A stretch of DNA of 64,000 nucleotides from contig OY759599.1 of the NCBI GenBank assembly GCA_963662465.1, positions 1,376,001-1,440,000 on the forward strand. Reading direction: 5' to 3'. Below, piece after piece: positions 1 to 64,000 of the stretch. The stretch comes from Desulfatiglandales bacterium. Lineage in GTDB: Bacteria > Desulfobacterota > DSM-4660 > Desulfatiglandales > Desulfatiglandaceae. Under the pieces are notes generated by a model, which saw only the letters and a list, made by a program, of their open reading frames with translations, made no database searches and had not been told where the DNA came from. Made by a program: the position numbers and the translations under genes. Within the stretch, counting starts at the first letter, position 1. Each line of letters starts with the position of its first letter.

Positions 1-27
1 GCAATTCATTTAAAAATATTGAACAAC

Positions 28-78
28 ACCCCCAACGCCTCTCGTAAGATCTGCGCACCATTGGGGGTTACTTTTTTT
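28..78 (+). ncRNA. Candidate structured RNA or attenuator upstream of the Abi gene (possible AbiF RNA antitoxin, may be cut by the window edge)
   Basis: ACCCCCAA (28-35) pairs with TTGGGGGT (61-68) and is followed by a T-tract, directly upstream of an AbiF/D-family ORF. Confidence 0.45.
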
Positions 79-91
79 ATGGGGGCTTTTC

Positions 92-988
92 ATGCAATTT
101 GAAAAGTCCCCCAAAACATTTGATGAGCAGGTTGATCTGCTCATTTCGCGCGGCATGCGGATAGATAATCCAAAACGCGCCAAACGTTATCTTTCCCACC
201 TCAATTACTACCGCTTTGCAGCATACTGGCTGCCATTCGAACAGGATCACCCCACGCATCGTTTTAAACCGGGCGTTACATTTGATTTGGTGTTTGAGCA
301 TTATATTTTTGATCGAAAGCTGCGCCTGCTCATCATGGATGCCATAGAGCGGGTCGAGGTTTCCCTTCGTACACGCTGGGCCTATCACCTTGCCCATTCC
401 CATGGCCCCCACGCCCTGCTGGACAAAACCCTCTTTAAAGCCAGGTGGCCTCATACAGATAATATCATTTCCCTCAAAAAGACGGTCCACAGCAGTTCAG
501 AAGTTTTTATTCGTCACTTTAAGAAGTATGATGAAGCGTTGCCTCCCGTCTGGGTCGTTTGCGAGATCATGACCCTTGGGCAGCTGTCAAAATGGTACGC
601 GAATCTGAAACGCGGCCAGGATCGCAACGCAGTGGCTCACGGTTATGGAATGGATGAGGTGAACCTCACCTCTTTCCTGCACCATTTGACCATTGTCCGT
701 AATCACTGCGCCCATCATGCAAGAATCTGGAACCGGGAATTTACCTTTTCGTGGAAACTTCCCAAGAAAAAGCCCTCCGCCTTGCGACAGAATTTCAATT
801 GGGCGGATAACCGCAGAATCTATAATACGCTTGTGATGTTGGCCTACCTCATGGACAGCATGGGCTCCAACAGTTGGAAAGAGCGTTTGTATGGTCTTTT
901 CATTAAACACCCGGATGTGAAGGCCGGTGCCATGGGTTTCCCCCCGGACTGGCTTGGCAGGCAAATCTGGCAGGATATTAAAGCATAG
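92..988 (+). CDS. Abi family protein (AbiD/AbiF, Abi_2, HEPN-type)
   Basis: N-terminal KTFDEQVDLLISRGM, NYYRFAAYW, FDRKLRLLIMDAIERVEVSLR, and HEPN-like RNHCAHHARIWN. Confidence 0.9.
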   Translation: MQFEKSPKTFDEQVDLLISRGMRIDNPKRAKRYLSHLNYYRFAAYWLPFEQDHPTHRFKPGVTFDLVFEHYIFDRKLRLLIMDAIERVEVSLRTRWAYHLAHSHGPHALLDKTLFKARWPHTDNIISLKKTVHSSSEVFIRHFKKYDEALPPVWVVCEIMTLGQLSKWYANLKRGQDRNAVAHGYGMDEVNLTSFLHHLTIVRNHCAHHARIWNREFTFSWKLPKKKPSALRQNFNWADNRRIYNTLVMLAYLMDSMGSNSWKERLYGLFIKHPDVKAGAMGFPPDWLGRQIWQDIKA

Positions 989-1492
989 ATCTGCTCAGCA
1001 TCAGCTTGGATACACACTCTCACAGGAAAGATATCCTGACATTTACATGAAATACGGAGAAAAAGATGAACCATTCCATTGAAAACGACCTGAGACTCAT
1101 CGAAGCCGGATTCCCCTGTCACCAGGTGGGGGCGGAAACCCAGCGGGAACGTGGAGCCAGCAGTGCTCTGCCGCCTCTCTACTTCCTCCATGTCTGGTGG
1201 GCGCGGCGGCCCCTTACCCCGAGCCGGGCGGCCATCCTGGCTTCCCTGCTTCCCGCGGACACGGACCCGGACTGGTTCCTGCGACAGTTGGGCATTGAAA
1301 AGCGGGTGGTGGAGATCAATGGGGAACAATGGACCCTCACCGGGAAGATCCTGGAGAAGATTGAGGTGGATGAGGCTGGGGCTGAGGTTCTGCCTGTGGA
1401 TGAGCGGGTAATCAAGGCGATTATGGTGGAAAATCAGCAGAGACAGGAACTCCGGGATTTTCTTGAAAACTGCCGCAGGGATGATGTTTCTA

Positions 1493-3290
1493 CAGCAATT
1501 CCCGGTCAAGAATTTACTCACAGAGTTTGAAAAACATATTTCAAAAACAAACCCTGAGATCAGATCCTTTTCAGAAAAATTGTATTAAATCCACTATTAC
1601 CTCCCTCGATTTCTTGCAGGTTGAGCTTCTTTGACAAGAGTAAGAGCATAAAAGCACGAGTTAGGGCAGAGATATCCATTTCCGGAATCTCCAGTTTTTT
1701 ATTAATGAGAGCATTTTTGTATGCGAACTTGGGCATGACAAATTTAACCACTGTTATATAGAATAACTGGCGCTTGAAACTTTACGCCATAATAGAGGGC
1801 TTCATAGAGCATCCTCATCGATTTGAATTCAAAATCTCTAAACAAAGCTCTCATCCGTTCCCACAATTCCCTTTTTGAGCCGAGTTTATGCCATGCGGCT
1901 ATAAATAGAGGGCAACAAAGCTGTTGAGTTTGATCCACCAAGAATGCCAGCATCATGAGCATCGCAAAAACAACACTCAGATTCTTCTTGCCGAGCCCGT
2001 AGTTGTGTTCAAAATGATATCCTTGGTTCTTAAGAGTATTGAAGGTTTCATTTTCGATCTTCCATCTCGCACGGCCGCCTCGCATTAGCTGGTATGCATT
2101 GTCCTTTCCTATTAAAAAATCTGTCACCCAACTAAAATGTTTTGTTTTTTTCGGTGTAATTTCCCAATATTCCAGAAAGTTAACCAGCATATTCTTGTTA
2201 GAGGCATTGAGAGGTACCTGGTTAATAAATCGGAAACGATGTATTTTTTCCGGATCCTCTTTATCGACCAATTCGAATTCAGTGACGTCACCATTTATCC
2301 GCGCTTGTTCGACGTGATTAAACAAGAAATGGTGATCTCCTTTTTTAACTCCCAGAATATAATGAAAATTTTGCTTTTGTATTTCTTCAATGTGGGGTGC
2401 ATTCGAACTTAACGCGTCCTCTGTTATAATGATAGGCAGATGGGGATGCTCCTCTTTTAGCTTTTGCAAGAAACGTTTCGCGGCATTACGCTCACAGTCG
2501 TTCTTGCTTTGGCCATCCTGCTTGACTATGAATTCCGGAGCAAGCGGAATGACCTCTTTGAAATCCGGATGGACAATTGCTGCCCCCAACATCTGCTGAT
2601 AATAGGTTTTTTCGCCGGTTTTTTTCGATACTTTTACCAAACAACTATCAGAGGAAAGTTTCTTCGATGAGAAGAAACCCGTTCCATCCAAAGATAGAAG
2701 ATAACAACCTTCGAAAAATACCATACGTTCAAGCACCTTTCCCCTTTGCAGTTCCCAGAAGATATTCCTATACGGTTTCCGAAGTTCTTCTGCGAGCACT
2801 TCATCAAGAATGGTGCGCATCGTACTGTCACATGGGATCTTTCCAATATGGTATATGTTCCCAAGATTACTATCGGTTTTTCTTCTTTCATCAAAGGCAA
2901 GCAACGATGGCTCCTTGAGCGAAAACATTGCAAACCCGGACATCAAGGCATCCGCAATAGTAATATCGGGATCCTCACGGCAGTCAGAGACTTCAGAAAA
3001 ATCTTTATGCAGACGCTTGAAAATTGCATCTGCATTAAGATGCTTGCGAACTCCAATCTTGCCTCTCTCTTTTCTTCCTTTTTGGCTTCTGATTCCCATA
3101 GGCAGTAATCATCGGCCAAGTTGATCTGAAAGTCCAGCTTTTTCTGAGAATTGCCAAAAAAATTCCTGTTTTATTTTAAAAATTGGAGAAAAAAGCCTTT
3201 TCAGGCTATTCATTCAACGTAAAGCTTTACGAAAAGGAAATGCCAAAAGGTACTGTCCTAGCGCCTTTAGAATCTAAGCGGGAATTGCTG
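1493..3290 (-). mobile_element. Insertion sequence, 1798 bp, DDE type (ISNCY/IS4-like)
   Basis: 12-bp perfect terminal IR CAGCAATTCCCG; 9-bp target duplication ATGTTTCTA at 1484-1492 and 3291-3299. Confidence 0.92.
1744..3099 (-). CDS. DDE transposase
   Basis: LDGTG, TEDAL and GRARWKIENETFNTLK motifs; lies between the IRs. Confidence 0.9.
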   Translation of the reverse strand: MGIRSQKGRKERGKIGVRKHLNADAIFKRLHKDFSEVSDCREDPDITIADALMSGFAMFSLKEPSLLAFDERRKTDSNLGNIYHIGKIPCDSTMRTILDEVLAEELRKPYRNIFWELQRGKVLERMVFFEGCYLLSLDGTGFFSSKKLSSDSCLVKVSKKTGEKTYYQQMLGAAIVHPDFKEVIPLAPEFIVKQDGQSKNDCERNAAKRFLQKLKEEHPHLPIIITEDALSSNAPHIEEIQKQNFHYILGVKKGDHHFLFNHVEQARINGDVTEFELVDKEDPEKIHRFRFINQVPLNASNKNMLVNFLEYWEITPKKTKHFSWVTDFLIGKDNAYQLMRGGRARWKIENETFNTLKNQGYHFEHNYGLGKKNLSVVFAMLMMLAFLVDQTQQLCCPLFIAAWHKLGSKRELWERMRALFRDFEFKSMRMLYEALYYGVKFQAPVILYNSG

Positions 3291-6098
3291 ATGTTTCTAC
3301 CTCTTTCAAGGGCACGATTGTTCGCTGGCTTGAGGAGGTTCAAAATGTAAACATCGAAGGAATAGGTCAGGTTTTACATGTTGAGAGACACGCTGGAGAT
3401 CCTGCCTGGGCTAATGAAAAACAGAGGCTTGGTAAAGCTGTGGGATATCGATTCCCAGGGGAGCCCTACGGGTACACAAGAGCATTTCAGAATTCCAATG
3501 ATGGAGTGAATGCGCAAAAAGATCTCGTGGTTCTCGACCCAACAGCTGGGGGAGGGTCAATTCCATTTGAAGCGTTTCGACTTGGTTATAGGGTTATTGC
3601 AAATGAATTGAATCCCGTAGCTTCTGTTATTTTGCACGCTACAATTGATTTTCCTGCGAGATGGGGTTTCGATCTTACAGGCGAAATACAAGCTTGGGGA
3701 AACAAACTTCTCGGGAATGCCCAATCTGATCTGCAGGGTGTTTTCCCGGACAAACAATTGCTGCCGAATATTGAACGGAAAATGCTGGAGTCCCATTTGA
3801 AGTCATTTTCGAATTACGCTTCTGATTTTGATTATGAAGAAATTATGGATTACCTCTACTGCCGGCAGGTCAGCTGTCCCAACTGCGGGGGCGAGGCCCC
3901 TCTACTGAATACCTGCTGGTTGAGCAAGGAAGCGGGAAAGCAGTGGGGCGTAAAGATCCTGACTGACGGGGAATCCAAAAACGGGAGGGTCCGGTTTGAA
4001 ACCTACCGGATATCCGGCGGTAAAGGACCGGCGGGAGAGGACCCGAATTTTGCAACAGTGAACCGGGGTATCGGACAGTGCATCCACTGCAAACAGGCCA
4101 TTGATGCAGATGAAATCAAATCTCAGGCGCGGGGAGAATCCCCCACGGGGACATGGCGTGATCGTCTCTATTGCGTGGTGGCAGTACGCTTTCAACCCAA
4201 ACTGGACAAAGCGGGCAATCTCCAACGGTACAAGGGCGGTAAAAAGGCCGGGCAAATCAAGACCGAAAAAATCCGGTTTTTCAGACCTCCCAATCAACAG
4301 GATCTTGATGCTCTTGAAGCGGCTGAAAAACAACTCATGGCCAACTGGGACCGCTTGGATGATACAGGGCTCATTCCCACCGAACGAATCCCCCTGGCGC
4401 ACAAGACCAAAGAACCGCTCCGAGTGGGCATGAACCGCTGGTGCGACATGTTTACGCCGAGGCAGCTCCTGGGGCATCTCACACTGGTGGAAGAACTCAA
4501 CCGGCTTAAACCGGAGATCCTTGTGGATCTCGGCGAGGACAGAGGACGGGCTGTGGCGACCTATCTTCAGTTCGCCATTGATAAAGGGTTGGATTACAAC
4601 AGCCGGCAGACGAGGTGGGAATATACAAGAGGGATTGTAAAAGGCACTTTTGGACGACATGATTTTTCGCTCAAATGGACGTTTGGTGAGATGATTTTTT
4701 CCGGACCCAATTCGGGCGCTGCCTGGGGATTGAGCCAGATCCTTGACGCTTACAAAGGGATCTCATTGCTTCTTGAGGGAACGGAAAGATCAAGTCAACG
4801 TGCCGCATTCATCAAAAACGGCACGGCTGCTCACCTAAACGGCATAGAAGATGGCTCGGTGGATCTTATTTGTATGGACCCCCCATACTACAACAATGTT
4901 CAGTACGCAGAACTCTCCGATTATTTCTACGTATGGCAAAGGCGAACCTTGCACGATCTCTATCCCGATTATTTTACCCGCCGCCTCACCAACAAACAGG
5001 ATGAAGCGGTGGCAAACCCGGATCGGGACGGTGGCACTAAGGGCGCCAAACAAGCCTATGAACGAATGATGGGAGAAATCTTCCACGAATGCCGTAGGGT
5101 TCTCAAAGACAACGGCATCATGACCCTCATGTTCACCCATAAGAGCCAGGATGCCTGGGAAACCCTCACCCGTTCCCTGATTGAAAACGGGTGGAACATC
5201 ACCGCTTCGTTTCCAGTTGAATCCGAAACCCTGCAAGGATTTCATACCAAGGAGACCGCTTCAGCCATCAGTTCTATTTTCCTCTCCTGCCGAAAACGCC
5301 TGAAAGAATCGAACGAACCCGCCACCTGGACCGGTTTTGGCGGAAAGGGGGTACAGCAGAAAATCCGCGGTGCGGTGAGGGATGGGCTTGCGGAATTTGC
5401 GCCGCTCAAGCTCAACCCCGTGGATGAAATGGTGGCATCCTACGGTCGAGCCCTGCGGGTGCTGTCGGAGCAGTGGCCGGTGCTGGACGGGGATGAGGAA
5501 GTGGGACCGGTGCGGGCCATGAACGAGGCCAGTCGGGTGGTGGCGGAAAACCAGATCCGGCGGATAACAAACGGCAGCCTTCAGGTGGAAGAACTCTCCC
5601 CCGAGGCGGCCATGGCCCTCACCCTGTACGGCATCTATGGGTTGGGGGAATTACCCTATGACGAGGCATTGAACCTGTCCCGCTCCCTGAATATCTCTCT
5701 CGAAGGCAAGACCGGCGGATACAAGGCCGAAGGTCGGTTCATCGGGGTAAATACGGCGGCTCATTCAGGCCGAAGGAGTCAGCAGGCCCGGGCCGAGGAC
5801 ACCGGCTTTTTTGCCCCGCTCATTCGAAAGGGATCCAAACTGCGACTGGCAAGACCCGATGAACGGAGCACGCGACGACTGGAAAACCCGCAGACCGAAT
5901 GGGACCTGCTCCAGGGGCTGGTCATGGCCTACCGAAAAGGAGATATTCCCGTGGCAAGGGGGTATTTATCGCAATATGCCGAAGGCCGTGAAGAGCGGGT
6001 GATGCACCTGCTTGCGGTCTGGGCCGCGGAGATGCCCGATGAAAAACAACGAAAAGAGGCCCAAGCCATGGTCTTCGGCCTGAAATAAGGGGGCCCCC

Positions 6099-9000
6099 GT
6101 AACAAACCCCAACCGGACGGTAAAGAGCTTCAAAAGCAGGGAGTGGCAATACGCCTACAAAACTTCCACCCCCGGCTCCGGCGGAAAGGCCGTCAACATT
6201 CTGCACGACTTTTACATCCCCGCCCTCAGCCTGAGCGTGCAGTATGACCGGGTGGCCGGGTACTTCCGTTCATCCTCCCTTGCCTCGGCATCCCAGGGAT
6301 TTTCCGCCTTTACGGCATCGGGTGGAAAAATGCGGTTGATTGCAGGGGCCGACTTTGCTGAAGAAGATGTCCTCGCTATCCTGGAAGGTAACCAGGACCT
6401 CCTGGCCCGACGTCTGGATCAGGATCTCGGTGATGATGCAACCTGGCCGGAAGAGGTCAAAAGAGGGGTTGAACTCCTCTCGTGGATGGTGGCCAAAGGG
6501 CATCTCGAAGTGCGTGTGGCTTTTCGGGTTTGTGGAAATACCGGAAAGCCCCTTGCTTATGGGGATACCCTGGATGGGTATGTGCATGAAAAATGGGCGG
6601 TGTTTACCGATGAACAAGGAAACCGTCTCTGCATCGCCGGTTCCCTCAACGAATCTCGGACAGCCCTGGTGTTGAACGCGGAGAATATCGACCTTCACGC
6701 GGACTGGTGGAACGACCTGGAAAAGCGCCGAACCGATGACGCATCGGGCGGTTTTGAAACCCTGTGGCAGGATGAGAACCCCCACCTTCGGGTGCTTCCT
6801 CTGCCCGAGGCGGTTCGGCAAAGACTGATTCAGATCGGAAAAGAGGTTAAGGCCCCCATTGAAATTGACGGCTCCACGGCCATCAAGCCCCAGGTAGACC
6901 CGCCCTCTGCCCTCGAACGCCTAAAATTCGCCCTCATCAAAGACGGCCCTCATCTTCCGGGCGGCCGGTTCGTGGGGATGGAGACTGCTCCCGTGAACCC
7001 CTGGCCCCATCAGGAGGTAGTCGCCCGCCGGCTGGTGGAGACCTGGCCTTACAGTTATCTCCTGTGTGATGAAGTGGGGTTGGGAAAAACCATTGAGGCA
7101 GGCCTGGCCATCCGTTCCCTCTACCTGTCGGGACTCGTCAAACGGGTACTCATTGCGCCCCCTGCCAGCCTGACCCGCCAGTGGCATCGCGAAATGGAAT
7201 CCAAGTTTTTCCTCCCCTTTGCGCGGATTCTTTCGGGAACGCCCGTGAGATACGAGACCCTCTTTCCCTTTGAGGAAACCACCTATGGCAAAGGCCTTTA
7301 CGATCCCAACCTCTGCATCGTCTCCACAGGTCTTCTGAGCAGAAAAGAGCGGCTCATGGAGCTCCGGACGGCAGAATCTTTTGACATCGCCCTCATCGAC
7401 GAGGCCCATTACGCCAGGAGAAAAAATCCCGTGAACGGGACTCGGGCGAACCCGCGATTTGGCAATCTCTACGGGGCTCTGCGAGACTATCTCAGGAATA
7501 AAACAGGGTGCCTCTGGATGGCCACGGCCACTCCCATGCAGCTTGACTGGGTGGAAGTTTTTGATTTGCTTTGCCTCATCGGAAGGGTCGGGCCGTTTCA
7601 GTTCGATCCGTCGCTCACACAGACCTACTATCACACCTTAGGCTCCCTGGTGCGCGGACAGAGAATCACCGAGGAAGCATGGGAGATGTTGCGCCGGGCC
7701 ATTGCTTCGCTGGAACGGCACGACCCGTTTCTGTGGCAATATCTGAATGGGGCTGTTATTTACGGCATCGTGCGGACCGCGGCAAAACAGTGGCTCGAAC
7801 AGGGCAGAACCCCGGTGGGGACCGACAGGAAACATATTCAAAGGCTGATATTTTCAGCAGCACCCCTCTCCCGGGTAATGCTCAGACACACCCGGCCGCT
7901 CCTGGAGTTATACCAGGAAAAGAACCTATTAGAGGAAACTTTAGCGAGGCGCGAAATCCTGCCCGTTCCCCCCATTGTCATGACCTCCCTTGAACGACAG
8001 GCCTATGATGAACTGGAGGCCTATTGTCTGGATCTCACCTCGAAAATCGCGTCCTGCGCCGATGGAAAAAAGGTCCCCACAAGCCTTGGGTTTCTGCTCA
8101 GTTTTCTGAGGCTCCGTTTTGCCTCAAGCCTCTTTGCCATTAGGGAAACCATCAGAAGAAGATACGAACGGGTGATGGCGACTCTCGACCATCATCAACA
8201 GCGTGAAGAAAACGGAATCGATGTTGATGATCCGGAATTCCTGATGGACGAAGGGTACGAGGCCGACAATCGCATCCTGGAATCGCTCCTGAAAAACCGC
8301 ACGCCTCAGGATCTGAAATGGGAGCGGGGGCGTCTTGAAACCATGCTCCTCACCCTGAATGATTTATCCGGCACACCCTCTAAAATGAAGGAACTCCTTT
8401 CCGTTTTGAACAGGCGCCGCCAAGGCGGAGGGAGGATAAAACAGACGGTCATTTTTACAAGGTTTTACGACACTCTCCAGGATATTGTGAAAAGGCTTCG
8501 GGATATTGATTCATCTCTACTGATCGGGACCTATTCGGGAAGGGGCGGACAGTTTGTGGATCCAAGTACCAAAAGACTTTGCGGCGTGGAAAGGGATGAA
8601 ATTAAACGCCGGTTCCTGCGGGAAGAAATCGACATCCTTATCTGTACAGACGCTGCGGCCGAAGGGTTGAACCTTCAGACGGCCGATCTGCTCATCAATT
8701 ACGACCTTCCCTGGAACCCCATGAAGGTGGAACAGCGCATCGGCCGTATCGACCGCATCGGCCAGAAACATGACAACATCTTTGTGCTGAACCTTTGTTA
8801 CGTGGATTCGGCGGAGCAGATTGTCTATGACAGGCTCCTCAAGAGACTGGCCCAGGCGGGCGACATCGTGGGGTTGCAGCAGGTTTCCCTTCTTCCGGTA
8901 ACGGAGGAAGAGTTCAATGATCTGGCTGCGGGGGTGCTGAAGCCCGACGAGCTGGAGAAACGGGCCAGGGAAAGGATCGCCCTCCAAAAAAGCCGGACGG

Positions 9001-10001
9001 AGAGTATGGAGATCCCGGCAGCGGATCTCTACAATATCTACCTTCGCATGAGCGAGAAACGACAGGGGAACGTCTCACCCGTAACCCTCGAATCCATTTG
9101 GGAAGTCATCTCAAACGCAGCCTATTTGAAAGACCTGGGTTGTACCCTTTCGCCTGGCAATGGTCCCCAATATCTCAAAGTGCGGGGAGTGGACGGCATA
9201 CCGGAAGAAACCTGTCTTACGGTAGACCGAAAGCTCTATGACCGGGGAGGGGCGAATATGGAGGGAAGGCTCCACTTTGCCTCCTATGGTGATCCGGTAT
9301 TCGATGCGCTCATGGACGAGTTTCAGCAGTATGAGCTGCCCCCGTATGTTGTAAGGCTCACTGAAAATGTGCTGGAGCTGAATGTGGAGGTCATGGCCTA
9401 TGCGGCCGCCGGCATAAGCGAAAAAGGGCTTTCCGAAGTTCGCTTGATCGCGTCCTTGAAGGATCTGGATGGATTTATACTAAACGAAACGGCGGAACTG
9501 TTCGAGACTCAACTGGAACCTCTGCGAAAAAAGCTTCATAACCTGGTTAGGCAGGCGTTCGACCCCACCCGCGCCGTGAAAAGGCTGGAAAAGCAAAATG
9601 AACGGGCAGGCCTCGCCCAGAACATCATGAATCTTCTGATCATCCGGAAGCTCCTCCCACCCCCGGGGCACACGGATGCGGATAATTTCTGGTCCACAGT
9701 AAAAGACCGCCTGGATCCCTTGCTTGAAAAAAGGGAGCGGCTAATGGTTCCCGATATGCCGGTCAACATCCTGACGGCCCTCCGCGACGAACTGCCCTAC
9801 GAGCTGGATCTGCCGCGGGTTGGAGAAAAGACGGTTCTTACACTGCCCATTTACGCCGTGGCCGCCGGAGTGGACTCAGCATGCAGACTGGCCGATTCTA
9901 TGAGAAAGAAAAAGTCGGATCTCACCATTTCCATGGTGCAGGGCCGATTGGATCGGGAGATTGAAAAAGAGTTGAAGGTGTACAAGCGGTTCTTTGTTTA
10001 G
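6099..10001 (+). CDS. PLD-nuclease/SNF2-family helicase fusion; natural start appears to be a non-canonical GTA at 6099, first canonical start GTG 6237
   Basis: YDRVAGYFRSSSL, PLD-like HEKW..GSLN, DEVGLGKT, DEAH, TATP, EGLNLQ and QRIGRIDRIGQ; frame is open upstream to 6084. Confidence 0.85.
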   Translation, partial: VTNPNRTVKSFKSREWQYAYKTSTPGSGGKAVNILHDFYIPALSLSVQYDRVAGYFRSSSLASASQGFSAFTASGGKMRLIAGADFAEEDVLAILEGNQDLLARRLDQDLGDDATWPEEVKRGVELLSWMVAKGHLEVRVAFRVCGNTGKPLAYGDTLDGYVHEKWAVFTDEQGNRLCIAGSLNESRTALVLNAENIDLHADWWNDLEKRRTDDASGGFETLWQDENPHLRVLPLPEAVRQRLIQIGKEVKAPIEIDGSTAIKPQVDPPSALERLKFALIKDGPHLPGGRFVGMETAPVNPWPHQEVVARRLVETWPYSYLLCDEVGLGKTIEAGLAIRSLYLSGLVKRVLIAPPASLTRQWHREMESKFFLPFARILSGTPVRYETLFPFEETTYGKGLYDPNLCIVSTGLLSRKERLMELRTAESFDIALIDEAHYARRKNPVNGTRANPRFGNLYGALRDYLRNKTGCLWMATATPMQLDWVEVFDLLCLIGRVGPFQFDPSLTQTYYHTLGSLVRGQRITEEAWEMLRRAIASLERHDPFLWQYLNGAVIYGIVRTAAKQWLEQGRTPVGTDRKHIQRLIFSAAPLSRVMLRHTRPLLELYQEKNLLEETLARREILPVPPIVMTSLERQAYDELEAYCLDLTSKIASCADGKKVPTSLGFLLSFLRLRFASSLFAIRETIRRRYERVMATLDHHQQREENGIDVDDPEFLMDEGYEADNRILESLLKNRTPQDLKWERGRLETMLLTLNDLSGTPSKMKELLSVLNRRRQGGGRIKQTVIFTRFYDTLQDIVKRLRDIDSSLLIGTYSGRGGQFVDPSTKRLCGVERDEIKRRFLREEIDILICTDAAAEGLNLQTADLLINYDLPWNPMKVEQRIGRIDRIGQKHDNIFVLNLCYVDSAEQIVYDRLLKRLAQAGDIVGLQQVSLLPVTEEEFNDLAAGVLKPDELEKRARERIALQKSRTESMEIPAADLYNIYLRMSEKRQGNVSPVTLESIWEVISNAAYLKDLGCTLSPGNGPQYLKVRGVDGIPEETCLTVDRKLYDRGGANMEGRLHFASYGDPVFDALMDEFQQYELPPYVVRLTENVLELNVEVMAYAAAGISEKGLSEVRLIASLKDLDGFILNETAELFETQLEPLRKKLHNLVRQAFDPTRAVKRLEKQNERAGLAQNIMNLLIIRKLLPPPGHTDADNFWSTVKDRLDPLLEKRERLMVPDMPVNILTALRDELPYELDLPRVGEKTVLTLPIYAVAAGVDSACRLADSMRKKKSDLTISMVQGRLDREIEKELKVYKRFFV

Positions 10002-10123
10002 AACGCCCCAGGGGGCACGTCAATGCATGCGGTCTCGAAACGTTGGAACCAGATTGTGACGGTCACTCCGGGGTTCTTTCACGAGTGCGACAGACAATTC
10101 CACAGCATGAGCTTATCTTCAAA

Positions 10124-10915
10124 ATGATTACATTCGAGCCGATTTGTAACGGAAACTTTTGGTCGGGATCAGATTGGTCGATCACCGACGAGGATGAATT
10201 GGCTGCGCTGATTGCACGCGTAGCCCTCGGGCAATATCGTCATGTCTTGAAAGTTCTGAATGAGACCGACTGCATCGCTTACGCACCTACCCAGAGTGCG
10301 TTGGCAGGTGCGATTCAAACGTTGACCGCAAAAGATCCTGAAAAGCCGTATCATCGCGATGGATGGCTTTTTCAGGTGATCTCTTGGATTGCTGCCAACT
10401 TGCAAGATCCCGAAACTCTCAAGTCACCACCTCACATTATCCATGCCGACAAAGGATTTGATGGCCTTCATCTCCGTTTAGATGCGTCCAATGAGAATGT
10501 TGTTTCAGTCATTGTCTGTGAAGAAAAAGCGACAGATGGGCCGCGCGGGAAAATTACCAGCGAGGTCTGGCCGGAATTTAAGTCACTAGAGGCTGGGGAG
10601 CGGGACAATGAGCTGGTCTCCGAGACGACCACACTCTTAGCTCAAAACAGTCACCTAGACCCAGACAGAGCGGTTTACGAAATCCTTTGGAAACAGGCCC
10701 GTGCTTACCGCATCTCGATCACGATCGGGGACAAGAATTGCTCCAATGAGGGCAGGAAGAGTCTGTTCAAAGGGTACAAAAATGTGACACCCGGTGATAA
10801 TGTTGAAAAGAGACGAGCCGAAACTTTCCATCAAAGTAAACTGCGCGCCTGGATGAAGAGAATGGCGGCGAAGGCCATTGAAGCCGCAAGAGACATGGAG
10901 GCTGAGAATGTATGA
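10124..10915 (+). CDS. hamA: Hachiman HamA-like (DUF1837-like) nuclease-fold protein
   Basis: KGFDGLH...CEEKA PD-(D/E)xK-like motif; stop overlaps the start of a large Ski2-like helicase. Confidence 0.65.
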   Translation: MITFEPICNGNFWSGSDWSITDEDELAALIARVALGQYRHVLKVLNETDCIAYAPTQSALAGAIQTLTAKDPEKPYHRDGWLFQVISWIAANLQDPETLKSPPHIIHADKGFDGLHLRLDASNENVVSVIVCEEKATDGPRGKITSEVWPEFKSLEAGERDNELVSETTTLLAQNSHLDPDRAVYEILWKQARAYRISITIGDKNCSNEGRKSLFKGYKNVTPGDNVEKRRAETFHQSKLRAWMKRMAAKAIEAARDMEAENV

Positions 10916-13900
10916 TCAGGATACAGCCGACCTCATTCGTGCGACGCCTACGCTTGAGGGTCTTGATCGTCAATCCTTGCCCGATCTATTGACCGAGGCG
11001 TTTGCAGAAATCGCTGTGGCGAGAATCAGGTTGCGCGATTTTGATGAGGAAAACCTTGAAGCGCTCACAAGGCTTGTTGAGAAGATGCGGCGGCTCGCAT
11101 ACACAAATGAAGCCTTGGTTTCTGTACTTCCCGAACGTGAAGACAGAAGTTCCGCTGCTTTTGTGGCCGCTACTGCGCACCAACTTTGCTTTAATGCAGA
11201 CAGCCTTTTCAAACATGTTTCCAAACCAACATTTATCGGTATCCGGACCATATCTAGCGATATTGCGGCTATGCTACTGTTCATGGTTGCGGAAGCAACA
11301 TCAGACGCAAGTGAAGTCTCAAAAGCGATGATCTGGCAAGCCAGCGACCCGATTGAAGAGGCTCTGATAGCGTCCCTTCGTGATCTTGCAAAAGGCAAAC
11401 TCCTCACCCTGACAAACCGCAGCATTCCAGATCGTGAAACTGTTGTGTCAGAGTATCCGGCCAGGAGTGCGGTGCGTGCTCTCTATCTCGCAATTCTAGA
11501 AGGTGTTCACGTTCTCGCAAACCAATTATTATTCGGGCATTTATTGGATGATTCTCGCAATCCTGTATCGTTGTTTCGTCGGATCTGTGAGCTTAGCATC
11601 GGGCCTGATCAATTTGTTTCAGAAAAATGGGTTGAGTCACCGAGCAGCGCTTTTTCCGGCCCGTATCATTTGGCATCGCTCCTGATTGCAGTCTCAAAAG
11701 ACCTTTCAGACAGCGCAGTTACGAAAATTCCCGCTCCATCTGGTGTTGATCCGATAAAATGGAGTCGGAGCATGCGTCGTATCGCAAAAACACGTCCCTT
11801 TCTCTGGCGAAATCATCGTTATGCAATTGATCAGGGATATTTGCAGCCGGGCACGTCCGCGGCGGTAGGTTTTCCCACTGGCGCCGGAAAATCAACCCTT
11901 GCAGAGCTCAAGATCAATAACGCCCTTCTGGCGGAGAAGAATGTTATATTCCTTGCCCCGACCCATGCCCTAGTCGATCAGACTTCGCAGTCATTGAGGC
12001 GATCGTTCCCAACGGCGTCGGTCCAGCGCGAACGACAGGACGAGTTTGGATTTGCTACTGGCGACGAGGATCTGCCTGAAATCCTCGTGATGACGCCGGA
12101 ATCCTGTCTAACGCAAATGAGCATTGATACGAGCGCATTTGAGAATATGGGCCTAGTTGTTTTCGATGAGTGCCATCTGCTTCATCCCAGTGAAAACCCC
12201 AACGATCGACGCTCCATTGATGCGATGTTGTGTGTACTGAACCTGTCCACTATTGCAGGCGAAGCCGATTTCCTTTTGTTGTCTGCGATGATGAGAAATA
12301 CCAACGACATTTCCGGATGGATCACAGAATTGACCGATCGGCCTTGCTTATCTCTGAATTTGCCATGGAAACCCACTCGACAATTGCGGGGAAGCGTCGT
12401 CTATAATCAACAGACCGTCACAAGGCTGCAAAATGAATTGACCCGCGCAAAGAAAAGTGCGACGACCAAATACCCCACGGCGGCGCTCAAGAAAACGCTT
12501 AATGCAATGCCTCAGGCGCTTTTTAGCATGAAGCAAACCTGGGCCACGAACAATCGAGAGGACTATGCGCTGGTCGACTTGCTCGATGATTCCGTTCAGT
12601 TGGCAGCCAGTCAGTATTGGAAGCTCACCCCAAATGCGGTGGCAGTATCTTCTTCCATTTCGGCGGCCTCTGCTGTTACGGGTGTGAAGACGCTCGTGTT
12701 CTTTCAGACCATCAAAAATGCGGCGAGCGCTACAAAGCAAATCTCCGACCTTCTTGGGCCGATCTCAATCAAACTGAACAACGAGGAGGCCGGGTGGCTG
12801 GACACCGCTAGAATGGAAATGGGTGGCATCTCACACCTTTATCTTGCGGTTCGAAATGGCAGAGTGGCCCAGCAAGCAGCGGTGCACCATGGTTTGCTGT
12901 TGCCGGAAGAACGACATCTTTGCGAATCTTTGTATAAGCGCGCAGATGGGATAAAGGTCTTGACGGCAACCTCCACGCTTGCTCAAGGGATGAATCTGCC
13001 GAGTGAACTTGTGATTATTGGTGAGGATAGCCGTTTTGATCAGGTCAAGGATAAGCGCGAAATTCTCAAGGCGCAGGAATTGCTGAATGCAGCCGGTCGC
13101 GCTGGGAGGGCGGGTGAGAATTCCAGTGGTATTGTTCTGGTCGTACCAGGCAAGGTTGTTGGCATCGATCTTGACGAGCTAACCATCGGAGCACACTGGA
13201 CTGATCTACGCGAAATATTTGGGCAATCAGATCAATGTCTTGATATTAATGACCCCCTCACGGCAATCTTGGACCGTGTTCACGCTGGTACAGAAAGAGC
13301 TAGAGAGATTGAAAGGTATGCTATCCTGCGGCTTGCATCGGGTGGAAAAGGCGACACCGAAACTGAAGCACTTTCGAACGCAATAAAGTCTTCCTTTGGC
13401 GCCTATCTCGCTCGAAAGAAAAAGGACTATAGCTGGTTAAAGGAACGGATCGATACGGCTACAGCCTTTTTCAAAGAGCAATCTCCAGAAACCGAACGCG
13501 AACTGGTTCAAACTCAGATTGCGGCGAGCTTGGGGCTTTCTCTTGAGCTGGTTTCGCGGTTGTCGGCCGCCCTTGAAGACAGAGGGCCAGGCCCGGACTC
13601 AAAGGTTCCGGATTGGAAGCGCTGGTTCTTCCTGTGGCTCTCTGAGAATCCCGATCTTCTTGAACAAGTCTGTCGGCGGCAGAGCCTTGTCGAACTGTTC
13701 GGAAGAAAAGCCTATGAGGCATTTACAACCGACGAAGAAAAAGCTGCTTATGCGCTTCCAATCCTCAGTAAACTTATTTGGTGCTGGATGAAGGGTGAGC
13801 CTCTGAGCGAGATGGAAAAGGTTTTGGGAACTGATCCGAAAAAGCTCAAGACATGTGACAAGGCACGTCGGTTTGCGCTTAGAATTGTTCCCGAATTGTC

Positions 13901-14210
13901 CTATTTATTCGGTTTGCCGGCATTGCTCCATGAACGAACGCAGGTGAAAGCGGATGATCCTGTTCCACTTCCCGCCGTCCTCACGCAACTGGGCCGTTGC
14001 GTAAGGTTTGGTTTCGATCTCCATGAGAAAGCGGCTCTCAATCAAATTCTGCGCAAGGCGCGGTTATCGCGCCGTCAGGTTCACCAACACTATGCGTTGG
14101 TTAAGCAGCATTTGGCATCAGCGTCGACAAGCGAAACATGGGAGCAGACGCTCCGAAGAGTCGAGATGGCTTCCGAAAAAGAGCTCAATGCCAAATATTT
14201 TGATGAATAA
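10908..14210 (+). CDS. hamB: DEAD/DEAH-box helicase, Hachiman HamB-like
   Basis: PTGAGKS, DECH, LSA, TSTLAQGMN and GRAGRAG motifs; GGAGG RBS before ATG 10908. Confidence 0.75.
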   Translation: MYDQDTADLIRATPTLEGLDRQSLPDLLTEAFAEIAVARIRLRDFDEENLEALTRLVEKMRRLAYTNEALVSVLPEREDRSSAAFVAATAHQLCFNADSLFKHVSKPTFIGIRTISSDIAAMLLFMVAEATSDASEVSKAMIWQASDPIEEALIASLRDLAKGKLLTLTNRSIPDRETVVSEYPARSAVRALYLAILEGVHVLANQLLFGHLLDDSRNPVSLFRRICELSIGPDQFVSEKWVESPSSAFSGPYHLASLLIAVSKDLSDSAVTKIPAPSGVDPIKWSRSMRRIAKTRPFLWRNHRYAIDQGYLQPGTSAAVGFPTGAGKSTLAELKINNALLAEKNVIFLAPTHALVDQTSQSLRRSFPTASVQRERQDEFGFATGDEDLPEILVMTPESCLTQMSIDTSAFENMGLVVFDECHLLHPSENPNDRRSIDAMLCVLNLSTIAGEADFLLLSAMMRNTNDISGWITELTDRPCLSLNLPWKPTRQLRGSVVYNQQTVTRLQNELTRAKKSATTKYPTAALKKTLNAMPQALFSMKQTWATNNREDYALVDLLDDSVQLAASQYWKLTPNAVAVSSSISAASAVTGVKTLVFFQTIKNAASATKQISDLLGPISIKLNNEEAGWLDTARMEMGGISHLYLAVRNGRVAQQAAVHHGLLLPEERHLCESLYKRADGIKVLTATSTLAQGMNLPSELVIIGEDSRFDQVKDKREILKAQELLNAAGRAGRAGENSSGIVLVVPGKVVGIDLDELTIGAHWTDLREIFGQSDQCLDINDPLTAILDRVHAGTERAREIERYAILRLASGGKGDTETEALSNAIKSSFGAYLARKKKDYSWLKERIDTATAFFKEQSPETERELVQTQIAASLGLSLELVSRLSAALEDRGPGPDSKVPDWKRWFFLWLSENPDLLEQVCRRQSLVELFGRKAYEAFTTDEEKAAYALPILSKLIWCWMKGEPLSEMEKVLGTDPKKLKTCDKARRFALRIVPELSYLFGLPALLHERTQVKADDPVPLPAVLTQLGRCVRFGFDLHEKAALNQILRKARLSRRQVHQHYALVKQHLASASTSETWEQTLRRVEMASEKELNAKYFDE

Positions 14211-14290
14211 GACAGCGGGGGAATGTGAATAAAGAAGGGGGCTAAATAAATAAGTTGACATGATTAGGCTCGAATTCATAGTTCCGGATT

Positions 14291-14671
14291 ATGCCACGAT
14301 TAAGCCCATTTAGTGAGCCCGGTATTCTGCACCACGTGATCATAAGGGGCATTGAGCGTAGACGAATATTCAGGGACAGCAAAGACCTGGATGATTTTTT
14401 AACGCGTTTTGGGGACCTCATTCCCGAGACAAGAACTGCCTGTTACGCCTGGGCGCTTTTAACCAACCATGCCCACTTTCTTCTGCGAACCGGAGATTCT
14501 CCTTTGGCAACCTTCATGCGAAGACTTTTGACCGGGTATGTGGGGCAGTTTAATCGCCGACACAAGCGATATGGGCCTTTGTTTCAAAACCGTTTCAAGT
14601 CGATTGTGTGTCAAGAAGATGCATACTTGCAGGAAAGGAAAAAGCAACAGTATCGAAACTTTTTTGAATGA
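14291..14671 (+). pseudogene. RAYT/Y1 HUH transposase, 3' truncated
   Basis: HHVIIRGIERRRIF, NHAH and LFQNRFKS present; sequence ends before the catalytic YxHLNP motif. Confidence 0.85.
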
Positions 14672-14773
14672 CCCGCTCTATGGTATAGACATTCGGGAAA
14701 AGCCAAGCAGTAATGTAGACTGGTCAGAGTACCTCGGCTAACCAAACAAAAAATATGGAGACACATAATATCA

Positions 14774-15076
14774 ATGGACTTCAAGAGTTTGGCAAGAATC
14801 TGCGCAGAGGCGGAAATGAACCACATGATAAATGGAAAATCAGGAGAGCCTGTGGTCCGGGTCGGTGTTACCGGAGACCGGACAAAGGAAACGCGCGTAC
14901 ACATATTAACAGCACCCGAAGGTCATTCGGTCCTGATGGGAAAACCGGTCAAATATGTCAAACTGCATGACCTGACAATCGTGGATATCGTATGCCGCGA
15001 TATCAGAGCGTTTTACAGCAGCAGGAACTGGATCTTGGAAGAATTTATCGATGAAAAACCAAAGGTGCTGCACTGA
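14774..15076 (+). CDS. Hypothetical protein
   Basis: 100-aa ORF, no recognised motif. Confidence 0.45.
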   Translation: MDFKSLARICAEAEMNHMINGKSGEPVVRVGVTGDRTKETRVHILTAPEGHSVLMGKPVKYVKLHDLTIVDIVCRDIRAFYSSRNWILEEFIDEKPKVLH

Positions 15077-15193
15077 CATTTGGCAGCCGGGAAGCACGTC
15101 TGCCTTTAGCTGTTGTTGGCGATTCAAAAATATCTAATTTATGCCACAAGAGAACATTCAGGCATTTTATTAACAGCGTAGAAAAGGAGACAC

Positions 15194-15805
15194 ATGGTTA
15201 AACAGAACAATCCTAAAACAATGTCAGTCCCCAGTGGTCCGGAACCAAACGCGTACCAAATCCAAATGCCGGTGCCACACCCAACACAGGCGCAGCGCGA
15301 TTACGTCTTCGAACACCTCTTTAAAGACGGTCCCACGCGTATGGCAACCGAAGTTTTTCCTGGTTCTCAGATCATCGTCGATAAACACACCTTCGCACGC
15401 AGAGGAAAACCGCCTGACGGCGAGAGCCCAGATCCAAAAGTCCAAACCGCGCCTACCATCTTTTCTCTCAACGATCTGGCGCTTCTCTACGCGTGGGTGA
15501 CCTTCAACGGCTATATTCCGCACGATCAGCGCTCGATCATGATTCGACACAAAGGTATTTCCGAGTGGGATCAGGCTGCGGTCGCGATAGCCGAAACACC
15601 GGACGGCACAACCCACATCCTTTACGCAAAAGCGTTCGAGCACTTCCCCATCAGCGATGATCCGTGCATATCCGACGTATCGTTGCTCGCCGTGGATCTC
15701 TCGGACGTCGAGGCGTTTTTTAAGATAACAGGCAACATCAACCGACTGTGGAGAACCCAATACAAAGTCTGGCACATGGCAACAACCTGGACCGGCCGGG
15801 TATAA
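15194..15805 (+). CDS. Hypothetical protein
   Basis: 203-aa ORF with a clear AAGGAG RBS. Confidence 0.6.
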   Translation: MVKQNNPKTMSVPSGPEPNAYQIQMPVPHPTQAQRDYVFEHLFKDGPTRMATEVFPGSQIIVDKHTFARRGKPPDGESPDPKVQTAPTIFSLNDLALLYAWVTFNGYIPHDQRSIMIRHKGISEWDQAAVAIAETPDGTTHILYAKAFEHFPISDDPCISDVSLLAVDLSDVEAFFKITGNINRLWRTQYKVWHMATTWTGRV

Positions 15806-15925
15806 ATGCCCTGGTGGTTCAAATACTCTCTGCCTGTTTAAATGTCCGAAGACAATCGAAAGGGGGGGGTGGCCAGGGTGTAGCAAGCGGAGGAATTTAG
15901 AATCCACAACGGCTTTAAACCCATT

Positions 15926-18900
15926 ATGCTCAACAAAAAACATAAATCCAATAAAACCGACCCGGCTCACTGTAAGCACCTGAAAGATAAAGCCCGGGAC
16001 ATGACCGGCTGCGAAATCCTAAAGAGTGCCCAAGGTCTTTATGACGCCTGGCGGCAGGAAAACCTAGAAACCATTTTGGATCGCTCCGCTGAAACCGTTC
16101 ACGCTATCCTGGCCGGTCTCAAGATGTTGGGTTTGGACCCTGATCACCTGTTTGCCCGCATGGCCACAGTGGTCAAATCCCCGAATGGCTGCCATTCAAA
16201 CCAACGGGCAAGGATTTCTGAGGATGCTATTCCGGGGATGCGAGATGCGCCGTCTTTCCTGTTCACGCCGAATAACGCAGCGCAGATGGTGGATCTGATT
16301 AAGAAGGAGATGATTGCAAGCGACAGGGTCTGGGTCGCCTCCGCCTTCTACTCTCCGGGAGTCATCAACCTGCTGATCTCCAGTTTTACCCGCTTTACAG
16401 AAACCGGGGGGGAACTCAAAGTCCTTACTTCCACCATGGGCAACTTCAACAGACCCGACTACCTGGTACATCTCCGAGATACCGTGCCGGGTATCCGGGT
16501 AAGGGTTTACCACCCCCGGAACATTCCGTTTGATAAAGCCCCTCCCCCCTTCCACCCGAAGGCCTGGCTGTTTCGCCACCGGGATGGAACGGGGGCTATC
16601 CTGATTGGCTCATCTAATTTTACGGAGGCAGGTTTTTTGAAGAATGTGGAGTGGAATTATTTTTCCGCCGGTGAAGTGAACATCCACTTTGAACAAACAT
16701 CCCCCTTTGAAGACGCTATTTCCGAATTCACGCGGCACTGGGACCTTGAGTCCGTCGAGATTTCCGACGAGTTTCTCTCAGCCTACCGAAACAGGTGGCA
16801 GATGCCGTACGATAGGCGGCAGGACGTTTTCGATCCTCCCGCTGAGAACTGGTCAACGGCGTCTGGAGGGGTAAACCCGAGCGAAACGGCGGTGACACCC
16901 AATCCGGCTCAAATCGAAGCCCTCGTTAGCCTTTCCCGCATGAGAGGACAGGGGATCAAAAAGGCCTCCGTTATCGCGGCCACGGGTGTGGGCAAAACCC
17001 ATTTGGCGGCCTTTGATTACAAGGAGAGCGGGCTCGAAAATATGCTGTTCATCGCACATCGGGAAAACATTCTACTGAAAGCCAGGGAGACATTTCAGAG
17101 CGTCCTGAAGGATGATGTTTTCGGGGAACTCCTGGGGGCAGGCCGGGAAGTCCAAAACGGCTCCGGGGCCGTCTTTGCCATGATCCAGACCCTCAGCCGG
17201 CCGGAACAGCTGGAAAGATTTTCGCCGGATCATTTTGAGTACCTGGTGGTTGACGAGTTTCACCACGGCATGGCGCCCACCTATCTGAAAGCCATTGATT
17301 ATTTCAAACCCCGGTTCATGCTGTGCTTAACAGCCACCCCCGAGCGCATGGACGGCAGGGATGTGCTGCGCCTGTGCGATTACAATGTAGCCTATGAAGT
17401 GCGGTTGCTCGACGCCGTGGACAGGGGGTGGCTCTGCCCCTTTCAATACTTTGCCGTCTATGACGAAACCGACTACCGGCAGATCGCCTGGCGCGGCGCC
17501 CACTACGACGATGAAGAATTGACAAAAGCACTCAGCAGTGACACCCGCACGGCCATTGTTTCCGCCAACCTCAAAAAATACCTTCCCAGTACCGGTAAAA
17601 CGAAGGCACTGGCCTTCTGCAGCTCCGTATCCCATGCGCGATATACGGCGGAAAGGTTGACCCTTGATCACGGCATCGAGTCCCTGGCGCTTTCGGGGAG
17701 TGACCCCGGGGATATAAGAACCGCGGCACTGGCCCGTCTTGAGAACGAAAACGATCCCCTCCGGGTACTCTGCACCGTGAACATTTTCAATGAGGGTGTG
17801 GATATTCCGGGCCTGACCCATGTGCTTTTTCTGCGGCCCACCCAGTCCTTTACGGTTTTTCTTCAGCAGCTGGGACGGGGTCTTCGAAACGCACCGGGGA
17901 AGGAATACCTGGTGGTCATCGATTTCGTGGGCAATTTCAAAAAGGCCCATGTAGCGCCCCTGGCCTTGAGCGGTTATACATCCGTTCAGGAATTTGTGGT
18001 GGATGGTGTTGCGGCGTTTAGGAGTGACGGTTCCGGTTTTACGCTTCCCAAGGGCTGTTTTCTGGATACGGATCTGGATGTCAAACGTATCTGGGACCGC
18101 GAGATACGCAATATCCTTGATGGAAATATTTCGGTTGAGGAAAGACTTAGAGCCCTTTACGCCGATATCCGGTCAGATCTGGATGGCACGTCTCCGTTTC
18201 TCACGGATTTTCTCGACAATGCATTCCGTATGGATCCCTATGTGTTTATCAGGCATTTCGGGAGCTGGTTGAGGACAAAACTTGAATGTGAAGGGCATCT
18301 CGATCCAAAGGAACAAGCCCTGCTGGATACCCCGGGTGAAGCGTTCCTCGGTCATTTGGAATCAGGCCTGAGCCCGGTAAAATCCTATAAGATGGTGGTG
18401 CTGACGTGTCTCCTGGAAATGAAAGAAACCATTTGGGATGTGGAGGCGATTGCAACCGCATTTCGTGGGTTCTTCCTTGTGCATCGGGACAAGCTCTTTG
18501 ATTATGACGACTTGGCAGGTTCCAAGGATCCCGAGGATTTTCCCATCTCGAAGGTTACGACAAAACTGCTCCAGATGCCGCTCAAATATCTGAGCAACAC
18601 GGATACGGACTGGTTCATCCTGGACAAGAACCGGGGGACGTTTGCCTTAAAGCCGGAAGTGGTCCCTTACTGGAATGATCCCTTTTTCAGGGAACTGGTG
18701 GCGGACCGGGTGAAATTCGCCATGGTGCGGTATTTCTCCCGAAAAGCCCGTATTGCCAAGGTGTTGTTCAGCGAAGATATTTTTAAAAGTGGTTTCCCGG
18801 TCGATCGTGATTTTGCTCTTGATTTTTACGCGGAAAGACCGCTGAAAACCGGTGAAAGCCGGAAAGTGAAGCTGAAGGTCAACGGTGGAATCTATGCCGT

Positions 18901-19108
18901 CTCTTTCCAGCGTGCCGCATCAGGGAGGGAGTACAAAATCGGGTACGAACCGGAAAACGAAGTTATCCAGGCATTCAGGGAATATCTGGGGAACCGGTTC
19001 AAGTCGGGTGAAACGGCGTTTACCCTGAAGGTTTCAGGGAAGCATGATCTGGCCGTGGAGGCGTTTCTTGAATGCGTTGACATGGGCGGGAGAGTGAGAA
19101 AACCATAG
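15926..19108 (+). CDS. PLD-nuclease plus SF2 (Res-like) DEAD/DEAH helicase
   Basis: FHPKAW...GSSNFT, ATGVGKT, DEFHH, LTATPERMDG, QQLGRGLR and C-terminal SYKMVVL; start uncertain. Confidence 0.85.
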   Translation: MLNKKHKSNKTDPAHCKHLKDKARDMTGCEILKSAQGLYDAWRQENLETILDRSAETVHAILAGLKMLGLDPDHLFARMATVVKSPNGCHSNQRARISEDAIPGMRDAPSFLFTPNNAAQMVDLIKKEMIASDRVWVASAFYSPGVINLLISSFTRFTETGGELKVLTSTMGNFNRPDYLVHLRDTVPGIRVRVYHPRNIPFDKAPPPFHPKAWLFRHRDGTGAILIGSSNFTEAGFLKNVEWNYFSAGEVNIHFEQTSPFEDAISEFTRHWDLESVEISDEFLSAYRNRWQMPYDRRQDVFDPPAENWSTASGGVNPSETAVTPNPAQIEALVSLSRMRGQGIKKASVIAATGVGKTHLAAFDYKESGLENMLFIAHRENILLKARETFQSVLKDDVFGELLGAGREVQNGSGAVFAMIQTLSRPEQLERFSPDHFEYLVVDEFHHGMAPTYLKAIDYFKPRFMLCLTATPERMDGRDVLRLCDYNVAYEVRLLDAVDRGWLCPFQYFAVYDETDYRQIAWRGAHYDDEELTKALSSDTRTAIVSANLKKYLPSTGKTKALAFCSSVSHARYTAERLTLDHGIESLALSGSDPGDIRTAALARLENENDPLRVLCTVNIFNEGVDIPGLTHVLFLRPTQSFTVFLQQLGRGLRNAPGKEYLVVIDFVGNFKKAHVAPLALSGYTSVQEFVVDGVAAFRSDGSGFTLPKGCFLDTDLDVKRIWDREIRNILDGNISVEERLRALYADIRSDLDGTSPFLTDFLDNAFRMDPYVFIRHFGSWLRTKLECEGHLDPKEQALLDTPGEAFLGHLESGLSPVKSYKMVVLTCLLEMKETIWDVEAIATAFRGFFLVHRDKLFDYDDLAGSKDPEDFPISKVTTKLLQMPLKYLSNTDTDWFILDKNRGTFALKPEVVPYWNDPFFRELVADRVKFAMVRYFSRKARIAKVLFSEDIFKSGFPVDRDFALDFYAERPLKTGESRKVKLKVNGGIYAVSFQRAASGREYKIGYEPENEVIQAFREYLGNRFKSGETAFTLKVSGKHDLAVEAFLECVDMGGRVRKP

Positions 19109-19124
19109 AGAACGGGTGGGCGGT

Positions 19125-19712
19125 ATGACCGATTATTACCAGAAAAATTATCTTGCGTACCACGATCAGACCTTCAGTATCGACCCCGCATCTTTTCTTT
19201 CACCGCTGGTGCGCGCTATGGCTCCCCGCGGCAGCATCCTGGATGTGGGGTGCGGTTCCGGGCGCGATATGCGGTGGCTGAAAGACCGGGGGTTCCGGCC
19301 CACGGGTTTTGAGCGGTCAAGCGGCCTGGCCGCACTGGCGAGGGAGCATTCAGGGTGTTCGGTTCTGGAAGGGGATTTTGAGGCTTATGATTTTTCGGGT
19401 ATGGACGTGGATGCGATCCTGCTGGTGGGGGCACTGGTGCATGTGCCGCACGAGCGGTTTTCGAAAATACTTTCAAATATTGCTCAGGCGTTGAACCCCG
19501 AAGGCCATGTGCTACTCACCCTGAAAGAAGGGGTGAAGACCCGGGCCGCTGCCGGGGGTCGGGTGTTTTACCTCTGGGAGGATGGGGCGCTCAGTGCCGT
19601 TTTTGAGCCGCTTAACCTCACAGTGGTGGATTTTTCCCGGCAGATTTCTAAAGTCAGAAAGAGCGATGTGTGGTTGGGGTATGTGTTGAAGAAACAGGGC
19701 TTCGCGGATTAA
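19125..19712 (+). CDS. Class I SAM-dependent methyltransferase
   Basis: ILDVGCGSGRD motif I; paralog of 34427-35005. Confidence 0.88.
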   Translation: MTDYYQKNYLAYHDQTFSIDPASFLSPLVRAMAPRGSILDVGCGSGRDMRWLKDRGFRPTGFERSSGLAALAREHSGCSVLEGDFEAYDFSGMDVDAILLVGALVHVPHERFSKILSNIAQALNPEGHVLLTLKEGVKTRAAAGGRVFYLWEDGALSAVFEPLNLTVVDFSRQISKVRKSDVWLGYVLKKQGFAD

Positions 19713-19747
19713 CGTGAAATAGAGCATTTTGTTGTTCCCCCGGGCTG

Positions 19748-19771
19748 GTTCCCACGCAGAGCATGGGAACG
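19748..19771 (+). repeat. REP-like hairpin forming the intron 5' exon end
   Basis: GTTCCCA-CGCAGAGCA-TGGGAAC-G; a partial second copy GTTCCCACGCAGAG lies at 35085-35098. Confidence 0.75.
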
Positions 19772-21674
19772 GTGCGCCTGTGAAGGCGCTTTATCAGTGC
19801 GGTGAAAGTCCGTACCGGAGTATGCCATAGCTCCGTAGCCGAAGGTAACTGCGTCGCCGCGAGGCGGGGTGGAGAGCAACCGGAGGCGAAAAGTCAGTCC
19901 GTAGGATGACGAACCCGATTCGGTGTCATGTGGTGGCGAGCCTACCGTTCCATGGTGAAGCCTGAAACTCACAGACCACGCTGTAATGGCGGTTAAAGCG
20001 ATGGTTTGACGGCATGGTATGTTTGGGGTCGGAATGACTGGAAGGTAAAGCGAGATAAGCAGGGAGACCTGTCTCTTGGGGTGACAGGAGGCAGGAGTCA
20101 GAGTCCTCATAGTACCGTAGCGACAGAACGGTCCTGCTAACAAGGCTTACGGCGTGAGACCAGTACCCGCCGCCTGCGTCGGATACCGGGTTGTGAAAAG
20201 CGCGGATAGCAAAACCGTGCCGAGGGAAGGAGGATAGGAAGATAGATACGGAAAGGTCATATAGATGCAGCTAAATCAAGCAGTCTCGGCAGTGTTGGAA
20301 ACAACTAAACGCGAGGCAGAAACCCGATGGGATTGGGTGGAAGCATCGGTGTGGACGGAACGTATGTTGGCAGCCCTGGGTAACGGGGTGAAAGGTGGTA
20401 AATGGTACAGTTTGATGGATAAGGTGTTCGCCTTGTCGACGCTGGAAGCGGCTTGGGGACGTGTCAAAGCCAATAAAGGAGCGGCAGGGATAGACCGTAT
20501 CAGCATAAAGCGCTTTAAGGAGCAGGCGGAGAAATACCTTGCCGAACTGCATGAAACCTTGAAAGCGGGAACGTACCGACCGGAAGCGGTAAAACGGGTA
20601 TACATTCCGAAAAGCGACGGCAAACAACGCCCGCTGGGGATACCCACGGTCAAAGACCGGGTAGTGCAGGCAGCGGTTAAAATGGTTATGGAGCCCATAT
20701 TCGAGCATGAATTTCTGCCGATGAGTTACGGCTTCAGGCCGCAAAGAGGTTGCAAGGACGCGTTGCGAGAAGTAGACGCGCTTATTAAGGAAGGCTACAC
20801 CTTCATACTGGACGCCGACCTGAAAAGTTACTTTGATACGATTCCGCACGATAAGCTGATGCAACAAGTCGAAATGCGCATCAGCGACGGCAAATTGCTC
20901 AATCTGATTCAAATGTTCCTGAAACAGGACGTGATGGACGGCTTGGAAAGATGGACACCGACGGGTGGTTCGCCACAAGGGGCGGTAGTCAGCCCCTTGC
21001 TTGCGAATATTTACCTGCATCCTCTTGACAGCCTGATCGCGGAATCAGGTATGCGGATGGTGCGTTACGCGGACGACTTTGTTATCCTCAGCCGCAGTCA
21101 AACGGAAGCGGAGAATGCTTTGCAAAAGGTACGGGAGTGGGTACAGGCTAATGACCTGAGCTTACACCCGGACAAGACGCATCTTGGCGACTGTCGACAA
21201 AAGGGTCAGGGATTTGAATTCCTGGGATACCGGTTTGAGGCAGGAAAGCGCTGGATACGCAGTAAAAGCCGTAAAGCCCTTCGTGATAAAATCCGGGAAG
21301 AGACCCGGCGCAAACGTAGCGGAAGTATGGAAAGCATCATTGATGATCTGAACCCCATGCTTGAAGGCTGGTTTGGTTACTTCAAACACGCCTACCGCAC
21401 TGAGTTTGCGGCGGTGGATAAGTTTGTCCGCCGACGCTTACGCGCCGTATTATTGCGTCGTAACAAACGCAAGGGCTGGGGCAAAAGCCTTGAAGCCCAC
21501 CGCCGCTGGCCGAATGCCTACTTCGCGAAAATCGGGCTTTTCACTATGCATGAGGCCCGGTTAGCAGCGTGCCGATCCCGATGAGGAAACTATCGACCGG
21601 AGAGCCGTGTGCGGGAGAACCGCATGCACGGTTCGGAGGGAGGGGAGAGCCAAGAGGCTCTTTCCTACCCCTAT
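19772..21674 (+). mobile_element. Group II intron, copy 1 (1903 bp)
   Basis: 5' GTGCG, domain V GAGAGCCGTGTGCGGGAGAACCGCATGCACGGTTC, domain VI and 3' end CCCTAT; internal RT ORF. Confidence 0.95.
20265..21584 (+). CDS. ltrA: Group II intron reverse transcriptase/maturase without endonuclease domain
   Basis: GAAGID, RPLGIPTVKDR, PQGAVVSPLLANIYL, YADD and GWFGYF; no HNH tail. Confidence 0.95.
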   Translation: MQLNQAVSAVLETTKREAETRWDWVEASVWTERMLAALGNGVKGGKWYSLMDKVFALSTLEAAWGRVKANKGAAGIDRISIKRFKEQAEKYLAELHETLKAGTYRPEAVKRVYIPKSDGKQRPLGIPTVKDRVVQAAVKMVMEPIFEHEFLPMSYGFRPQRGCKDALREVDALIKEGYTFILDADLKSYFDTIPHDKLMQQVEMRISDGKLLNLIQMFLKQDVMDGLERWTPTGGSPQGAVVSPLLANIYLHPLDSLIAESGMRMVRYADDFVILSRSQTEAENALQKVREWVQANDLSLHPDKTHLGDCRQKGQGFEFLGYRFEAGKRWIRSKSRKALRDKIREETRRKRSGSMESIIDDLNPMLEGWFGYFKHAYRTEFAAVDKFVRRRLRAVLLRRNKRKGWGKSLEAHRRWPNAYFAKIGLFTMHEARLAACRSR

Positions 21675-23577
21675 GTGCGCCTGTGAAGGCGCTTTATCAG
21701 TGCGGTGAAAGTCCGTACCGGAGTATGCCATAGCTCCGTAGCCGAAGGTAACTGCGTCGCCGCGAGGCGGGGTGGAGAGCAACCGGAGGCGAAAAGTCAG
21801 TCCGTAGGATGACGAACCCGATTCGGTGTCATGTGGTGGCGAGCCTACCGTTCCATGGTGAAGCCTGAAACTCACAGACCACGCTGTAATGGCGGTTAAA
21901 GCGATGGTTTGACGGCATGGTATGTTTGGGGTCGGAATGACTGGAAGGTAAAGCGAGATAAGCAGGGAGACCTGTCTCTTGGGGTGACAGGAGGCAGGAG
22001 TCAGAGTCCTCATAGTACCGTAGCGACAGAACGGTCCTGCTAACAAGGCTTACGGCGTGAGACCAGTACCCGCCGCCTGCGTCGGATACCGGGTTGTGAA
22101 AAGCGCGGATAGCAAAACCGTGCCGAGGGAAGGAGGATAGGAAGATAGATACGGAAAGGTCATATAGATGCAGCTAAATCAAGCAGTCTCGGCAGTGTTG
22201 GAAACAACTAAACGCGAGGCAGAAACCCGATGGGATTGGGTGGAAGCATCGGTGTGGACGGAACGTATGTTGGCAGCCCTGGGTAACGGGGTGAAAGGTG
22301 GTAAATGGTACAGTTTGATGGATAAGGTGTTCGCCTTGTCGACGCTGGAAGCGGCTTGGGGACGTGTCAAAGCCAATAAAGGAGCGGCAGGGATAGACCG
22401 TATCAGCATAAAGCGCTTTAAGGAGCAGGCGGAGAAATACCTTGCCGAACTGCATGAAACCTTGAAAGCGGGAACGTACCGACCGGAAGCGGTAAAACGG
22501 GTATACATTCCGAAAAGCGACGGCAAACAACGCCCGCTGGGGATACCCACGGTCAAAGACCGGGTAGTGCAGGCAGCGGTTAAAATGGTTATGGAGCCCA
22601 TATTCGAGCATGAATTTCTGCCGATGAGTTACGGCTTCAGGCCGCAAAGAGGTTGCAAGGACGCGTTGCGAGAAGTAGACGCGCTTATTAAGGAAGGCTA
22701 CACCTTCATACTGGACGCCGACCTGAAAAGTTACTTTGATACGATTCCGCACGATAAGCTGATGCAACAAGTCGAAATGCGCATCAGCGACGGCAAATTG
22801 CTCAATCTGATTCAAATGTTCCTGAAACAGGACGTGATGGACGGCTTGGAAAGATGGACACCGACGGGTGGTTCGCCACAAGGGGCGGTAGTCAGCCCCT
22901 TGCTTGCGAATATTTACCTGCATCCTCTTGACAGCCTGATCGCGGAATCAGGTATGCGGATGGTGCGTTACGCGGACGACTTTGTTATCCTCAGCCGCAG
23001 TCAAACGGAAGCGGAGAATGCTTTGCAAAAGGTACGGGAGTGGGTACAGGCTAATGACCTGAGCTTACACCCGGACAAGACGCATCTTGGCGACTGTCGA
23101 CAAAAGGGTCAGGGATTTGAATTCCTGGGATACCGGTTTGAGGCAGGAAAGCGCTGGATACGCAGTAAAAGCCGTAAAGCCCTTCGTGATAAAATCCGGG
23201 AAGAGACCCGGCGCAAACGTAGCGGAAGTATGGAAAGCATCATTGATGATCTGAACCCCATGCTCGAAGGCTGGTTTGGTTACTTCAAACACGCCTACCG
23301 CACTGAGTTTGCGGCGGTGGATAAGTTTGTCCGCCGACGCTTACGCGCCGTATTATTGCGTCGTAACAAACGCAAGGGCTGGGGCAAAAGCCTTGAAGCC
23401 CACCGCCGCTGGCCGAATGCCTACTTCGCGAAAATCGGGCTTTTCACTATGCATGAGGCCCGGTTAGCAGCGTGCCGATCCCGATGAGGAAACTATCGAC
23501 CGGAGAGCCGTGTGCGGGAGAACCGCATGCACGGTTCGGAGGGAGGGGAGAGCCAAGAGGCTCTTTCCTACCCCTAT
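21675..23577 (+). mobile_element. Group II intron, copy 2 (1903 bp), directly abutting copy 1
   Basis: Junction CCCTAT|GTGCG; one synonymous difference seen (21362 T versus 23265 C). Confidence 0.95.
22168..23487 (+). CDS. ltrA: Group II intron reverse transcriptase/maturase, copy 2
   Basis: Protein identical to 20265-21584. Confidence 0.95.
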   Translation: MQLNQAVSAVLETTKREAETRWDWVEASVWTERMLAALGNGVKGGKWYSLMDKVFALSTLEAAWGRVKANKGAAGIDRISIKRFKEQAEKYLAELHETLKAGTYRPEAVKRVYIPKSDGKQRPLGIPTVKDRVVQAAVKMVMEPIFEHEFLPMSYGFRPQRGCKDALREVDALIKEGYTFILDADLKSYFDTIPHDKLMQQVEMRISDGKLLNLIQMFLKQDVMDGLERWTPTGGSPQGAVVSPLLANIYLHPLDSLIAESGMRMVRYADDFVILSRSQTEAENALQKVREWVQANDLSLHPDKTHLGDCRQKGQGFEFLGYRFEAGKRWIRSKSRKALRDKIREETRRKRSGSMESIIDDLNPMLEGWFGYFKHAYRTEFAAVDKFVRRRLRAVLLRRNKRKGWGKSLEAHRRWPNAYFAKIGLFTMHEARLAACRSR

Positions 23578-23757
23578 AGTGCGAACGCGAAGTCAGCACC
23601 GATTTTCACGTTAATCCGCGATGAACCAAAATATTTTACTCATCGACGATCTATTTCGTTCAGGCGCCACGCTCAAAGTTGCCACTCAAATAATGCTCGA
23701 AAAAGCAAATGCCAAAAAAGTATGTGTATTAACAATGACAAAAACTAGGATAAACCG

Positions 23758-24507
23758 GTGAACAAAGTATTTATATCTGGATCAATATCAATAAAAAAAT
23801 TACCAGCTTCCGTAAAGGAAAGCATAAGTAAAATAGTTTCACAAAATATGCAAATATTTCTTGGTGACGCAGATGGTATTGATTCAATTGTTCAGAATTA
23901 CTGTAAATCCTTGGGGTATTCAAATGTAATCGTTTATTCTATATATTCAATTCCTAGATACATTGTCCCCGGCTTCAGTCACAAATATATTATTCCAAAC
24001 ACTACATCTAAAAATGAAAGAGAGCGTCAATCTGAAAAGGACGCTGCTATGACATATGATAGCGATTTTAGCCTAATAATTTGGAACGGGAAAAGCAAAG
24101 GAAGCTACAATAATATAATCAGAGCACTAAATGAAAATAAGAAAGCAAAAGTATATTTAGACGAAAAAGGTGAATTTCTTGGTCAAGAAAAAATGAATAA
24201 ACTCGAGATTGAATATATATACAGAGAAAATTGTGGCTATTCAGCCTCGGAGGTAGTTGAGCATTTAATACAAAAAGGCGAGGCTTTTTTAAGCCAAACT
24301 AGAGCATTCAACTCTTTTTTAATCAAAAACAAAATAATAAGAAAAGAAAATGGTATCTACAAGTCACTCCCAAATTACGAGCATTTATTCAAAATTGAAA
24401 AGTACCGAGGAAAAGAAAAAGGCATTAAGTTTACTAATCAGTTCATAAATTGGATTGAAAACAAAATAAAAGAAATAAAACAACCAGAACAAACAAGTCT
24501 TTTTTGA
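23758..24507 (+). CDS. AT-rich protein with SLOG-like N-terminal domain
   Basis: KVFISGS, GDADGID and IWNGKSKGS pattern; markedly lower GC than flanks. Confidence 0.55.
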   Translation: MNKVFISGSISIKKLPASVKESISKIVSQNMQIFLGDADGIDSIVQNYCKSLGYSNVIVYSIYSIPRYIVPGFSHKYIIPNTTSKNERERQSEKDAAMTYDSDFSLIIWNGKSKGSYNNIIRALNENKKAKVYLDEKGEFLGQEKMNKLEIEYIYRENCGYSASEVVEHLIQKGEAFLSQTRAFNSFLIKNKIIRKENGIYKSLPNYEHLFKIEKYRGKEKGIKFTNQFINWIENKIKEIKQPEQTSLF

Positions 24508-24702
24508 AGTCACCTAACCATGTGATGAAAACAGAAAGAGGAGTTGCCCTTTAGAAACAGGTTTTGAAAAACAAAAAGGACTTGAGGAAAATAAACAACT
24601 GGTTGCGACATTCAAGAAAGCCATTTTGATTTTTACCGATGGCATTGATTTCGAAGATAGGATCATCTGTAATGAGTACGGCTTCCAGAACTGATTCAGC
24701 GT

Positions 24703-24957
24703 GTGAAGGTCAATTTGCGCGCTCAGGAAGTAGACGTTTTTGAACAGACCAAAGGATCGTGGCAGCAACTGCTCTATTTTAAGGAAAGATTCATCGCAAA
24801 AGATCACCCTCTCCGACCAAAATGGGAAATATATAGTCGGAAGCTCAGGAAAATCGGATTACATGAGGACATGGGTTTGGGGCCAGGAAAAGAGGAATTT
24901 TTGGGAATGCTTGATGACTTGGGCTTGACTATAAATTTGAACAAACGAAGAAAATGA
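24703..24957 (+). pseudogene. C-terminal fragment of a phosphorothioation-associated putative methyltransferase
   Basis: KVNLRAQEVDVF..QLLYFKERF; paralogous to 49958-50401. Confidence 0.6.
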
Positions 24958-25220
24958 GGAAGAGCATGGCACTTAAAGAAGACCAGAGAAAATATATAAG
25001 CAATAAGATCCGAGAGCTTGGCACTATCAACAAAGTCAATAAATTTTATTCTCAAAACGATTTAATTTCCGAATACGCAAAAAGGATCGCGCCTAGTCTT
25101 CTTTTTCAGGACAAAACAATAGGGCCGGGTCCTGTCAAAGGCCAATTGCCCAACAGAATAATCAGAAAACCGATTACTAACTTACATTTCGCACTAAAAA
25201 ACCAAGTTTTCAGGGTTTAA
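24954..25220 (+). CDS. Small protein or fragment sharing a ~40-aa module with the RecQ tail
   Basis: ATGA overlap with upstream ORF; similar to the RecQ segment encoded at about 60440-60570. Confidence 0.5.
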   Translation: MRKSMALKEDQRKYISNKIRELGTINKVNKFYSQNDLISEYAKRIAPSLLFQDKTIGPGPVKGQLPNRIIRKPITNLHFALKNQVFRV

Positions 25221-25636
25221 TGTGTGAAGCGGCCAGAGGGGCAACTTCACAAATAATAGGAGGAAAAGATTGTCCTGAACAATGTCAAATTCATGTGTTA
25301 TGTATATAATACATGAGGCTTGCAAAATTGATGAAAAATGATGCTGTTAAGCGGTAAATAATATACAGCTCCATCCTTTGACTATATTATTACGCCTCAT
25401 AAAAGTGAATAGGGAGGCGTTATGGAGCAATTTGAAACACGGTTCAAACGAGTTGATGTATTCCCAATGGTCAAACATTTTATTAGGGTGGTTTTTTGGA
25501 TTAACTAATTGATTAAATTTAGTTTTTCCTGGTCCGACCCCAGACCAACCAACAGATTATTTCGTATTGACAAAGGCACCATTGTGACGTACATTTATGC
25601 CGCGTGTTGATAAAAAAAACTCAGGGAAACTTTACC

Positions 25637-25924
25637 ATGGATGCAGCAACTCAAAATAGAAACGAGCGGATCAACCTCCGTGTGAAAAGCAGCGCAAAGC
25701 GCCTCTTAACGCGTGCAGCCGATTTTGAGGGCAAGACCGTCAGTCATTTTATACTGACCAGTGCCTTGAAGTGTGCAGAGGAAACCGTCCAAGAGCATCA
25801 GATGATGACGTTGAATACAGAAAATTCAAGGGCCTTTTTCGATGCGCTGGCCGCTCCGGTGCGTTTTAATCGCAAATTGATCACAGCTCTTGAAGAATAT
25901 GATAAGCGCGTCATCAGCAAATGA
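25637..25924 (+). CDS. DUF1778 (RHH) antitoxin
   Basis: RNERINLRV..AADFEGKTVSHFIL..FFDALAAP; ATGA overlap with GNAT gene. Confidence 0.88.
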   Translation: MDAATQNRNERINLRVKSSAKRLLTRAADFEGKTVSHFILTSALKCAEETVQEHQMMTLNTENSRAFFDALAAPVRFNRKLITALEEYDKRVISK

Positions 25925-26463
25925 CGAATTTCCGGAATCTGGTCATAGCACCGCTGAACGCCGCTCATGACAGAGTCGGTTTCCGCTGTAATGTAGAAGC
26001 ATTGGATCAGTATATTCATAAGCAGGCAGGGCAGGATATCAGACGCCGCATCAGTCGTATTTTTGTTGCAGCGCTGCCGGACAACCCCAAAGAGGTAATG
26101 GGTTATTACAGCCTGAGCACATTATCCATTGAACTGAGGCAATTGCCGGAAAAGCTGGCCAGGAAGTTGCCGAAGCATCCAGTTCCCGCTGCTCTGATTG
26201 GCAGACTGGCAGTCAGTAAAAATGCCCAGGGATTTGGCATCGGCAAAATGCTGCTGGTAGATGCTATTCAGCGAACCCTGTCGGTCAGTGACCAGATCGC
26301 CATCTATGCCATTGTTGTTGATGCCATTAACGACAACGCCAAAGGCTTTTATGAGCAATTCGGGTTTGCCCGCTTAAGCGATGACAGTCCAAGACTGTTT
26401 CTGCCTTTAAAATCTTTTGTAAACAACCCAGTACCCATTAACCCAATACCCAGTGTCTATTAA
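25921..26463 (+). CDS. GNAT acetyltransferase toxin
   Basis: ALIGRLAVSKNAQGFGIGKMLLVDA, VDAINDNAKGFYEQFGF. Confidence 0.9.
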   Translation: MTNFRNLVIAPLNAAHDRVGFRCNVEALDQYIHKQAGQDIRRRISRIFVAALPDNPKEVMGYYSLSTLSIELRQLPEKLARKLPKHPVPAALIGRLAVSKNAQGFGIGKMLLVDAIQRTLSVSDQIAIYAIVVDAINDNAKGFYEQFGFARLSDDSPRLFLPLKSFVNNPVPINPIPSVY

Positions 26464-26570
26464 CACGTCCTTCAGATCACACCGATTGCCCAGAATTCAG
26501 CATCCAGCATCCAGCATTCAGAAAAAGCTATTTATTTTTTTATGGATGTCCCCTATTGCGTTGTAAATGG

Positions 26571-26832
26571 GGCTACGGCCACAAGCCGGGACAAAATGTT
26601 TGAACACGATTTAAAAGATTATAATGATGGACAGGATTACCATTGGCCGATAAAATGCAAACAAAATGGTGTAAAGGGGGGAAGGAACTTGTTTGGACGC
26701 TGTCTTTTAATCCTGTCCATCTAAGAAATCCTGTTCATCGTGTTCAAAACAATGAGGATGCCCACAGTGACTGATAACCCTAAAATCAAGGTTCAAACGA
26801 ATGAGAAACTGTCCCGCCTTACGTCGGTAGCC
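26571..26832. mobile_element. MITE-like family 2, copy 1 (other copies 29594-29896, 39437-39698)
   Basis: Imperfect 23-bp terminal IR GGCTAC...GGGACA / TGTCCC...GTAGCC; long internal interrupted palindrome. Confidence 0.75.
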
Positions 26833-26973
26833 GATTATAAGTTAATACATCATTCATTGCATGATATTGAGCAAACATACCACGCAAAACTCGTATGGAG
26901 TAGCACAGAAGGCTGCCAATTGTAGGGAAAGAACCGAAGGCCTTTTGGAAATTTATAATCTGACGAACGTCCC
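26833..26973. mobile_element. MITE-like family 1, left end clipped
   Basis: Matches 55262-55416; ends in AATTTATAATCTGACGAACGTCCC. Confidence 0.8.
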
Positions 26974-27108
26974 TGCCCCCCCTGCAAAGTTATTGAGATT
27001 GTCCGGTTTTAGCGTACTTGAATCTGGGTAAAAGGAAAGCGAGAGGAAATCCCTGAAAGGTTACCATGGATGCGATAAAATCAGAATTTCAGTTTGTCAA
27101 AGTGACCG

Positions 27109-27339
27109 GTGGCATTAATCCTCAGCGAACTGATTGAGAAAAAAATCCGATTCCCCAACGCTGAGGACATGGTCAGTTCAATTGACATCATCACCGACTA
27201 TTACGATGTGTCGGATGAACTGCTTCATGAGAATTCCGAATTCAAATCGTACCTGAAAGAACTGAGTACGGCAAAGGGTGATTTCAGCGAAGAAAGAATC
27301 CGAAAATTCTTCTCAGCCTTTGAACAGGCTGGTGTTTAG
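27109..27339 (+). pseudogene. Fragment of an unknown gene present four times
   Basis: MVSSIDIITDYYDVSDELLHEN.. also at 39975-40205, about 42267-42437 and about 47015-47170. Confidence 0.65.
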
Positions 27340-27429
27340 TTTGGGCAATGGAGACATTATGTTGAGAGGGAAAATGTCGAGAATCGGAATGAATAATCCG
27401 GTAAATGAAGTCTGAAAAGGACGGTCGCG

Positions 27430-28327
27430 ATGATAACAGACGCCGATAGGTTATTAAACACCCTGAATCGACTTCTGTCCCTGCCGAGAGAAAACGCATG
27501 GTATGGGGCGTGGACAACAGGACCCATTCCGTTTTGGGAACAACCTTCGCCCCCTTTGCGACAAAGGGGGCGGGCAGGCAACCGCTCATCATGTGGCTTA
27601 CGCAATTGATCTCCCCCAGACCGGATTTTCAGTTTCATGAAGTCGCGCATCCGGGTGGCCGGGTGGTGATGCTTGAAATTCATCCACCGCGTAGTGTGCC
27701 ACTGGCTTTCAAGGGCGTTCGCTATATCCGTATCGACAGCCATAAATCAAGGCTTTCCGAGCACCCTGCCAGAGAGGCCCGGCTATGGAAAGCGCTTGGA
27801 GGTGCCGAAGACTGGTCCGGGCATACCGTGCCCGAGGCTACGCTGAACGATCTGGACCCGGAGGCCATCGCGTTTGCCAGGGTTAATTTGGTGAATATCT
27901 TGTCAAGAGTGAGACCGATAGTGGCCGCCACGAAAAAATCCTGGCCGATGTTCACGCATGGGAACCATTGACGCTCCTAAATAAAGCCCGCATCACGAAA
28001 CAGGGCCATATAACCCATGCCGCGCTGTTGCTGCTTGGCCGTGATGAAGCGGCACATTTCCTGGCCCCTGCTGATGTCAAAATCAGTTGGATTCTTCATG
28101 ATGGAACAAACCGGCCCATCGGTGGACAACATTTCAGTCTGCCACTGCTCTTGGCCCCCAATGCGCTTTTCAAGCGGATCAGAAAAATAACGCTCGAATA
28201 TATGCCGGACGGCACTCTGTTTCCAACCCCAATATCTCAATATGACCCATGGGTTATCCGAGAGGCATTGCACAACTGTATTGCGCATCAGGATTACCAT
28301 TTGGCAGGAAAAATCAACGTTGGTTGA
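27430..28327 (+). pseudogene. AlbA_2/HATPase_c_4 ATP-binding protein, frameshifted and truncated
   Basis: VWGVDNRTH and IREALHNCIAHQDY; frameshift near 27884 relative to the copy at 40364. Confidence 0.75.
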
Positions 28328-28413
28328 GGGGACGGTTGACTCAATTGTGTAAAGGGGGATGGGGCTAAATAAATAAATTGACATGATTACGCTCGAATTG
28401 ATAGTTCCGGATT

Positions 28414-29091
28414 ATGCCACGATTAGCCCGTTTAGACGCTCCCGGTATTCTGCACCACGTAATCATAAGGGGCATTGAGCGTAGAAGAATATTCAGGGAC
28501 AGCAAAGACCTGGATGATTTTTTAGCGCGTTTTGGGAACCTCATTCCCGAGACAAAAACTGCCTGTTACGCCTGGGCGCTTTTAACCAACCATGCCCACT
28601 TTCTTCTGCGAACCGGAGATTCTTCTTTGGCAACCTTCATGCGGAGGCTTTTGACCGGGTATGTGGGGCAGTTTAATCGCCGACATAAGCGACATGGGCC
28701 TTTGTTTCAAAACCGTTTCAAGTCGATTGTGTGTCAAGAAGGAGATGATAGAATCCTTGGCGATAGTGAATTTGTACATGAGATGTTGAAAAAAGCAGAT
28801 GATAGATTTGATCGGTATTATGAATTAAAACGCCTCGGTTATAATCTTGAAAGTGTGGAGGCCAAGGTTTGCAGGATATATGATGTATCTGTCGAAGATA
28901 TCTATTCAAAAAGTCGTGAAAAAGTCAAAGCGGAGGCCCGGGGTCTATTTTGTTATTGGGCTGTAAGAGAGCTGGGCTATAGCATGTTGGAACTGGCGCG
29001 GCGACTTAGAATGAGTCAACCGGGAGTGGTCTACGCAGTGAGAAGGGGAGAACGTTTGGCAACCGAGAAGTGGCTTGCGCTAACCGGTTGA
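28414..29091 (+). pseudogene. RAYT/Y1 transposase with in-frame internal deletion
   Basis: CQE joined directly to GDDRILGD near 28740; the YVHLNP region seen in 57345-58349 is missing. Confidence 0.85.
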
Positions 29092-29092
29092 A

Positions 29093-29403
29093 TAAGCGAC
29101 CACCCGTTCAATGGGTGGTTTTGATATCGCCCCTATAAGGGGCCTATTGCTGGCAACGCCTGAAGGCGTAGTTTCGTAGCCACTATTGCTTGCAGCCCCT
29201 AAAGGGGCGTTACGGTTGCTTTTTCACGTTGTCTTCGATCTGATCCGCTTCTACCTGATTCTTGATGTACTTTTTTATCTCTTCTTCGTTTCTTCCAACC
29301 GTGTTGACATAATACCCTTTCGCCCAGAAATGCCGATTGCCTTTCTCTCTGAACTCCGGGTGCCGATCAAATATCATTAGCGCGCTTTTACCCTTCAAAT
29401 ACC
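29093..29403 (-). mobile_element. tnpA: IS200/IS605 tnpA 3' remnant with structured end
   Basis: KGKSALMIFDRH..HFWAKGYYVNTVG..IKKYIKNQ; hairpins such as GCCCCTAAAGGGGC downstream. Confidence 0.85.
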
Positions 29404-29405
29404 CA

Positions 29406-29593
29406 ACGAAGGCCCTGGCCTTCTGCAGTTCCGTATCTCATGCGCAATACACGGCGGAAAGGTTGACCCTGGATTATGGCATTGAGTCCCTGGCGCTTTC
29501 GGGGAGTGACCCCGGGGATATAAGAACCGCGGCACTGTCCCGTCTTGAGAACGAAAACGACTCCCTCCGGGTGATCTGCACCGTGAACATTTT
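29406..29593 (+). pseudogene. Internal fragment of a second copy of the PLD-helicase
   Basis: KALAFCSSVSHAQYTAERLTLDYGIESLALSGSDPG closely matches about 17600-17787. Confidence 0.85.
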
Positions 29594-29896
29594 GGCTACG
29601 GACACAAGCCGGGACAAAATGTTTGAACACGATTTAAAAGATTATAATGATGGACAGGATTGCAATTGGCGAACAAAATGGTGTAAAGGGGGGAAAGGAA
29701 CTTGTACGGATGCCGTCTCTTAATCCTGTCCATCTAAGAAATCCTGTTCATCGTGTTCAAGACAATGAGGATGCCCACAGTGCCTGATAACCCTTTGCCC
29801 GTTTTTGAAAACTATAAAAATCACGTTCCTACGTTCTGTGTGGGAATAGATTACAGTAAGGACCTGGTTAAGCTGTCCCGCTTTGTGTCCGTAGCC
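29594..29896. mobile_element. MITE-like family 2, copy 2
   Basis: GGCTACGGACACAAGCCGGGACA versus TGTCCCGCTTTGTGTCCGTAGCC (21/23 match). Confidence 0.8.
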
Positions 29897-29977
29897 CCGA
29901 CCGTATGCGTCAAAGAGATCATTTACGCTTGAACATAAGCGCAATAAACGGGCAGCATCTTTTTGAAAGGAAACCAG

Positions 29978-30921
29978 ATGATTATCAGTGCCAGCAGGCG
30001 GACCGATATCCCCGCCTTTTATGCGGAATGGTTTATGAACCGCATTCGGGAAGGGTACTGTACGGTTCCCAACCCATTCAATGCAATGCAAAGCAGGTGT
30101 TGCGCATATCCCTGAGGCCCCAGGATGTAGACGTCATTGTCTTCTGGACCCGATATGCCCGACCCCTCCTTCCCCATCTGGAAGAATTGGACAGGCGTGG
30201 ATTTCGATATTATTTTCTCTATACCCTGATGAACAATCCCAGAGCGCTGGATCCAAAATCACCCAACCATGAAAAATCCATGGAAACCTTTCGCGCACTG
30301 AGTGACCGGGTGGGTAAGGAAAAAGTCATATGGCGATATGACCCGATTGTCTTTAGCACCATCACGAATCCGGATTTCCATATGGAAACTTTCCAGCGCC
30401 TCGCCGAGAAATTGCATGGGCATACCCGAAGGTGCATCATCAGCTTTGTGGACATATATCGTAAGGCAACGGGACGACTTCGAGTACTGGAAAAAAAAGG
30501 CATTCGCATATATGAGCAGGAGGCTGAGGAACTTGATCGGCTCATTGAAACCCTAATCGCCACGGCTGCGGCAAACGGAATGGATCTCCGCACCTGTGCG
30601 GAAGAGCAGGGGGTCTGTTCCAAAAAGATACTGCCCGGAAAATGCATTGATGACAGCCTGATTCAGAAAATTTTCGGACTGGATGTTACACACCGGAAGG
30701 ACCCTTCCCAGCGCCCGGCCTGTGGCTGTGTCGCCAGCCGTGATATCGGGATGTACGATACCTGCCGATTCGGCTGTGTGTACTGCTATGCAACGGCCAG
30801 TTTTGAGAGGGCCAGGGAACGGTATCAACAGCATGATCCTACTTCTCCTTCATTGACAGGTCGCTTTGAAGTCACCACTTCACAAAAGAAAAAAACCAGT
30901 CAACGCAGTCTGTTTGAATAA
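29978..30921 (+). pseudogene. DUF1848 protein, frameshifted
   Basis: 5-bp duplication (CAATGCAATGCAAAG) near 30080 versus CAACGCAAAG in the intact copy. Confidence 0.88.
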
Positions 30922-30932
30922 GGTCGACGCAA

Positions 30933-31883
30933 ATGTCAGATGAAAAAACAGCAGTCTCCCCTGAGGTCCTTGAAACGCTGAAAACCATCATTGCACCCGG
31001 ACGAAGGGTTCGCATCAGTCCCTTTGTGGAAGCAGCACAGTTTCAGGTTCTTTTCGGTACACGGCCGGATTTTCATTTTCGGCGGAAAAGCGCTCGGCGG
31101 ATTCTGTCGGAAAAGGCTGAAAAAATAGAATCCATCGCCGCAAAATGGGCGACATTCACAGCGGATAGCAAACGATTCGGGTCTGAAGTTTACACCGAAT
31201 CTTTTCTTCAGTCTTACCTTGCCTATTATTTTACCGTGAATGTGGGGAAAATCCAGTTGGCCCTGCTTGAGATGGCGCCTTATGGTGTTTTTTCTCAAGA
31301 AATGGTTCTCGTGGATGTGGGTGTCGGTTGCGGCACTACTTTTGTGGCCGCATTGGACTTCTTAAGTGGATGGAGTCAGGCCTGCCGCTTTCATAACACC
31401 CGGCTGCCGGTCAAAGCCCTTCGCCTTCTGGGTATGGATGCAAACCCTGCCTGCCTTGACATGGGCAAAAGAGTTGTGGCCGTCTACGGTGATATTTTGG
31501 CAAAAGCTCCTTCTCACATGTTAAGCAAAGACGCAGGACCGGATGAACTAAAGAATATTGCGGGATGGGCGCTCAAAAGCGAATGGCAAATGGTGAATCT
31601 TAACCATCAAGCCCCGGAAATACCCGCGGATCGCACTGTCCTGTTTGGATCGAACCTGTTCAACGAGCTTCAAGCAACCGGAAAGCAGAACCTGGCCTGC
31701 TGTCTGAAAGTGCTTGGCCCAGAAAGTGCCGCGCTCGTGATCGAGCCTGGGGACGAGAAAAAGACTCAGAAGCGGAAATCCTTTTTAGAGGGCATCTTTA
31801 TGCAGAGAAAACAAAATACATTGAAAAAATTCTGTCAGCACTTTTTCGTTTTCGATCAACGGTCAAAGATGGCAGCAGTGTGA
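30933..31883 (+). CDS. Methyltransferase-like protein (Rsm22-like), probably the N-terminal part of a larger eroded gene
   Basis: YLAYYFTVN, LVDVGVGCGT and LVIEPG motifs. Confidence 0.55.
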   Translation: MSDEKTAVSPEVLETLKTIIAPGRRVRISPFVEAAQFQVLFGTRPDFHFRRKSARRILSEKAEKIESIAAKWATFTADSKRFGSEVYTESFLQSYLAYYFTVNVGKIQLALLEMAPYGVFSQEMVLVDVGVGCGTTFVAALDFLSGWSQACRFHNTRLPVKALRLLGMDANPACLDMGKRVVAVYGDILAKAPSHMLSKDAGPDELKNIAGWALKSEWQMVNLNHQAPEIPADRTVLFGSNLFNELQATGKQNLACCLKVLGPESAALVIEPGDEKKTQKRKSFLEGIFMQRKQNTLKKFCQHFFVFDQRSKMAAV

Positions 31884-32611
31884 GTTTTCTCGATGAATTC
31901 AGTGCCACGGGCGCCGTCATTATAAAGCCAAAGGTTTTGAATGCTCAGGCCATTGTCAATTCAAACGCATATTTCGGAAAACTGTTTCGTGACAGGGGCC
32001 TTGATGCACAAGCATTGCAAAACTGGATCGAAAACAGTGGTGAATCTGATTTCCTTGAATTCTGCGTATTTCTCGGTCTCAGTCCCAGCGAAACCCGGGG
32101 ACTCCTCGACGACATTCGAAATTTGGACGGAACCCTGAAAAACGGCCGGTGGAAACCTGCACTTCTGGGTTTTGGAAAAATTGCCGCACCCGGATATGGT
32201 CCCGCAAAGGGACTTCAAACCCTTTCACAATGGCGTGATTATGCCGGTGCAACAAGGCGTGCATTACTCCCCCAAGCCAAAGAGCGGGCAGCGGAAAATA
32301 ACCGTGATGCGCTCTCCATCGACGACTGGTTTTCCTGGGCCGAACTCCCGGAGGCCAAAGGCTGGGAAATTCTCCCCGGCCCGGCGCTGACCGATGAGAG
32401 CAGGTTTTCTGAATACCTGGAAGGATTTATGGCGGAGCACGATGCCAGAGAAAGAAACGACCGGGCGTCCTTTCAAAGACTCCTGACGGACTATATCGGG
32501 GTTTCAGAAGACGGTCGGTTGCGTGAAAAAAAGGAGCGCAGCTGCCTCAGAGCGGTGATGCTGGGTTATCTCAAGACCAATGAAGTCATCAGGAGGACTG
32601 GGAAGACGTGA
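31880..32611 (+). CDS. Hypothetical protein or fragment
   Basis: GTGA overlap with neighbours; 3' end joins the acidic-protein repeat. Confidence 0.4.
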   Translation: MSFLDEFSATGAVIIKPKVLNAQAIVNSNAYFGKLFRDRGLDAQALQNWIENSGESDFLEFCVFLGLSPSETRGLLDDIRNLDGTLKNGRWKPALLGFGKIAAPGYGPAKGLQTLSQWRDYAGATRRALLPQAKERAAENNRDALSIDDWFSWAELPEAKGWEILPGPALTDESRFSEYLEGFMAEHDARERNDRASFQRLLTDYIGVSEDGRLREKKERSCLRAVMLGYLKTNEVIRRTGKT

Positions 32612-32928
32612 TGGGCGGCCCTGATGATCGCTATTTCGAGCAAATGGATGATGGGGGTGATCCGGGGTATGAACCGCCGGAATATGAAGATGATGGTTAC
32701 TTGCCGCCCAAAGGAAATGACGGAGGAACTCAGGAGGACAGGCTCATGGTTTCGGGATATGTGGTGACCACGGCTTTAGACCGAAAAGGAACAGGAGATG
32801 TGATGATTTTCAGAAAAACGCCGGTGGTGGAAGCACCGTTTGTTTTTGATGAGCTGCCCGATGTTGCGGTTGCGCCGGAAGCGGAAGAATTGAACGCACC
32901 CGTTTCCGATGATGATATTCCCTTTTAG
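32608..32928 (+). pseudogene. Acidic protein, deleted derivative of 52758-53405
   Basis: Lacks 237 bp between two GAGGACA repeats and lacks the N-terminus. Confidence 0.75.
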
Positions 32929-32973
32929 AGGATCGAGATCCATGACTGCGCTCCTGATCCTTTTGCTGCCGTC

Positions 32974-34182
32974 CTATTTTACCAGAATCAGAGTGCTGAG
33001 CCCGAAATCTGGAATTCCAGCATTCTCCATGGTCTTTAAAAGATTAATGTGAAAAGTGTTTGCAGATGGCCGCATATAGGCCGGGTTCATGCAAGTGCCC
33101 TCTTTTTTTCTGCAATCGGCCGGCAGGCAAAAAGGACAGGGAATAGGGTAATGAAAAGCGAAAGCTAAATGGTCAGTTTCCTCTATAAATTTTTCTATTT
33201 TCAACAACTGCCTGGTTAGCGTTTTTTCATCACGTTTTGTAGGTGGTTTGCTGGAAGTGGTAACGATGACCGCGCAGTTGAAATTGGAAATGAATTCTCT
33301 ACCCTGTCGGTTTCTGTCGGCAATAATGACTTTTGTAAGAGGAATACGACAGCAGAAAATATTTCCTTGAGGGGATAGGGCGGTGGTATCCTCCGGCAAG
33401 TTGATTATATTTTTTCCACGGTTTTGATTTTGAATGCTTGGTTTGGAGCTTTTTGGAATACCAATGAAGTCCATCCCGTAAAAGAGGGGGACGTGATATT
33501 CCTGAATCAATTGCAGTATCATGAGTTTATTTATTGCCATGCCGCCTACACAGACTTGCGTGCGAACGTTTTTGGCAGACAACAGGTCCAAAAGTTCTCG
33601 TAAATTCGCAATGCAGGTATTGAGCATACATGAGATGCCCAGAAAATTGGGTTGATATTTTTCAATCGCATCAAGCCAGGCCCGCGGTTTGATTTTGGAT
33701 CCGAGGTTGAAAATAGTATGCCCCTGAGTCTGCCAAAATTGTTTGAGAAGCGTGGCGCCTAGATCCTGGCCTGCCGGCGCCATCACTCCAGATACAATGG
33801 TCAGAGGTTTAACAGGCGTCTCCGGTGGTAAGAAGGAAAAGCAGTATGTTAAGGCTTTGGAAAAGGCATAAATATCAGAGACCATAACTCTTTTATGTTT
33901 AGAGCCACTTTTTGCTAATCGAAAGCCATTATGGGAGAGCATGTATTGAAATTTAATCTCATCAAGGCATTCCATTAACAGGATTGAAATATCCCGGACT
34001 GTATATTTTGTAAGAAGTGCTTTGGCGAGCGCTGAGATGTTTTGTTTTGTCTCTTTTTCATCTATAATGGGCAGGCTGTAGGATCGTTGCTTGAATTGAA
34101 GGATGTGGCCGTGAACATCTTTTTTGAAAGAGATGGCGGACCAGATGGAAGTTGTCATCTTAGAGATGTTTGGCTTGTTCAT
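32974..34182 (-). CDS. Cobalamin-binding-domain protein with Cys-rich (DUF2284-like) C-terminus, copy 1
   Basis: GQDLG..GHTIFNLG..LGISCML..VGG pattern; C-terminal CPFCLPADC..CMNPAYMRPS. Confidence 0.7.
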   Translation of the reverse strand: MNKPNISKMTTSIWSAISFKKDVHGHILQFKQRSYSLPIIDEKETKQNISALAKALLTKYTVRDISILLMECLDEIKFQYMLSHNGFRLAKSGSKHKRVMVSDIYAFSKALTYCFSFLPPETPVKPLTIVSGVMAPAGQDLGATLLKQFWQTQGHTIFNLGSKIKPRAWLDAIEKYQPNFLGISCMLNTCIANLRELLDLLSAKNVRTQVCVGGMAINKLMILQLIQEYHVPLFYGMDFIGIPKSSKPSIQNQNRGKNIINLPEDTTALSPQGNIFCCRIPLTKVIIADRNRQGREFISNFNCAVIVTTSSKPPTKRDEKTLTRQLLKIEKFIEETDHLAFAFHYPIPCPFCLPADCRKKEGTCMNPAYMRPSANTFHINLLKTMENAGIPDFGLSTLILVK

Positions 34183-34426
34183 AGCTTTACGGCAAAAGCG
34201 GAAAATATGCTGATAGTCATTAATTTTAGAATTATAGTCAAGTCTGATGTTTGAGGCAATTCTAATTAAACGAAAGCAGGATAAGAAATAAGTCATTGAA
34301 AATTTTATAATGAGTGTGAAAGGGGTATTGGATAATTCCTGCTAATATCCACCTGTCCAAACCGCCTGCCTGGTTTGTGGCGTCACTGGAAAAACTTGAG
34401 AAAATGCGAAAAGACGAAAAAAACAC

Positions 34427-35005
34427 ATGACGAACTACTACGAAGAAAACTACCGCCGGTACCACCGGCAGACCTTCTCCATTGACCCCTCGTCTTTTTT
34501 GTCCCCTCTGGCGGAGGTGTTATGTTCAGGCAGTAAAATCCTCGATGTGGGCTGTGGGTCTGGGCGTGACATGTGCTGGTTCAAAGATCGGGGATTCCGA
34601 CCCACGGGGTTTGAGTTTTCCCACAGACTTGCGGTTTTGGCAAGAAAATACTCCGGATGTCCCGTTGTGGAAGGGGATTTCGAGACGTATGATTTTTCAG
34701 ATATGCAGGTGGACGCACTACTGCTGGTGGGGGCCTTGGTCCATGTGTCCCACGATCGGTTTTTGAGCGCGATTTTAAATGTTTTGCGGGCTCTCAGGCC
34801 CGGCGGGCATCTGCTGTTGACCCTGAAGGAAGGCGTTACTCAAAACGAACAGGTGGAAAATCGAATTTTCTATTTGTGGCGGGATGAAGATTTAAGAGAC
34901 ATATTTGATGGCCTGGATCTGGCGGTGAAGGATTTTTCGCGACAGGTATCCAAAATCCGGGAAACGGATGTGTGGCTGGGGTATGTATTACAGAGAACAG
35001 CGTAA
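34427..35005 (+). CDS. Class I SAM-dependent methyltransferase (paralog)
   Basis: ILDVGCGSGRD; full-length similarity to 19125-19712. Confidence 0.88.
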   Translation: MTNYYEENYRRYHRQTFSIDPSSFLSPLAEVLCSGSKILDVGCGSGRDMCWFKDRGFRPTGFEFSHRLAVLARKYSGCPVVEGDFETYDFSDMQVDALLLVGALVHVSHDRFLSAILNVLRALRPGGHLLLTLKEGVTQNEQVENRIFYLWRDEDLRDIFDGLDLAVKDFSRQVSKIRETDVWLGYVLQRTA

Positions 35006-35531
35006 AGGCCGGAATCAAAAAGAACCGGGCTGTCTACCTTTGGGGATTGGACATAGCGGAACGGGGGGCGGAGCCATGGGATGCGTTCCCACGCAGAGTG
35101 TTCTGATCCGAGGAAAGTGCGGGCACTGCCCGCACAATTTAAAATGATTCTGGAATTTTGAATGCACCTATATCTGAAAAGACTGTGGTGGGAAGAGACG
35201 TGTTATTTGTCATCAATGCTCAAGCACAGGGCGGGTGGAATGTAATACATGTCATGGTACTGGTCTTAGAACGTGAGGAACGGATCAAGGATGAGGAATA
35301 CGATGAATGGTATGGCCAGGTTCCAGGATACACATGGCGATGCCGCAGTAGGTCCACATAAACCAGGCCGGCAAATTGAATGCCGACGTACATCTGCTAC
35401 AAATGGAAATTGAGGTTATCCAAAACGTGTTGAATAAAAAGTGGAAATAGGAAAAAGATGCGTTAAAAGTCGTTTCTGCAATGGAGTACGAAAGGGCTGA
35501 TTAGCGGCAGCTAACAGAAATAACAAAGGAG

Positions 35532-35589
35532 TCACAACCAGGCTCTTGCAGCAGACCGCTACTCGCGACGGTTGAAGAGCATGTCATGG
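35532..35589 (+). other. Degenerate integron attC-like site
   Basis: CACAAC..GCTCTT(G)CAGC...GGTTGAAGAGC..GTCATGG; arms pair with one extrahelical base, R' box degenerate. Confidence 0.55.
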
Positions 35590-35600
35590 CACTGTGAAAT

Positions 35601-35852
35601 ATGGAGTCTAAAATGGAAGAAATACAACTTGTAGATTTAAAAAAGAATTTAAACAGCATTATAAATTCTGTGTGTCGCTTGGATAAATCAGTACTTATAA
35701 CTGATAAAGAAAAGCTTCTGGTAAAAATTATTCCGGTCTCTTCTCACGATAAAAATTCTTGGTTAGGATGTATGAGCAGCAGAGGAAAGATTGTCGGTGA
35801 TGTTGTATCTCCGGCTGAAGATTCCGATGTTTGGGAGGTTTTGTCAGAATGA
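35601..35852 (+). CDS. Phd/YefM-family antitoxin
   Basis: LKKNLNSII..VLITDK..LVKIIP; ATGA overlap with PIN gene. Confidence 0.75.
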   Translation: MESKMEEIQLVDLKKNLNSIINSVCRLDKSVLITDKEKLLVKIIPVSSHDKNSWLGCMSSRGKIVGDVVSPAEDSDVWEVLSE

Positions 35853-36235
35853 AATTACTGCTGGATACTCACATATGGCTATGGAGTTTGCTTGAACCGG
35901 ACAGGCTTGGAAAAGATATGACCGAGGCTCTTGAAAACAAGGAAAACGAACTTTTCATTTCTCCAATTACGATATGGGAAACCATGATTCTTGCTGAAAA
36001 AGGAAGAATCGTACTTGATTTGTCTCCGAAGGATTGGATAAAGGAAGCACTTGAACAAAGTCCGGTGAAAGAAGCAAAATTGTCACATGAGATTGCTGTT
36101 AGAAGCAGACTGATTGAGCTTCCACATAAAGATCCTGCTGACCGCTTTATAGCAGCAACTGCATGGGAATACGATTTGAGACTGATGACAGTGGATGAAA
36201 AGATAAAAAAGGCTGAACAGATAATGATTTTTTAA
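35849..36235 (+). CDS. vapC: PIN-domain VapC toxin
   Basis: LLLDTHIWLW, SPITIWE and HKDPADRFIAATA. Confidence 0.9.
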   Translation: MKLLLDTHIWLWSLLEPDRLGKDMTEALENKENELFISPITIWETMILAEKGRIVLDLSPKDWIKEALEQSPVKEAKLSHEIAVRSRLIELPHKDPADRFIAATAWEYDLRLMTVDEKIKKAEQIMIF

Positions 36236-36243
36236 ATTAAAAC

Positions 36244-38205
36244 GTATCCTATTCAACCCCCCCCACACAGGATTCGAAAAATTAGGATGCAACCTTGAAG
36301 TGAAGTAACAAACAGCGGCATAATCCTACAGCATCATACGGCCGAGAGCAATATGATTGCTGCGAAGGATGGGGTGTGAAATTCTTGTTTTAATGATTTG
36401 GTGAAGGGAACAGTTACCCGGGCTGTAGCTTCGCTCTTTCAATAATCAGATCAGATAGCGCCGGCATACTGAACTTTTTGGAAACCCTGTCGCTAATGTA
36501 TTCGAAAGCGTTGACCCCCAATTTCTTGGCGGTTTGGACAATGGTGAGAAAGGCATCTTTCGCTGTTGTTCCTGCCTCGGATATCGTATGTAGGCTGACA
36601 TCCTGCCTACGTTTTTCAACTCTTGCCCCCAACTCTGAATCATTGTTATGCAGTGGCAACCCGGGGTATTTCAAGACCAACAAGAGTTCGTCTTTTTTGT
36701 TCCTGGTTTTTTCTATACGATCGTTTAGAGCGTCATAAATCGTTTTGGTGGAGAATAGCTCGTCGAATTCGATGGATAACTTTGCCGCTGTTTCAGGACT
36801 TGGATTCTGTTTGTATTTCAGAAGATCACCATAGAAATCCCAGAAACATGTCTTGAAATCCTTGAGAGCATCAACACTGCATGGTACGACCGGATCCAAA
36901 CGATTGTAGTGACGACCCTCATGAATCCAGCAAAGGGCCAGCTCCTCAACAATCTTCTTAAATTGAGGCGCATCATCGGCTAGCAAAATGTCTACAATCG
37001 GAACATCTGTTTGGCGATGATAGGAGGCTATGGCAGCGGCTTCCATGATTCTGGCCTTTGTGTTTTTTCCTTTTCCTTTTTTAAAGACCTTTTGCAGCAA
37101 CAGTTGCATTTCCGCTTCACATTCCTTGTCTTCGGTCAAATCCCGAAGCTGATCGGTCACTTTCTTTGAAACCTTGAAATCCACCATTAAACAAAATGCC
37201 TTCTGATCAAAACGGTATGTTCTTTCCCTGCCACACAGCAACAAATCAAGTATCGTGAGACGATCTTTGCGCGGGACGGTGAAAAAGGCTGTATAATATG
37301 GATTACAGAAAATCTGTGAATAGTAGTTTTTGCCGTTAACCCTTACCGTGGTATCGTCGATTTGGTGATAAGGCGTATGTTCCAGTGCAGCGAGGAAGAT
37401 GTCTTTTTTCTCCTGGTTGAACCCGGTTTCATCATTGGTAAGGATTCGCGAAATAGTCGATTGTGAAATGTCTATGCCACAGTTTTCAAGCAACTCCCGA
37501 ATTTTTGGCTGAGACATGTTTGCTACATATTTCAGCGTACAAACCAGTGATCGTATCCCGGGACCGAACTCACCAACTATTCCGGTGGGTAATTCTCCTA
37601 CGTAAACGCGGTTCTCGGAAGGTGAATAAAAGATCTCTTTTCTATATTCGACGTTGTCTGTTGTGATCAGGATTTCCTGCACAAGGATAGGTTCATAGCC
37701 TCTATATTCGGCATCAGCGGGCAATATGGAGGGATCGACTTTACATATTTCGGTTCGATCGATTGGGATGTTTTTCTTCTTGCTTTTCGGCTTTTCCTCT
37801 TTTCCTTCTCGTTGCTTTCTGTCCTTTTCCGAGGAAATGTTTTTGCCTTTGCCGCTTCCTTTTTTGCCGGGAATTTTCGGCTTGCCCTGTTCTCCTTTCA
37901 GTCTGTTGTTTTCATCGCGAAGTTTTTGGATTTCAATCTTTAACTTTTCGTTTTCTTCGCTCAATCTTTCGACAAGATTTATCAAAATGGGAAGAGCTTC
38001 GGAGTGTGGTTCCTGGAGGGAACTGCCTACTCGAAAATCAATATTATGAAGTATTTCCTTTATCTCTTGGCGGCTCATATTTTGAGCATAGCATTATCCT
38101 TATCGGTTTGTCCTTTAAAAAATGCATCTTTTTCATTTTTTTTCCCCTACCTTTCTAAACCTTCTCGCACTGAATCCACGGGAGGGGGGGGCTTGAATAG
38201 GATAC
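36244..38205 (-). mobile_element. IS66-like single-ORF element, 1962 bp
   Basis: Terminal IR GTATCCTATTCAA followed by C-runs; no target duplication visible. Confidence 0.88.
36414..38078 (-). CDS. IS66-family transposase
   Basis: Coiled-coil N-terminus, IDDTT, LCWIHEGRH, PLHNNDSE and TAKKLGVNAFEYI. Confidence 0.88.
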   Translation of the reverse strand: MSRQEIKEILHNIDFRVGSSLQEPHSEALPILINLVERLSEENEKLKIEIQKLRDENNRLKGEQGKPKIPGKKGSGKGKNISSEKDRKQREGKEEKPKSKKKNIPIDRTEICKVDPSILPADAEYRGYEPILVQEILITTDNVEYRKEIFYSPSENRVYVGELPTGIVGEFGPGIRSLVCTLKYVANMSQPKIRELLENCGIDISQSTISRILTNDETGFNQEKKDIFLAALEHTPYHQIDDTTVRVNGKNYYSQIFCNPYYTAFFTVPRKDRLTILDLLLCGRERTYRFDQKAFCLMVDFKVSKKVTDQLRDLTEDKECEAEMQLLLQKVFKKGKGKNTKARIMEAAAIASYHRQTDVPIVDILLADDAPQFKKIVEELALCWIHEGRHYNRLDPVVPCSVDALKDFKTCFWDFYGDLLKYKQNPSPETAAKLSIEFDELFSTKTIYDALNDRIEKTRNKKDELLLVLKYPGLPLHNNDSELGARVEKRRQDVSLHTISEAGTTAKDAFLTIVQTAKKLGVNAFEYISDRVSKKFSMPALSDLIIERAKLQPG

Positions 38206-38510
38206 TGAAAAATGATGTTGTTAAGCGGTAAATAATATACAGCTCCATCCTTTGACTATATTATTACGCCTCATAAAAGTGAATAGGGAGGCGTTATGGA
38301 GCAATTTGAAACACGGTTCAAACGAGTTGATGTATTCCCAATGGTCAAACATTTTATTAGGGTGGTTTTTTGGATTAACTAATTGATTAAATTTAGTTTT
38401 TCCTGGTCCGACCCCAGACCAACCAACAGATTATTTCGTATTGACAAAGGCACCATTGTGACGTACATTTATGCCGCGTGTTGATAAAAAAAACTCAGGG
38501 AAACTTTACC

Positions 38511-38797
38511 ATGGATGCAGCAACTCAAAATAGAAACGAGCGGATCAACCTCCGTGTGAAAAGCAGCGCAAAGCGCCTCTTAACGCGTGCAGCCGATTTT
38601 GAGGCAAGACCGTCAGTCATTTTATACTGACCAGTGCCTTGAAGTGTGCAGAGGAAACCGTCCAAGAGCATCAGATGATGACGTTGAATACAGAAAATTC
38701 AAGGGCCTTTTTCGATGCGCTGGCCGCTCCGGTGCGTTTTAATCGCAAATTGATCACAGCTCTTGAAGAATATGATAAGCGCGTCATCAGCAAATGA
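38511..38797 (+). pseudogene. DUF1778 antitoxin, frameshifted copy
   Basis: GAGGCAAG near 38603 versus GAGGGCAAG in copy 1. Confidence 0.85.
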
Positions 38798-39336
38798 CGA
38801 ATTTCCGGAATCTGGTCATAGCACCGCTGAACGCCGCTCATGACAGAGTCGATTTCCGCTGTAATGTAGAAGCATTGGATCAGTATATTCATAAGCAGGC
38901 AGGGCAGGATATCAGACGCCGCATCAGTCGTATTTTTGTTGCAGCGCTGCCGGACAACCCCAAAGAGGTAATGGGTTATTACAGCCTGAGCACATTATCC
39001 ATTGAACTGAGGCAATTGCCGGAAAAGCTGGCCAGGAAGTTGCCGAAGCATCCAGTTCCCGCTGCTCTGATTGGCAGACTGGCAGTCAGTAAAAATGCCC
39101 AGGGATTTGGCATCGGCAAAATGCTGCTGGTAGATGCTATTCAGCGAACCCTGTCGGTCAGTGACCAGATCGCCATCTATGCCATTGTTGTTGATGCCAT
39201 TAACGACAACGCCAAAGGCTTTTATGAGCAATTCGGGTTTGCCCGCTTAAGCGATGACAGTCCAAGACTGTTTCTGCCTTTAAAATCTTTTGTAAACAAC
39301 CCAGTACCCATTAACCCAATACCCAGTGCCTATTAA
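38794..39336 (+). CDS. GNAT acetyltransferase toxin, copy 2
   Basis: Two amino-acid differences from 25921-26463. Confidence 0.9.
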   Translation: MTNFRNLVIAPLNAAHDRVDFRCNVEALDQYIHKQAGQDIRRRISRIFVAALPDNPKEVMGYYSLSTLSIELRQLPEKLARKLPKHPVPAALIGRLAVSKNAQGFGIGKMLLVDAIQRTLSVSDQIAIYAIVVDAINDNAKGFYEQFGFARLSDDSPRLFLPLKSFVNNPVPINPIPSAY

Positions 39337-39436
39337 CACGTCCTTCAGATCACACCGATTGCCCAGAATTCAGCATCCAGCATTCAGAAAAAGCTATTTA
39401 TTTTTTTATGGATGTCCCCTATTGCGTTGTAAATGG

Positions 39437-39839
39437 GGCTACGGCCACAAGCCGGGACAAAATGTTTGAACACGATTTAAAAGATTATAATGATGGACAG
39501 GATTACCATTGGCCGATAAAATGCAAACAAAATGGTGTAAAGGGGGGAAGGAACTTGTTTGGACGCTGTCTTTTAATCCTGTCCATCTAAGAAATCCTGT
39601 TCATCGTGTTCAAAACAATGAGGATGCCCACAGTGACTGATAACCCTAAAATCAAGGTTCAAACGAATGAGAAACTGTCCCGCCTTACGTCGGTAGCCGA
39701 TTATAAGTTAATACATCATTCATTGCATGATATTGAGCAGACATACCACGCAAAACTCGTATGGAGTAGCACAGAAGGCTGCCAATTGTAGGGAAAGAAC
39801 CGAAGGCCTTTTGGAAATTTATAATCTGACGAACGTCCC
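39437..39839. mobile_element. MITE family 2 copy 3 (39437-39698) plus clipped MITE family 1 (39699-39839)
   Basis: Same arrangement as 26571-26973. Confidence 0.8.
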
Positions 39840-40295
39840 TGCCCCCCCTGCAAAGTTATTGAGATTGTCCGGTTTTAGCGTACTTGAATCTGGGTAAAAG
39901 GAAAGCGAGAGGAAATCCCTGAAAGGTTACCATGGATGCGATAAAATCAGAATTTCAGTTTGTCAAAGTGACCGGTGGTATTAATCCTCAGCGAACTGAT
40001 TGAGAAAAAAATCCGATTCCCCAACGCTGAGGACATGGTCAGTTCAATTGACATCATCACCGACTATTACGATGTGTCGGATGAACTGCTTCATGAAAAT
40101 TCCGAATTCAAATCGTACCTGAAAGAACTAAGTACGGTAAAGGGTGATTTCAGGGAAGAAAGAATCCGAAAATTCTCCTCAGCCTTTGAACAGGCCGGGG
40201 TTTAGTTTGGGCAATGGAGACATTATGTTGAGAGGAAAAATGTCGAGAATCGGAATGAATAATCCGGTAAATGAAGTCTGAAAAGGACGGTCGCG

Positions 40296-41442
40296 ATGAT
40301 AACAGACGCCTATAGGTTATTAAACACCCTGAATCAGCTTCTGTCCCTGCCGAGAGAAAGCGCATGGTATGGGGCGTGGACAACAGGACCCATTCCGTTT
40401 TGGGAACAACCTTCGCCCCCTTTGCGACAAAGGGGGCGGGCAGGCAACCGCTCATCATGTGGCTTACGCAATTGATCTCCCCCAGACCGGATTTTCAGTT
40501 TCATGAAGTCGCGCATCCGGGTGGCCGGGTGGTGATGCTTGAAATTCATCCACCGCGTAGTGTGCCACTGGCTTTCAAGGGCGTTCGCTATATCCGTATC
40601 GACAGCCATAAATCAAGGCTTTCCGAACACCCTGCCAGAGAGGCCCGGTTATGGAAAGCGCTTGGGGGTGCCGAAGACTGGTCCGGGCATATCGTACCCG
40701 AGGCTACGCTGAACGATTTGGACCCGGAGGCCATCGCGTTTGCCAGGGTGAAATTTGGTGAATATCTTGTCAAGAGTGAGACCGATAGCGGCCGCCACGA
40801 AAAAATCCTGGCCGATGTTCACGCATGGGACCCATTGACACTCCTGAACAAAGCCCGCATCACGAAACAGGGCCATATAACCCATGCCGCGCTGTTGCTG
40901 CTTGGCCGTGATGAAGCCGCACATTTTCTGGCCCCTGCTGATGTCAAAATCAGTTGGATTCTTCATGATGGAACAAACCGGCCCATCGGTGGACAACATT
41001 TCAGCCTGCCACTGCTCTTGGCCCCCAATGCGCTTTTCAAACGGATCAGAAACATAACGCTCGAATATATGCCGGACGGCACTCTGTTTCCAACCCCGGC
41101 CGTTCGCCCAACTATTATATCTCGTCGCGGGTTGCGGAATGGACCGGCCAAAAGGCCCGTTACATTCGTAACCGGGCTCTGGATGATGACTATTACCGGC
41201 AACTGGTTCTTGAATATCTACAGAAATACGAACGGGCCAGTCGCAGGGAATTGGATGCGCTGTTGCTGCCAAAGCTCTCCGAAGTGCTCACCCCTATGCA
41301 AAAACAGCATAAAACAAAGAACATCATCCAGTCTCTCCGTCGAAATGGAATTATTTGCAATACAGGCTCAAATAAATTGCCTTCCTGGACTCTGGTTGAG
41401 GGGACATTTATTTCTAAAAGCTCGGTGAGAAATAAAGATTAG
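40296..41442 (+). pseudogene. AlbA_2/HATPase_c_4 ATP-binding protein, copy 2 with internal deletion
   Basis: Matches copy 1 up to 41097, then jumps to an HTH-like C-terminus in another frame. Confidence 0.75.
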
Positions 41443-41634
41443 TAAAAGTTATTATCCATTGAAAAGGCATAAATATCCGGTTTTATAGATTATTTTATTT
41501 CTACGGGTATTTCTGCTATCCACAAAAAAACTGGGTTGAGGGGATGGTTGACTCAATTGTAAAGGGGGACAACCGTTAATAATTAATGACCCCAGGTCTC
41601 TCATCTCGAAATCAAGAATAGGAGTTGTAAGAGT

Positions 41635-42264
41635 GTGGCCAAAAACAATATCGTATCTTTTTCCGACTTCGTGAAGAAAAAACGGAGTGAGCTTACCATT
41701 GATGCGCAATTCTTAAATGCACTTAGCGCTGACATTAAATCAAAACCAGAGCTGATAGAGTGGTATAACTTTCAAAATCTTTTTAACAAACATAAATTGT
41801 TCTTGAACGTATTATATACGTCGAACCATCGTGACAAAAAAGCAAATCCGAATGCTGGATATTGCGTTTCATTTTCAGAAGAGCATTTTAATGAGCATCT
41901 TGCCAAAATATCAGAAGCCAATGAATGGTTAGAACGCAAAACCCTTTTAGTTGACGCTAAAAATTGTACGTTTAAGAAAATAGCAAGCCAGCTGTACGGT
42001 ATTGCGCCTAGAAGCGAAAAAGAAGCGTGGGACATGTTCTATGAAATACTATTAAAATCACGTAATGTTGTTGTGGTCTCAGGCATTTCTAAATCGAAAA
42101 TACCATCGAAGAAGTCAGATTACGCAAGATCAATCGTCAAAATTAATGATGATGCTCATTTAAGGAATATTTTCCCTGCATCTGATATCGTATTCGTTGA
42201 TTCAGCAGCATTCTTGGAACGTTCTTGGAAACAGCTTGGTACTTATATCAACATATTGACGTAA
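41635..42264 (+). CDS. Hypothetical AT-rich protein
   Basis: 209-aa ORF with AGGAG RBS. Confidence 0.6.
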   Translation: MAKNNIVSFSDFVKKKRSELTIDAQFLNALSADIKSKPELIEWYNFQNLFNKHKLFLNVLYTSNHRDKKANPNAGYCVSFSEEHFNEHLAKISEANEWLERKTLLVDAKNCTFKKIASQLYGIAPRSEKEAWDMFYEILLKSRNVVVVSGISKSKIPSKKSDYARSIVKINDDAHLRNIFPASDIVFVDSAAFLERSWKQLGTYINILT

Positions 42265-42518
42265 CCATGGTCAGTTCAATTGACATCATCACCGACTATT
42301 ACGATGTGTCGGATGAACTGCTTCATGAAAATCCCGAATTCAAATCATACCTGAAAGAACTGAGTACGGCAAAAAGTGATTTTAGCGAAAAAACAATAAG
42401 GAAGTTATCTGATGCCTTTGAAAAAGCCGGTATTTAGCAGCACCCCTGTATCATCAGGCCAATGCAGGGAACTACCATTTCGAGTACACGAAGGGTAAGC
42501 CGCAGTGAGGAGTATTGT

Positions 42519-43910
42519 ATGGATCTCGAAGATATCCTGAAGTCAGGTGAATCGGACAGAGTAGAGTTCAAACGCACATTCGGTAAAGAAGTCATCATTT
42601 CGCTTGCAGCCTTTGCCAACACCGAAGGGGGAAAGGTTGTGGTAGGGGTGGAGAACGCCGGGAAACCCACAGGCATTTCCATCGGCCCCGAAACCGAACA
42701 GCAGTATCTGAATGAGGTCAAGGTGGCTACCTATCCTCAGATTATGCCCCATCTGACCCAATACGAAATTGATCACAAAACCGTGCTGGTCTTTGAAATC
42801 AATGAATATCCCGTCAAGCCGGTCTCGTACAAAAACCGCTATTACAAGAGGGTGAAAAACAGCAACCATCTGCTTGCTCTGGATGAAATTATCGATTTGC
42901 GGCAACAAAGTCTCAATGTGTCCTACGACGCTTGCCCTCTGGAAGAAAATCCCGCTTCGCTGGATTCATCGTTGATGACCCGATTCATGGAAACGGCAGG
43001 TGCAACAGGCCGGGTCAATCTGCGGGATGACCTGTTTACTAATTTGTTGAAATTAAGGCTTATTCAAAGTGGAAAACCCACGCTGGCCGCCATGCTGCTA
43101 TTCGGCAACCATGGGTATGCCATCCATGCAGGTCGGTTCAAGTCTCCGGAAACCATCATCGATGATTTCTACACAAAGGCCCCCCTCCCAAGAGCACTGG
43201 AAGAGGTCATGGTCTTTATCAAAAAGCATATCAATCTTTCCTTCCATTTTGACGGAAGTCTTCAACGAAAAGAACGCTGGCAATATCCCTTAGAGGCCAT
43301 TCGAGAGTTGCTGTTAAACGCCGTAGTACATCGGGATTACAAAAACGCTTCGGATATTGTCATCAAAATCTTTGACGAAAAGATGCTCATCACAAGTCCC
43401 GGCAGGCTGTTCGGAAAACTCACCATCGCGGACCTCAAGCGCGACGACTACAGTTCGTCCATTCGAAACAAACTTCTTGCCGAGGCATTTTATCTGACGG
43501 GCGATATTGAGAAATACGGGACAGGCTTCATCCGGATACGACATTGGTTGAAGGCTTATCCCGAAATCCGATACGATATCCGCGAATCCGGCGACGCTTT
43601 CATCGCCGAACTTTTTTACCCTGGAACAGACGGCCTGAGAACCGAGGTCAAAGACCTAAGAAAAGACCTAAAAACCGAGGTCAAAAACCTAAGAAAAGAC
43701 CTAAAAACCAACCATGGGCTTTCTGAAATACAGGCGGAAATCATTTTCGCAGTTCTTGAGAGCGAATTGATTACCCAACAGAAATTGTCGGAACGGATCG
43801 GAATTTCGCCTCGGAATATTCGAAAAAACATGGATGTCCTGAAATTGAAAGGGCTGCTTAAGCGAGTCGGTCCCCAAAAAGGTGGCCGGTGGAAGGTAAT
43901 CCTGCCCTAA
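42519..43910 (+). CDS. AlbA_2 (Schlafen-like) + HATPase_c_4 + HTH protein
   Basis: GESDRVEFK, AAFANTEGG, AIRELLLNAVVHRDY, RNKLLAEAF, IEKYGTG and KRVGPQKGGRW. Confidence 0.88.
   Translation: MDLEDILKSGESDRVEFKRTFGKEVIISLAAFANTEGGKVVVGVENAGKPTGISIGPETEQQYLNEVKVATYPQIMPHLTQYEIDHKTVLVFEINEYPVKPVSYKNRYYKRVKNSNHLLALDEIIDLRQQSLNVSYDACPLEENPASLDSSLMTRFMETAGATGRVNLRDDLFTNLLKLRLIQSGKPTLAAMLLFGNHGYAIHAGRFKSPETIIDDFYTKAPLPRALEEVMVFIKKHINLSFHFDGSLQRKERWQYPLEAIRELLLNAVVHRDYKNASDIVIKIFDEKMLITSPGRLFGKLTIADLKRDDYSSSIRNKLLAEAFYLTGDIEKYGTGFIRIRHWLKAYPEIRYDIRESGDAFIAELFYPGTDGLRTEVKDLRKDLKTEVKNLRKDLKTNHGLSEIQAEIIFAVLESELITQQKLSERIGISPRNIRKNMDVLKLKGLLKRVGPQKGGRWKVILP
43641..43706 (+). repeat. 33-bp tandem repeat x2 in linker (TEVKD/NLRKDLK)
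   Basis: ACCGAGGTCAAA(G/A)ACCTAAGAAAAGACCTAAAA twice. Confidence 0.85.
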
Positions 43911-43936
43911 ATTGGTTCGTCCCAAATGGAGAAGTA

Positions 43937-44224
43937 ATGACAATCCCTGATTTTCAAACCATTATGACTGACCCAGTCACTGACCCGTTCACTGACCCAG
44001 TAAAGCGGCTTTTACATTTTTTGGATACCAAGAAAAGCAGCAGCCAATTGCGTGAAACCCTGAATGTAACGCATCGTCACTATTTCTGCCTCCAATACAT
44101 CCAACCGGCTCTTGAAATGGGGTTGATCGAATACACGATTCCCGAAAAACCGAGCAGTTGTCTGCAGCGTTACAGGCTTACGAGAAAGGGAAGGGGCACT
44201 GAAGATGTGAAAGGGGCTTCGTAG
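43937..44224 (+). pseudogene. Chimeric remnant: Mrr-like start joined to a Fic-type C-terminal wHTH
   Basis: MTIPDFQTIM followed by TDPV repeats and YIQPALEMGLIEYTIPEKPSS..QRYRLT. Confidence 0.6.
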
Positions 44225-44228
44225 TAAA

Positions 44229-44290
44229 TCCGGGGACACCTTATTTATTTTTTTGAGGATGCATTTCGAATTAAGTAAGGTGTCCCCGGA
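44229..44290. repeat. Palindromic element with 15-bp perfect IR
   Basis: TCCGGGGACACCTTA / TAAGGTGTCCCCGGA. Confidence 0.85.
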
Positions 44291-45056
44291 ATTCTTAAAA
44301 TTTTCCTATTCTGAAAGCGAATCGGCCCTCAGCATAAATCAAAAAATGACAGAGAAGGAATATCGTAGCTTGTTGAAGATTTATCCTTCGCAGCCTGAAA
44401 CACATCTTCAGTTGAAAAACCTCCGCGATGAGTCTCAGATGTTTCTCAGTAAGGAAGATCTAAAAGATCTTGATACCTACGCAAAACGTATTCGTGGGGA
44501 AATTCTTTTTGCCGGCGCCTGGCTGTTGTGTGAAGGGCAAAGTGAGTATCTATTGTTGCGTTACTTTGCCGATTTGATGGGAAAACCATTTGATCAAATG
44601 GGAATTTCCGTCATTGATTTTCAAAATAATGGTTCACCTGGCGCATTTGTCGCGCTTGCAAGGGCTTTTGAAATTCCTTGGATTATGATTTGCGATAACG
44701 ACAGCGGGGGCAAAGATTTCGTTCGGCAAGTCAAGGAACGGGGATTAACAGATGAAGAAATTGAAGAGTTGATCCACCTGCTTCCGGGTGACGAAGGGAC
44801 GGATTTAGAGGCATTCCTTCTAAATAATGGGTTTGTTGATGAGTATGTACAGATACTTGACGATAAAGGCGTTGCTCTCGGCAAAACGAAAGGGGAAGCG
44901 GGATTCAAGACGGAATTATCTCAAAAAATAAGGAATGATAAGGTTGTTTACGCACGTTTGTTAACCGAGAAGCTGAGAACATGTAAAGCAGATGTGAGTC
45001 GGGTGCCAATATTTATTCGTGAAGTTCTGAACCATTTATTTGCGAGGATATCATAG
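44291..45056 (+). pseudogene. gajA: OLD-family TOPRIM nuclease C-terminal half (GajA-like), ATPase domain missing
   Basis: LLCEGQSE, ICDNDSGG and DLEAFL; no Walker A motif. Confidence 0.75.
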
Positions 45057-45057
45057 G

Positions 45058-46962
45058 ATGTCTACAGAGGAATTAGCGGCGGCCTTAGAAGGGTTAAGCA
45101 ATGTTCAGAAGGAGACCGTGTTAACGGATCAACTGCCTTTGCTGCTGTTGGCCGGCCCTGGCTCAGGAAAGACCCGGGTACTGACCTGTCGTATCGCATT
45201 AACGCTAAAAGAGACCATCGGTAAAAAATTCCGGGTACTCGGTCTGACCTTTACCAATAAGGCGGCGGACGAAATGCGGTCACGAGTGACAACCCTGATA
45301 CCTGAGGAACAAAGCCGTCTATTTTTGGGAACTTTTCATTCATTTTGTGCCGATGTATTGCGGCAACATGGGACACATCTGGGTATCAACCCAAATTACA
45401 ATATCTATTCCCAAAAAAGAGACTTGGAAGCTGTTTTAAATGATGCGGTTGAAGCAGCAAAAAAAACATCTGAAATTATCAGCAATCTGGATAAAAAACT
45501 GTTGCCTGTTATTCAACGGTTGAAGTTGCGCCTGATTTTTCCTGAAAATTGCGTCGGTGAATTTCAAGATGAAAACATTGGTGAAAGGGTCGCAATTATT
45601 TACCCGGCTTACGAAGCAGAGCTGGCTAAACGTAATGCGCTTGATTTTAATTCATTGATATTGAAAACATATCAGTTGTTTGAAAAATTTCCGGCTTTTG
45701 CAAAGCGCTACAGGACCGTGTATCCATATATTTGCATAGACGAATTCCAGGATACAAACAGAGCTCAATACAACCTTATTCGGGCGCTTGTAAAAGATGA
45801 AAACAGGAACCTGTTTGTTGTCGCTGACGATGACCAGATTATCTACCAATGGAATGGCGCCAGCCATAAGCGCATTATGCAATTTATGGATGATTTTTCG
45901 CCAAAAGTTGTACAACTGCCAATGAACTACAGATGTCCTCCGGAAATTGTGAAGCTGGCTAATCGCCTTATCCAACACAATTTTCACAGAGCAACCGGGA
46001 AAGAACCTCTTGAAGCCTTTAAACCGTCATTCGGTGAAGGAGCAGTTCGTCTTCTTCCGGCTTATCCGAACTACGACAGTGAAGCCGATGGAATTGCTGC
46101 GGATATTAAGAACCTTCATTCCAGACAATTTGACTCGGTAGTGGTTCTGGGCAGGAATCGTAGACTTCTGGAAGGAGTCGAACGGTCACTGAAAAAGGAA
46201 AAAGTTCCAGCCGTTATTTCCCAGAGAAAAGATGAATTTACAAGCTCACCTTTAGTATGGCTTCATTCTGTTCTGCGTCTTGCCAATGACAGGCAGAACA
46301 AAGATTATCTGGAAGCTGTTTGTGGTGCATTCGCACAACTGACCCATGTGGACGTTGATCCGGAGGATGTCATAACACAGGCCCGTGCGGGAAATCGAGA
46401 CTACCTGCAGCATTGGGTTAAACTCATCCAAAAAATATCTATAACTGCCCATGCCGAAGAGGCAATTGATCATGTATCCCGATATCTTGGGGAAGGCAGA
46501 GACTACCGTGGTTTTAGTCGGTTCGCGATTGAATGGTTCGGCAGACTTATTCAAGACAGAGTTGCTCCCAACAACGACCCAATAGCAGAAGAATTCAGCC
46601 GATATGAAGAAGAACGCACTGTATGGGAAAACTTGACGAGAGAAATAACGTCGTCTTTAGGACGTGAAACAACCTTGGAGGCATTTTTGCAGGAATTGGA
46701 GATGCATTCAAAAGAATCGCCTCCACAACCCAACACAGTGCTTCTAATGACAATTCATGGCGCCAAGGGGAAGGAATTCGACCACGTTTATCTTATGGGG
46801 CTTGTTGATGATGAACTCCCTTCTTTCCAAAGTAAAAAGAAAGGTAATGATAGCCCGGAGATGGAAGAGGAAAGACGCAATTGCTTCGTTGCGATAACAA
46901 GATCCATGAAGACGTTAACCCTCAGTTATTTAGCCGAAACCCGAAAACAACCCAACCCCTAA
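45058..46962 (+). CDS. gajB: UvrD-like helicase (GajB-like), C-terminus possibly clipped
   Basis: AGPGSGKT, TFTNKAA, DEFQD, HGAKGKEF and EERRNCFVAITR; immediately follows the TOPRIM gene. Confidence 0.8.
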   Translation: MSTEELAAALEGLSNVQKETVLTDQLPLLLLAGPGSGKTRVLTCRIALTLKETIGKKFRVLGLTFTNKAADEMRSRVTTLIPEEQSRLFLGTFHSFCADVLRQHGTHLGINPNYNIYSQKRDLEAVLNDAVEAAKKTSEIISNLDKKLLPVIQRLKLRLIFPENCVGEFQDENIGERVAIIYPAYEAELAKRNALDFNSLILKTYQLFEKFPAFAKRYRTVYPYICIDEFQDTNRAQYNLIRALVKDENRNLFVVADDDQIIYQWNGASHKRIMQFMDDFSPKVVQLPMNYRCPPEIVKLANRLIQHNFHRATGKEPLEAFKPSFGEGAVRLLPAYPNYDSEADGIAADIKNLHSRQFDSVVVLGRNRRLLEGVERSLKKEKVPAVISQRKDEFTSSPLVWLHSVLRLANDRQNKDYLEAVCGAFAQLTHVDVDPEDVITQARAGNRDYLQHWVKLIQKISITAHAEEAIDHVSRYLGEGRDYRGFSRFAIEWFGRLIQDRVAPNNDPIAEEFSRYEEERTVWENLTREITSSLGRETTLEAFLQELEMHSKESPPQPNTVLLMTIHGAKGKEFDHVYLMGLVDDELPSFQSKKKGNDSPEMEEERRNCFVAITRSMKTLTLSYLAETRKQPNP

Positions 46963-47264
46963 AAACAAACAAAGCGACAAAGGGTAAGATGGAGCAGAAA
47001 AAGCGACGGAATCAATCCTCAGCGAACTGATTGAGAAAAAAAATCGATTCCCAATGCTGAGGACATGGTCGTCTCGATCGACATTATCACCGACTATTAT
47101 GATGTGTCGGGTGAACTGCTTTATGAGAATCCGGAAGTTCTCTGATGCCTTTGAAAAAGCCGGGATTTAGCTTCCCCCTATATCAACAGGCCAACGCAAA
47201 AAAGGGGATACTACCTTCTGAAAACAGCGTATATCGCTGACAAACCGATCGATTCCAGGAACAA

Positions 47265-47468
47265 ATGGACTGGGTGGAACTGGTACACAAATGTGAATAT
47301 TACACCAGTGCTGAAATTGAAAATCTGGTGAATGTGGCCGCGAACCTTGCCTTTCAGGCGGGAAAGCGCATCGGTGCAGAAGATTTATACCAGGCCATGA
47401 AGGAAAACCCGCCGGCGCTTTCGGCTGAGAAGATAGAAAAAATGCGGTCGCGGATCGGGTTTTTGTGA
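47265..47468 (+). pseudogene. AAA+ ATPase lid fragment
   Basis: YTSAEIENLVNVAANLA pattern. Confidence 0.5.
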
Positions 47469-47487
47469 AATCAATAACAGGTTTGAA

Positions 47488-48379
47488 ATGAACAAAGACT
47501 ACCTCCAATCCCTAATCAAAAACATCACCGTATGGAAACGCGGCGCCCAGCGCGCTCCCCATAAACCCCTGCTTTTGCTGTATGCCCTGGTCCGCAGTCT
47601 TCGAAACAGTGACAGATTCATCCCCTACACTGAAATTGACAAAAAACTCAAACAACTCCTCATGGATTTCGGCCCCAGTCGAAAAAGTTATCACCCGGAA
47701 TACCCCTTCTGGCGACTCCGGAATGACGGCATCTGGGAACTCAAAGACTCGGGAAACGTCAGGATTATCAGCAGCTGTGATCCCCGCAGAGGCAATCTGA
47801 TGGGTCAGAATGTCAGTGGCGGATTCATCAAAGACATATTCGATCTCGTAACCGCCCATCCGGAAACCGCCACCGAACTTGCAACCTCCATCCTGGAAGC
47901 CAATTTTCCCGCTTCCATCCATGAAGATGTTCTTCAGGCCGTGGGGCTGGATCTGGAATTCAAGACCCCTGAAAAGCGAAAAAGGGACCCGTATTTCCGA
48001 GATCGGATTATTCGGGCTTATGAGTATCAGTGCGCGGTGTGCGGATTCAACGTGCGCGTGGGCAATACCCTGGTGGCTCTGGAGGCGGCCCATATCAAAT
48101 GGCATCAGGCGGGCGGACCCGGATGTAGAGGAAAACGGCATCGCCCTGTGCGCACTTCATCATAAGCTTTTTGACCGGGGCGCATTTACGGTTTCACCGG
48201 AACTGCGGATTGAAGTGTCGGATAGGGCTCATGGTACGCAGGGGTTCCAGGAGTGGTTGTCAGCTTATCACGGAAAATCGCTTCGAGCACCCCAGCGGCC
48301 GGATTTTTATCCGGAGCCTCGATTTGTAAAGTGGCATGTACGCGAGGTGTTTCAGGGGGAGGCGCGGTATGGTCTGTGA
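47488..48379 (+). pseudogene. Sulfur-binding-domain HNH endonuclease (phosphorothioate-dependent type), frameshifted
   Basis: RAPHKPLLLL and YPFWRL, CAVCG, AAHIKWH; extra C near 48119 separates NGIALCALHHKLFDRG. Confidence 0.85.
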
Positions 48380-48449
48380 AAGGGGTTTTTGATAATTCCG
48401 GGAACCAATTGGGACGTCCATAAAATTATTGATCCTTGGGGTCGGACCA

Positions 48450-48508
48450 AGTTAACCAATAAATTCAGCCGACGCAAAAAGCCGCGCGGCTGATTAGCGG
48501 CGTTGCTG
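48450..48508 (+). other. Integron attC-like site
   Basis: GTTAAC..AATTCAGCCG...CGGCTGATT..CGTT; 59 bp with paired arms. Confidence 0.65.
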
Positions 48509-48617
48509 AGGCAAAAGAGGTCAGAAGAATAGTAAAAAATGGTTGAACGGTCAAGAAACCTAAAAAAAACGGCCCTGTAATTTTGAAAATGAAAAACGCA
48601 GTTCTGGAGCATTGATC

Positions 48618-49648
48618 ATGGCGACCAACATCGTTAAAACATCATTTTATAATGAAATTCGTCATATTCTTCATGTTGCGAGGAACAAGGCATATTCCGC
48701 TGTAAACACCGCCATGGTAGAAGCTTACTGGATGATAGGCAAACGTATTGTCGAAGAAGAACAGCTGGGAGAGAAACGAGCAGGCTATGGGCAGGAATTA
48801 ATCAAAAACCTTTCAAAAGAGCTGCAATCCGAGTTTGGCAAGGGTTTTTCAGTGGCGAACCTTAAAAATTTCAGGCAGTTTTATCTGACTTTCGCCGAGG
48901 ACGAAAAAGGCTACACTCTGTGTAGCCTATTGAGTTGGTCCCACATCCGCCTTATTATGCGAATCGATAACGTCAAAGCGCGAACCTATTATTTGACGGA
49001 AAGCAAGGCGGAAAACTGGAGCGTGAGACAGCTCCAAAGAAACATTATCTCCTGTTATTATGAGCGCTTGCTTTCGTCTTCCGACAAAGAGGGTGGCTCG
49101 GCTCTCGATCTCCCGGAAACAACAAACGACACACGCGACTTCATCAAAGACCCTTACGTGCTGGAATTTCTCAACTTGCCGGAACATGCAAAATTGCAGG
49201 AATCCCGTTTTGAGCAGGCCATCATCTCAAACCTGCAGGCGTTTTTACTGGAAATGGGCAAAGGTTTTTCCTTTGTAGCCAGGCAGTTCCGAATCAGCAC
49301 TGAGGCCAGTCATTTTTACATTGATCTTGTTTTTTACAATTACTTGCTCAAATGCTTTGTCATAATCGTTCTGAAAACAGGTAAACTCACCCACCAAGAT
49401 ATCGGCCGGATGGATATGTATGTACGCATGTTCGACGATCTTAAGCGCGTCGAAGACGACAATCCCACAATCGGCATCATATTATGCGGCGACAAAGAAG
49501 AAACCTTGGTCAGATATTCCGTTTTGAAAAACAGCGAACAGCTTTTTGCATCTACCGACTTGTTTTGCCCACAGAGCAGGAACTCGAAGCTGAACTTGAG
49601 AGGGAAATACGAATGATTGAAGCGATGGATAGGCACGGGGATAAATGA
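48618..49648 (+). pseudogene. YhcG/DUF1016 PD-(D/E)xK nuclease, damaged
   Basis: YWMIGKRIVEEEQ, KDPYVLEFL and LLEMGKGFSFVARQ; IIVLK in place of I(D/E)LK; frameshift near 49553 with tail YRLVLPTEQEL in another frame. Confidence 0.85.
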
Positions 49649-49957
49649 AGCATAGAACATCGAAAAACAGTATCCGGAAATCAATCGCTACACGCGGAAC
49701 CGAGGTTTGCGCACCGCTTCGCCCCCGGCGCCGGTGAGCTTGTCGATGTAAGGATCGGATCTACAAAGACCAAAAAGATGGGGTGTTTTAATTTTCAGAC
49801 TTTGGAGGCAAGCCCATACCCATTCAATTTATCAAACGTCAAAAAGGCCTTTTTTGTATCCGATCACGGGGTACGTTAGCTTTGTGAAATTCACGCCAAG
49901 TCCTGTGTCAAATGGATCGAAAAATCGACACTGAGAATTTAAAAGAACCGTCAGGCA

Positions 49958-50401
49958 TTGTATTTTTATCGAGATCTCCTGAATCAAATTGATCCAGTGC
50001 TCAGAATCTACGTTGGCGCCGGCGAAATGCTTTATGGGGACGCTCATATGGCCGATATAATCAAAATCCACAAACGTTCCGGAAAAGTAACTTACTTTAT
50101 TTACGACAAGTTCGAAAAAAGCCCGCTTCCAGAACTCATCCAGCGCGTCAAAGTCAATTTAAGAACTCAGCGGGTGGATGTTTTTGAACAAGAGAAGGGA
50201 TCGTGGCAACAGCTGCTCTACTTTAAAGAAAGGTTCGTTGCAAGGGGCCATCCGCTTCGACCAAAATGGGAAAAATACAACCTTAAGCTCCGAAAAATCG
50301 GGTTGCATGAGAATATGGGGTTGGGGCCGAGTAAGGAAGAGTTTTTGGTTATGCTTGAGGCTCAAAGTTTGACTCTTCATCTGAATAAGAAAAGAAAATA
50401 A
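49958..50401 (+). pseudogene. C-terminal fragment of a phosphorothioation-associated putative methyltransferase
   Basis: LRIYVG..LYGD..DIIKIHKRSGKVTY..PELIQRVKVNLRTQRVD. Confidence 0.65.
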
Positions 50402-50515
50402 GTTCGTAGCCACCGTCATTTTGAATTTTTTCGCAGGCCTTGAAATTGAAAGAGCATTCAAGATTTTTGCATAATAAAAATTGAATATTGTGAAAAGGGG
50501 GCTCAGTCTCAATCA

Positions 50516-51424
50516 ATGGAACAACTAAACCTTTTTGGTATGCCCGAAATGTTCTTGGGAGATTATCACAGGGCCATTAAAAGGGGAGACTGGGAGGCTT
50601 TGCCGGGGATTATCTTATCCCTCGATGAACCACGGAACAGTCCTCCTGATTGGCAAAACAAGAAACGTTTTTGGGAGAGTGAGCTGTTAAAACTCAAGGA
50701 AAAAGAGAACGGATCTCCAAAGAAGATGGCCGCCTATTGGGAGACACTTCTCTTGAATTATCCTGAGACCGGCTTGAAGGCGGAGCTTGCCAATCTGCAG
50801 GGCTACTGGTTTACCCGTTTGGCTGATAAATTTCGGGGTGAAGATTTTGATTATCTCACGGACAATATTCATCCGGTCTTCTGCCTCGTGAAAATCGGTC
50901 GCTATCAAAGTGCTGGCCGAATGGCCCTCAGATATCTCAATGAAATAGGGGAAAATGCTCGGCTAAGAACGTATTAGTCCTTTTGTTTTGACAAAATGAA
51001 TATGAAAAGTAAGGCAATTACGGCTCTGAGTTTTGCGCTGTTTTATGATCCCCTATCGGTTGATATGCAATTCGTTTTTAATGAAAAGGTAAAAAGTATA
51101 TTTGAAACCCTGAAAGAGGATTATGCGGATCGCAGGTTTGTTCGCGCAAGATGGCCCTTTGAGTGCTGGCTATCGCGATTGCTTGAGATCCCGATGGACA
51201 AAGAACTTGTGAATAGAATGTCTGAGATTTGCCAAGGAAGTTTTTTGACGAAGGATGTTCAAACGGATTTTGAGGCGCAGATATATTTCAACCGCTTGCT
51301 CTATCTCGCCGAGGTGATCAGAAAGGAAACACCCCTTGTCACCAACGAGGTCCTGAATATTCGAAATCGCATGAAAGCCATCAATGGCGATGCCTTTAAG
51401 AGATATATGGCGGGCATTGTTTAG
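50516..51424 (+). pseudogene. Helical hypothetical protein interrupted by an in-frame TAG at 50975
   Basis: ORFs 50516-50977 and 50996-51424 are in the same frame with one stop between. Confidence 0.65.
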
Positions 51425-51571
51425 AGTAAGACGCGGCGATTCTTGGAAGTCGGTTTCCGGGATTGAAGTCAGTTGAATTAGCAGATAGAAATTTCGTTAT
51501 GCGTCAAAGAGATCATTTACGCTTGAACATAAGCGCAATAAACGGGCAGCATCTTTTTGAAAGGAAACCAG

Positions 51572-52510
51572 ATGATTATCAGTGCCAGCAGGCGGACCGA
51601 TATCCCCGCCTTTTATGCGGAATGGTTTATGAACCGCATTCGGGAAGGTTACTGTACCGTTCCCAACCCATTCAACGCAAAGCAGGTGTCGCGCATATCC
51701 CTGAGGCCCCGGGATGTAGACGTTATTGTCTTCTGGACCCGATATGCCCGGCCCCTCCTTCCCCATCTGGAAGAACTGGACAGGCGTGGATTTCGATATT
51801 ACTTCCTTTATACCCTGATGAACAATCCCAGAGCGCTGGATCCAAAATCACCCAACCATGAAAAATCCATGGAAACCTTCCGTACACTGAGTGAGCGGGT
51901 GAGTAAAAACAAAGTCGTATGGCGATATGACCCGATTGTCTTTAGCACCATCACGAATCCGGATTTCCATATGGAAACTTTCCAGCGCCTCGCCGAGAAA
52001 TTGCATGGGCATACCCGAAGGTGCATCATCAGCTTTGTGGACATATACCGTAAGGCAACGGGACGACTTCGAGTACTGGAAAAAAAAGGCATTCGCATAT
52101 ATGAGCAGGAGGCTGAGGAACTTTATCGGCTCATGGAAACCATGATCGCTGCGGCTACGGCAAACGGAATGGATCTCCGCACCTGTGCGGAAGAGCAGGG
52201 GGTCTGTTCCAAAAATATACTGCCCGGAAAATGCATTGATGACCGCCTGATTCAGAAAGTTTTCGGACTGGATGTTACACACCGGAAGGACCCTTCCCAG
52301 CGCCCGGCCTGTGGCTGTGTCGCCAGCCGTGATATCGGGATGTACGATACCTGCCGATTCGGCTGTGTGTACTGCTACGCAACGGCCAGTTTTGAGAGGG
52401 CCAGGGAACGGTATCAACAGCATGACCCTGCTTCCCCTTCATTGACGGGTCGCTTCGAAGCCACCACTTCACAAAAGAAAAAAACCCGTCAACGCAGTTT
52501 GTTTGAATAA
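51572..52510 (+). CDS. DUF1848 protein (radical-SAM-like), intact
   Basis: MIISASRRTDIPAFY, VFWTR, WRYDPI and CGC..SRDIG.YDTCRFGCVYCYA. Confidence 0.92.
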   Translation: MIISASRRTDIPAFYAEWFMNRIREGYCTVPNPFNAKQVSRISLRPRDVDVIVFWTRYARPLLPHLEELDRRGFRYYFLYTLMNNPRALDPKSPNHEKSMETFRTLSERVSKNKVVWRYDPIVFSTITNPDFHMETFQRLAEKLHGHTRRCIISFVDIYRKATGRLRVLEKKGIRIYEQEAEELYRLMETMIAAATANGMDLRTCAEEQGVCSKNILPGKCIDDRLIQKVFGLDVTHRKDPSQRPACGCVASRDIGMYDTCRFGCVYCYATASFERARERYQQHDPASPSLTGRFEATTSQKKKTRQRSLFE

Positions 52511-52757
52511 GGTCGACGCAAATGTCAGATGAAAAAACATCGGTCTTTCCTGAGGTCCTTGAAACGCTGAAAAGCATCATTGCACCCGGACGAAGGGATC
52601 GCATCAGTCCCTTTAAGAATATTGAACCGTATTCTGAAAAAGTTATCGAAAGCATGATACGAAGATGGAAGATTTTTTCGTGATCTTGGGCATGTCGTAC
52701 CCATGGAAAAAGGACGGAAACAAGATGCTTTATATCTTTTAAGAAGGAGGATGTTTA

Positions 52758-53405
52758 ATGTCGGAATACGGAAAAATTGCTCAGGATGAGGTGGTTTCCC
52801 GCTGGGAAGATGATGTGGATGAACTTCAGCAGGAGGACTGGGAAGACGTGATGGGCGGCCCTGATGATCGCCATTTCGAGCAAATGGATGATGCGGTTGA
52901 TCCGGACTATCAACCGCCGGAATATGAAGATGATGGTTATTTGCCGCCCAAAGGAAATGACGGAGGAACTCAGGAGGACAAAATGGAACCATATGACTTT
53001 GCGGATGATGAATTTGATGAATATGACGTCATGATGATTGAAGCCACAAAACGGCAGGAGGAAATTGTGGCATGGCTGGCCGACTCCCTCCTTGCCCAAC
53101 CCCTTAAAGGTGGCAGTCGGTCGGATTTTCTGATTCGAGAAGGCGCCCCGGTGCGGTTGTTGGACGGCGCCCTGGTGGAACTGCTCTCGTGGCTTGAACT
53201 TGAAGGGTTTGAGGACAGGCTCATGGTTTCCGGTTATGTGGTGACCACGGCTTTAGACCGAAAAGGAACAGGAGATGTGATGATTTTCAGGAAAACGCCG
53301 GTGGTGAAAGCGCCGTTTGTTTTTGATGAGCTGCCCGATGTTGCGGTTGCGCCGGAAGCGGAAGAATTGAACGCGCCCGTTTCCGATGATGATATTCCCT
53401 TTTAG
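52758..53405 (+). CDS. Highly acidic hypothetical protein ending DDDIPF
   Basis: AAGGAGG RBS; D/E-rich; SSB-like C-terminal tip. Confidence 0.7.
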   Translation: MSEYGKIAQDEVVSRWEDDVDELQQEDWEDVMGGPDDRHFEQMDDAVDPDYQPPEYEDDGYLPPKGNDGGTQEDKMEPYDFADDEFDEYDVMMIEATKRQEEIVAWLADSLLAQPLKGGSRSDFLIREGAPVRLLDGALVELLSWLELEGFEDRLMVSGYVVTTALDRKGTGDVMIFRKTPVVKAPFVFDELPDVAVAPEAEELNAPVSDDDIPF

Positions 53406-53450
53406 AGGATCGAGATCCATGACTGCGCTTCTGATCATTTTGCCGCCACC

Positions 53451-54662
53451 CTATTTCACCAGAATCAGAGTGCTGAGCCCGAAATCTGGAATTCCAGTAT
53501 TCTCCATGGTCTTTAAAAGATTGATGTGAAAAGCGTTTGCAGATGGCCGCATATAGGCCGGGTTCATGCAAGTGTCCTCTTTTTTTCTGCAATCGGCCGG
53601 CAGGCAAAAAGGACAGGGAATAGGGTAATGAAAAGCGAAAGCTAAATGGTCAGTTTCCTCTATAAATTTTTCTATTTTCAACAACTGCCTGGTTAGTGTT
53701 TTTTCATCACCTTTTGTAGCTGGTTTGCTGGAAGTGGTGACGATGACCGCGCAGTTGAAATTGGAAATGAATTCTCTACTATCCTGTCGGTTCCTGTCGG
53801 CAATAATGACTTCTGTAAGAGGAATACGACAGCAGAAAATCTTTCCTCGGGAAGATAGGGCGGTGATATCCTCCGGCAAGTTGATTATATTTTTTCCACG
53901 GTTTTGATTTTGAATGCCTGGTTTGGAGCTTTTTGGAATGCCAATGAAGTCCGTCCCGTAAAAGAGGGGGACGTGATATTTCTGAATCAATTGCAGTGTC
54001 ATGAGTTTATTTATTGCCATGCCGCCTACACAGACTTGCGTGCGAACGTTTTTGGCAGACAACAGGTCCAAGAGTTCTCGTAAATTCGCAATGCAGGTAT
54101 TGAGCATACATGAGATGCCCAGAAAATTGGGTTGATATTTTTCAATCGCATCAACCCAGGCCCGCGGTTTGATTTTGGATCCGAGGTTGAAAATAGTATG
54201 CCCCTGAGTTTGCCAAAATTGTTTGAGAAGCGTGGCGCCTAGATCCTGGCCTGCCGGCGCCATCACTCCAGATACAATGGTCAGAGGTTTAACAGGCGTC
54301 TCCGGTGGTAAGAAGGAAAAGCAGTATGTTAGGGCTTTGGAAAAGGCATAAATATCCGAGACCATAACTCTTTTATGTTTAGGGCTACTTTTTGATAATC
54401 GAAAGCCATTATGGGAGAGCATGTATTGAAATTTAATCTCATCAAGGCATTCCATTAACAGGATTGAAATATCTCGGACTGTATATTTTGTAAGAAGTGC
54501 TTTGGCAAGAGCTGAGATGTTTTGTTTTGTTTCTTTTTCATCTATAACGGGCAGGCTGTAGGATCGTTGCTTGAATTGAAGGATGTGGCCGTGAACATCT
54601 TTTTTGAAAGAGATGGCGGACCAGATGGAATTTGTTGTTTCGGAGATGTTTGGCTTGTTCAT
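53451..54662 (-). CDS. Cobalamin-binding-domain protein with Cys-rich C-terminus, copy 2
   Basis: Close paralog of 32974-34182. Confidence 0.7.
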   Translation of the reverse strand: MNKPNISETTNSIWSAISFKKDVHGHILQFKQRSYSLPVIDEKETKQNISALAKALLTKYTVRDISILLMECLDEIKFQYMLSHNGFRLSKSSPKHKRVMVSDIYAFSKALTYCFSFLPPETPVKPLTIVSGVMAPAGQDLGATLLKQFWQTQGHTIFNLGSKIKPRAWVDAIEKYQPNFLGISCMLNTCIANLRELLDLLSAKNVRTQVCVGGMAINKLMTLQLIQKYHVPLFYGTDFIGIPKSSKPGIQNQNRGKNIINLPEDITALSSRGKIFCCRIPLTEVIIADRNRQDSREFISNFNCAVIVTTSSKPATKGDEKTLTRQLLKIEKFIEETDHLAFAFHYPIPCPFCLPADCRKKEDTCMNPAYMRPSANAFHINLLKTMENTGIPDFGLSTLILVK

Positions 54663-54877
54663 AGCCTTACGGCAAAAATGGAAAATATGCTGATAATCAT
54701 TGATTTTAGAGTTATAGTCAAGTCTGATGTTTGCGGCAATTCTAATTAAACGAAAGCAACGCATAGTCTACATGTTGTGAGGTTTTAGGTCAACATACTG
54801 AAATATAAAATATTTCAGAGCTTTTATTTCAAATTTATTAATTAATCGTTGATTTTCAATAGGTTACATGCAGATTT

Positions 54878-55102
54878 TTGAAAACCCCACAACATGTAGA
54901 CTTATGCGTGAATTTGGATACTCGTGAAGATTATGGAGAAGATCGTTGGATGGGAATCGGTCTTTTTGAAATGCGCGTTGTCGTTCTGGCCTTCACTGAA
55001 ATAAATGAGGAAAACATCCGCATAATCTCATTTCGAAAGGCAATAAAAGATGAACGGAAACGATTCGAATACTATTGCAAAAACGAATTTGGAGCGTATT
55101 GA
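54878..55102 (+). pseudogene. brnT: BrnT-family toxin, 5' truncated
   Basis: DYGEDRWMGIG..VVVLAFTE..IRIISFRKA. Confidence 0.8.
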
Positions 55103-55261
55103 CGCAATGACTGATGATATGATTGACACGTCAGACATTCCTCCATTGACAGATGACTTTTTTGCGACGGCAAAATGGCGAATGCCAAAGCCGAAAGTTA
55201 AAGTTATGTTGGAAATTGAACCAGAGGTCCTTGATTGGTTCAAAGCTCACGTGGGGCGAAT
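55050..55261 (+). pseudogene. brnA: BrnA-family antitoxin, cut by a MITE
   Basis: IDTSDIPPLTDDFF..KVKVMLEIEPEVLDWFKA, then runs into the MITE. Confidence 0.75.
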
Positions 55262-55416
55262 GGGACGTACGTCAGATTATAAGTTAATACATCATTCATT
55301 GCATGATATTAAGCAGACATGCCACGCAAAACTCGCATGGAGTAGCACAGAAGGCTACCAAATTGTAGGGAAAGAACCGAAGGCCTTTTGGAAATTTATA
55401 ATCTGACGAACGTCCC
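55262..55416. mobile_element. MITE-like family 1, complete 155-bp copy
   Basis: GGGACGTACGTCAGATTATAAGTT ... AATTTATAATCTGACGAACGTCCC terminal IRs. Confidence 0.85.
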
Positions 55417-55486
55417 TGCCCCCCCCCCCCCCCCCCCGAACATCACCACCGGTGGTTCAGCCTTGATCAATGGATAAAGGTGACAT

Positions 55487-55557
55487 GAGGAGCCGTGTAC
55501 GGACCCGTACGCACGGTTCTGTGGGCAGACGGGAGCCTCGGCTCCCTCTAACCCGAT
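55487..55557 (+). mobile_element. Group II intron 3' remnant (domains V-VI) of a different lineage
   Basis: GAGCCGTGTACGGACCCGTACGCACGGTTC, GGGAGCCTCGGCTCCC and terminal ACCCGAT. Confidence 0.8.
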
Positions 55558-55623
55558 CAAAAAATTCTCATGGCCGAGAATGGGCCTCTAAAAAAGCTCG
55601 TCGGAGGCCATGAGAATTTTTTG
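55558..55623. repeat. 18-bp perfect inverted repeat, possible bidirectional terminator
   Basis: CAAAAAATTCTCATGGCC / GGCCATGAGAATTTTTTG. Confidence 0.8.
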
Positions 55624-55959
55624 CGGGTATCGCGATAATTTTTACAAGTTTAGGCGACAACTTGATTGACATCTACCGTTACCTTTGTTGAAACACAAAT
55701 TGATAGAGGGGCAGACCACCATTTATATGTGCCAAAACAAATTGTGTCAGTTCTCCGTGACCGACGTAAAAGAAGCGCTAAAACAGATGGTTAAATAAAA
55801 AGAAATTGACTGTTGGCGATTAGCGCTATAATATCAAATTTATGCCATATAATTTGCTTGGTTAAATCAGGGAAGACTGGAATTCAGCAAGAAGTCATGA
55901 AAATGCTTGCAGTTCCAAGCTAACGACTAATTGCAGATTTAATGAAAGGAGGGATGGCC

Positions 55960-57276
55960 ATGGGAAGATTAAAATTGTTATTTCGATCAAGCCTCCTGCT
56001 TCTGGTTCTGCTCATGGCGTTGCCCGTGGCGGGTTACGCCCAGATTCCGAAGGAAAACCCCGAAATATTCACCCAGCAGGAGTTGGACAGGATGCTGGCG
56101 CCCATCGCCCTTTACCCGGATTCACTTTTGGCCCAGATTCTGATGGCGTCAACCTACCCCCTGGAAGTGATCATGGCGGACCGGTGGCTCAAGGAAAATA
56201 AAGACCTTCAGGGGGATCAACTGAATGATGCCCTGGATAAGCAACCCTGGGATGCCAGTGTAAAAGCCCTGGTGCCTTTTCCGGAAGTGCTCTCCATGAT
56301 GAGCGAGAAGCTGGACTGGACCCCGGCTTTGGGCGAGGCCTTTCTGGCCCAAAAGGACGATGTTATCCGGACCGTGCAGGATCTTCGGCAAAAGGCCCAT
56401 GAAGCCGGGAACCTGAAGACTTCGGAAGAGCAGACGGTGACTGTTGAAAAGGAAATCATCGTCATCGCGCCAACCAACCCGCAGGTGGTCTATGTGCCCG
56501 TCTATGATCCTTGGTGGGTTTACGGTTCCTGGTGGTGGCCTGCTTATCCCCCTTATGCCTTCTACCCCTATGCCGTTGGGGTGGCCTTTTTCCCCGGGCC
56601 GATCTGGTTCGGCCCCCGGTGCAGGGTGGGACCCTATTGGGGTCGCGCATGGGGCCGCTGGGATTGGCGGAATCGCCATTTCTACGCCAATGTGAATCGC
56701 AATATCAATGTCAACCGCAGATATTTCAACAATTCGAGAACGCAGTTAACCCATTGGCGCCATGACCCGACCCATCGACGGAATGTCGCCTACCGGAATC
56801 CGGTCTCCCGAATGCGGTATTCGAAGGTGAATAGAAGTGCGTTTAAGAGGGGCGGGGATTTTCGTGCCATTGAGACGAAATTGCGCAACGGCACCCGTGT
56901 TGCCAGCCGGAAGACATCCTCCAGGACCGGCAGATCCAATGGCATGCAGACAAACAGGAACCGGACCGTGACCGGTAAAAAGGGTGCGATGGATCGAAGA
57001 ACCGGCGCATCCGGTGTCGGTTCCCCGTACTCAAGGGGGCCGTCAAAAGTGACGGGTTTTTCCCAAAAGGCCGGGAACCGATCCCCCATGGATAACAGGG
57101 TCGCTGCCAATACCTATAACGGCAACAGGTCGGCGGGAGTGTCCCGAGGGCAGCAAGGCGGTTCAAGGTCCACGGTAAACTTTGGCGGCTACAGCCGCGG
57201 AGCAACGGCGAGGGGCGGTTTTGGTGGTGGCGGTAGTATGGGTGGCGGGAGATGGGGAGGCCCGTCTCGAAGGTAG
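55960..57276 (+). CDS. DUF3300 exported protein
   Basis: Signal peptide, LAPIALYPDSLLAQILMASTYP, VVYVPVYDP and Gly/Arg-rich tail. Confidence 0.9.
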   Translation: MGRLKLLFRSSLLLLVLLMALPVAGYAQIPKENPEIFTQQELDRMLAPIALYPDSLLAQILMASTYPLEVIMADRWLKENKDLQGDQLNDALDKQPWDASVKALVPFPEVLSMMSEKLDWTPALGEAFLAQKDDVIRTVQDLRQKAHEAGNLKTSEEQTVTVEKEIIVIAPTNPQVVYVPVYDPWWVYGSWWWPAYPPYAFYPYAVGVAFFPGPIWFGPRCRVGPYWGRAWGRWDWRNRHFYANVNRNINVNRRYFNNSRTQLTHWRHDPTHRRNVAYRNPVSRMRYSKVNRSAFKRGGDFRAIETKLRNGTRVASRKTSSRTGRSNGMQTNRNRTVTGKKGAMDRRTGASGVGSPYSRGPSKVTGFSQKAGNRSPMDNRVAANTYNGNRSAGVSRGQQGGSRSTVNFGGYSRGATARGGFGGGGSMGGGRWGGPSRR

Positions 57277-57289
57277 CAAGAAAAAGAAA

Positions 57290-58362
57290 AACGTTCGTCA
57301 GATTATAAGTTACGTTTTTGTTTTTCATTTGATAGCGTGTCTGTATGCCAAGAAAAGCCCGCATAGATGCCCCAGGAGCGCTACACCACGTTATTGCCAG
57401 GGGGATAGGCCGTCGAAAAGTGTTTGATGATGATGACGACCGAGATTTTTTTGTTGAACGGTTGGGGAAAATTGTTTCTGATACGGAAACACAATGTTTT
57501 GCGTGGGCGCTGATGCCCAATCATTTCCATTTGCTTTTGAAAACCGGCATTATCCCTATCTCTACGGTCATGAAACGCCTCTTAACCGGTTACGCCATGC
57601 ACTATAACCGGAGACACAAGCGGTATGGCCATCTGTTTCAAAACCGATACAAGTCAATCCTCTGCCAGGAAGATTCATATCTATTGGAACTGACGCGCTA
57701 TGTGCATTTGAACCCGCTTCGGGCAAAATTGGTGTCTGATATAAAGGAGTTGGGAAACCATCCTTACAGCGGGCATAGCGTACTTATGGGGAGGGTAACC
57801 GCGGAGTGGCAGAACACGACAATCCTCGGGTTGTTTGGCGACAAGGTGTCCGTTGCGCGGCGGCGGTACTTGGAATTTGTAAAAAAGGGGATCGCTGCCG
57901 GTAAGCGGCAAGATCTCACGGGTGGGGGACTGGTTCGGAGCGTTGGGGGGTGGTCCGCCGTGAAATCATTGCGGAAGGCCGGCGTATTTCAGAAGGGGGA
58001 CGAGCGTATCCTTGGCGATGGTGAATTTGTGGAGAAGGTGCTCTCTCAAGCCGAGGAGGCATTCGAGAGGAAATATCGCTTGAAGGCCAAGGGGATTGAT
58101 GTCGGCAGGATTGCCGAGAGAGTTGCCGACATTATGGGCATGGCCCCCGAAACGGTTTGGGTTTCGGGAAAACAGCCTAAGATTGTGCAGGCTCGCAGCC
58201 TTCTTTGCTACTGGGCGACCAGTGAATTGGGCGTTAGCCAGGCGTGGTTAAGCCGGAAACTGGGGATTTCCCAGGCAGCGGTAAGCCTTTCGGTAAGCAG
58301 AGGACGTCGGATTGTATTAGAAAATCACTATGAGATTGGGAACTTATAAACTGACGAACGTT
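57290..58362 (+). mobile_element. RAYT-like transposase element bounded by 22-bp terminal inverted repeats
   Basis: AACGTTCGTCAGATTATAAGTT (57290-57311) and AACTTATAAACTGACGAACGTT (58341-58362), 21/22 match. Confidence 0.8.
57345..58349 (+). CDS. Full-length RAYT/Y1 HUH transposase with C-terminal HTH
   Basis: MPNHFHLL (HUH), GHLFQNRYKS, RYVHLNP (catalytic Tyr) and ARSLLCYWA. Confidence 0.92.
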   Translation: MPRKARIDAPGALHHVIARGIGRRKVFDDDDDRDFFVERLGKIVSDTETQCFAWALMPNHFHLLLKTGIIPISTVMKRLLTGYAMHYNRRHKRYGHLFQNRYKSILCQEDSYLLELTRYVHLNPLRAKLVSDIKELGNHPYSGHSVLMGRVTAEWQNTTILGLFGDKVSVARRRYLEFVKKGIAAGKRQDLTGGGLVRSVGGWSAVKSLRKAGVFQKGDERILGDGEFVEKVLSQAEEAFERKYRLKAKGIDVGRIAERVADIMGMAPETVWVSGKQPKIVQARSLLCYWATSELGVSQAWLSRKLGISQAAVSLSVSRGRRIVLENHYEIGNL

Positions 58363-58368
58363 AGTCCT

Positions 58369-61300
58369 ATGCCTCAAAAAATATTAAATGAATATTTTGG
58401 ATACGACGGCTTCAGGGAAAACCAGCGGGAAATCATCGAAACCGTTCTGGGTGGAGAAAATGCGTTTGTATTGATGCCCACCGGCAGTGGGAAGTCAATC
58501 TGCTATCAGATTCCGTCGATGCTGAAGCCGGGTGTGGGCATCGTTATCTCTCCGTTGATTGCGTTGATGGAAGACCAGGTCAAGGCGCTTCAGCAAAATG
58601 GCGTCAAGGCGGCCTGTTTGAACTCGACGCTGCCTTACGGGGAGGCGCAGAGTGTCCAACAAAGGGCCGCGGACGATCGGCTGGACATCCTTTACGTTGC
58701 GCCGGAAAGGCTCCTCACGCCGGATTTCCAGCATTTTCTCACCCGTATCAAGCCGGCGCTTTTTGCCATTGATGAAGCCCATTGTGTTTCCCAGTGGGGT
58801 CATGATTTTCGCCCGGAATACCTGCGGATAAATGAAGTGACCCATCATTTTCCGAATACCCCCCGAATGGCGCTTACGGCGACTGCCGACGAGATGACCC
58901 GGAAAGACATCCTCGAAAAACTCGACCTCCGTGAGGCCTGCATATTTATCAGCAGCTTTGACCGACCCAATATTCGATATCACGTGCGGGTTAAAAACAG
59001 AGACAAACGTCAACTGCTGGATTTTATTCGCGGAAAACACGCAAACCAATCGGGTATTGTGTACGTCAGAACCCGAAAAAGAACGGAGAGTATTGCGTCA
59101 TGGCTGTCTCAGCAGGGGGTGGATGCGTTTCCCTATCATGCCGGGTTATCCCCGGAAGTGCGCATGGAAAACCAGAAACAGTTTCAGGAAAGCAGTGACC
59201 GGGTTATCGTTGCCACCATTGCGTTCGGCATGGGCATCGATAAACCGGATGTTCGCTTCGTGGCGCATCTGGATCTTCCGTCCAGTATGGAGGCCTATTA
59301 TCAGGAAACCGGGCGAGCGGGTCGTGATGGGCAGCCCGCCGATGCTTGGATGGTTTATTCGCTCTCCGATGTCACCGCGTTGCGGCGGATGTTTGAGATG
59401 TCCGAAGGGGGGCGGGAATTCAAATATGTGCTTCAGAAAAAGCTGGAAGCCCTGCTCGGATACTGTGAGTCCGTGGTGTGCCGGAGAAAACGCCTGCTGA
59501 ACTATTTTGGGGAAACCCATAACGGCCGATGCGGCGCCTGTGATAACTGTTTGAATGCGCCCGAGACCTGGGACGGAACCATTGCCGCCCAGAAGGCCTT
59601 ATCCTGCGTATACCGGACGGGGCAGCGTTTTGGCGCCGGTCACCTGACCGATGTCCTCATGGGCAATGCCACCCGGCAGATTGAACGATGGGGTCATGAT
59701 CGAATCAAGACTTTTGGCGCCGGTCGGGAGTTGGACAAAAACACCTGGATGTCGGTGTTCCGGCAGCTTTTGTCGGCGGGGTTGCTGTCCGTGGATATGG
59801 GGCAAATCAGCGGTTTTCGATTGACCGATGACAGTTGGCAGGTTTTGAAAGGGGCGCGGGAGGTTCTTTTCAGAAAAGATTCGGCTTTTTCAGAAAAGCC
59901 CGTTGAAAAGCCGATTCCCGGGACTGTGAAGGTCTTTTTTGAGGACGAAGAAGACCGATCGCTCTTTGAGGTCCTTCGAAAAGTTCGGCTGGAGATTTCA
60001 AGATATCTGAAAGTACCGCCCTATATTGTTTTCAATGACAAATCCTTGAAGGAAATGGCGTCTGTTAGACCCACGAACCATCATGAGTTTTTGCAAATCA
60101 ACGGGGTGGGGGACGCAAAAGCCCAGCGGTATGGGGCACTTTTTCTGGCCTGCATTCGAGGGGAGGAAGTGGATATCACCGAATATCTTGACGGGAAAGA
60201 GGATGCTGAGTCCGGGAGCAACGGGGTTGAAAATCCAGTGGACGATTCTGATTACAAGATGCCGGCTTGTGACAAACTTGTTGAAGACAGGGACCTGTCT
60301 TTACTCGAAAATTTCGAAAAGATTGACCCCTTTCCCCCAATTGATTCGCATGCCATAACGAATTTAACCACTGGAAAATCAGATCCTTCGGAACATAAGG
60401 AACCTGTCAAAAAAGATTCATCGACAGATTGGGAGCCGGACCGCAAGGCGGTTCTTTTCATAAAAAAGAAAATTAAAGTGTTGGGAAGTGTTGAAGCCGT
60501 CAATGCACATTATCATGAAGATTCGCTGATAGACAATTACGCGAGGCGGGTGGCTCCCCTCATATTGTATGACGCCAAAAAAGACACCAAAGATTTGAAT
60601 TATTCCTTTGAAAAAGTCCGTCAGAAACATCCCGGCGCCTATTTTCCCTGGACCGAAGAAGATGACCGTAAGCTTGAACAGGACTACGGAAACGGGGTTT
60701 CCATCGAGAATCTTGCCAAGGCATCGGGAAGAACCAAAGGCGCTATTCAAAGCCGGATTAAAAAGTTGTGCCTGAAACATCCGGAGAAATCTGTTCCTGG
60801 TAAAACAATTGCCGGAGACCCTTACGAAAAAACAATGGTTTGCTTCGCTGTGTCTCGAAAGTACAAGGGTTATTGCGTTGCCGGAAAGGAGATAGTCGCA
60901 GCGCCGGGTGAGTCATCCTGGATTCGCCCGGTGAGTCCAAGGCCGATGGGTGAACTTCCTTTGGAAAACATTCAGTTAAAAGACGGTAATAAGCCCATAT
61001 TTCTTGATATTGTGAAAGTTGCCGTCAAAAAGCCGCTGCCCCATTATTATCAGGCGGAGAATTATCTGGCGGATTGCGAAAGGTCCTGGGAAAAAGTGGG
61101 ACGGCTTAAAGTCGAAGAATTGCGTCATTATTGTGATGATGTTCACAGTCTGTGGGTAAACGGATACCATAGTGCACATGGCATGAATGACAAGATACCC
61201 CTTGAAATTGCAAATGCACAGTGTGATTCATCATTGGTCTTGATCCAACCTGAGGATTTCTGCCTGGTTTTATCAAGCGGTTTGACGTTTAAGCAAAGAA

Positions 61301-61500
61301 TTCGCGCAGAATTCATTTTTAATGAGACAACTTATAACCTTGCCTTGACCGATCCGTTTGTGGAAAGAACCTATGCGGAGCGGACGGAAGGACGATATGA
61401 AATCGAAAAAAAGCCGATAACCCTTTGCATCAGCCTCGGGGAGCCGCTGAATGGGTTCTGCTACAAACTGGCGGCAGGGGTGATCGGACTTGAGGATTAA
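58369..61500 (+). CDS. recQ: RecQ helicase (RQC, HRDC) with long C-terminal extension ending in a dual-OB-like domain
   Basis: MPTGSGKS, DEAHCVSQWGHDFRPEY, QETGRAGRDG, CRRKRLLNYFGE..CGACDNC, VPPYIVFND; tail KTMVCFAVSRK..CVAGKE..WIRPVS. Confidence 0.92.
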   Translation: MPQKILNEYFGYDGFRENQREIIETVLGGENAFVLMPTGSGKSICYQIPSMLKPGVGIVISPLIALMEDQVKALQQNGVKAACLNSTLPYGEAQSVQQRAADDRLDILYVAPERLLTPDFQHFLTRIKPALFAIDEAHCVSQWGHDFRPEYLRINEVTHHFPNTPRMALTATADEMTRKDILEKLDLREACIFISSFDRPNIRYHVRVKNRDKRQLLDFIRGKHANQSGIVYVRTRKRTESIASWLSQQGVDAFPYHAGLSPEVRMENQKQFQESSDRVIVATIAFGMGIDKPDVRFVAHLDLPSSMEAYYQETGRAGRDGQPADAWMVYSLSDVTALRRMFEMSEGGREFKYVLQKKLEALLGYCESVVCRRKRLLNYFGETHNGRCGACDNCLNAPETWDGTIAAQKALSCVYRTGQRFGAGHLTDVLMGNATRQIERWGHDRIKTFGAGRELDKNTWMSVFRQLLSAGLLSVDMGQISGFRLTDDSWQVLKGAREVLFRKDSAFSEKPVEKPIPGTVKVFFEDEEDRSLFEVLRKVRLEISRYLKVPPYIVFNDKSLKEMASVRPTNHHEFLQINGVGDAKAQRYGALFLACIRGEEVDITEYLDGKEDAESGSNGVENPVDDSDYKMPACDKLVEDRDLSLLENFEKIDPFPPIDSHAITNLTTGKSDPSEHKEPVKKDSSTDWEPDRKAVLFIKKKIKVLGSVEAVNAHYHEDSLIDNYARRVAPLILYDAKKDTKDLNYSFEKVRQKHPGAYFPWTEEDDRKLEQDYGNGVSIENLAKASGRTKGAIQSRIKKLCLKHPEKSVPGKTIAGDPYEKTMVCFAVSRKYKGYCVAGKEIVAAPGESSWIRPVSPRPMGELPLENIQLKDGNKPIFLDIVKVAVKKPLPHYYQAENYLADCERSWEKVGRLKVEELRHYCDDVHSLWVNGYHSAHGMNDKIPLEIANAQCDSSLVLIQPEDFCLVLSSGLTFKQRIRAEFIFNETTYNLALTDPFVERTYAERTEGRYEIEKKPITLCISLGEPLNGFCYKLAAGVIGLED

Positions 61501-61507
61501 AAATATT

Positions 61508-62122
61508 ATGGGAAAAACGCTTTACACCATTGGGCATTCCACGCATTCGCTGGACCGGTTCCTTGAGCTGCTTAATCTTCATGGAATCGGTGCGGTGTGT
61601 GATGTTCGTTCCAGTCCATACAGCCGTTACAATCCGCAGTTCAATCGCGAGACCATCCAGGCTGAACTGAAAAAGCATGGTATTGCGTATGTCTATCTGG
61701 GGAAGGAGCTGGGGCCGCGAAGCGATGATCCGGGCTGTTATGAGAACGGCAAAGTTCAATATGACCGCCTGGCAAAAACAGATCTGTTTCAGGAAGGGAT
61801 CAAGCGGGTCAAAGAGGGTATGAAGTCCTATCGCATCGCACTCATGTGCGCGGAAAAGGACCCGGTGATGTGCCATCGCACAATTCTGGTGTGCCGCCCG
61901 CCGGCGGGCGCCGGCATCAGGATTGCGCATATTCTGGAAGATGGCGCCCTTGAAACCCACGAATCCGCCATGAACCGTTTAAGAAAGGCATTGAAACTGC
62001 CGGAATCAGACATGTTCCGATCATCAGAGCAGATGATCCAGGAAGCCTATGATCTTCAGGGGCAAAAGATCGCTCACGTCAAGGAAGAAAAGATCGGAAA
62101 GGAAGAGGGCAGGGACCTATGA
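61508..62122 (+). CDS. DUF488 family protein
   Basis: LYTIGHSTH, DVRSSPYS and LMCAEKDPVMCHR. Confidence 0.9.
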   Translation: MGKTLYTIGHSTHSLDRFLELLNLHGIGAVCDVRSSPYSRYNPQFNRETIQAELKKHGIAYVYLGKELGPRSDDPGCYENGKVQYDRLAKTDLFQEGIKRVKEGMKSYRIALMCAEKDPVMCHRTILVCRPPAGAGIRIAHILEDGALETHESAMNRLRKALKLPESDMFRSSEQMIQEAYDLQGQKIAHVKEEKIGKEEGRDL

Positions 62123-62565
62123 TGCAACAGGGAAAAATTTTCACCATCGGTTTTACAAAGAAATCAGCGGAACAGTTTTTCACCCGCCTGTTAAATGCGG
62201 GTGTGAAACGGCTTATCGATGTCAGGCTCAACAATGTTTCTCAGTTGGCCGGTTTTGCCAAACGGGATGACCTTGCTTATTTTCTGAAGACCATTTGTGA
62301 TTGCGATTACCGGCACGAACCGCTTCTGGCCCCCACGAAAGAGATCCTGGATGGCTATAAGAAAAAGGAAATTAAATGGGAAGAATATGAAAAGCGGTTT
62401 CTGGAGTTGCTGGAAAGGCGTCAGGCCCATGGGCTGGTCTCCGCTGAGGAATTGAGCGGCGCATGCCTGCTGTGCAGCGAACCCACCCCCGAAAAGTGCC
62501 ACCGGCGCCTTGTGGCAGCGTTTTTCACACGGCATTTTGATGATTTGGAGATATACCATTTGTGA
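62119..62565 (+). CDS. DUF488 family protein (second subtype)
   Basis: IFTIGFTKKSAEQFF, DVRLNNVSQLAGFAK and LLCSEPTPEKCHRRLVA. Confidence 0.9.
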   Translation: MMQQGKIFTIGFTKKSAEQFFTRLLNAGVKRLIDVRLNNVSQLAGFAKRDDLAYFLKTICDCDYRHEPLLAPTKEILDGYKKKEIKWEEYEKRFLELLERRQAHGLVSAEELSGACLLCSEPTPEKCHRRLVAAFFTRHFDDLEIYHL

Positions 62566-62832
62566 ACAGTCGGGCTTGGTCCTAACTTCGTCCACACTAT
62601 GAATCTTTCATCACCTTGCCGGCTTCCGTTGTCTGCCGGTATTACGGCCTTTCTAAAACGCTTGATTCGGTAGAAATGTGCCGGTATTTTTTTTAAAAAG
62701 AGTCGCCGTTGCAAGACGGGGATTGTTCCATGAGGATTTACTGATGAGAGAGGATCTTCTCGGTCTGGATGTGTTGGACAACGTTCATATCCGGAATTGA
62801 TTGCTGGAATTGCGGAATTGCGGAGTGGTTGC

Positions 62833-64000
62833 ATGTATGCATCTTTGTACCAGAAGAAACTGACTACGGCGGAAAAAGCCGTGTCCGCGGTAAAGGAGGG
62901 AAGTCTGCTCATTTACGGGGTGTTTCTTGCGGAACCGCCCGCCGTCCTTGAAGCCTTTGCCAAACGCCTTCGCGAAGGCGATCTCAACAAACTCCGCATT
63001 TTCAGCAGCCTTCCAACGGCCCATGCGCAGAACACGGTCCTGGCCACGGATCTCGTGGACCGCGTTGAAAGGCGGGCTCATTTTGTGGGTGACGTGGACC
63101 GGGGACTGGTTTATGTGGGATTAAACGACTACCTGCCCAGTCATTACCACCAGGTGCCCAGGCTCATTTCGGAATACATGATCGTCGATGTGGCAGCCAC
63201 AACGGTTTCACCCATGGATGCGGCGGGGTATTTCAGTTTCGGGGTGGCCAATGATTTCACATCAACCGCTGCCCGTTGCGCCAAATACCTGATTGTGGAA
63301 ATAAACGAAAACATGCCGCGCGTTTTCGGGGATTCCTTGATTCATATTTCCGAAGTGGATGCGGTGGTTGAAAACCACCTGCCCCTTCTGAATATCCCCG
63401 AGGCGCCCGCAAAACCGGAAGATGAAATTATCGGAAAAGCCATTTCGGAAATGATCCCCGACGGCGCCACCATTCAGCTGGGATGGGGATGTCTTCCCAA
63501 CGCCGTGGCGGCCTTTCTGGAAAACCACAGGGACCTGGGTATTCATACCGAGGTTTTTTGTCCTGGAATATCCGATCTGATCAAAAAGGGCGTTGTCACG
63601 GGGAAAAAAAAGACACTGCACCCTCGAAAGAACATTTTTACAGTGGCCATTGGCGACCGGGATATGCTGCGGTTTCTGGACAACAATCCCGCTTTTGAGA
63701 GCTATCCCGTTTCCTACACCAACCATCCTTCCGTGATCGCTCAAAATGACAACATGATATCGGTCAATTCCGTCCTTGAAGTGGACCTTTTCGGCCAGGC
63801 CAATGCCGAGTTCATGGCAGGGCGCCAGTTCAGCGGAATCGGTGGCCAGCTGGATTTCGTGAGAGGTGCGTTTGACGCTAAAGGCGGCGAATCGATCCTC
63901 GCCTTTCATGCCACAGCAAAAGGCGGAGAGATTTCCCGAATCGTGCCGCGCTTGAAGGAAGGCGTCATGGTCACGACCCCCAGAAACGATACCCATTTTC
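62833..64000 (+). CDS. Acetyl-CoA hydrolase/4-hydroxybutyrate CoA-transferase family, runs off the window
   Basis: Own translation: MYASLYQKKLTTAEKAV.., SPMDAAGYFSFG, LGIHTE and SGIGGQLDFVRGA. Confidence 0.9.
   Translation, partial: MYASLYQKKLTTAEKAVSAVKEGSLLIYGVFLAEPPAVLEAFAKRLREGDLNKLRIFSSLPTAHAQNTVLATDLVDRVERRAHFVGDVDRGLVYVGLNDYLPSHYHQVPRLISEYMIVDVAATTVSPMDAAGYFSFGVANDFTSTAARCAKYLIVEINENMPRVFGDSLIHISEVDAVVENHLPLLNIPEAPAKPEDEIIGKAISEMIPDGATIQLGWGCLPNAVAAFLENHRDLGIHTEVFCPGISDLIKKGVVTGKKKTLHPRKNIFTVAIGDRDMLRFLDNNPAFESYPVSYTNHPSVIAQNDNMISVNSVLEVDLFGQANAEFMAGRQFSGIGGQLDFVRGAFDAKGGESILAFHATAKGGEISRIVPRLKEGVMVTTPRNDTHF

What the first reader, a model, noticed from the sequence alone, without database searches (positions are those of the whole stretch)
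19748..19951. Intron appears to home to a REP-like hairpin although its domain V is not IIC-like
Seen: the insertion is at the base of GTTCCCACGCAGAGCATGGGAACG|AG; the exon end GGAACG (19766-19771) is complementary to CGTTCC (19946-19951) in intron domain I; domain V has an AGC triad and full length; the RT lacks an endonuclease. Known: hairpin-adjacent targeting is typical of class IIC introns (terminators, attC). Inference: a non-IIC lineage using a multicopy REP family as safe landing sites.
Basis: partly seen in the sequence, partly recalled or inferred. Interest (0 to 1): 0.72.

Follow-up and report, generated by a model that had tools for sequence, protein, structure and literature searches.

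The report
Hairpin-homing group II intron, IIC sister lineage
A self-splicing mobile intron has copied itself about a dozen times into one repeated DNA hairpin of this bacterium, using a six-base loop that pairs with the hairpin's foot, and it belongs to a little-described sister branch of the introns already known to target hairpins.

Summary
A 1,903-nt group II intron (two head-to-tail copies, 19772-21674 and 21675-23577) starts 1 nt after the hairpin GTTCCCACGCAGAGCATGGGAAC (19748-19770). CGTTCC (19946-19951) is EBS1: the same loop covaries with the last 5-6 exon bases in 25 of 33 relatives against 3% of mismatched pairs.

The genome holds 13 copies at 12 independent sites, 11 of them after this hairpin. 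The hairpin family has about 66 loci, 21 of them within 260 nt of an ISL3-type end repeat, the window's among them.

Among 32 sites with hairpin plus AACG|AG, 9 are occupied. Eight of those 9, but only 4 of 23 empty ones, lie on the lagging-strand template (p=3.6e-4).

"Non-IIC" is half right:
- Domain V is IIB/F-like (AGC, 33 nt) and EBS1 is long.
- The RT clade is sister to labelled class C plus g6 (96/98).
- Domain I matches only the IIC model, weakly, and no EBS2 signal was found.
- 33 of 44 distinct 5' exons in the clade carry a perfect stem next to the junction, against 5 of 191 controls.

So hairpin targeting here is most likely shared with IIC. This is a new variant of a known kind. 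Toro varieties g2, g4 and g5 could not be tested. Earlier notes of this scan reported other intron families at attC sites elsewhere in this genome, not this one.

The parts
19704..19719 (+). Left terminal inverted repeat (GCGGATTAACGTGAAA) of the short ISL3-type element that carries the target hairpin. It overlaps the stop codon of the methyltransferase gene 19116-19712.
   Evidence: The 16-mer has 100 hits at up to 2 mismatches genome-wide. The same ends bound a 1.4-kb element encoding a DDE_Tnp_ISL3 transposase. Flank listing.
19748..19770 (+). Target hairpin GTTCCCACGCAGAGCATGGGAAC, one member of a family of about 66 loci.
19766..19771 (+). IBS1 (GGAACG): the last six bases of the 5' exon. 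Five of them are the foot of the hairpin's 3' arm.
   Evidence: Exact complement of 19946-19951. Occupancy depends on G at -1: 8 of 28 GGGAACG|AG sites are occupied against 0 of 20 with C or A at -1.
19772..21674 (+). Group II intron, copy 1 (1,903 nt; 5' GTGCG ... CCTAT 3').
19946..19951 (+). EBS1 (CGTTCC), in the terminal loop of a short domain I hairpin (GCCU[ACCGUUCCA]UGGU).
   Evidence: Rfam RF02001 alignment. The loop covaries with the exon end in relatives.
20265..21584 (+). Intron-encoded reverse transcriptase/maturase, 439 aa, YADD motif, no endonuclease domain.
   Evidence: Pfam RVT_1 1.5e-41 and GIIM 6.4e-18. Best solved relatives are IIC RTs: 6ar1 at 222.6 bits.
21602..21634 (+). 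Domain V, 33 nt, AGC triad, distal part GCGGGAGAACCGC.
   Evidence: RF00029, 62.4 bits. Compared with labelled class C and F introns.
21635..21674 (+). Domain VI with a bulged A seven bases before the 3' end, then the 3' end ...CCCCUAU.
   Evidence: RNA fold of 21600-21674.
21675..23577 (+). Group II intron, copy 2, joined head-to-tail to copy 1 with no exon base between. It differs from copy 1 by one base (T/C at intron position 1591).
23578..23619 (+). 3' exon (AGTGCGAACG...), which is the right part of the same short element and ends in the right terminal repeat TTTCACGTTAATCCGC (23604-23619).

Best explanation
This is the 5' junction of an active, recently expanded group II intron that works like a class C (IIC) intron while keeping some IIB-like parts.

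Proposed mechanism:
1. The intron ribonucleoprotein finds a DNA stem-loop on single-stranded DNA, chiefly the lagging-strand template at a replication fork.
2. Its EBS1 loop (CGUUCC) pairs with GGAACG, which is the foot of the hairpin's 3' arm plus one more base.
3. The RNA reverse-splices in right behind that G.
4. Because the protein has no endonuclease, a nascent DNA strand at the fork primes the cDNA copy.

The target hairpin is a pre-existing repeat of the genus, partly carried by small ISL3-type transposon relics. It therefore offers many harmless landing sites between genes.

The head-to-tail pair in the window most likely arose when a second copy inserted at the already occupied hairpin. 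That would mean the 5' exon side (hairpin plus IBS1) is enough and the first 3' exon base is not strictly read.

Shown here: the junctions, the EBS1-IBS1 pairing and its covariation, the hairpin association across the clade, the dependence on the -1 base, the strand bias, and the phylogenetic position.

Inferred: recognition of the hairpin as a structure, single-stranded DNA as the substrate, priming by the fork, and the origin of the tandem pair.
For: 1. Copies and sites. The genome has 13 full-length copies at 99.1-100% identity. Eleven of the 12 independent sites follow GTTCCCACGCnGAGCrTGGGAA(C/T)G, and the 3' exon starts AG. The flanks are unrelated beyond about 100 nt in all but one pair, and that pair shares only the short element.
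2. EBS1. In 41 aligned relatives the loop between GGCGAGCCUGC and GGCGAAGCC changes together with the exon end, for example TCATGG/CCATGA, CTTTCC/GGAAAG, GACCG/CGGTC and GTAGG/CCTAC. Twenty-five of 33 distinct intron/exon pairs have at least 5 contiguous pairs counted from -1, against 3.1% of 1,036 mismatched combinations. In a 5-mer scan, 32 of 40 match at intron position 175, against 6%.
3. Hairpins across the clade. Thirty-three of 44 distinct 5' exons have a perfect stem of at least 6 bp ending 0-9 nt (mostly 1-4) from the junction, against 5 of 191 control windows. Mean folding energy of the last 35 nt is -8.5 against -3.4 kcal/mol. Stem sequences differ between genomes.
4. No EBS2. No domain I window covaries with exon -22 to -6; the best is 9 of 40 against a 10% background.
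5. Natural variants. GGGAACG|AG sites are occupied 8 of 28 times, GGGAAC(C/A)|AG sites 0 of 20 (Fisher p=0.014).
6. Strand. The cumulative GC-skew minimum is at 5.76 Mb, next to a DnaA-like gene at 5,768,458; the maximum is at 1.78 Mb. Among sequence-competent sites, 8 of 9 occupied but 4 of 23 empty ones have the target strand as lagging-strand template (p=3.6e-4). Counting all 12 independent sites gives 10 of 12.
7. The hairpin is older than the intron. It is found without the intron in 7 of 10 same-genus genomes, and the intron was found in none of the 20 relatives searched.
8. Kinship with IIC.
- The best solved relatives of the RT are IIC RTs.
- The clade (33 rows, 100/99) is sister to labelled class C plus g6 plus Bacillota terminator-type introns (12 rows, 100/99), with the joint node at 96/98.
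- Labelled F, g1, E and D fall outside.
- Only RF02001, the model hit by labelled class C at 71-136 bits, matches the clade's domain I: 34.9, 29.3 and 27.8 bits.
Against: - IBS1 lies inside the stem. EBS1 pairing needs the lower five base pairs opened, so hairpin and pairing partly exclude each other. How both are read was not tested.
- Imperfect matches. Eight of 33 relatives show fewer than 5 contiguous EBS1-IBS1 pairs: L009, L075, L012, L021, L026, L028, L035 and L046. For L021 the script pulled the wrong loop; by eye it pairs over 5 bp. Eleven of 44 exons lack a perfect 6-bp stem.
- One copy in this genome (2,868,022, minus strand) sits at an unrelated site...GCGAATG|AATG.
- Two of 12 sites are on the other strand with respect to replication.
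- The -1 and +1 comparisons are not independent trials. Many sites are copies of one element, and the 26 GGGAACG sites followed by another dinucleotide are mostly the opposite strand of the palindrome, so loop orientation is confounded with +1.
- EBS3 could not be placed. The best covarying column fits 30 of 33 relatives (by my count from the listing, wobble allowed) but not the window intron, which has G opposite A.
- The tandem junction rests on the assembly alone; no public contig spans it.
- Published varieties g2, g4 and g5 and the A.v.I2 branch of class C were not in the tree.
Confidence: 0.8

Rival explanations
1. Plain sequence homing. The intron behaves like a IIB-type retrohoming intron that reads a long target sequence which happens to be a repeat, and the hairpin shape is incidental.
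For: EBS1-IBS1 is 6 bp, the IIA/IIB length given in PMC1702495 (passages). IBS1 lies within the stem. All hairpin sites in this genome share sequence as well as shape.
Against: Across the clade the exon sequences are unrelated, yet 33 of 44 carry a stem next to the junction against 5 of 191 controls. No EBS2-type covariation was found. In one metagenome-assembled genome, three of four copies follow stems that differ by paired changes but share the GGAATC end (L023-L025).
Confidence: 0.1
2. A lineage unrelated to IIC acquired hairpin targeting on its own, by convergence.
For: Domain V is F/IIB-like rather than CGC and short. EBS1 is 5-6 bp. There is no T-run after the stems. The clade lies outside labelled class C plus g6. 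No Rfam D1-D4 model reaches its gathering score for the window intron.
Against: The clade is the sister of class C plus g6 with 96/98 support, and both sides target hairpins. Only the IIC domain I model matches, and one member passes its threshold at 34.9 bits. One origin of the trait is the simpler account.
Confidence: 0.12
3. The copies were spread passively, by transposition of the ISL3-type elements or by segmental duplication, not by intron mobility.
For: Four of 12 sites lie near ISL3-type ends. Two copies share about 100 nt of upstream and 50 nt of downstream flank.
Against: Eight of 12 sites are not in such elements. All other flank pairs are unrelated. The strand bias of occupied against empty sites is not expected from transposition of the carrier.
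Confidence: 0.03

Closest known systems
Class C (IIC) group II introns, e.g. B.h.I1, O.i.I1 and GsI-IIC, which insert after transcription terminators
   Same: - No endonuclease domain.
- Insertion just behind a DNA stem-loop.
- No EBS2-type pairing found.
- The 3' part of the exon is read by EBS1.
- Intergenic landing sites and many copies per genome.
- The RT is closest to solved IIC RTs.
- Domain I resembles only RF02001.
   Different: - The RT clade is sister to, not inside, labelled class C plus g6.
- Domain V has AGC and a near-standard 33 nt, against CGC and a short distal stem (PMC1702495 passages).
- EBS1-IBS1 is 5-6 bp against the 3-4 bp stated there.
- Insertion is 1-4 nt behind GC-rich stems without a T-run, against 3-11 nt and T-runs.
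- IBS1 overlaps the foot of the stem.
IIC-attC introns (S.ma.I2 lineage) that insert at integron attC hairpins
   Same: They target a repeated, non-terminator DNA hairpin that belongs to another mobile system.
   Different: The target here is not an attC. The flanking inverted repeat is the end of an ISL3-family element, and its roughly 100 copies are scattered round the genome rather than in a cassette array. No S.ma.I2 reference sequence was compared.
Class F introns (Ni.ha.I1 and an R. tropici plasmid intron, as labelled in PMC3552965 Table S2 and PMC7306698 Table S1)
   Same: Size (about 1.9 kb, ORF about 440 aa), no endonuclease, and nearly the same domain V (GCGGGAAAUCCGC against GCGGGAGAACCGC).
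   Different: RT identity is only 37-38%. These introns lie outside the C-plus-this-clade node. Their domain I hits RF02003 at 99-102 bits, which this clade does not hit.
RmInt1 and other class D introns without endonuclease
   Same: A similar strand bias is recalled for RmInt1 (not read here). [quoted passage not shown]
   Different: RT identity is 33%. They served as outgroup in the trees. Their domain I hits RF01999. They are described as homing to a specific sequence with EBS1 and EBS2.
Insertion sequences and a group II intron associated with REP elements in Pseudomonas putida KT2440 (Tobes and Pareja 2006, PMC1525189)
   Same: A mobile element that uses a multicopy extragenic palindrome as its landing site.
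   Different: That table lists only 2 of 9 intron copies as REP-associated (one table passage seen). Here it is 11 of 12, with a matching EBS1.

Membership tests
Group II intron (any class) | 5' GUGYG, domains V and VI with a bulged A, and an RT/maturase ORF in domain IV | tested here: met
   GTGCG at 19772. RF00029 at 62.4 bits for 21600-21674. The domain VI fold shows a bulged A. RVT_1 plus GIIM.
Class C (IEP-based) | The RT falls inside the class C clade | tested here: not met
   Labelled class C (O. anthropi, B. thuringiensis), g6 (D.p.I1) and Bacillota terminator-type introns form one clade at 100/99. The window's clade (33 rows, 100/99) is its sister, with the joint node at 96/98. The A.v.I2 branch was not sampled.
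IIC (RNA-based) | Domain V with a CGC triad and a distal stem 2 bp shorter (PMC1702495, passages) | tested here: not met
   AGC, 33 nt. The labelled class C anchors do show CGC and a short stem. The Bacillaceae terminator-type introns in my sample also have AGC, so the triad alone is not decisive.
IIC (RNA-based) | Domain I of IIC type (Rfam RF02001, which the labelled class C anchors hit at 71-136 bits) | tested here: inconclusive
   Window 27.8 bits against a threshold of 32. L018 34.9, L009 29.3. L001, L020, L048 and L041 gave no hit at E up to 0.05. Ten further clade members gave none at the gathering score. No other D1-D4 family matched.
IIC (RNA-based) | An 11-nt epsilon-prime bulge with conserved AGGAA | tested here: inconclusive
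   A conserved single-stranded stretch, GUGGAGAGCAAC, lies at the aligned place, but AGGAA is absent.
IIC (RNA-based) | No EBS2-IBS2 pairing | tested here: met
   No covariation between the first 260 intron bases and exon -22 to -6: best 9 of 40 against a 10% background. The positive control, EBS1, gave 32 of 40 against 6%.
IIC (RNA-based) | IBS1-EBS1 of only 3-4 bp | tested here: not met
   Six base pairs in the window. At least 5 contiguous pairs in 25 of 33 relatives.
IIC (behaviour) | Insertion just downstream of a DNA stem-loop | tested here: met
   Eleven of 12 sites in this genome. Thirty-three of 44 clade exons against 5 of 191 controls.
IIC (behaviour) | The stem-loop is an intrinsic terminator (followed by a T-run) | tested here: not met
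   Spacers are G, GA, CTA, CCC, GCTC and the like. The Bacillota relatives show TTT runs.
Class F / g3 | The RT groups with Ni.ha.I1, and domain I is of RF02003 type | tested here: not met
   Varieties g2, g4 and g5 had no reachable reference sequence and are not tested. g2 is unlikely because the RT has YADD, whereas g2 is stated to have FADD (PMC3552965).
REP elements (RAYT-associated) | A multicopy extragenic palindrome with a GTAG head, flanking a RAYT gene | tested here: inconclusive
   Multicopy and extragenic: yes. A GTAG head is seen only on the partner hairpin ending GGGAACC, which is never occupied. The genome has 30 Y1_Tnp matches, but the flanks of the eight looked at showed no consistent hairpin pairing.
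ISL3-derived miniature element (MITE) | A short non-coding element bounded by the terminal repeats of an autonomous ISL3 element | tested here: met
   The window hairpin lies between GCGGATTAACGTGAAA (19704-19719) and its inverted copy (23604-23619). The same ends bound a 1.4-kb element with Zn_ribbon_ISL3, HTH_Tnp_ISL3 and DDE_Tnp_ISL3. Twenty-one of 66 hairpin loci lie within 260 nt of such an end. Target-site duplications were not checked.

The most novel reading that the evidence does not exclude
The intron represents an unnamed, class-level lineage found in at least ten phyla among the loci sampled here. It is the sister of class C plus g6. It still has a IIB/F-type domain V and a 5-6 bp EBS1, but already lacks EBS2 and already targets DNA hairpins. 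If so, hairpin targeting arose before the IIC ribozyme was pared down. This lineage would then specialise in GC-rich REP- or MITE-type hairpins on the lagging-strand template rather than in terminators or attC sites.
Probability: 0.4. Interest if true: 0.62.

Novelty: new variant of a known kind. Interest (0 to 1): 0.5.

Why it matters
- The review passages I read state that only class C introns choose targets by DNA shape and that every other lineage homes to a sequence (PMC4424553).
- This clade extends hairpin targeting beyond the labelled class C introns. It gives an intermediate form (long EBS1, standard-type domain V, no EBS2) for asking in what order the IIC peculiarities arose.
- The genome offers a natural experiment. 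It has 32 near-identical candidate sites that differ in strand, in the -1 base and in occupancy. These already point to single-stranded lagging-strand template as the substrate.
- Practically, a 6-bp EBS1 plus a hairpin requirement is a simple, readable targeting rule that could be tested for retargeting.

Tried and rejected
- attC reading. The hairpin is flanked by an inverted repeat containing GATTAAC...GTTAATC, and earlier notes of this scan report a large integron elsewhere in this genome. I rejected this: the repeat has about 100 copies scattered over the chromosome, is shared by several unrelated short elements, and bounds an ISL3 transposase gene.
- RAYT/REP link. Y1_Tnp gave 30 matches. 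The flanks of eight Y1-like genes showed their own conserved ends and no regular pairing with the hairpin.
- EBS3. A column-by-column search gave a candidate that fits 30 of 33 relatives but not the window intron. A delta-delta' type pairing next to EBS1 does not fit either. Left open.
- RNAalifold on a rough MAFFT alignment gave an unreliable domain I fold. I used the Rfam alignment and stem covariation instead.
- First regex for domain V missed many loci; solved with Rfam scans.
- First protein extraction ran through stops; corrected.
- Public runs. Contigs of X1-X3 break at the intron ends. None spans the tandem junction and none joins the exons, so they say nothing on the tandem or on empty alleles.
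- Metagenome contig. One low-depth contig of X4 carries an intron 90-99% alike, behind a hairpin with the same arms and another loop. This is a lead only.
- Scan index. A search by RT sequence found nothing.
- Papers not held: Robart 2007 (PMC1871835) and Simon 2008 (PMC2525955). Their statements reach me only through other papers. Mohr 2018 is known to me only as a citation.
- Records not in the collections: CP000320, DQ363750 and NC_016814.
- Literature searches for group II introns in REP-type repeats gave only the Tobes and Pareja table. PMC10011109 was a false lead, 'Rep' there meaning replicase.
- Class labels. Waldern Table S1 holds none of my named relatives.
Full report
**What is at the coordinates**

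Positions 19748-19770 read GTTCCCACGCAGAGCATGGGAAC, then G19771, then GTGCGCC, the start of a group II intron. The gapped hairpin pattern occurs once in the window, with none expected by chance.

Rfam finds domain V/VI at 21600-21674 and again at 23503-23577, both at 62.4 bits. The repeat finder and BLAST show two copies of 1,903 nt joined head to tail, 19772-21674 and 21675-23577. They differ at one base.

The ORF 20265-21584 (439 aa) has RVT_1 and GIIM and nothing else. GGAACG (19766-19771) and CGTTCC (19946-19951) are exact complements.

**Copies and flanks in the genome**

The window lies in an 8.16-Mb single-contig genome. It holds 13 full-length copies, twelve at 99.9-100% identity and one at 99.1%. 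These make 12 independent sites.

- Eleven sites follow GTTCCCACGCnGAGCrTGGGAA(C/T)G, two of them with a one-base longer loop, and are followed by AG.
- The twelfth, the most diverged copy, follows ...GCGAATG.
- Apart from one pair that shares about 100 nt, the wider flanks are unrelated. The copies therefore arose by separate insertions.

**The target family**

With up to five substitutions there are about 66 hairpin loci. The consensus folds as a 10-bp stem with an AGA loop. Often a second hairpin, GGACGCAGAGCGTCC, lies 7-9 nt upstream.

The window copy sits between GCGGATTAACGTGAAA (19704-19719) and its inverted copy (23604-23619). That 16-mer has 100 hits spread over the chromosome and ends several different short elements. 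It also bounds a 1.4-kb element encoding an ISL3-family transposase.

The window's hairpin is therefore inside a one-hairpin derivative of a roughly 230-bp ISL3-type miniature element. Twenty-one of the 66 loci lie near such an end. I found no tie to a REP-associated transposase.

The hairpin occurs, without the intron, in 7 of 10 genomes of the same genus. The intron was found in none of the 20 relatives searched. The intron is thus a recent arrival using an older repeat.

**Is CGTTCC the EBS1?**

Eighty related loci were fetched. For 41 of them, with RT identity of 49-74%, the 5' ends could be placed and aligned.

- A conserved frame, GGCGAGCCUGC-loop-GGCGAAGCC, holds a loop that changes with the last bases of each intron's own 5' exon.
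- Twenty-five of 33 distinct pairs have at least five contiguous pairs from -1, against 3.1% of 1,036 mismatched combinations. One of the eight failures is a parsing error of mine (L021).
- A blind 5-mer scan picks out the same place: 32 of 40 against 6%.
- The short stem that closes the loop also covaries: GCCU/AGGC, GCCC/GGGC, GCCA/UGGC, GUCU/AGAC.
- The Rfam alignment puts the window's CGUUCC in that terminal loop.

**Is the hairpin part of the rule?**

- Thirty-three of 44 distinct 5' exons of the clade carry a perfect stem of at least 6 bp that ends 0-9 nt from the junction. The distances are 3 nt (14 exons), 4 (7), 2 (5), 1 (3), and 0, 5, 6 and 9 nt (one each). Controls gave 5 of 191.
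- The stems differ in sequence between genomes and lack a T-run, whereas the Bacillota relatives sit in T-runs behind terminators.
- No EBS2-like covariation with exon -22 to -6 was found.
- In this genome, sites ending GGGAACG|AG are occupied 8 of 28 times and those with C or A at -1 are occupied 0 of 20 times. These sites are not independent trials.

**Strand**

The GC-skew minimum at 5.76 Mb coincides with a DnaA-like gene at 5,768,458; the maximum is at 1.78 Mb.

| Sites with hairpin plus AACG\|AG | On lagging-strand template |
|---|---|
| Occupied (9) | 8 |
| Empty (23) | 4 |

Fisher p = 3.6e-4. Put the other way, 8 of 12 competent sites on that strand are filled, against 1 of 20 on the other. 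This fits an endonuclease-less intron that invades single-stranded DNA at the fork and is primed there. The review passages I read describe fork priming; the step itself is inferred here.

**Which lineage?**

- *Published definition.* Toor et al. (passages) define IIC by a CGC triad, a distal domain V stem 2 bp shorter, an AGGAA bulge, a 3-4 bp EBS1, no EBS2, and a stem-loop where IBS2 would be.
- *Labelled anchors.* I took these from Toro and Martinez-Abarca (text parts 1-3, Table S2) and from Waldern et al. Table S1.
- *RT tree.* In a 54-row tree (IQ-TREE, LG+G4), labelled class C, g6 (D.p.I1) and Bacillota terminator-type introns form one clade (100/99). The window's clade of 33 rows (100/99) is its sister (96/98). 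Class F (two anchors), g1, E and D lie outside. An earlier quick tree agreed.
- *Domain I models.* Rfam D1-D4 models map cleanly to the labels: C to RF02001, F to RF02003, E to RF02005, D to RF01999. The window's clade touches only RF02001, and weakly.
- *Domain V.* It is like that of class F, not like labelled class C.

The intron is a mosaic. Its behaviour and domain I lean to IIC, while domain V and EBS1 length lean to IIB. Toro and Nisa-Martinez (passages) name further varieties g2-g5; I could not obtain their sequences, so the published label of this clade remains open.

**The tandem pair**

EBS1 does not match the intron's own 3' end, so insertion behind copy 1 is unlikely. Insertion at the occupied hairpin, where the first 3' base is G instead of A, fits a rule that reads mainly the 5' side.

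A relative in an Armatimonadota genome (L048) is also tandem. There the intron's 3' end resembles its IBS1. Public contigs did not span the window's junction.

**Verdict**

The finding is real and the EBS1 assignment is right. The mechanism is the known IIC-type one: a DNA hairpin plus short pairing on the lagging-strand template.

What is new, within what I could check:
- the clade's position as sister to class C plus g6;
- its IIB-like domain V and 5-6 bp EBS1;
- its preference for GC-rich hairpins without T-runs;
- in this genome, a repeat partly carried by ISL3-type miniature elements.

Four literature searches found only a table listing 2 of 9 intron copies next to REPs in P. putida. The key papers by Robart 2007 and Simon 2008 were not available to me, and Mohr 2018 is known to me only as a citation, so prior description cannot be excluded.

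Noticed in passing
genome-wide; window 19704-19719 and 23604-23619: A 24-nt terminal repeat (GGyTCAyC GCGGATTAACGTGAAA) is shared by a 1.4-kb ISL3-family insertion sequence and by several unrelated short element families. The largest of these carries GTAG-headed hairpins (GTAGGTGCGACTTCAGTCGCAC). The 16-mer has 100 hits at up to 2 mismatches, scattered over the chromosome.
   Followed up: partly
window 3440-19712: The genes upstream of the intron look like a defence island: a DNA methylase (N6_N4_Mtase), an SNF2-type helicase, a DEAD/ResIII helicase, a ResIII-helicase with a PLD domain, and then a small SAM methyltransferase. An Abi_2 gene lies at 92-988. The gene set resembles a DISARM-like system (name recalled, not tested).
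   Followed up: no
window 55488-55557: A lone domain V/VI fragment of a different group II intron (RF00029, 45.6 bits, domain V four bases shorter), with no RT gene next to it. It is preceded by a run of about 20 C (around 55420-55440) and followed by a long perfect palindrome (AAAAAATTCTCATGGCC...GGCCATGAGAATTTTTT).
   Followed up: no
window 25332-28184 vs 38206-41051; 32586-33598 vs 52826-54078: Large near-identical duplications within the window, at spacings of about 12.87 kb and 20.5 kb. They include GNAT, Schlafen/AlbA_2, DUF1848 and B12-binding/DUF2284 genes.
   Followed up: no
window 57345-58349 (genome 1433336-1434349) and three other genome loci: A family of 338-aa proteins with a weak Y1_Tnp match (E about 1e-12). 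Conserved inverted sequences flank each copy (ACGTTCGTCAGATTATAAGTT ... AACTTATAAACTGACGAACGT). This is probably an unusual IS200/IS605-like element.
   Followed up: partly
L048 (Armatimonadota chromosome), locus 978-3570: A relative of the intron is also present as a head-to-tail pair. There the intron's own 3' end (CCCCTAT) can pair with its EBS1 (GTAGG) with one wobble, so it may seed its own tandem arrays.
   Followed up: partly
run X4 (marine metagenome), laid on window 19764-20014: A low-depth contig carries an intron 90-99% alike, behind a hairpin with the same arms (TTCCCACG...CGTGGGAA) but a different loop. This hints that the arms, not the loop, matter.
   Followed up: no
genome 2,868,022-2,869,931 (minus strand): The most diverged intron copy (99.1% identity, with an 11-nt alignment gap) sits at an unrelated site, ...GGTCATGCGAATG|AATG. 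It has a 5-bp IBS1-like match with one wobble and only a weak distant stem. This is probably an ectopic insertion.
   Followed up: partly

Follow-up and report, generated by a model that had tools for sequence, protein, structure and literature searches.

How two group II introns come to stand head to tail in a bacterial chromosome, with nothing between them, is the question raised by a locus of a Desulfatiglandales bacterium. The window, a stretch of 64,000 nucleotides (contig OY759599.1, positions 1,376,001 to 1,440,000), contains two such introns of 1903 nt each on the forward strand, copy 1 at 19772-21674 and copy 2 at 21675-23577. The sequence itself, a repeat search and a script agreed on these boundaries and on the zero spacer. 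The junction reads ...CCTACCCCTAT|GTGCGCCTG..., i.e., CCCCTAT|GTGCG, and is present in the assembly as an earlier note on this DNA had described it. The repeat comprises exactly 2.0 units; the flanks, ..GGGAACG before copy 1 and AGTGCG.. after copy 2, lie outside it. A 1903-nt repeat with one mismatch far exceeds what can be expected by chance.

The sole difference between the copies is found at unit position 1591, where copy 1 has T (21362) and copy 2 has C (23265). The position is the third base of a leucine codon (CTT/CTC) in the intron open reading frame, so the change is synonymous, as the earlier note had stated. Both units are complete at their 3′ ends, where domains V-VI (21600-21674 and 23503-23577, forward strand) match the Rfam model RF00029 with 62.4 bits (gathering score 40). 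The reverse transcriptase (RT)/maturase frame of 439 amino acids is intact in both units (20265-21584 and 22168-23487, forward strand) and encodes the same protein. A class I SAM-dependent methyltransferase gene (19116-19712; Methyltransf_25, 7.4e-16) ends 59 nt ahead of copy 1; because it is close upstream and on the same strand, read-through from it could supply intron RNA.

The intron, its protein and its target hairpin

The element has domains V-VI at its 3′ end and an RT/maturase in domain IV, as expected of a mobile group II intron. A domain search (E up to 0.001) of the intron protein identified RVT_1 (1.5e-41) and GIIM (6.4e-18) and nothing else; an endonuclease domain was not found in the 439 amino acids by this search. 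The protein scored 409.7 bits against TIGR04416 (cut-off 300). Its closest solved relative is the GsI-IIC RT (PDB 6AR1; 7.3e-65, residues 49-395), to which the similarity is moderate, the intron described here being a different and uncharacterised one. We take the four best solved relatives, 6ar1, 7uim, 5hhj and 5hhl, to be IIC-type RTs or RTs of IIC introns; the IIB T.el4h-type protein 6me0 was not far behind them (4.4e-51). The ribozyme matched RF02001 (group-II-D1D4-3), a model that presumably represents class C, with 27.8 bits, which is under the gathering score of 32. Two traits of class C, a protein without an endonuclease domain and insertion directly downstream of a stem-loop, are present, the latter at 11 of 12 sites, where the hairpin is GTTCCCACGC..GCGTGGGAAC followed by G. 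The 5′ exons of relatives, which were read by eye and left uncounted, terminate in a GC-rich hairpin followed by 2-5 nt. Judged by these sequence features, the intron is an uncharacterised, hairpin-targeting, endonuclease-less, group IIC-like element.

According to the accessible text of Toor et al. (2006, PMC1702495), group IIC introns such as B.h.I1 insert directly behind inverted repeats, among them terminator stem-loops, have a short IBS1 and a one-base IBS3, recognize a stem-loop and lack an endonuclease domain. The intron studied here is alike in these properties and likewise stands behind a hairpin. Unlike the introns described in that text, however, it targets a repeated chromosomal palindrome that has no T run and lies partly within a miniature inverted-repeat element, its IBS1 and the 3′ stem arm overlap, and its match to RF02001 is sub-threshold. 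The word "tandem" has no occurrence in the same accessible text.

In the window, the target hairpin (19748-19771, forward strand) consists of 23 nt, GTTCCCACGC-AGA-GCATGGGAAC, plus G, and its last six bases, GGAACG (19766-19771, forward strand), form IBS1. They are complementary to EBS1, CGUUCC, which is located in copy 1 at 19946-19951 in the terminal loop UACCGUUCCAU, a loop taken from the sub-threshold RF02001 alignment, and in copy 2 at 21849-21854. EBS3 was assigned to the U at intron position 251, within the motif GUG-N-UUGGGG (20022 in copy 1 and 21925 in copy 2; all on the forward strand). Both assignments were made by covariation across 42 relatives. The loop homologous to EBS1 can form at least five contiguous pairs with the last bases of the 5′ exon in 33 of them, and of all columns position 251 shows the best complementarity to the first 3′-exon base (+1), with 36 Watson-Crick pairs and four G.T wobbles among the 42. 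Taken by the base at +1, the expected partner was present for C-G in 30/31, A-U in 4/5, G-C in 2/2 and T-G in 4/4. Folding the first 493 nt by free energy (z = -1.84) was of no help in locating the EBS sites. A possible EBS2-IBS2 pairing, of a kind that class C introns lack, would involve a further stretch in the Id3 region, CACGCU, which complements AGCGUG of the 3′ arm of the hairpin. At half of the sites, however, the arm has AGCAUG, and CACGCU is paired in the RF02001 alignment.

U251 faces an A at +1 at 12/12 sites. In the tandem, EBS3 of copy 2 faces the original IBS3, A23578 (forward strand), as a Watson-Crick pair, and that of copy 1 faces G21675, the first base of copy 2, as a U.G wobble. 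EBS1 of copy 2 has no pairing with the adjoining upstream CCCTAT, so the junction before copy 1 is the only usable target.

The hairpin is enclosed by two 17-nt arms, CGCGGATTAACGTGAAA on the left (19703-19719) and TTTCACGTTAATCCGCG on the right (23604-23620), which were located by a genome-wide arm search. With up to two mismatches, 98 arms were found across the genome, many as inverted pairs 80-400 nt apart, the two at 19703 and 23604 being those of the window. Because the copies are dispersed over the whole chromosome, we read the arms as the ends of a dispersed miniature inverted-repeat element. On the same ground, their identification as integron attC core sites, which they resemble with one mismatch each, was rejected. 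The arms are absent at the other insertion sites of the intron.

Copies in the genome and similar tandems elsewhere

The genome carries 13 copies of this intron family at 12 sites, all 12 of which have precise 5′ junctions. Position 1591 is T in seven copies and C in five. Two of the other copies, at genome positions 457979 and 6950286, have exactly the sequence of copy 1, and one, at 6271191, has exactly that of copy 2. Since the units of the tandem carry the very alleles that split the copies of the genome 7 to 5, the pattern suggests two separate insertions by members of two sublineages. A single difference cannot give the order of arrival.

The minimum of the GC skew put the replication origin at 5.76 Mb, where a DnaA gene lies (5768458); the terminus was placed at 1.78 Mb. 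Of the 12 hairpins that point the way the fork moves, nine are occupied, against two of the remaining 23 (Fisher p = 1.4e-4), so most of the good targets are filled. The same orientation bias was reported for endonuclease-less introns, as described in the available portion of PMC4615759, and the copies analyzed here may have inserted at replication forks. Targets are not exhausted, since at least three co-oriented and at least 21 anti-oriented competent sites are still empty; two co-oriented hairpins with G at +1, at genome positions 1132642 and 1340574, are among the unoccupied ones, which counts against the explanation preferred below. The picture that emerges is one of a recent burst of 13 copies with a strong replication-orientation bias and with favorable targets near saturation.

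Other tandems were found as well. The same assembly contains a zero-spacer tandem of another intron family, and because its units are only 96.8% identical it is not a collapsed or duplicated repeat. On an Armatimonadota chromosome, a related intron shows the same zero-spacer arrangement, with an EBS3 C facing G (locus L083). Upstream stands a full-length copy that has one difference in 1848 bases from a copy elsewhere (L115) and matches L115 at 9/9 sites that differ from the diverged downstream copy, which has no open reading frame. Given these two results, the upstream copy appears to be a whole-unit insertion before an older one. Metagenome contigs, 38 in all, contain the same type of junction. 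In the 31 with a readable EBS3, this base is G in 19, U in seven, C in four and A in one, so that in 20 of the 31 it is unable to pair with the resident G. An EBS3 of U or C is present in 11/31 metagenome tandems versus 7/42 background relatives, a weak trend taken without a formal test.

The family was also surveyed with a 400-nt junction query in 105 genomes, including that of the window. An end-to-end match was found in the window's genome only and partial matches in 14 others; absence in this survey means little, because most of the relatives are fragmented assemblies with contigs broken at repeats. The intron had no match in the E. coli genomes searched, and literature searches for a natural tandem of IIC introns did not find one described.

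Origin of the tandem

We consider it probable that a group IIC-like intron retrohomed twice into one site, the second copy entering upstream of the resident. The first arrival would be the present copy 2, with the C allele, which entered behind the hairpin GTTCCCACGC..GCATGGGAAC plus G. This event would have spared the hairpin and IBS1, and the A at +1 would have been replaced by the first base of the intron, G. Such an occupied site keeps its 5′ recognition elements intact, and the first G of the resident can form a wobble pair with U251. A ribonucleoprotein of the T-allele sublineage could then have reverse-spliced at the same phosphodiester, with EBS1 on IBS1 and EBS3 in a U.G wobble with the resident G, and copy 1 would thereby have come to lie behind the hairpin and directly before copy 2. 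Copy 1 is thus probably the later arrival and copy 2 the earlier resident. Stacking would have been made likelier by the fact that nearly all favorably oriented hairpins are filled. A tandem formed by reinsertion should display a zero-spacer junction of a 3′ end with a 5′ G, intact 5′-exon recognition elements before the first unit only, and an EBS3 able to pair with the first G of the intron; the locus has all of these. The converse arrangement, in which the second copy would have entered behind the first with domain VI serving as the hairpin, was rejected because CCCTAT is unable to pair with EBS1.

The earlier note had suggested that the intron recognizes only the 5′ exon, so that an occupied site remains a target. 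Stacking at an occupied site is indeed the best explanation, but the word "only" is not correct, because EBS3 and IBS3 form a Watson-Crick or wobble pair in 40/42 relatives. Nonetheless, the U.G wobble may be incidental, because EBS3 cannot pair with the resident G in 20/31 metagenome tandems, where it is G or A, and pairing of EBS3 with the first G may not be required in this lineage. These 20 junctions, set against the 40 of 42 single insertions that obey the EBS3-IBS3 rule, raise the tentative and rather doubtful generalization that stacking is a common natural outcome for hairpin-targeting (IIC-type) introns and is mostly independent of pairing between EBS3 and the resident G. If this were true, the 3′-exon check would be bypassed at occupied sites, e.g., by particles made beside the site, or there would be a second route to dimers, for which end-to-end template switching by the intron RT is one candidate. 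The tandem in the window would in the latter case be a product of that route and its wobble pair a coincidence.

Formation of the dimer in a single event, for instance by template switching or from a circle, is unlikely in our judgment, although several observations are compatible with it. The intron protein has the GsI-IIC RT as its closest solved relative (7.3e-65), and end-to-end template switching by that enzyme is the subject of papers (10.1101/792986 and PMC8363836, in the parts that were accessible). The metagenome tandems with a non-pairing EBS3 indicate that a route ignoring EBS3 may exist, and the T/C pattern would fit the involvement of two sublineages, whether as two RNAs or as a circle plus a resident copy. 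However, template switching depends on an intron with a free 5′ end, and the 5′ junctions of this family are precise at 12/12 sites. The published tandems were explained by reinsertion, as far as the available text of PMC12584367, PMC4075523 and PMC4615759 goes. At L083, where the proposal of the earlier note that a circular or concatemeric cDNA had integrated could be tested on a related tandem, the upstream copy is no mosaic of the two partners, and a Campbell-type crossover would be confined to the first 138 nt. Integration of such a cDNA is disfavored there and is still a rival at the window locus.

Two other explanations would leave a single insertion at this site. The cells could have one copy here, the second unit and its difference being produced from reads of the other 12 copies that were joined or polished wrongly. 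The 13 copies are near-identical and both alleles of position 1591 occur elsewhere, so polishing could mix them; as an argument against an assembly duplication, the single difference is weaker than the earlier note had claimed. In public data, two runs of one sample contained 0.97 of the sampled words of the flank (X17 and X18) and one run contained 0.39 (X19). Compared over positions 21275-22074 of the window, X17, X18 and X19 are assembled contigs that end at 21674/21675, and no independent contig among those listed bridges the junction. Against this, the genome is a single N-free contig of 8.16 Mb whose end is 1.39 Mb away from the tandem, the second zero-spacer tandem in the assembly belongs to another family with 96.8% identity between units, and the junction type recurs in the 38 metagenome contigs and in one other genome. 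An artifact is quite improbable on this balance. A single resident might also have been duplicated in place, through replication slippage or unequal recombination, and one unit later altered by gene conversion or a point mutation; we regard this history as very improbable. Bacteria often undergo tandem duplication, and it would fit that only one base differs; yet the ends have no in-register homology (3′ exon AGTGCG versus intron GTGCG), and the sole difference falls on the one site that splits the genome copies 7 to 5, which is unlikely by random mutation in 1903 positions. Duplication on the GTGCG microhomology was rejected, since a slip would have added an A at the junction, and no such A is present.

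Published precedents and meaning of the tandem

Retrohoming twice into one site, the reading we prefer, has precedents. Tandem insertion through pairing of EBS3 with the first G of the intron was published for three other introns in mobility assays; we cite these reports from their available parts (PMC12584367, PMC4615759 and PMC4075523). In EcKTE56.groEL, an E. coli intron of subgroup IIB1 (Gomes et al., Mob DNA 2025, PMC12584367), an EBS3 U pairs with the intron G, and tandems are a minority, 4.2% of the full-length-intron integrants and about 3% of the nanopore reads. As seen in that part of the report, its case and ours share the zero-spacer junction of a 3′ end with GTGCG, the EBS3 U wobbling with the first G of the resident, and the entry of the new copy between the 5′ exon and the resident. 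In contrast, EcKTE56.groEL uses EBS1 and EBS2, homes to the groEL stop codon and was followed in over-expression assays, whereas here a IIC-like, hairpin-targeting intron is found in a natural chromosome with units from two sublineages. The Sinorhizobium meliloti introns are represented by head-to-tail copies of RmInt2, with an EBS3 U (PMC4615759), and by tandem insertions of retargeted RmInt1, with an EBS3 C (PMC4075523). The available text of both papers describes endonuclease-less introns with a lagging-strand-template bias, properties shared with the present one, and credits the tandems to pairing of EBS3 with the first G; RmInt2 also has the U-A EBS3/IBS3 pair found here. They differ in that they belong to class D (IIB-like), target insertion-sequence DNA by way of EBS1/EBS2 and were studied in plasmid assays.

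The tandem is therefore an ordinary natural example of a known behavior and not a new kind of element or mechanism. Its value is that it offers a clean natural case, in an uncharacterised hairpin-targeting intron, of a behavior hitherto documented mainly in over-expression assays. For annotators and assemblers, it is a caution that perfect intron dimers can be real. Because CCCTAT, the sequence directly upstream of copy 2, cannot pair with EBS1, recursive splicing of the tandem RNA would follow logically, and the locus is a natural substrate on which such splicing can be tested. The survey of related tandems, in turn, raises the testable question of how exacting IIC-type introns are about the base that begins the 3′ exon.

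A head-to-tail tandem from one intron family

The sequence and a repeat search identified two group II intron units of 1903 nt each on the plus strand, at window positions 19772-21674 (unit 1) and 21675-23577 (unit 2). They meet at ...CCTACCCCTAT|GTGCGCCTG... with a spacer of zero, and since the flanks, GGGAACG 5' of unit 1 and AGTGCG 3' of unit 2, do not continue the repeat, it consists of exactly two units. Their sole difference, at unit position 1591 (T at 21362, C at 23265), falls on the third position of a Leu codon. An earlier note had claimed a zero-spacer tandem of two 1903-nt introns, and the junction, the unit lengths and the 1591 difference all bear it out. Both units have a full match to domains V-VI at their 3' end (RF00029, 62.4 bits) and carry an intact ORF of 439 amino acids with RVT_1 and GIIM domains (TIGR04416, 409.7 bits), in which a domain search found no endonuclease domain. 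The closest solved relative of this protein is the GsI-IIC reverse transcriptase (7.3e-65); the three further reverse transcriptases that join it among the best solved relatives are presumably proteins of IIC introns.

The window sits in one contig of 8.16 Mb, where 13 full-length copies of the intron occupy 12 sites. Twelve copies share at least 99.9% identity. Position 1591 divides the family into seven copies with T and five with C, and unit 1 has the sequence of two other copies and unit 2 that of one other copy; the tandem thus unites the family's two "master" sequences. The palindrome GTTCCCACGC-(3-4 nt)-GCRTGGGAAC, followed by G, precedes 11 of the 12 sites, and the first base of the 3' exon (+1) is A at all 12. 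The palindrome-less copy (genome 2868022-2869931, minus strand, 1910 nt) is the one with small indels. Its 5' flank ends in CGAATG. The copy comes after GGAGGTCATGCGAATG, which resembles a ribosome-binding site and start codon, and may have inserted ectopically at a gene start.

Target recognition and occupancy

Eighty related loci, with intron protein identity of up to 74%, were taken from public genomes and their intron ends were placed by profile searches. The 5' exons of these relatives consist of a GC-rich hairpin and then a few bases at the end, an arrangement that is the hallmark of the group IIC class (Toor et al. 2006, PMC1702495). Pairing was counted in an alignment of 42 introns for which both ends were defined. 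In 33 of them, at least five contiguous pairs link the 5' exon end to the terminal loop homologous to UACCGUUCCAU, and the EBS1 of the window intron is CGUUCC, the complement of GGAACG (IBS1). EBS3 was assigned to intron position 251, the column that best complements +1 (36 Watson-Crick and 4 G.T pairs; +1/EBS3 combinations C-G 30/31, A-U 4/5, G-C 2/2, T-G 4/4). One of the two exceptions, the related locus L048, seems to reflect an intron boundary misplaced by one base. The EBS3 of the window intron is U, which complements the A found at 12/12 sites and can wobble with G.

Cumulative GC skew is lowest at 5.76 Mb, at a DnaA gene, and highest at 1.78 Mb. Of 66 genomic matches to the hairpin motif, introns occupy 11, and another 24 are vacant yet competent (ending in GGAAYG with A next). 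Nine of 12 hairpins co-oriented with fork movement are occupied versus 2 of 23 in the opposite orientation (Fisher p = 1.4e-4); the majority of favourable sites thus already hold an intron. This bias is consistent with insertion into the lagging-strand template, which has been reported for introns lacking an endonuclease (PMC4615759). Both empty hairpins that are co-oriented and carry G at +1 remain unused, which counts against easy wobble. At genome 1102386 (plus strand), an empty co-oriented target hairpin is followed by ATGCGCCTG, an 8/9 match to the intron's first nine bases; the hairpin itself carries no intron.

Repeats and genes around the tandem

The tandem is flanked by 17-nt arms of a miniature inverted-repeat element (window 19703-19719 and 23604-23620). 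Ninety-eight such arms (at most two mismatches) are dispersed across the genome, many paired 80-400 nt apart, and the element holds the target hairpin at three of the 12 intron sites, including this one. Since a second palindrome, GGACGCAGAGCGTCC (35 copies, at most one mismatch), often precedes the target hairpin, both palindromes may be REP-type repeats, with three ORFs that have IS200-like Y1 transposase domains as their transposases. These ORFs lie on the plus strand (window 14291-14671, 28414-29091 and 57345-58349), one of them fused to a DnaA-type helix-turn-helix. A plus-strand row of large genes (DNA methylase, SNF2-type helicase, DEAD-box helicase and PLD-helicase protein; window 3440-19108), with an IS200-like Y1 transposase ORF interspersed, resembles a defence island. 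A likely toxin-antitoxin pair (window 25604-26463, plus strand) consists of a TacA-like antitoxin and, next to it downstream, a GNAT acetyltransferase. About 24 identical ORFs of 240 amino acids genome-wide match the DnaA ATPase profile (38.5 bits); most likely they encode a helper ATPase belonging to an insertion sequence present in many copies. At window 55488-55557 (plus strand) lies an orphan domain V-VI fragment from another kind of group II intron (RF00029, 45.6 bits), with no intron ORF upstream; a C run lies nearby at about 55418-55438, and the adjacent ORF 55050-55406 gave only a weak BrnA antitoxin match.

Probable insertion at an occupied site

A first insertion would leave the hairpin and IBS1 intact and would turn +1 into the intron's own G. 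CCCTAT, 5' of the junction between the units, cannot pair with EBS1, so the sole entry point for a second copy would lie between hairpin and resident intron, and unit 1 is likely the later arrival. For EcKTE56.groEL, of whose full-length intron 4.2% of integrants were tandem, pairing of an EBS3 U with the intron G is reported to explain the tandems (PMC12584367). The same explanation is given for RmInt2, with EBS3 U (PMC4615759), and for retargeted RmInt1 (PMC4075523); the window intron shares the U of EcKTE56.groEL and RmInt2, whereas retargeted RmInt1 has C. The first explanation offered in the note, that an occupied site is still a target and introns stack, is probably right in essence.

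Other zero-spacer tandems bear on how the units were joined. At L083, a related locus on an Armatimonadota chromosome with EBS3 C and usual +1 G, a 1848-nt intron is followed directly by a 742-nt ORF-less derivative. The upstream copy has one difference in 1848 bases from L115, another copy of the intron, and carries the L115 base at 9/9 sites separating it from the downstream copy; a whole unit was thus inserted upstream of an older one. A degenerate junction pattern matched 38 metagenome contigs, among them eight circularly permuted assemblies, eight that run from the hairpin 5' exon through a complete upstream unit to the junction, and seven that run from the junction through a complete downstream unit into the 3' exon. 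Of the 31 contigs with a readable EBS3, 19 have G, 7 U, 4 C and 1 A there; in 20 of them it could not pair with a resident G. Such pairing is therefore not required across the lineage as a whole, which leaves room for a second tandem-forming route. Birth of the tandem in one event, whether by template switching or because a circular cDNA integrated, agrees with these 20 junctions and with the allele pattern at position 1591, but is disfavoured by the whole-unit arrival at L083 and by the precise 5' junctions.

An assembly artefact is unlikely: although public contigs stop at the intron ends, this genome forms one contig, and the same assembly contains at least one more zero-spacer tandem, diverged and from another family (genome 3329531-3331756 and 3331757-3333981; units of 2225/2226 nt, 96.8% identical). 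The genome has 42 domain V matches above threshold, 13 of them within 3.30-3.35 Mb, and the approximately 825 nt directly after the second tandem (to genome 3334806) start with TTGCGAC and have a further domain V match at their end. Local duplication is very improbable, as it would need a later change precisely at the polymorphic position 1591 and there is no in-register homology between the ends.

With this tandem, a new IIC-like intron provides an ordinary natural case of a behaviour already in the literature. A logical consequence of the tandem is that excision of unit 1 would restore GGAACG|GTGCG before unit 2, and recursive splicing is predicted; since the insertion site is intergenic, the host may not need it.
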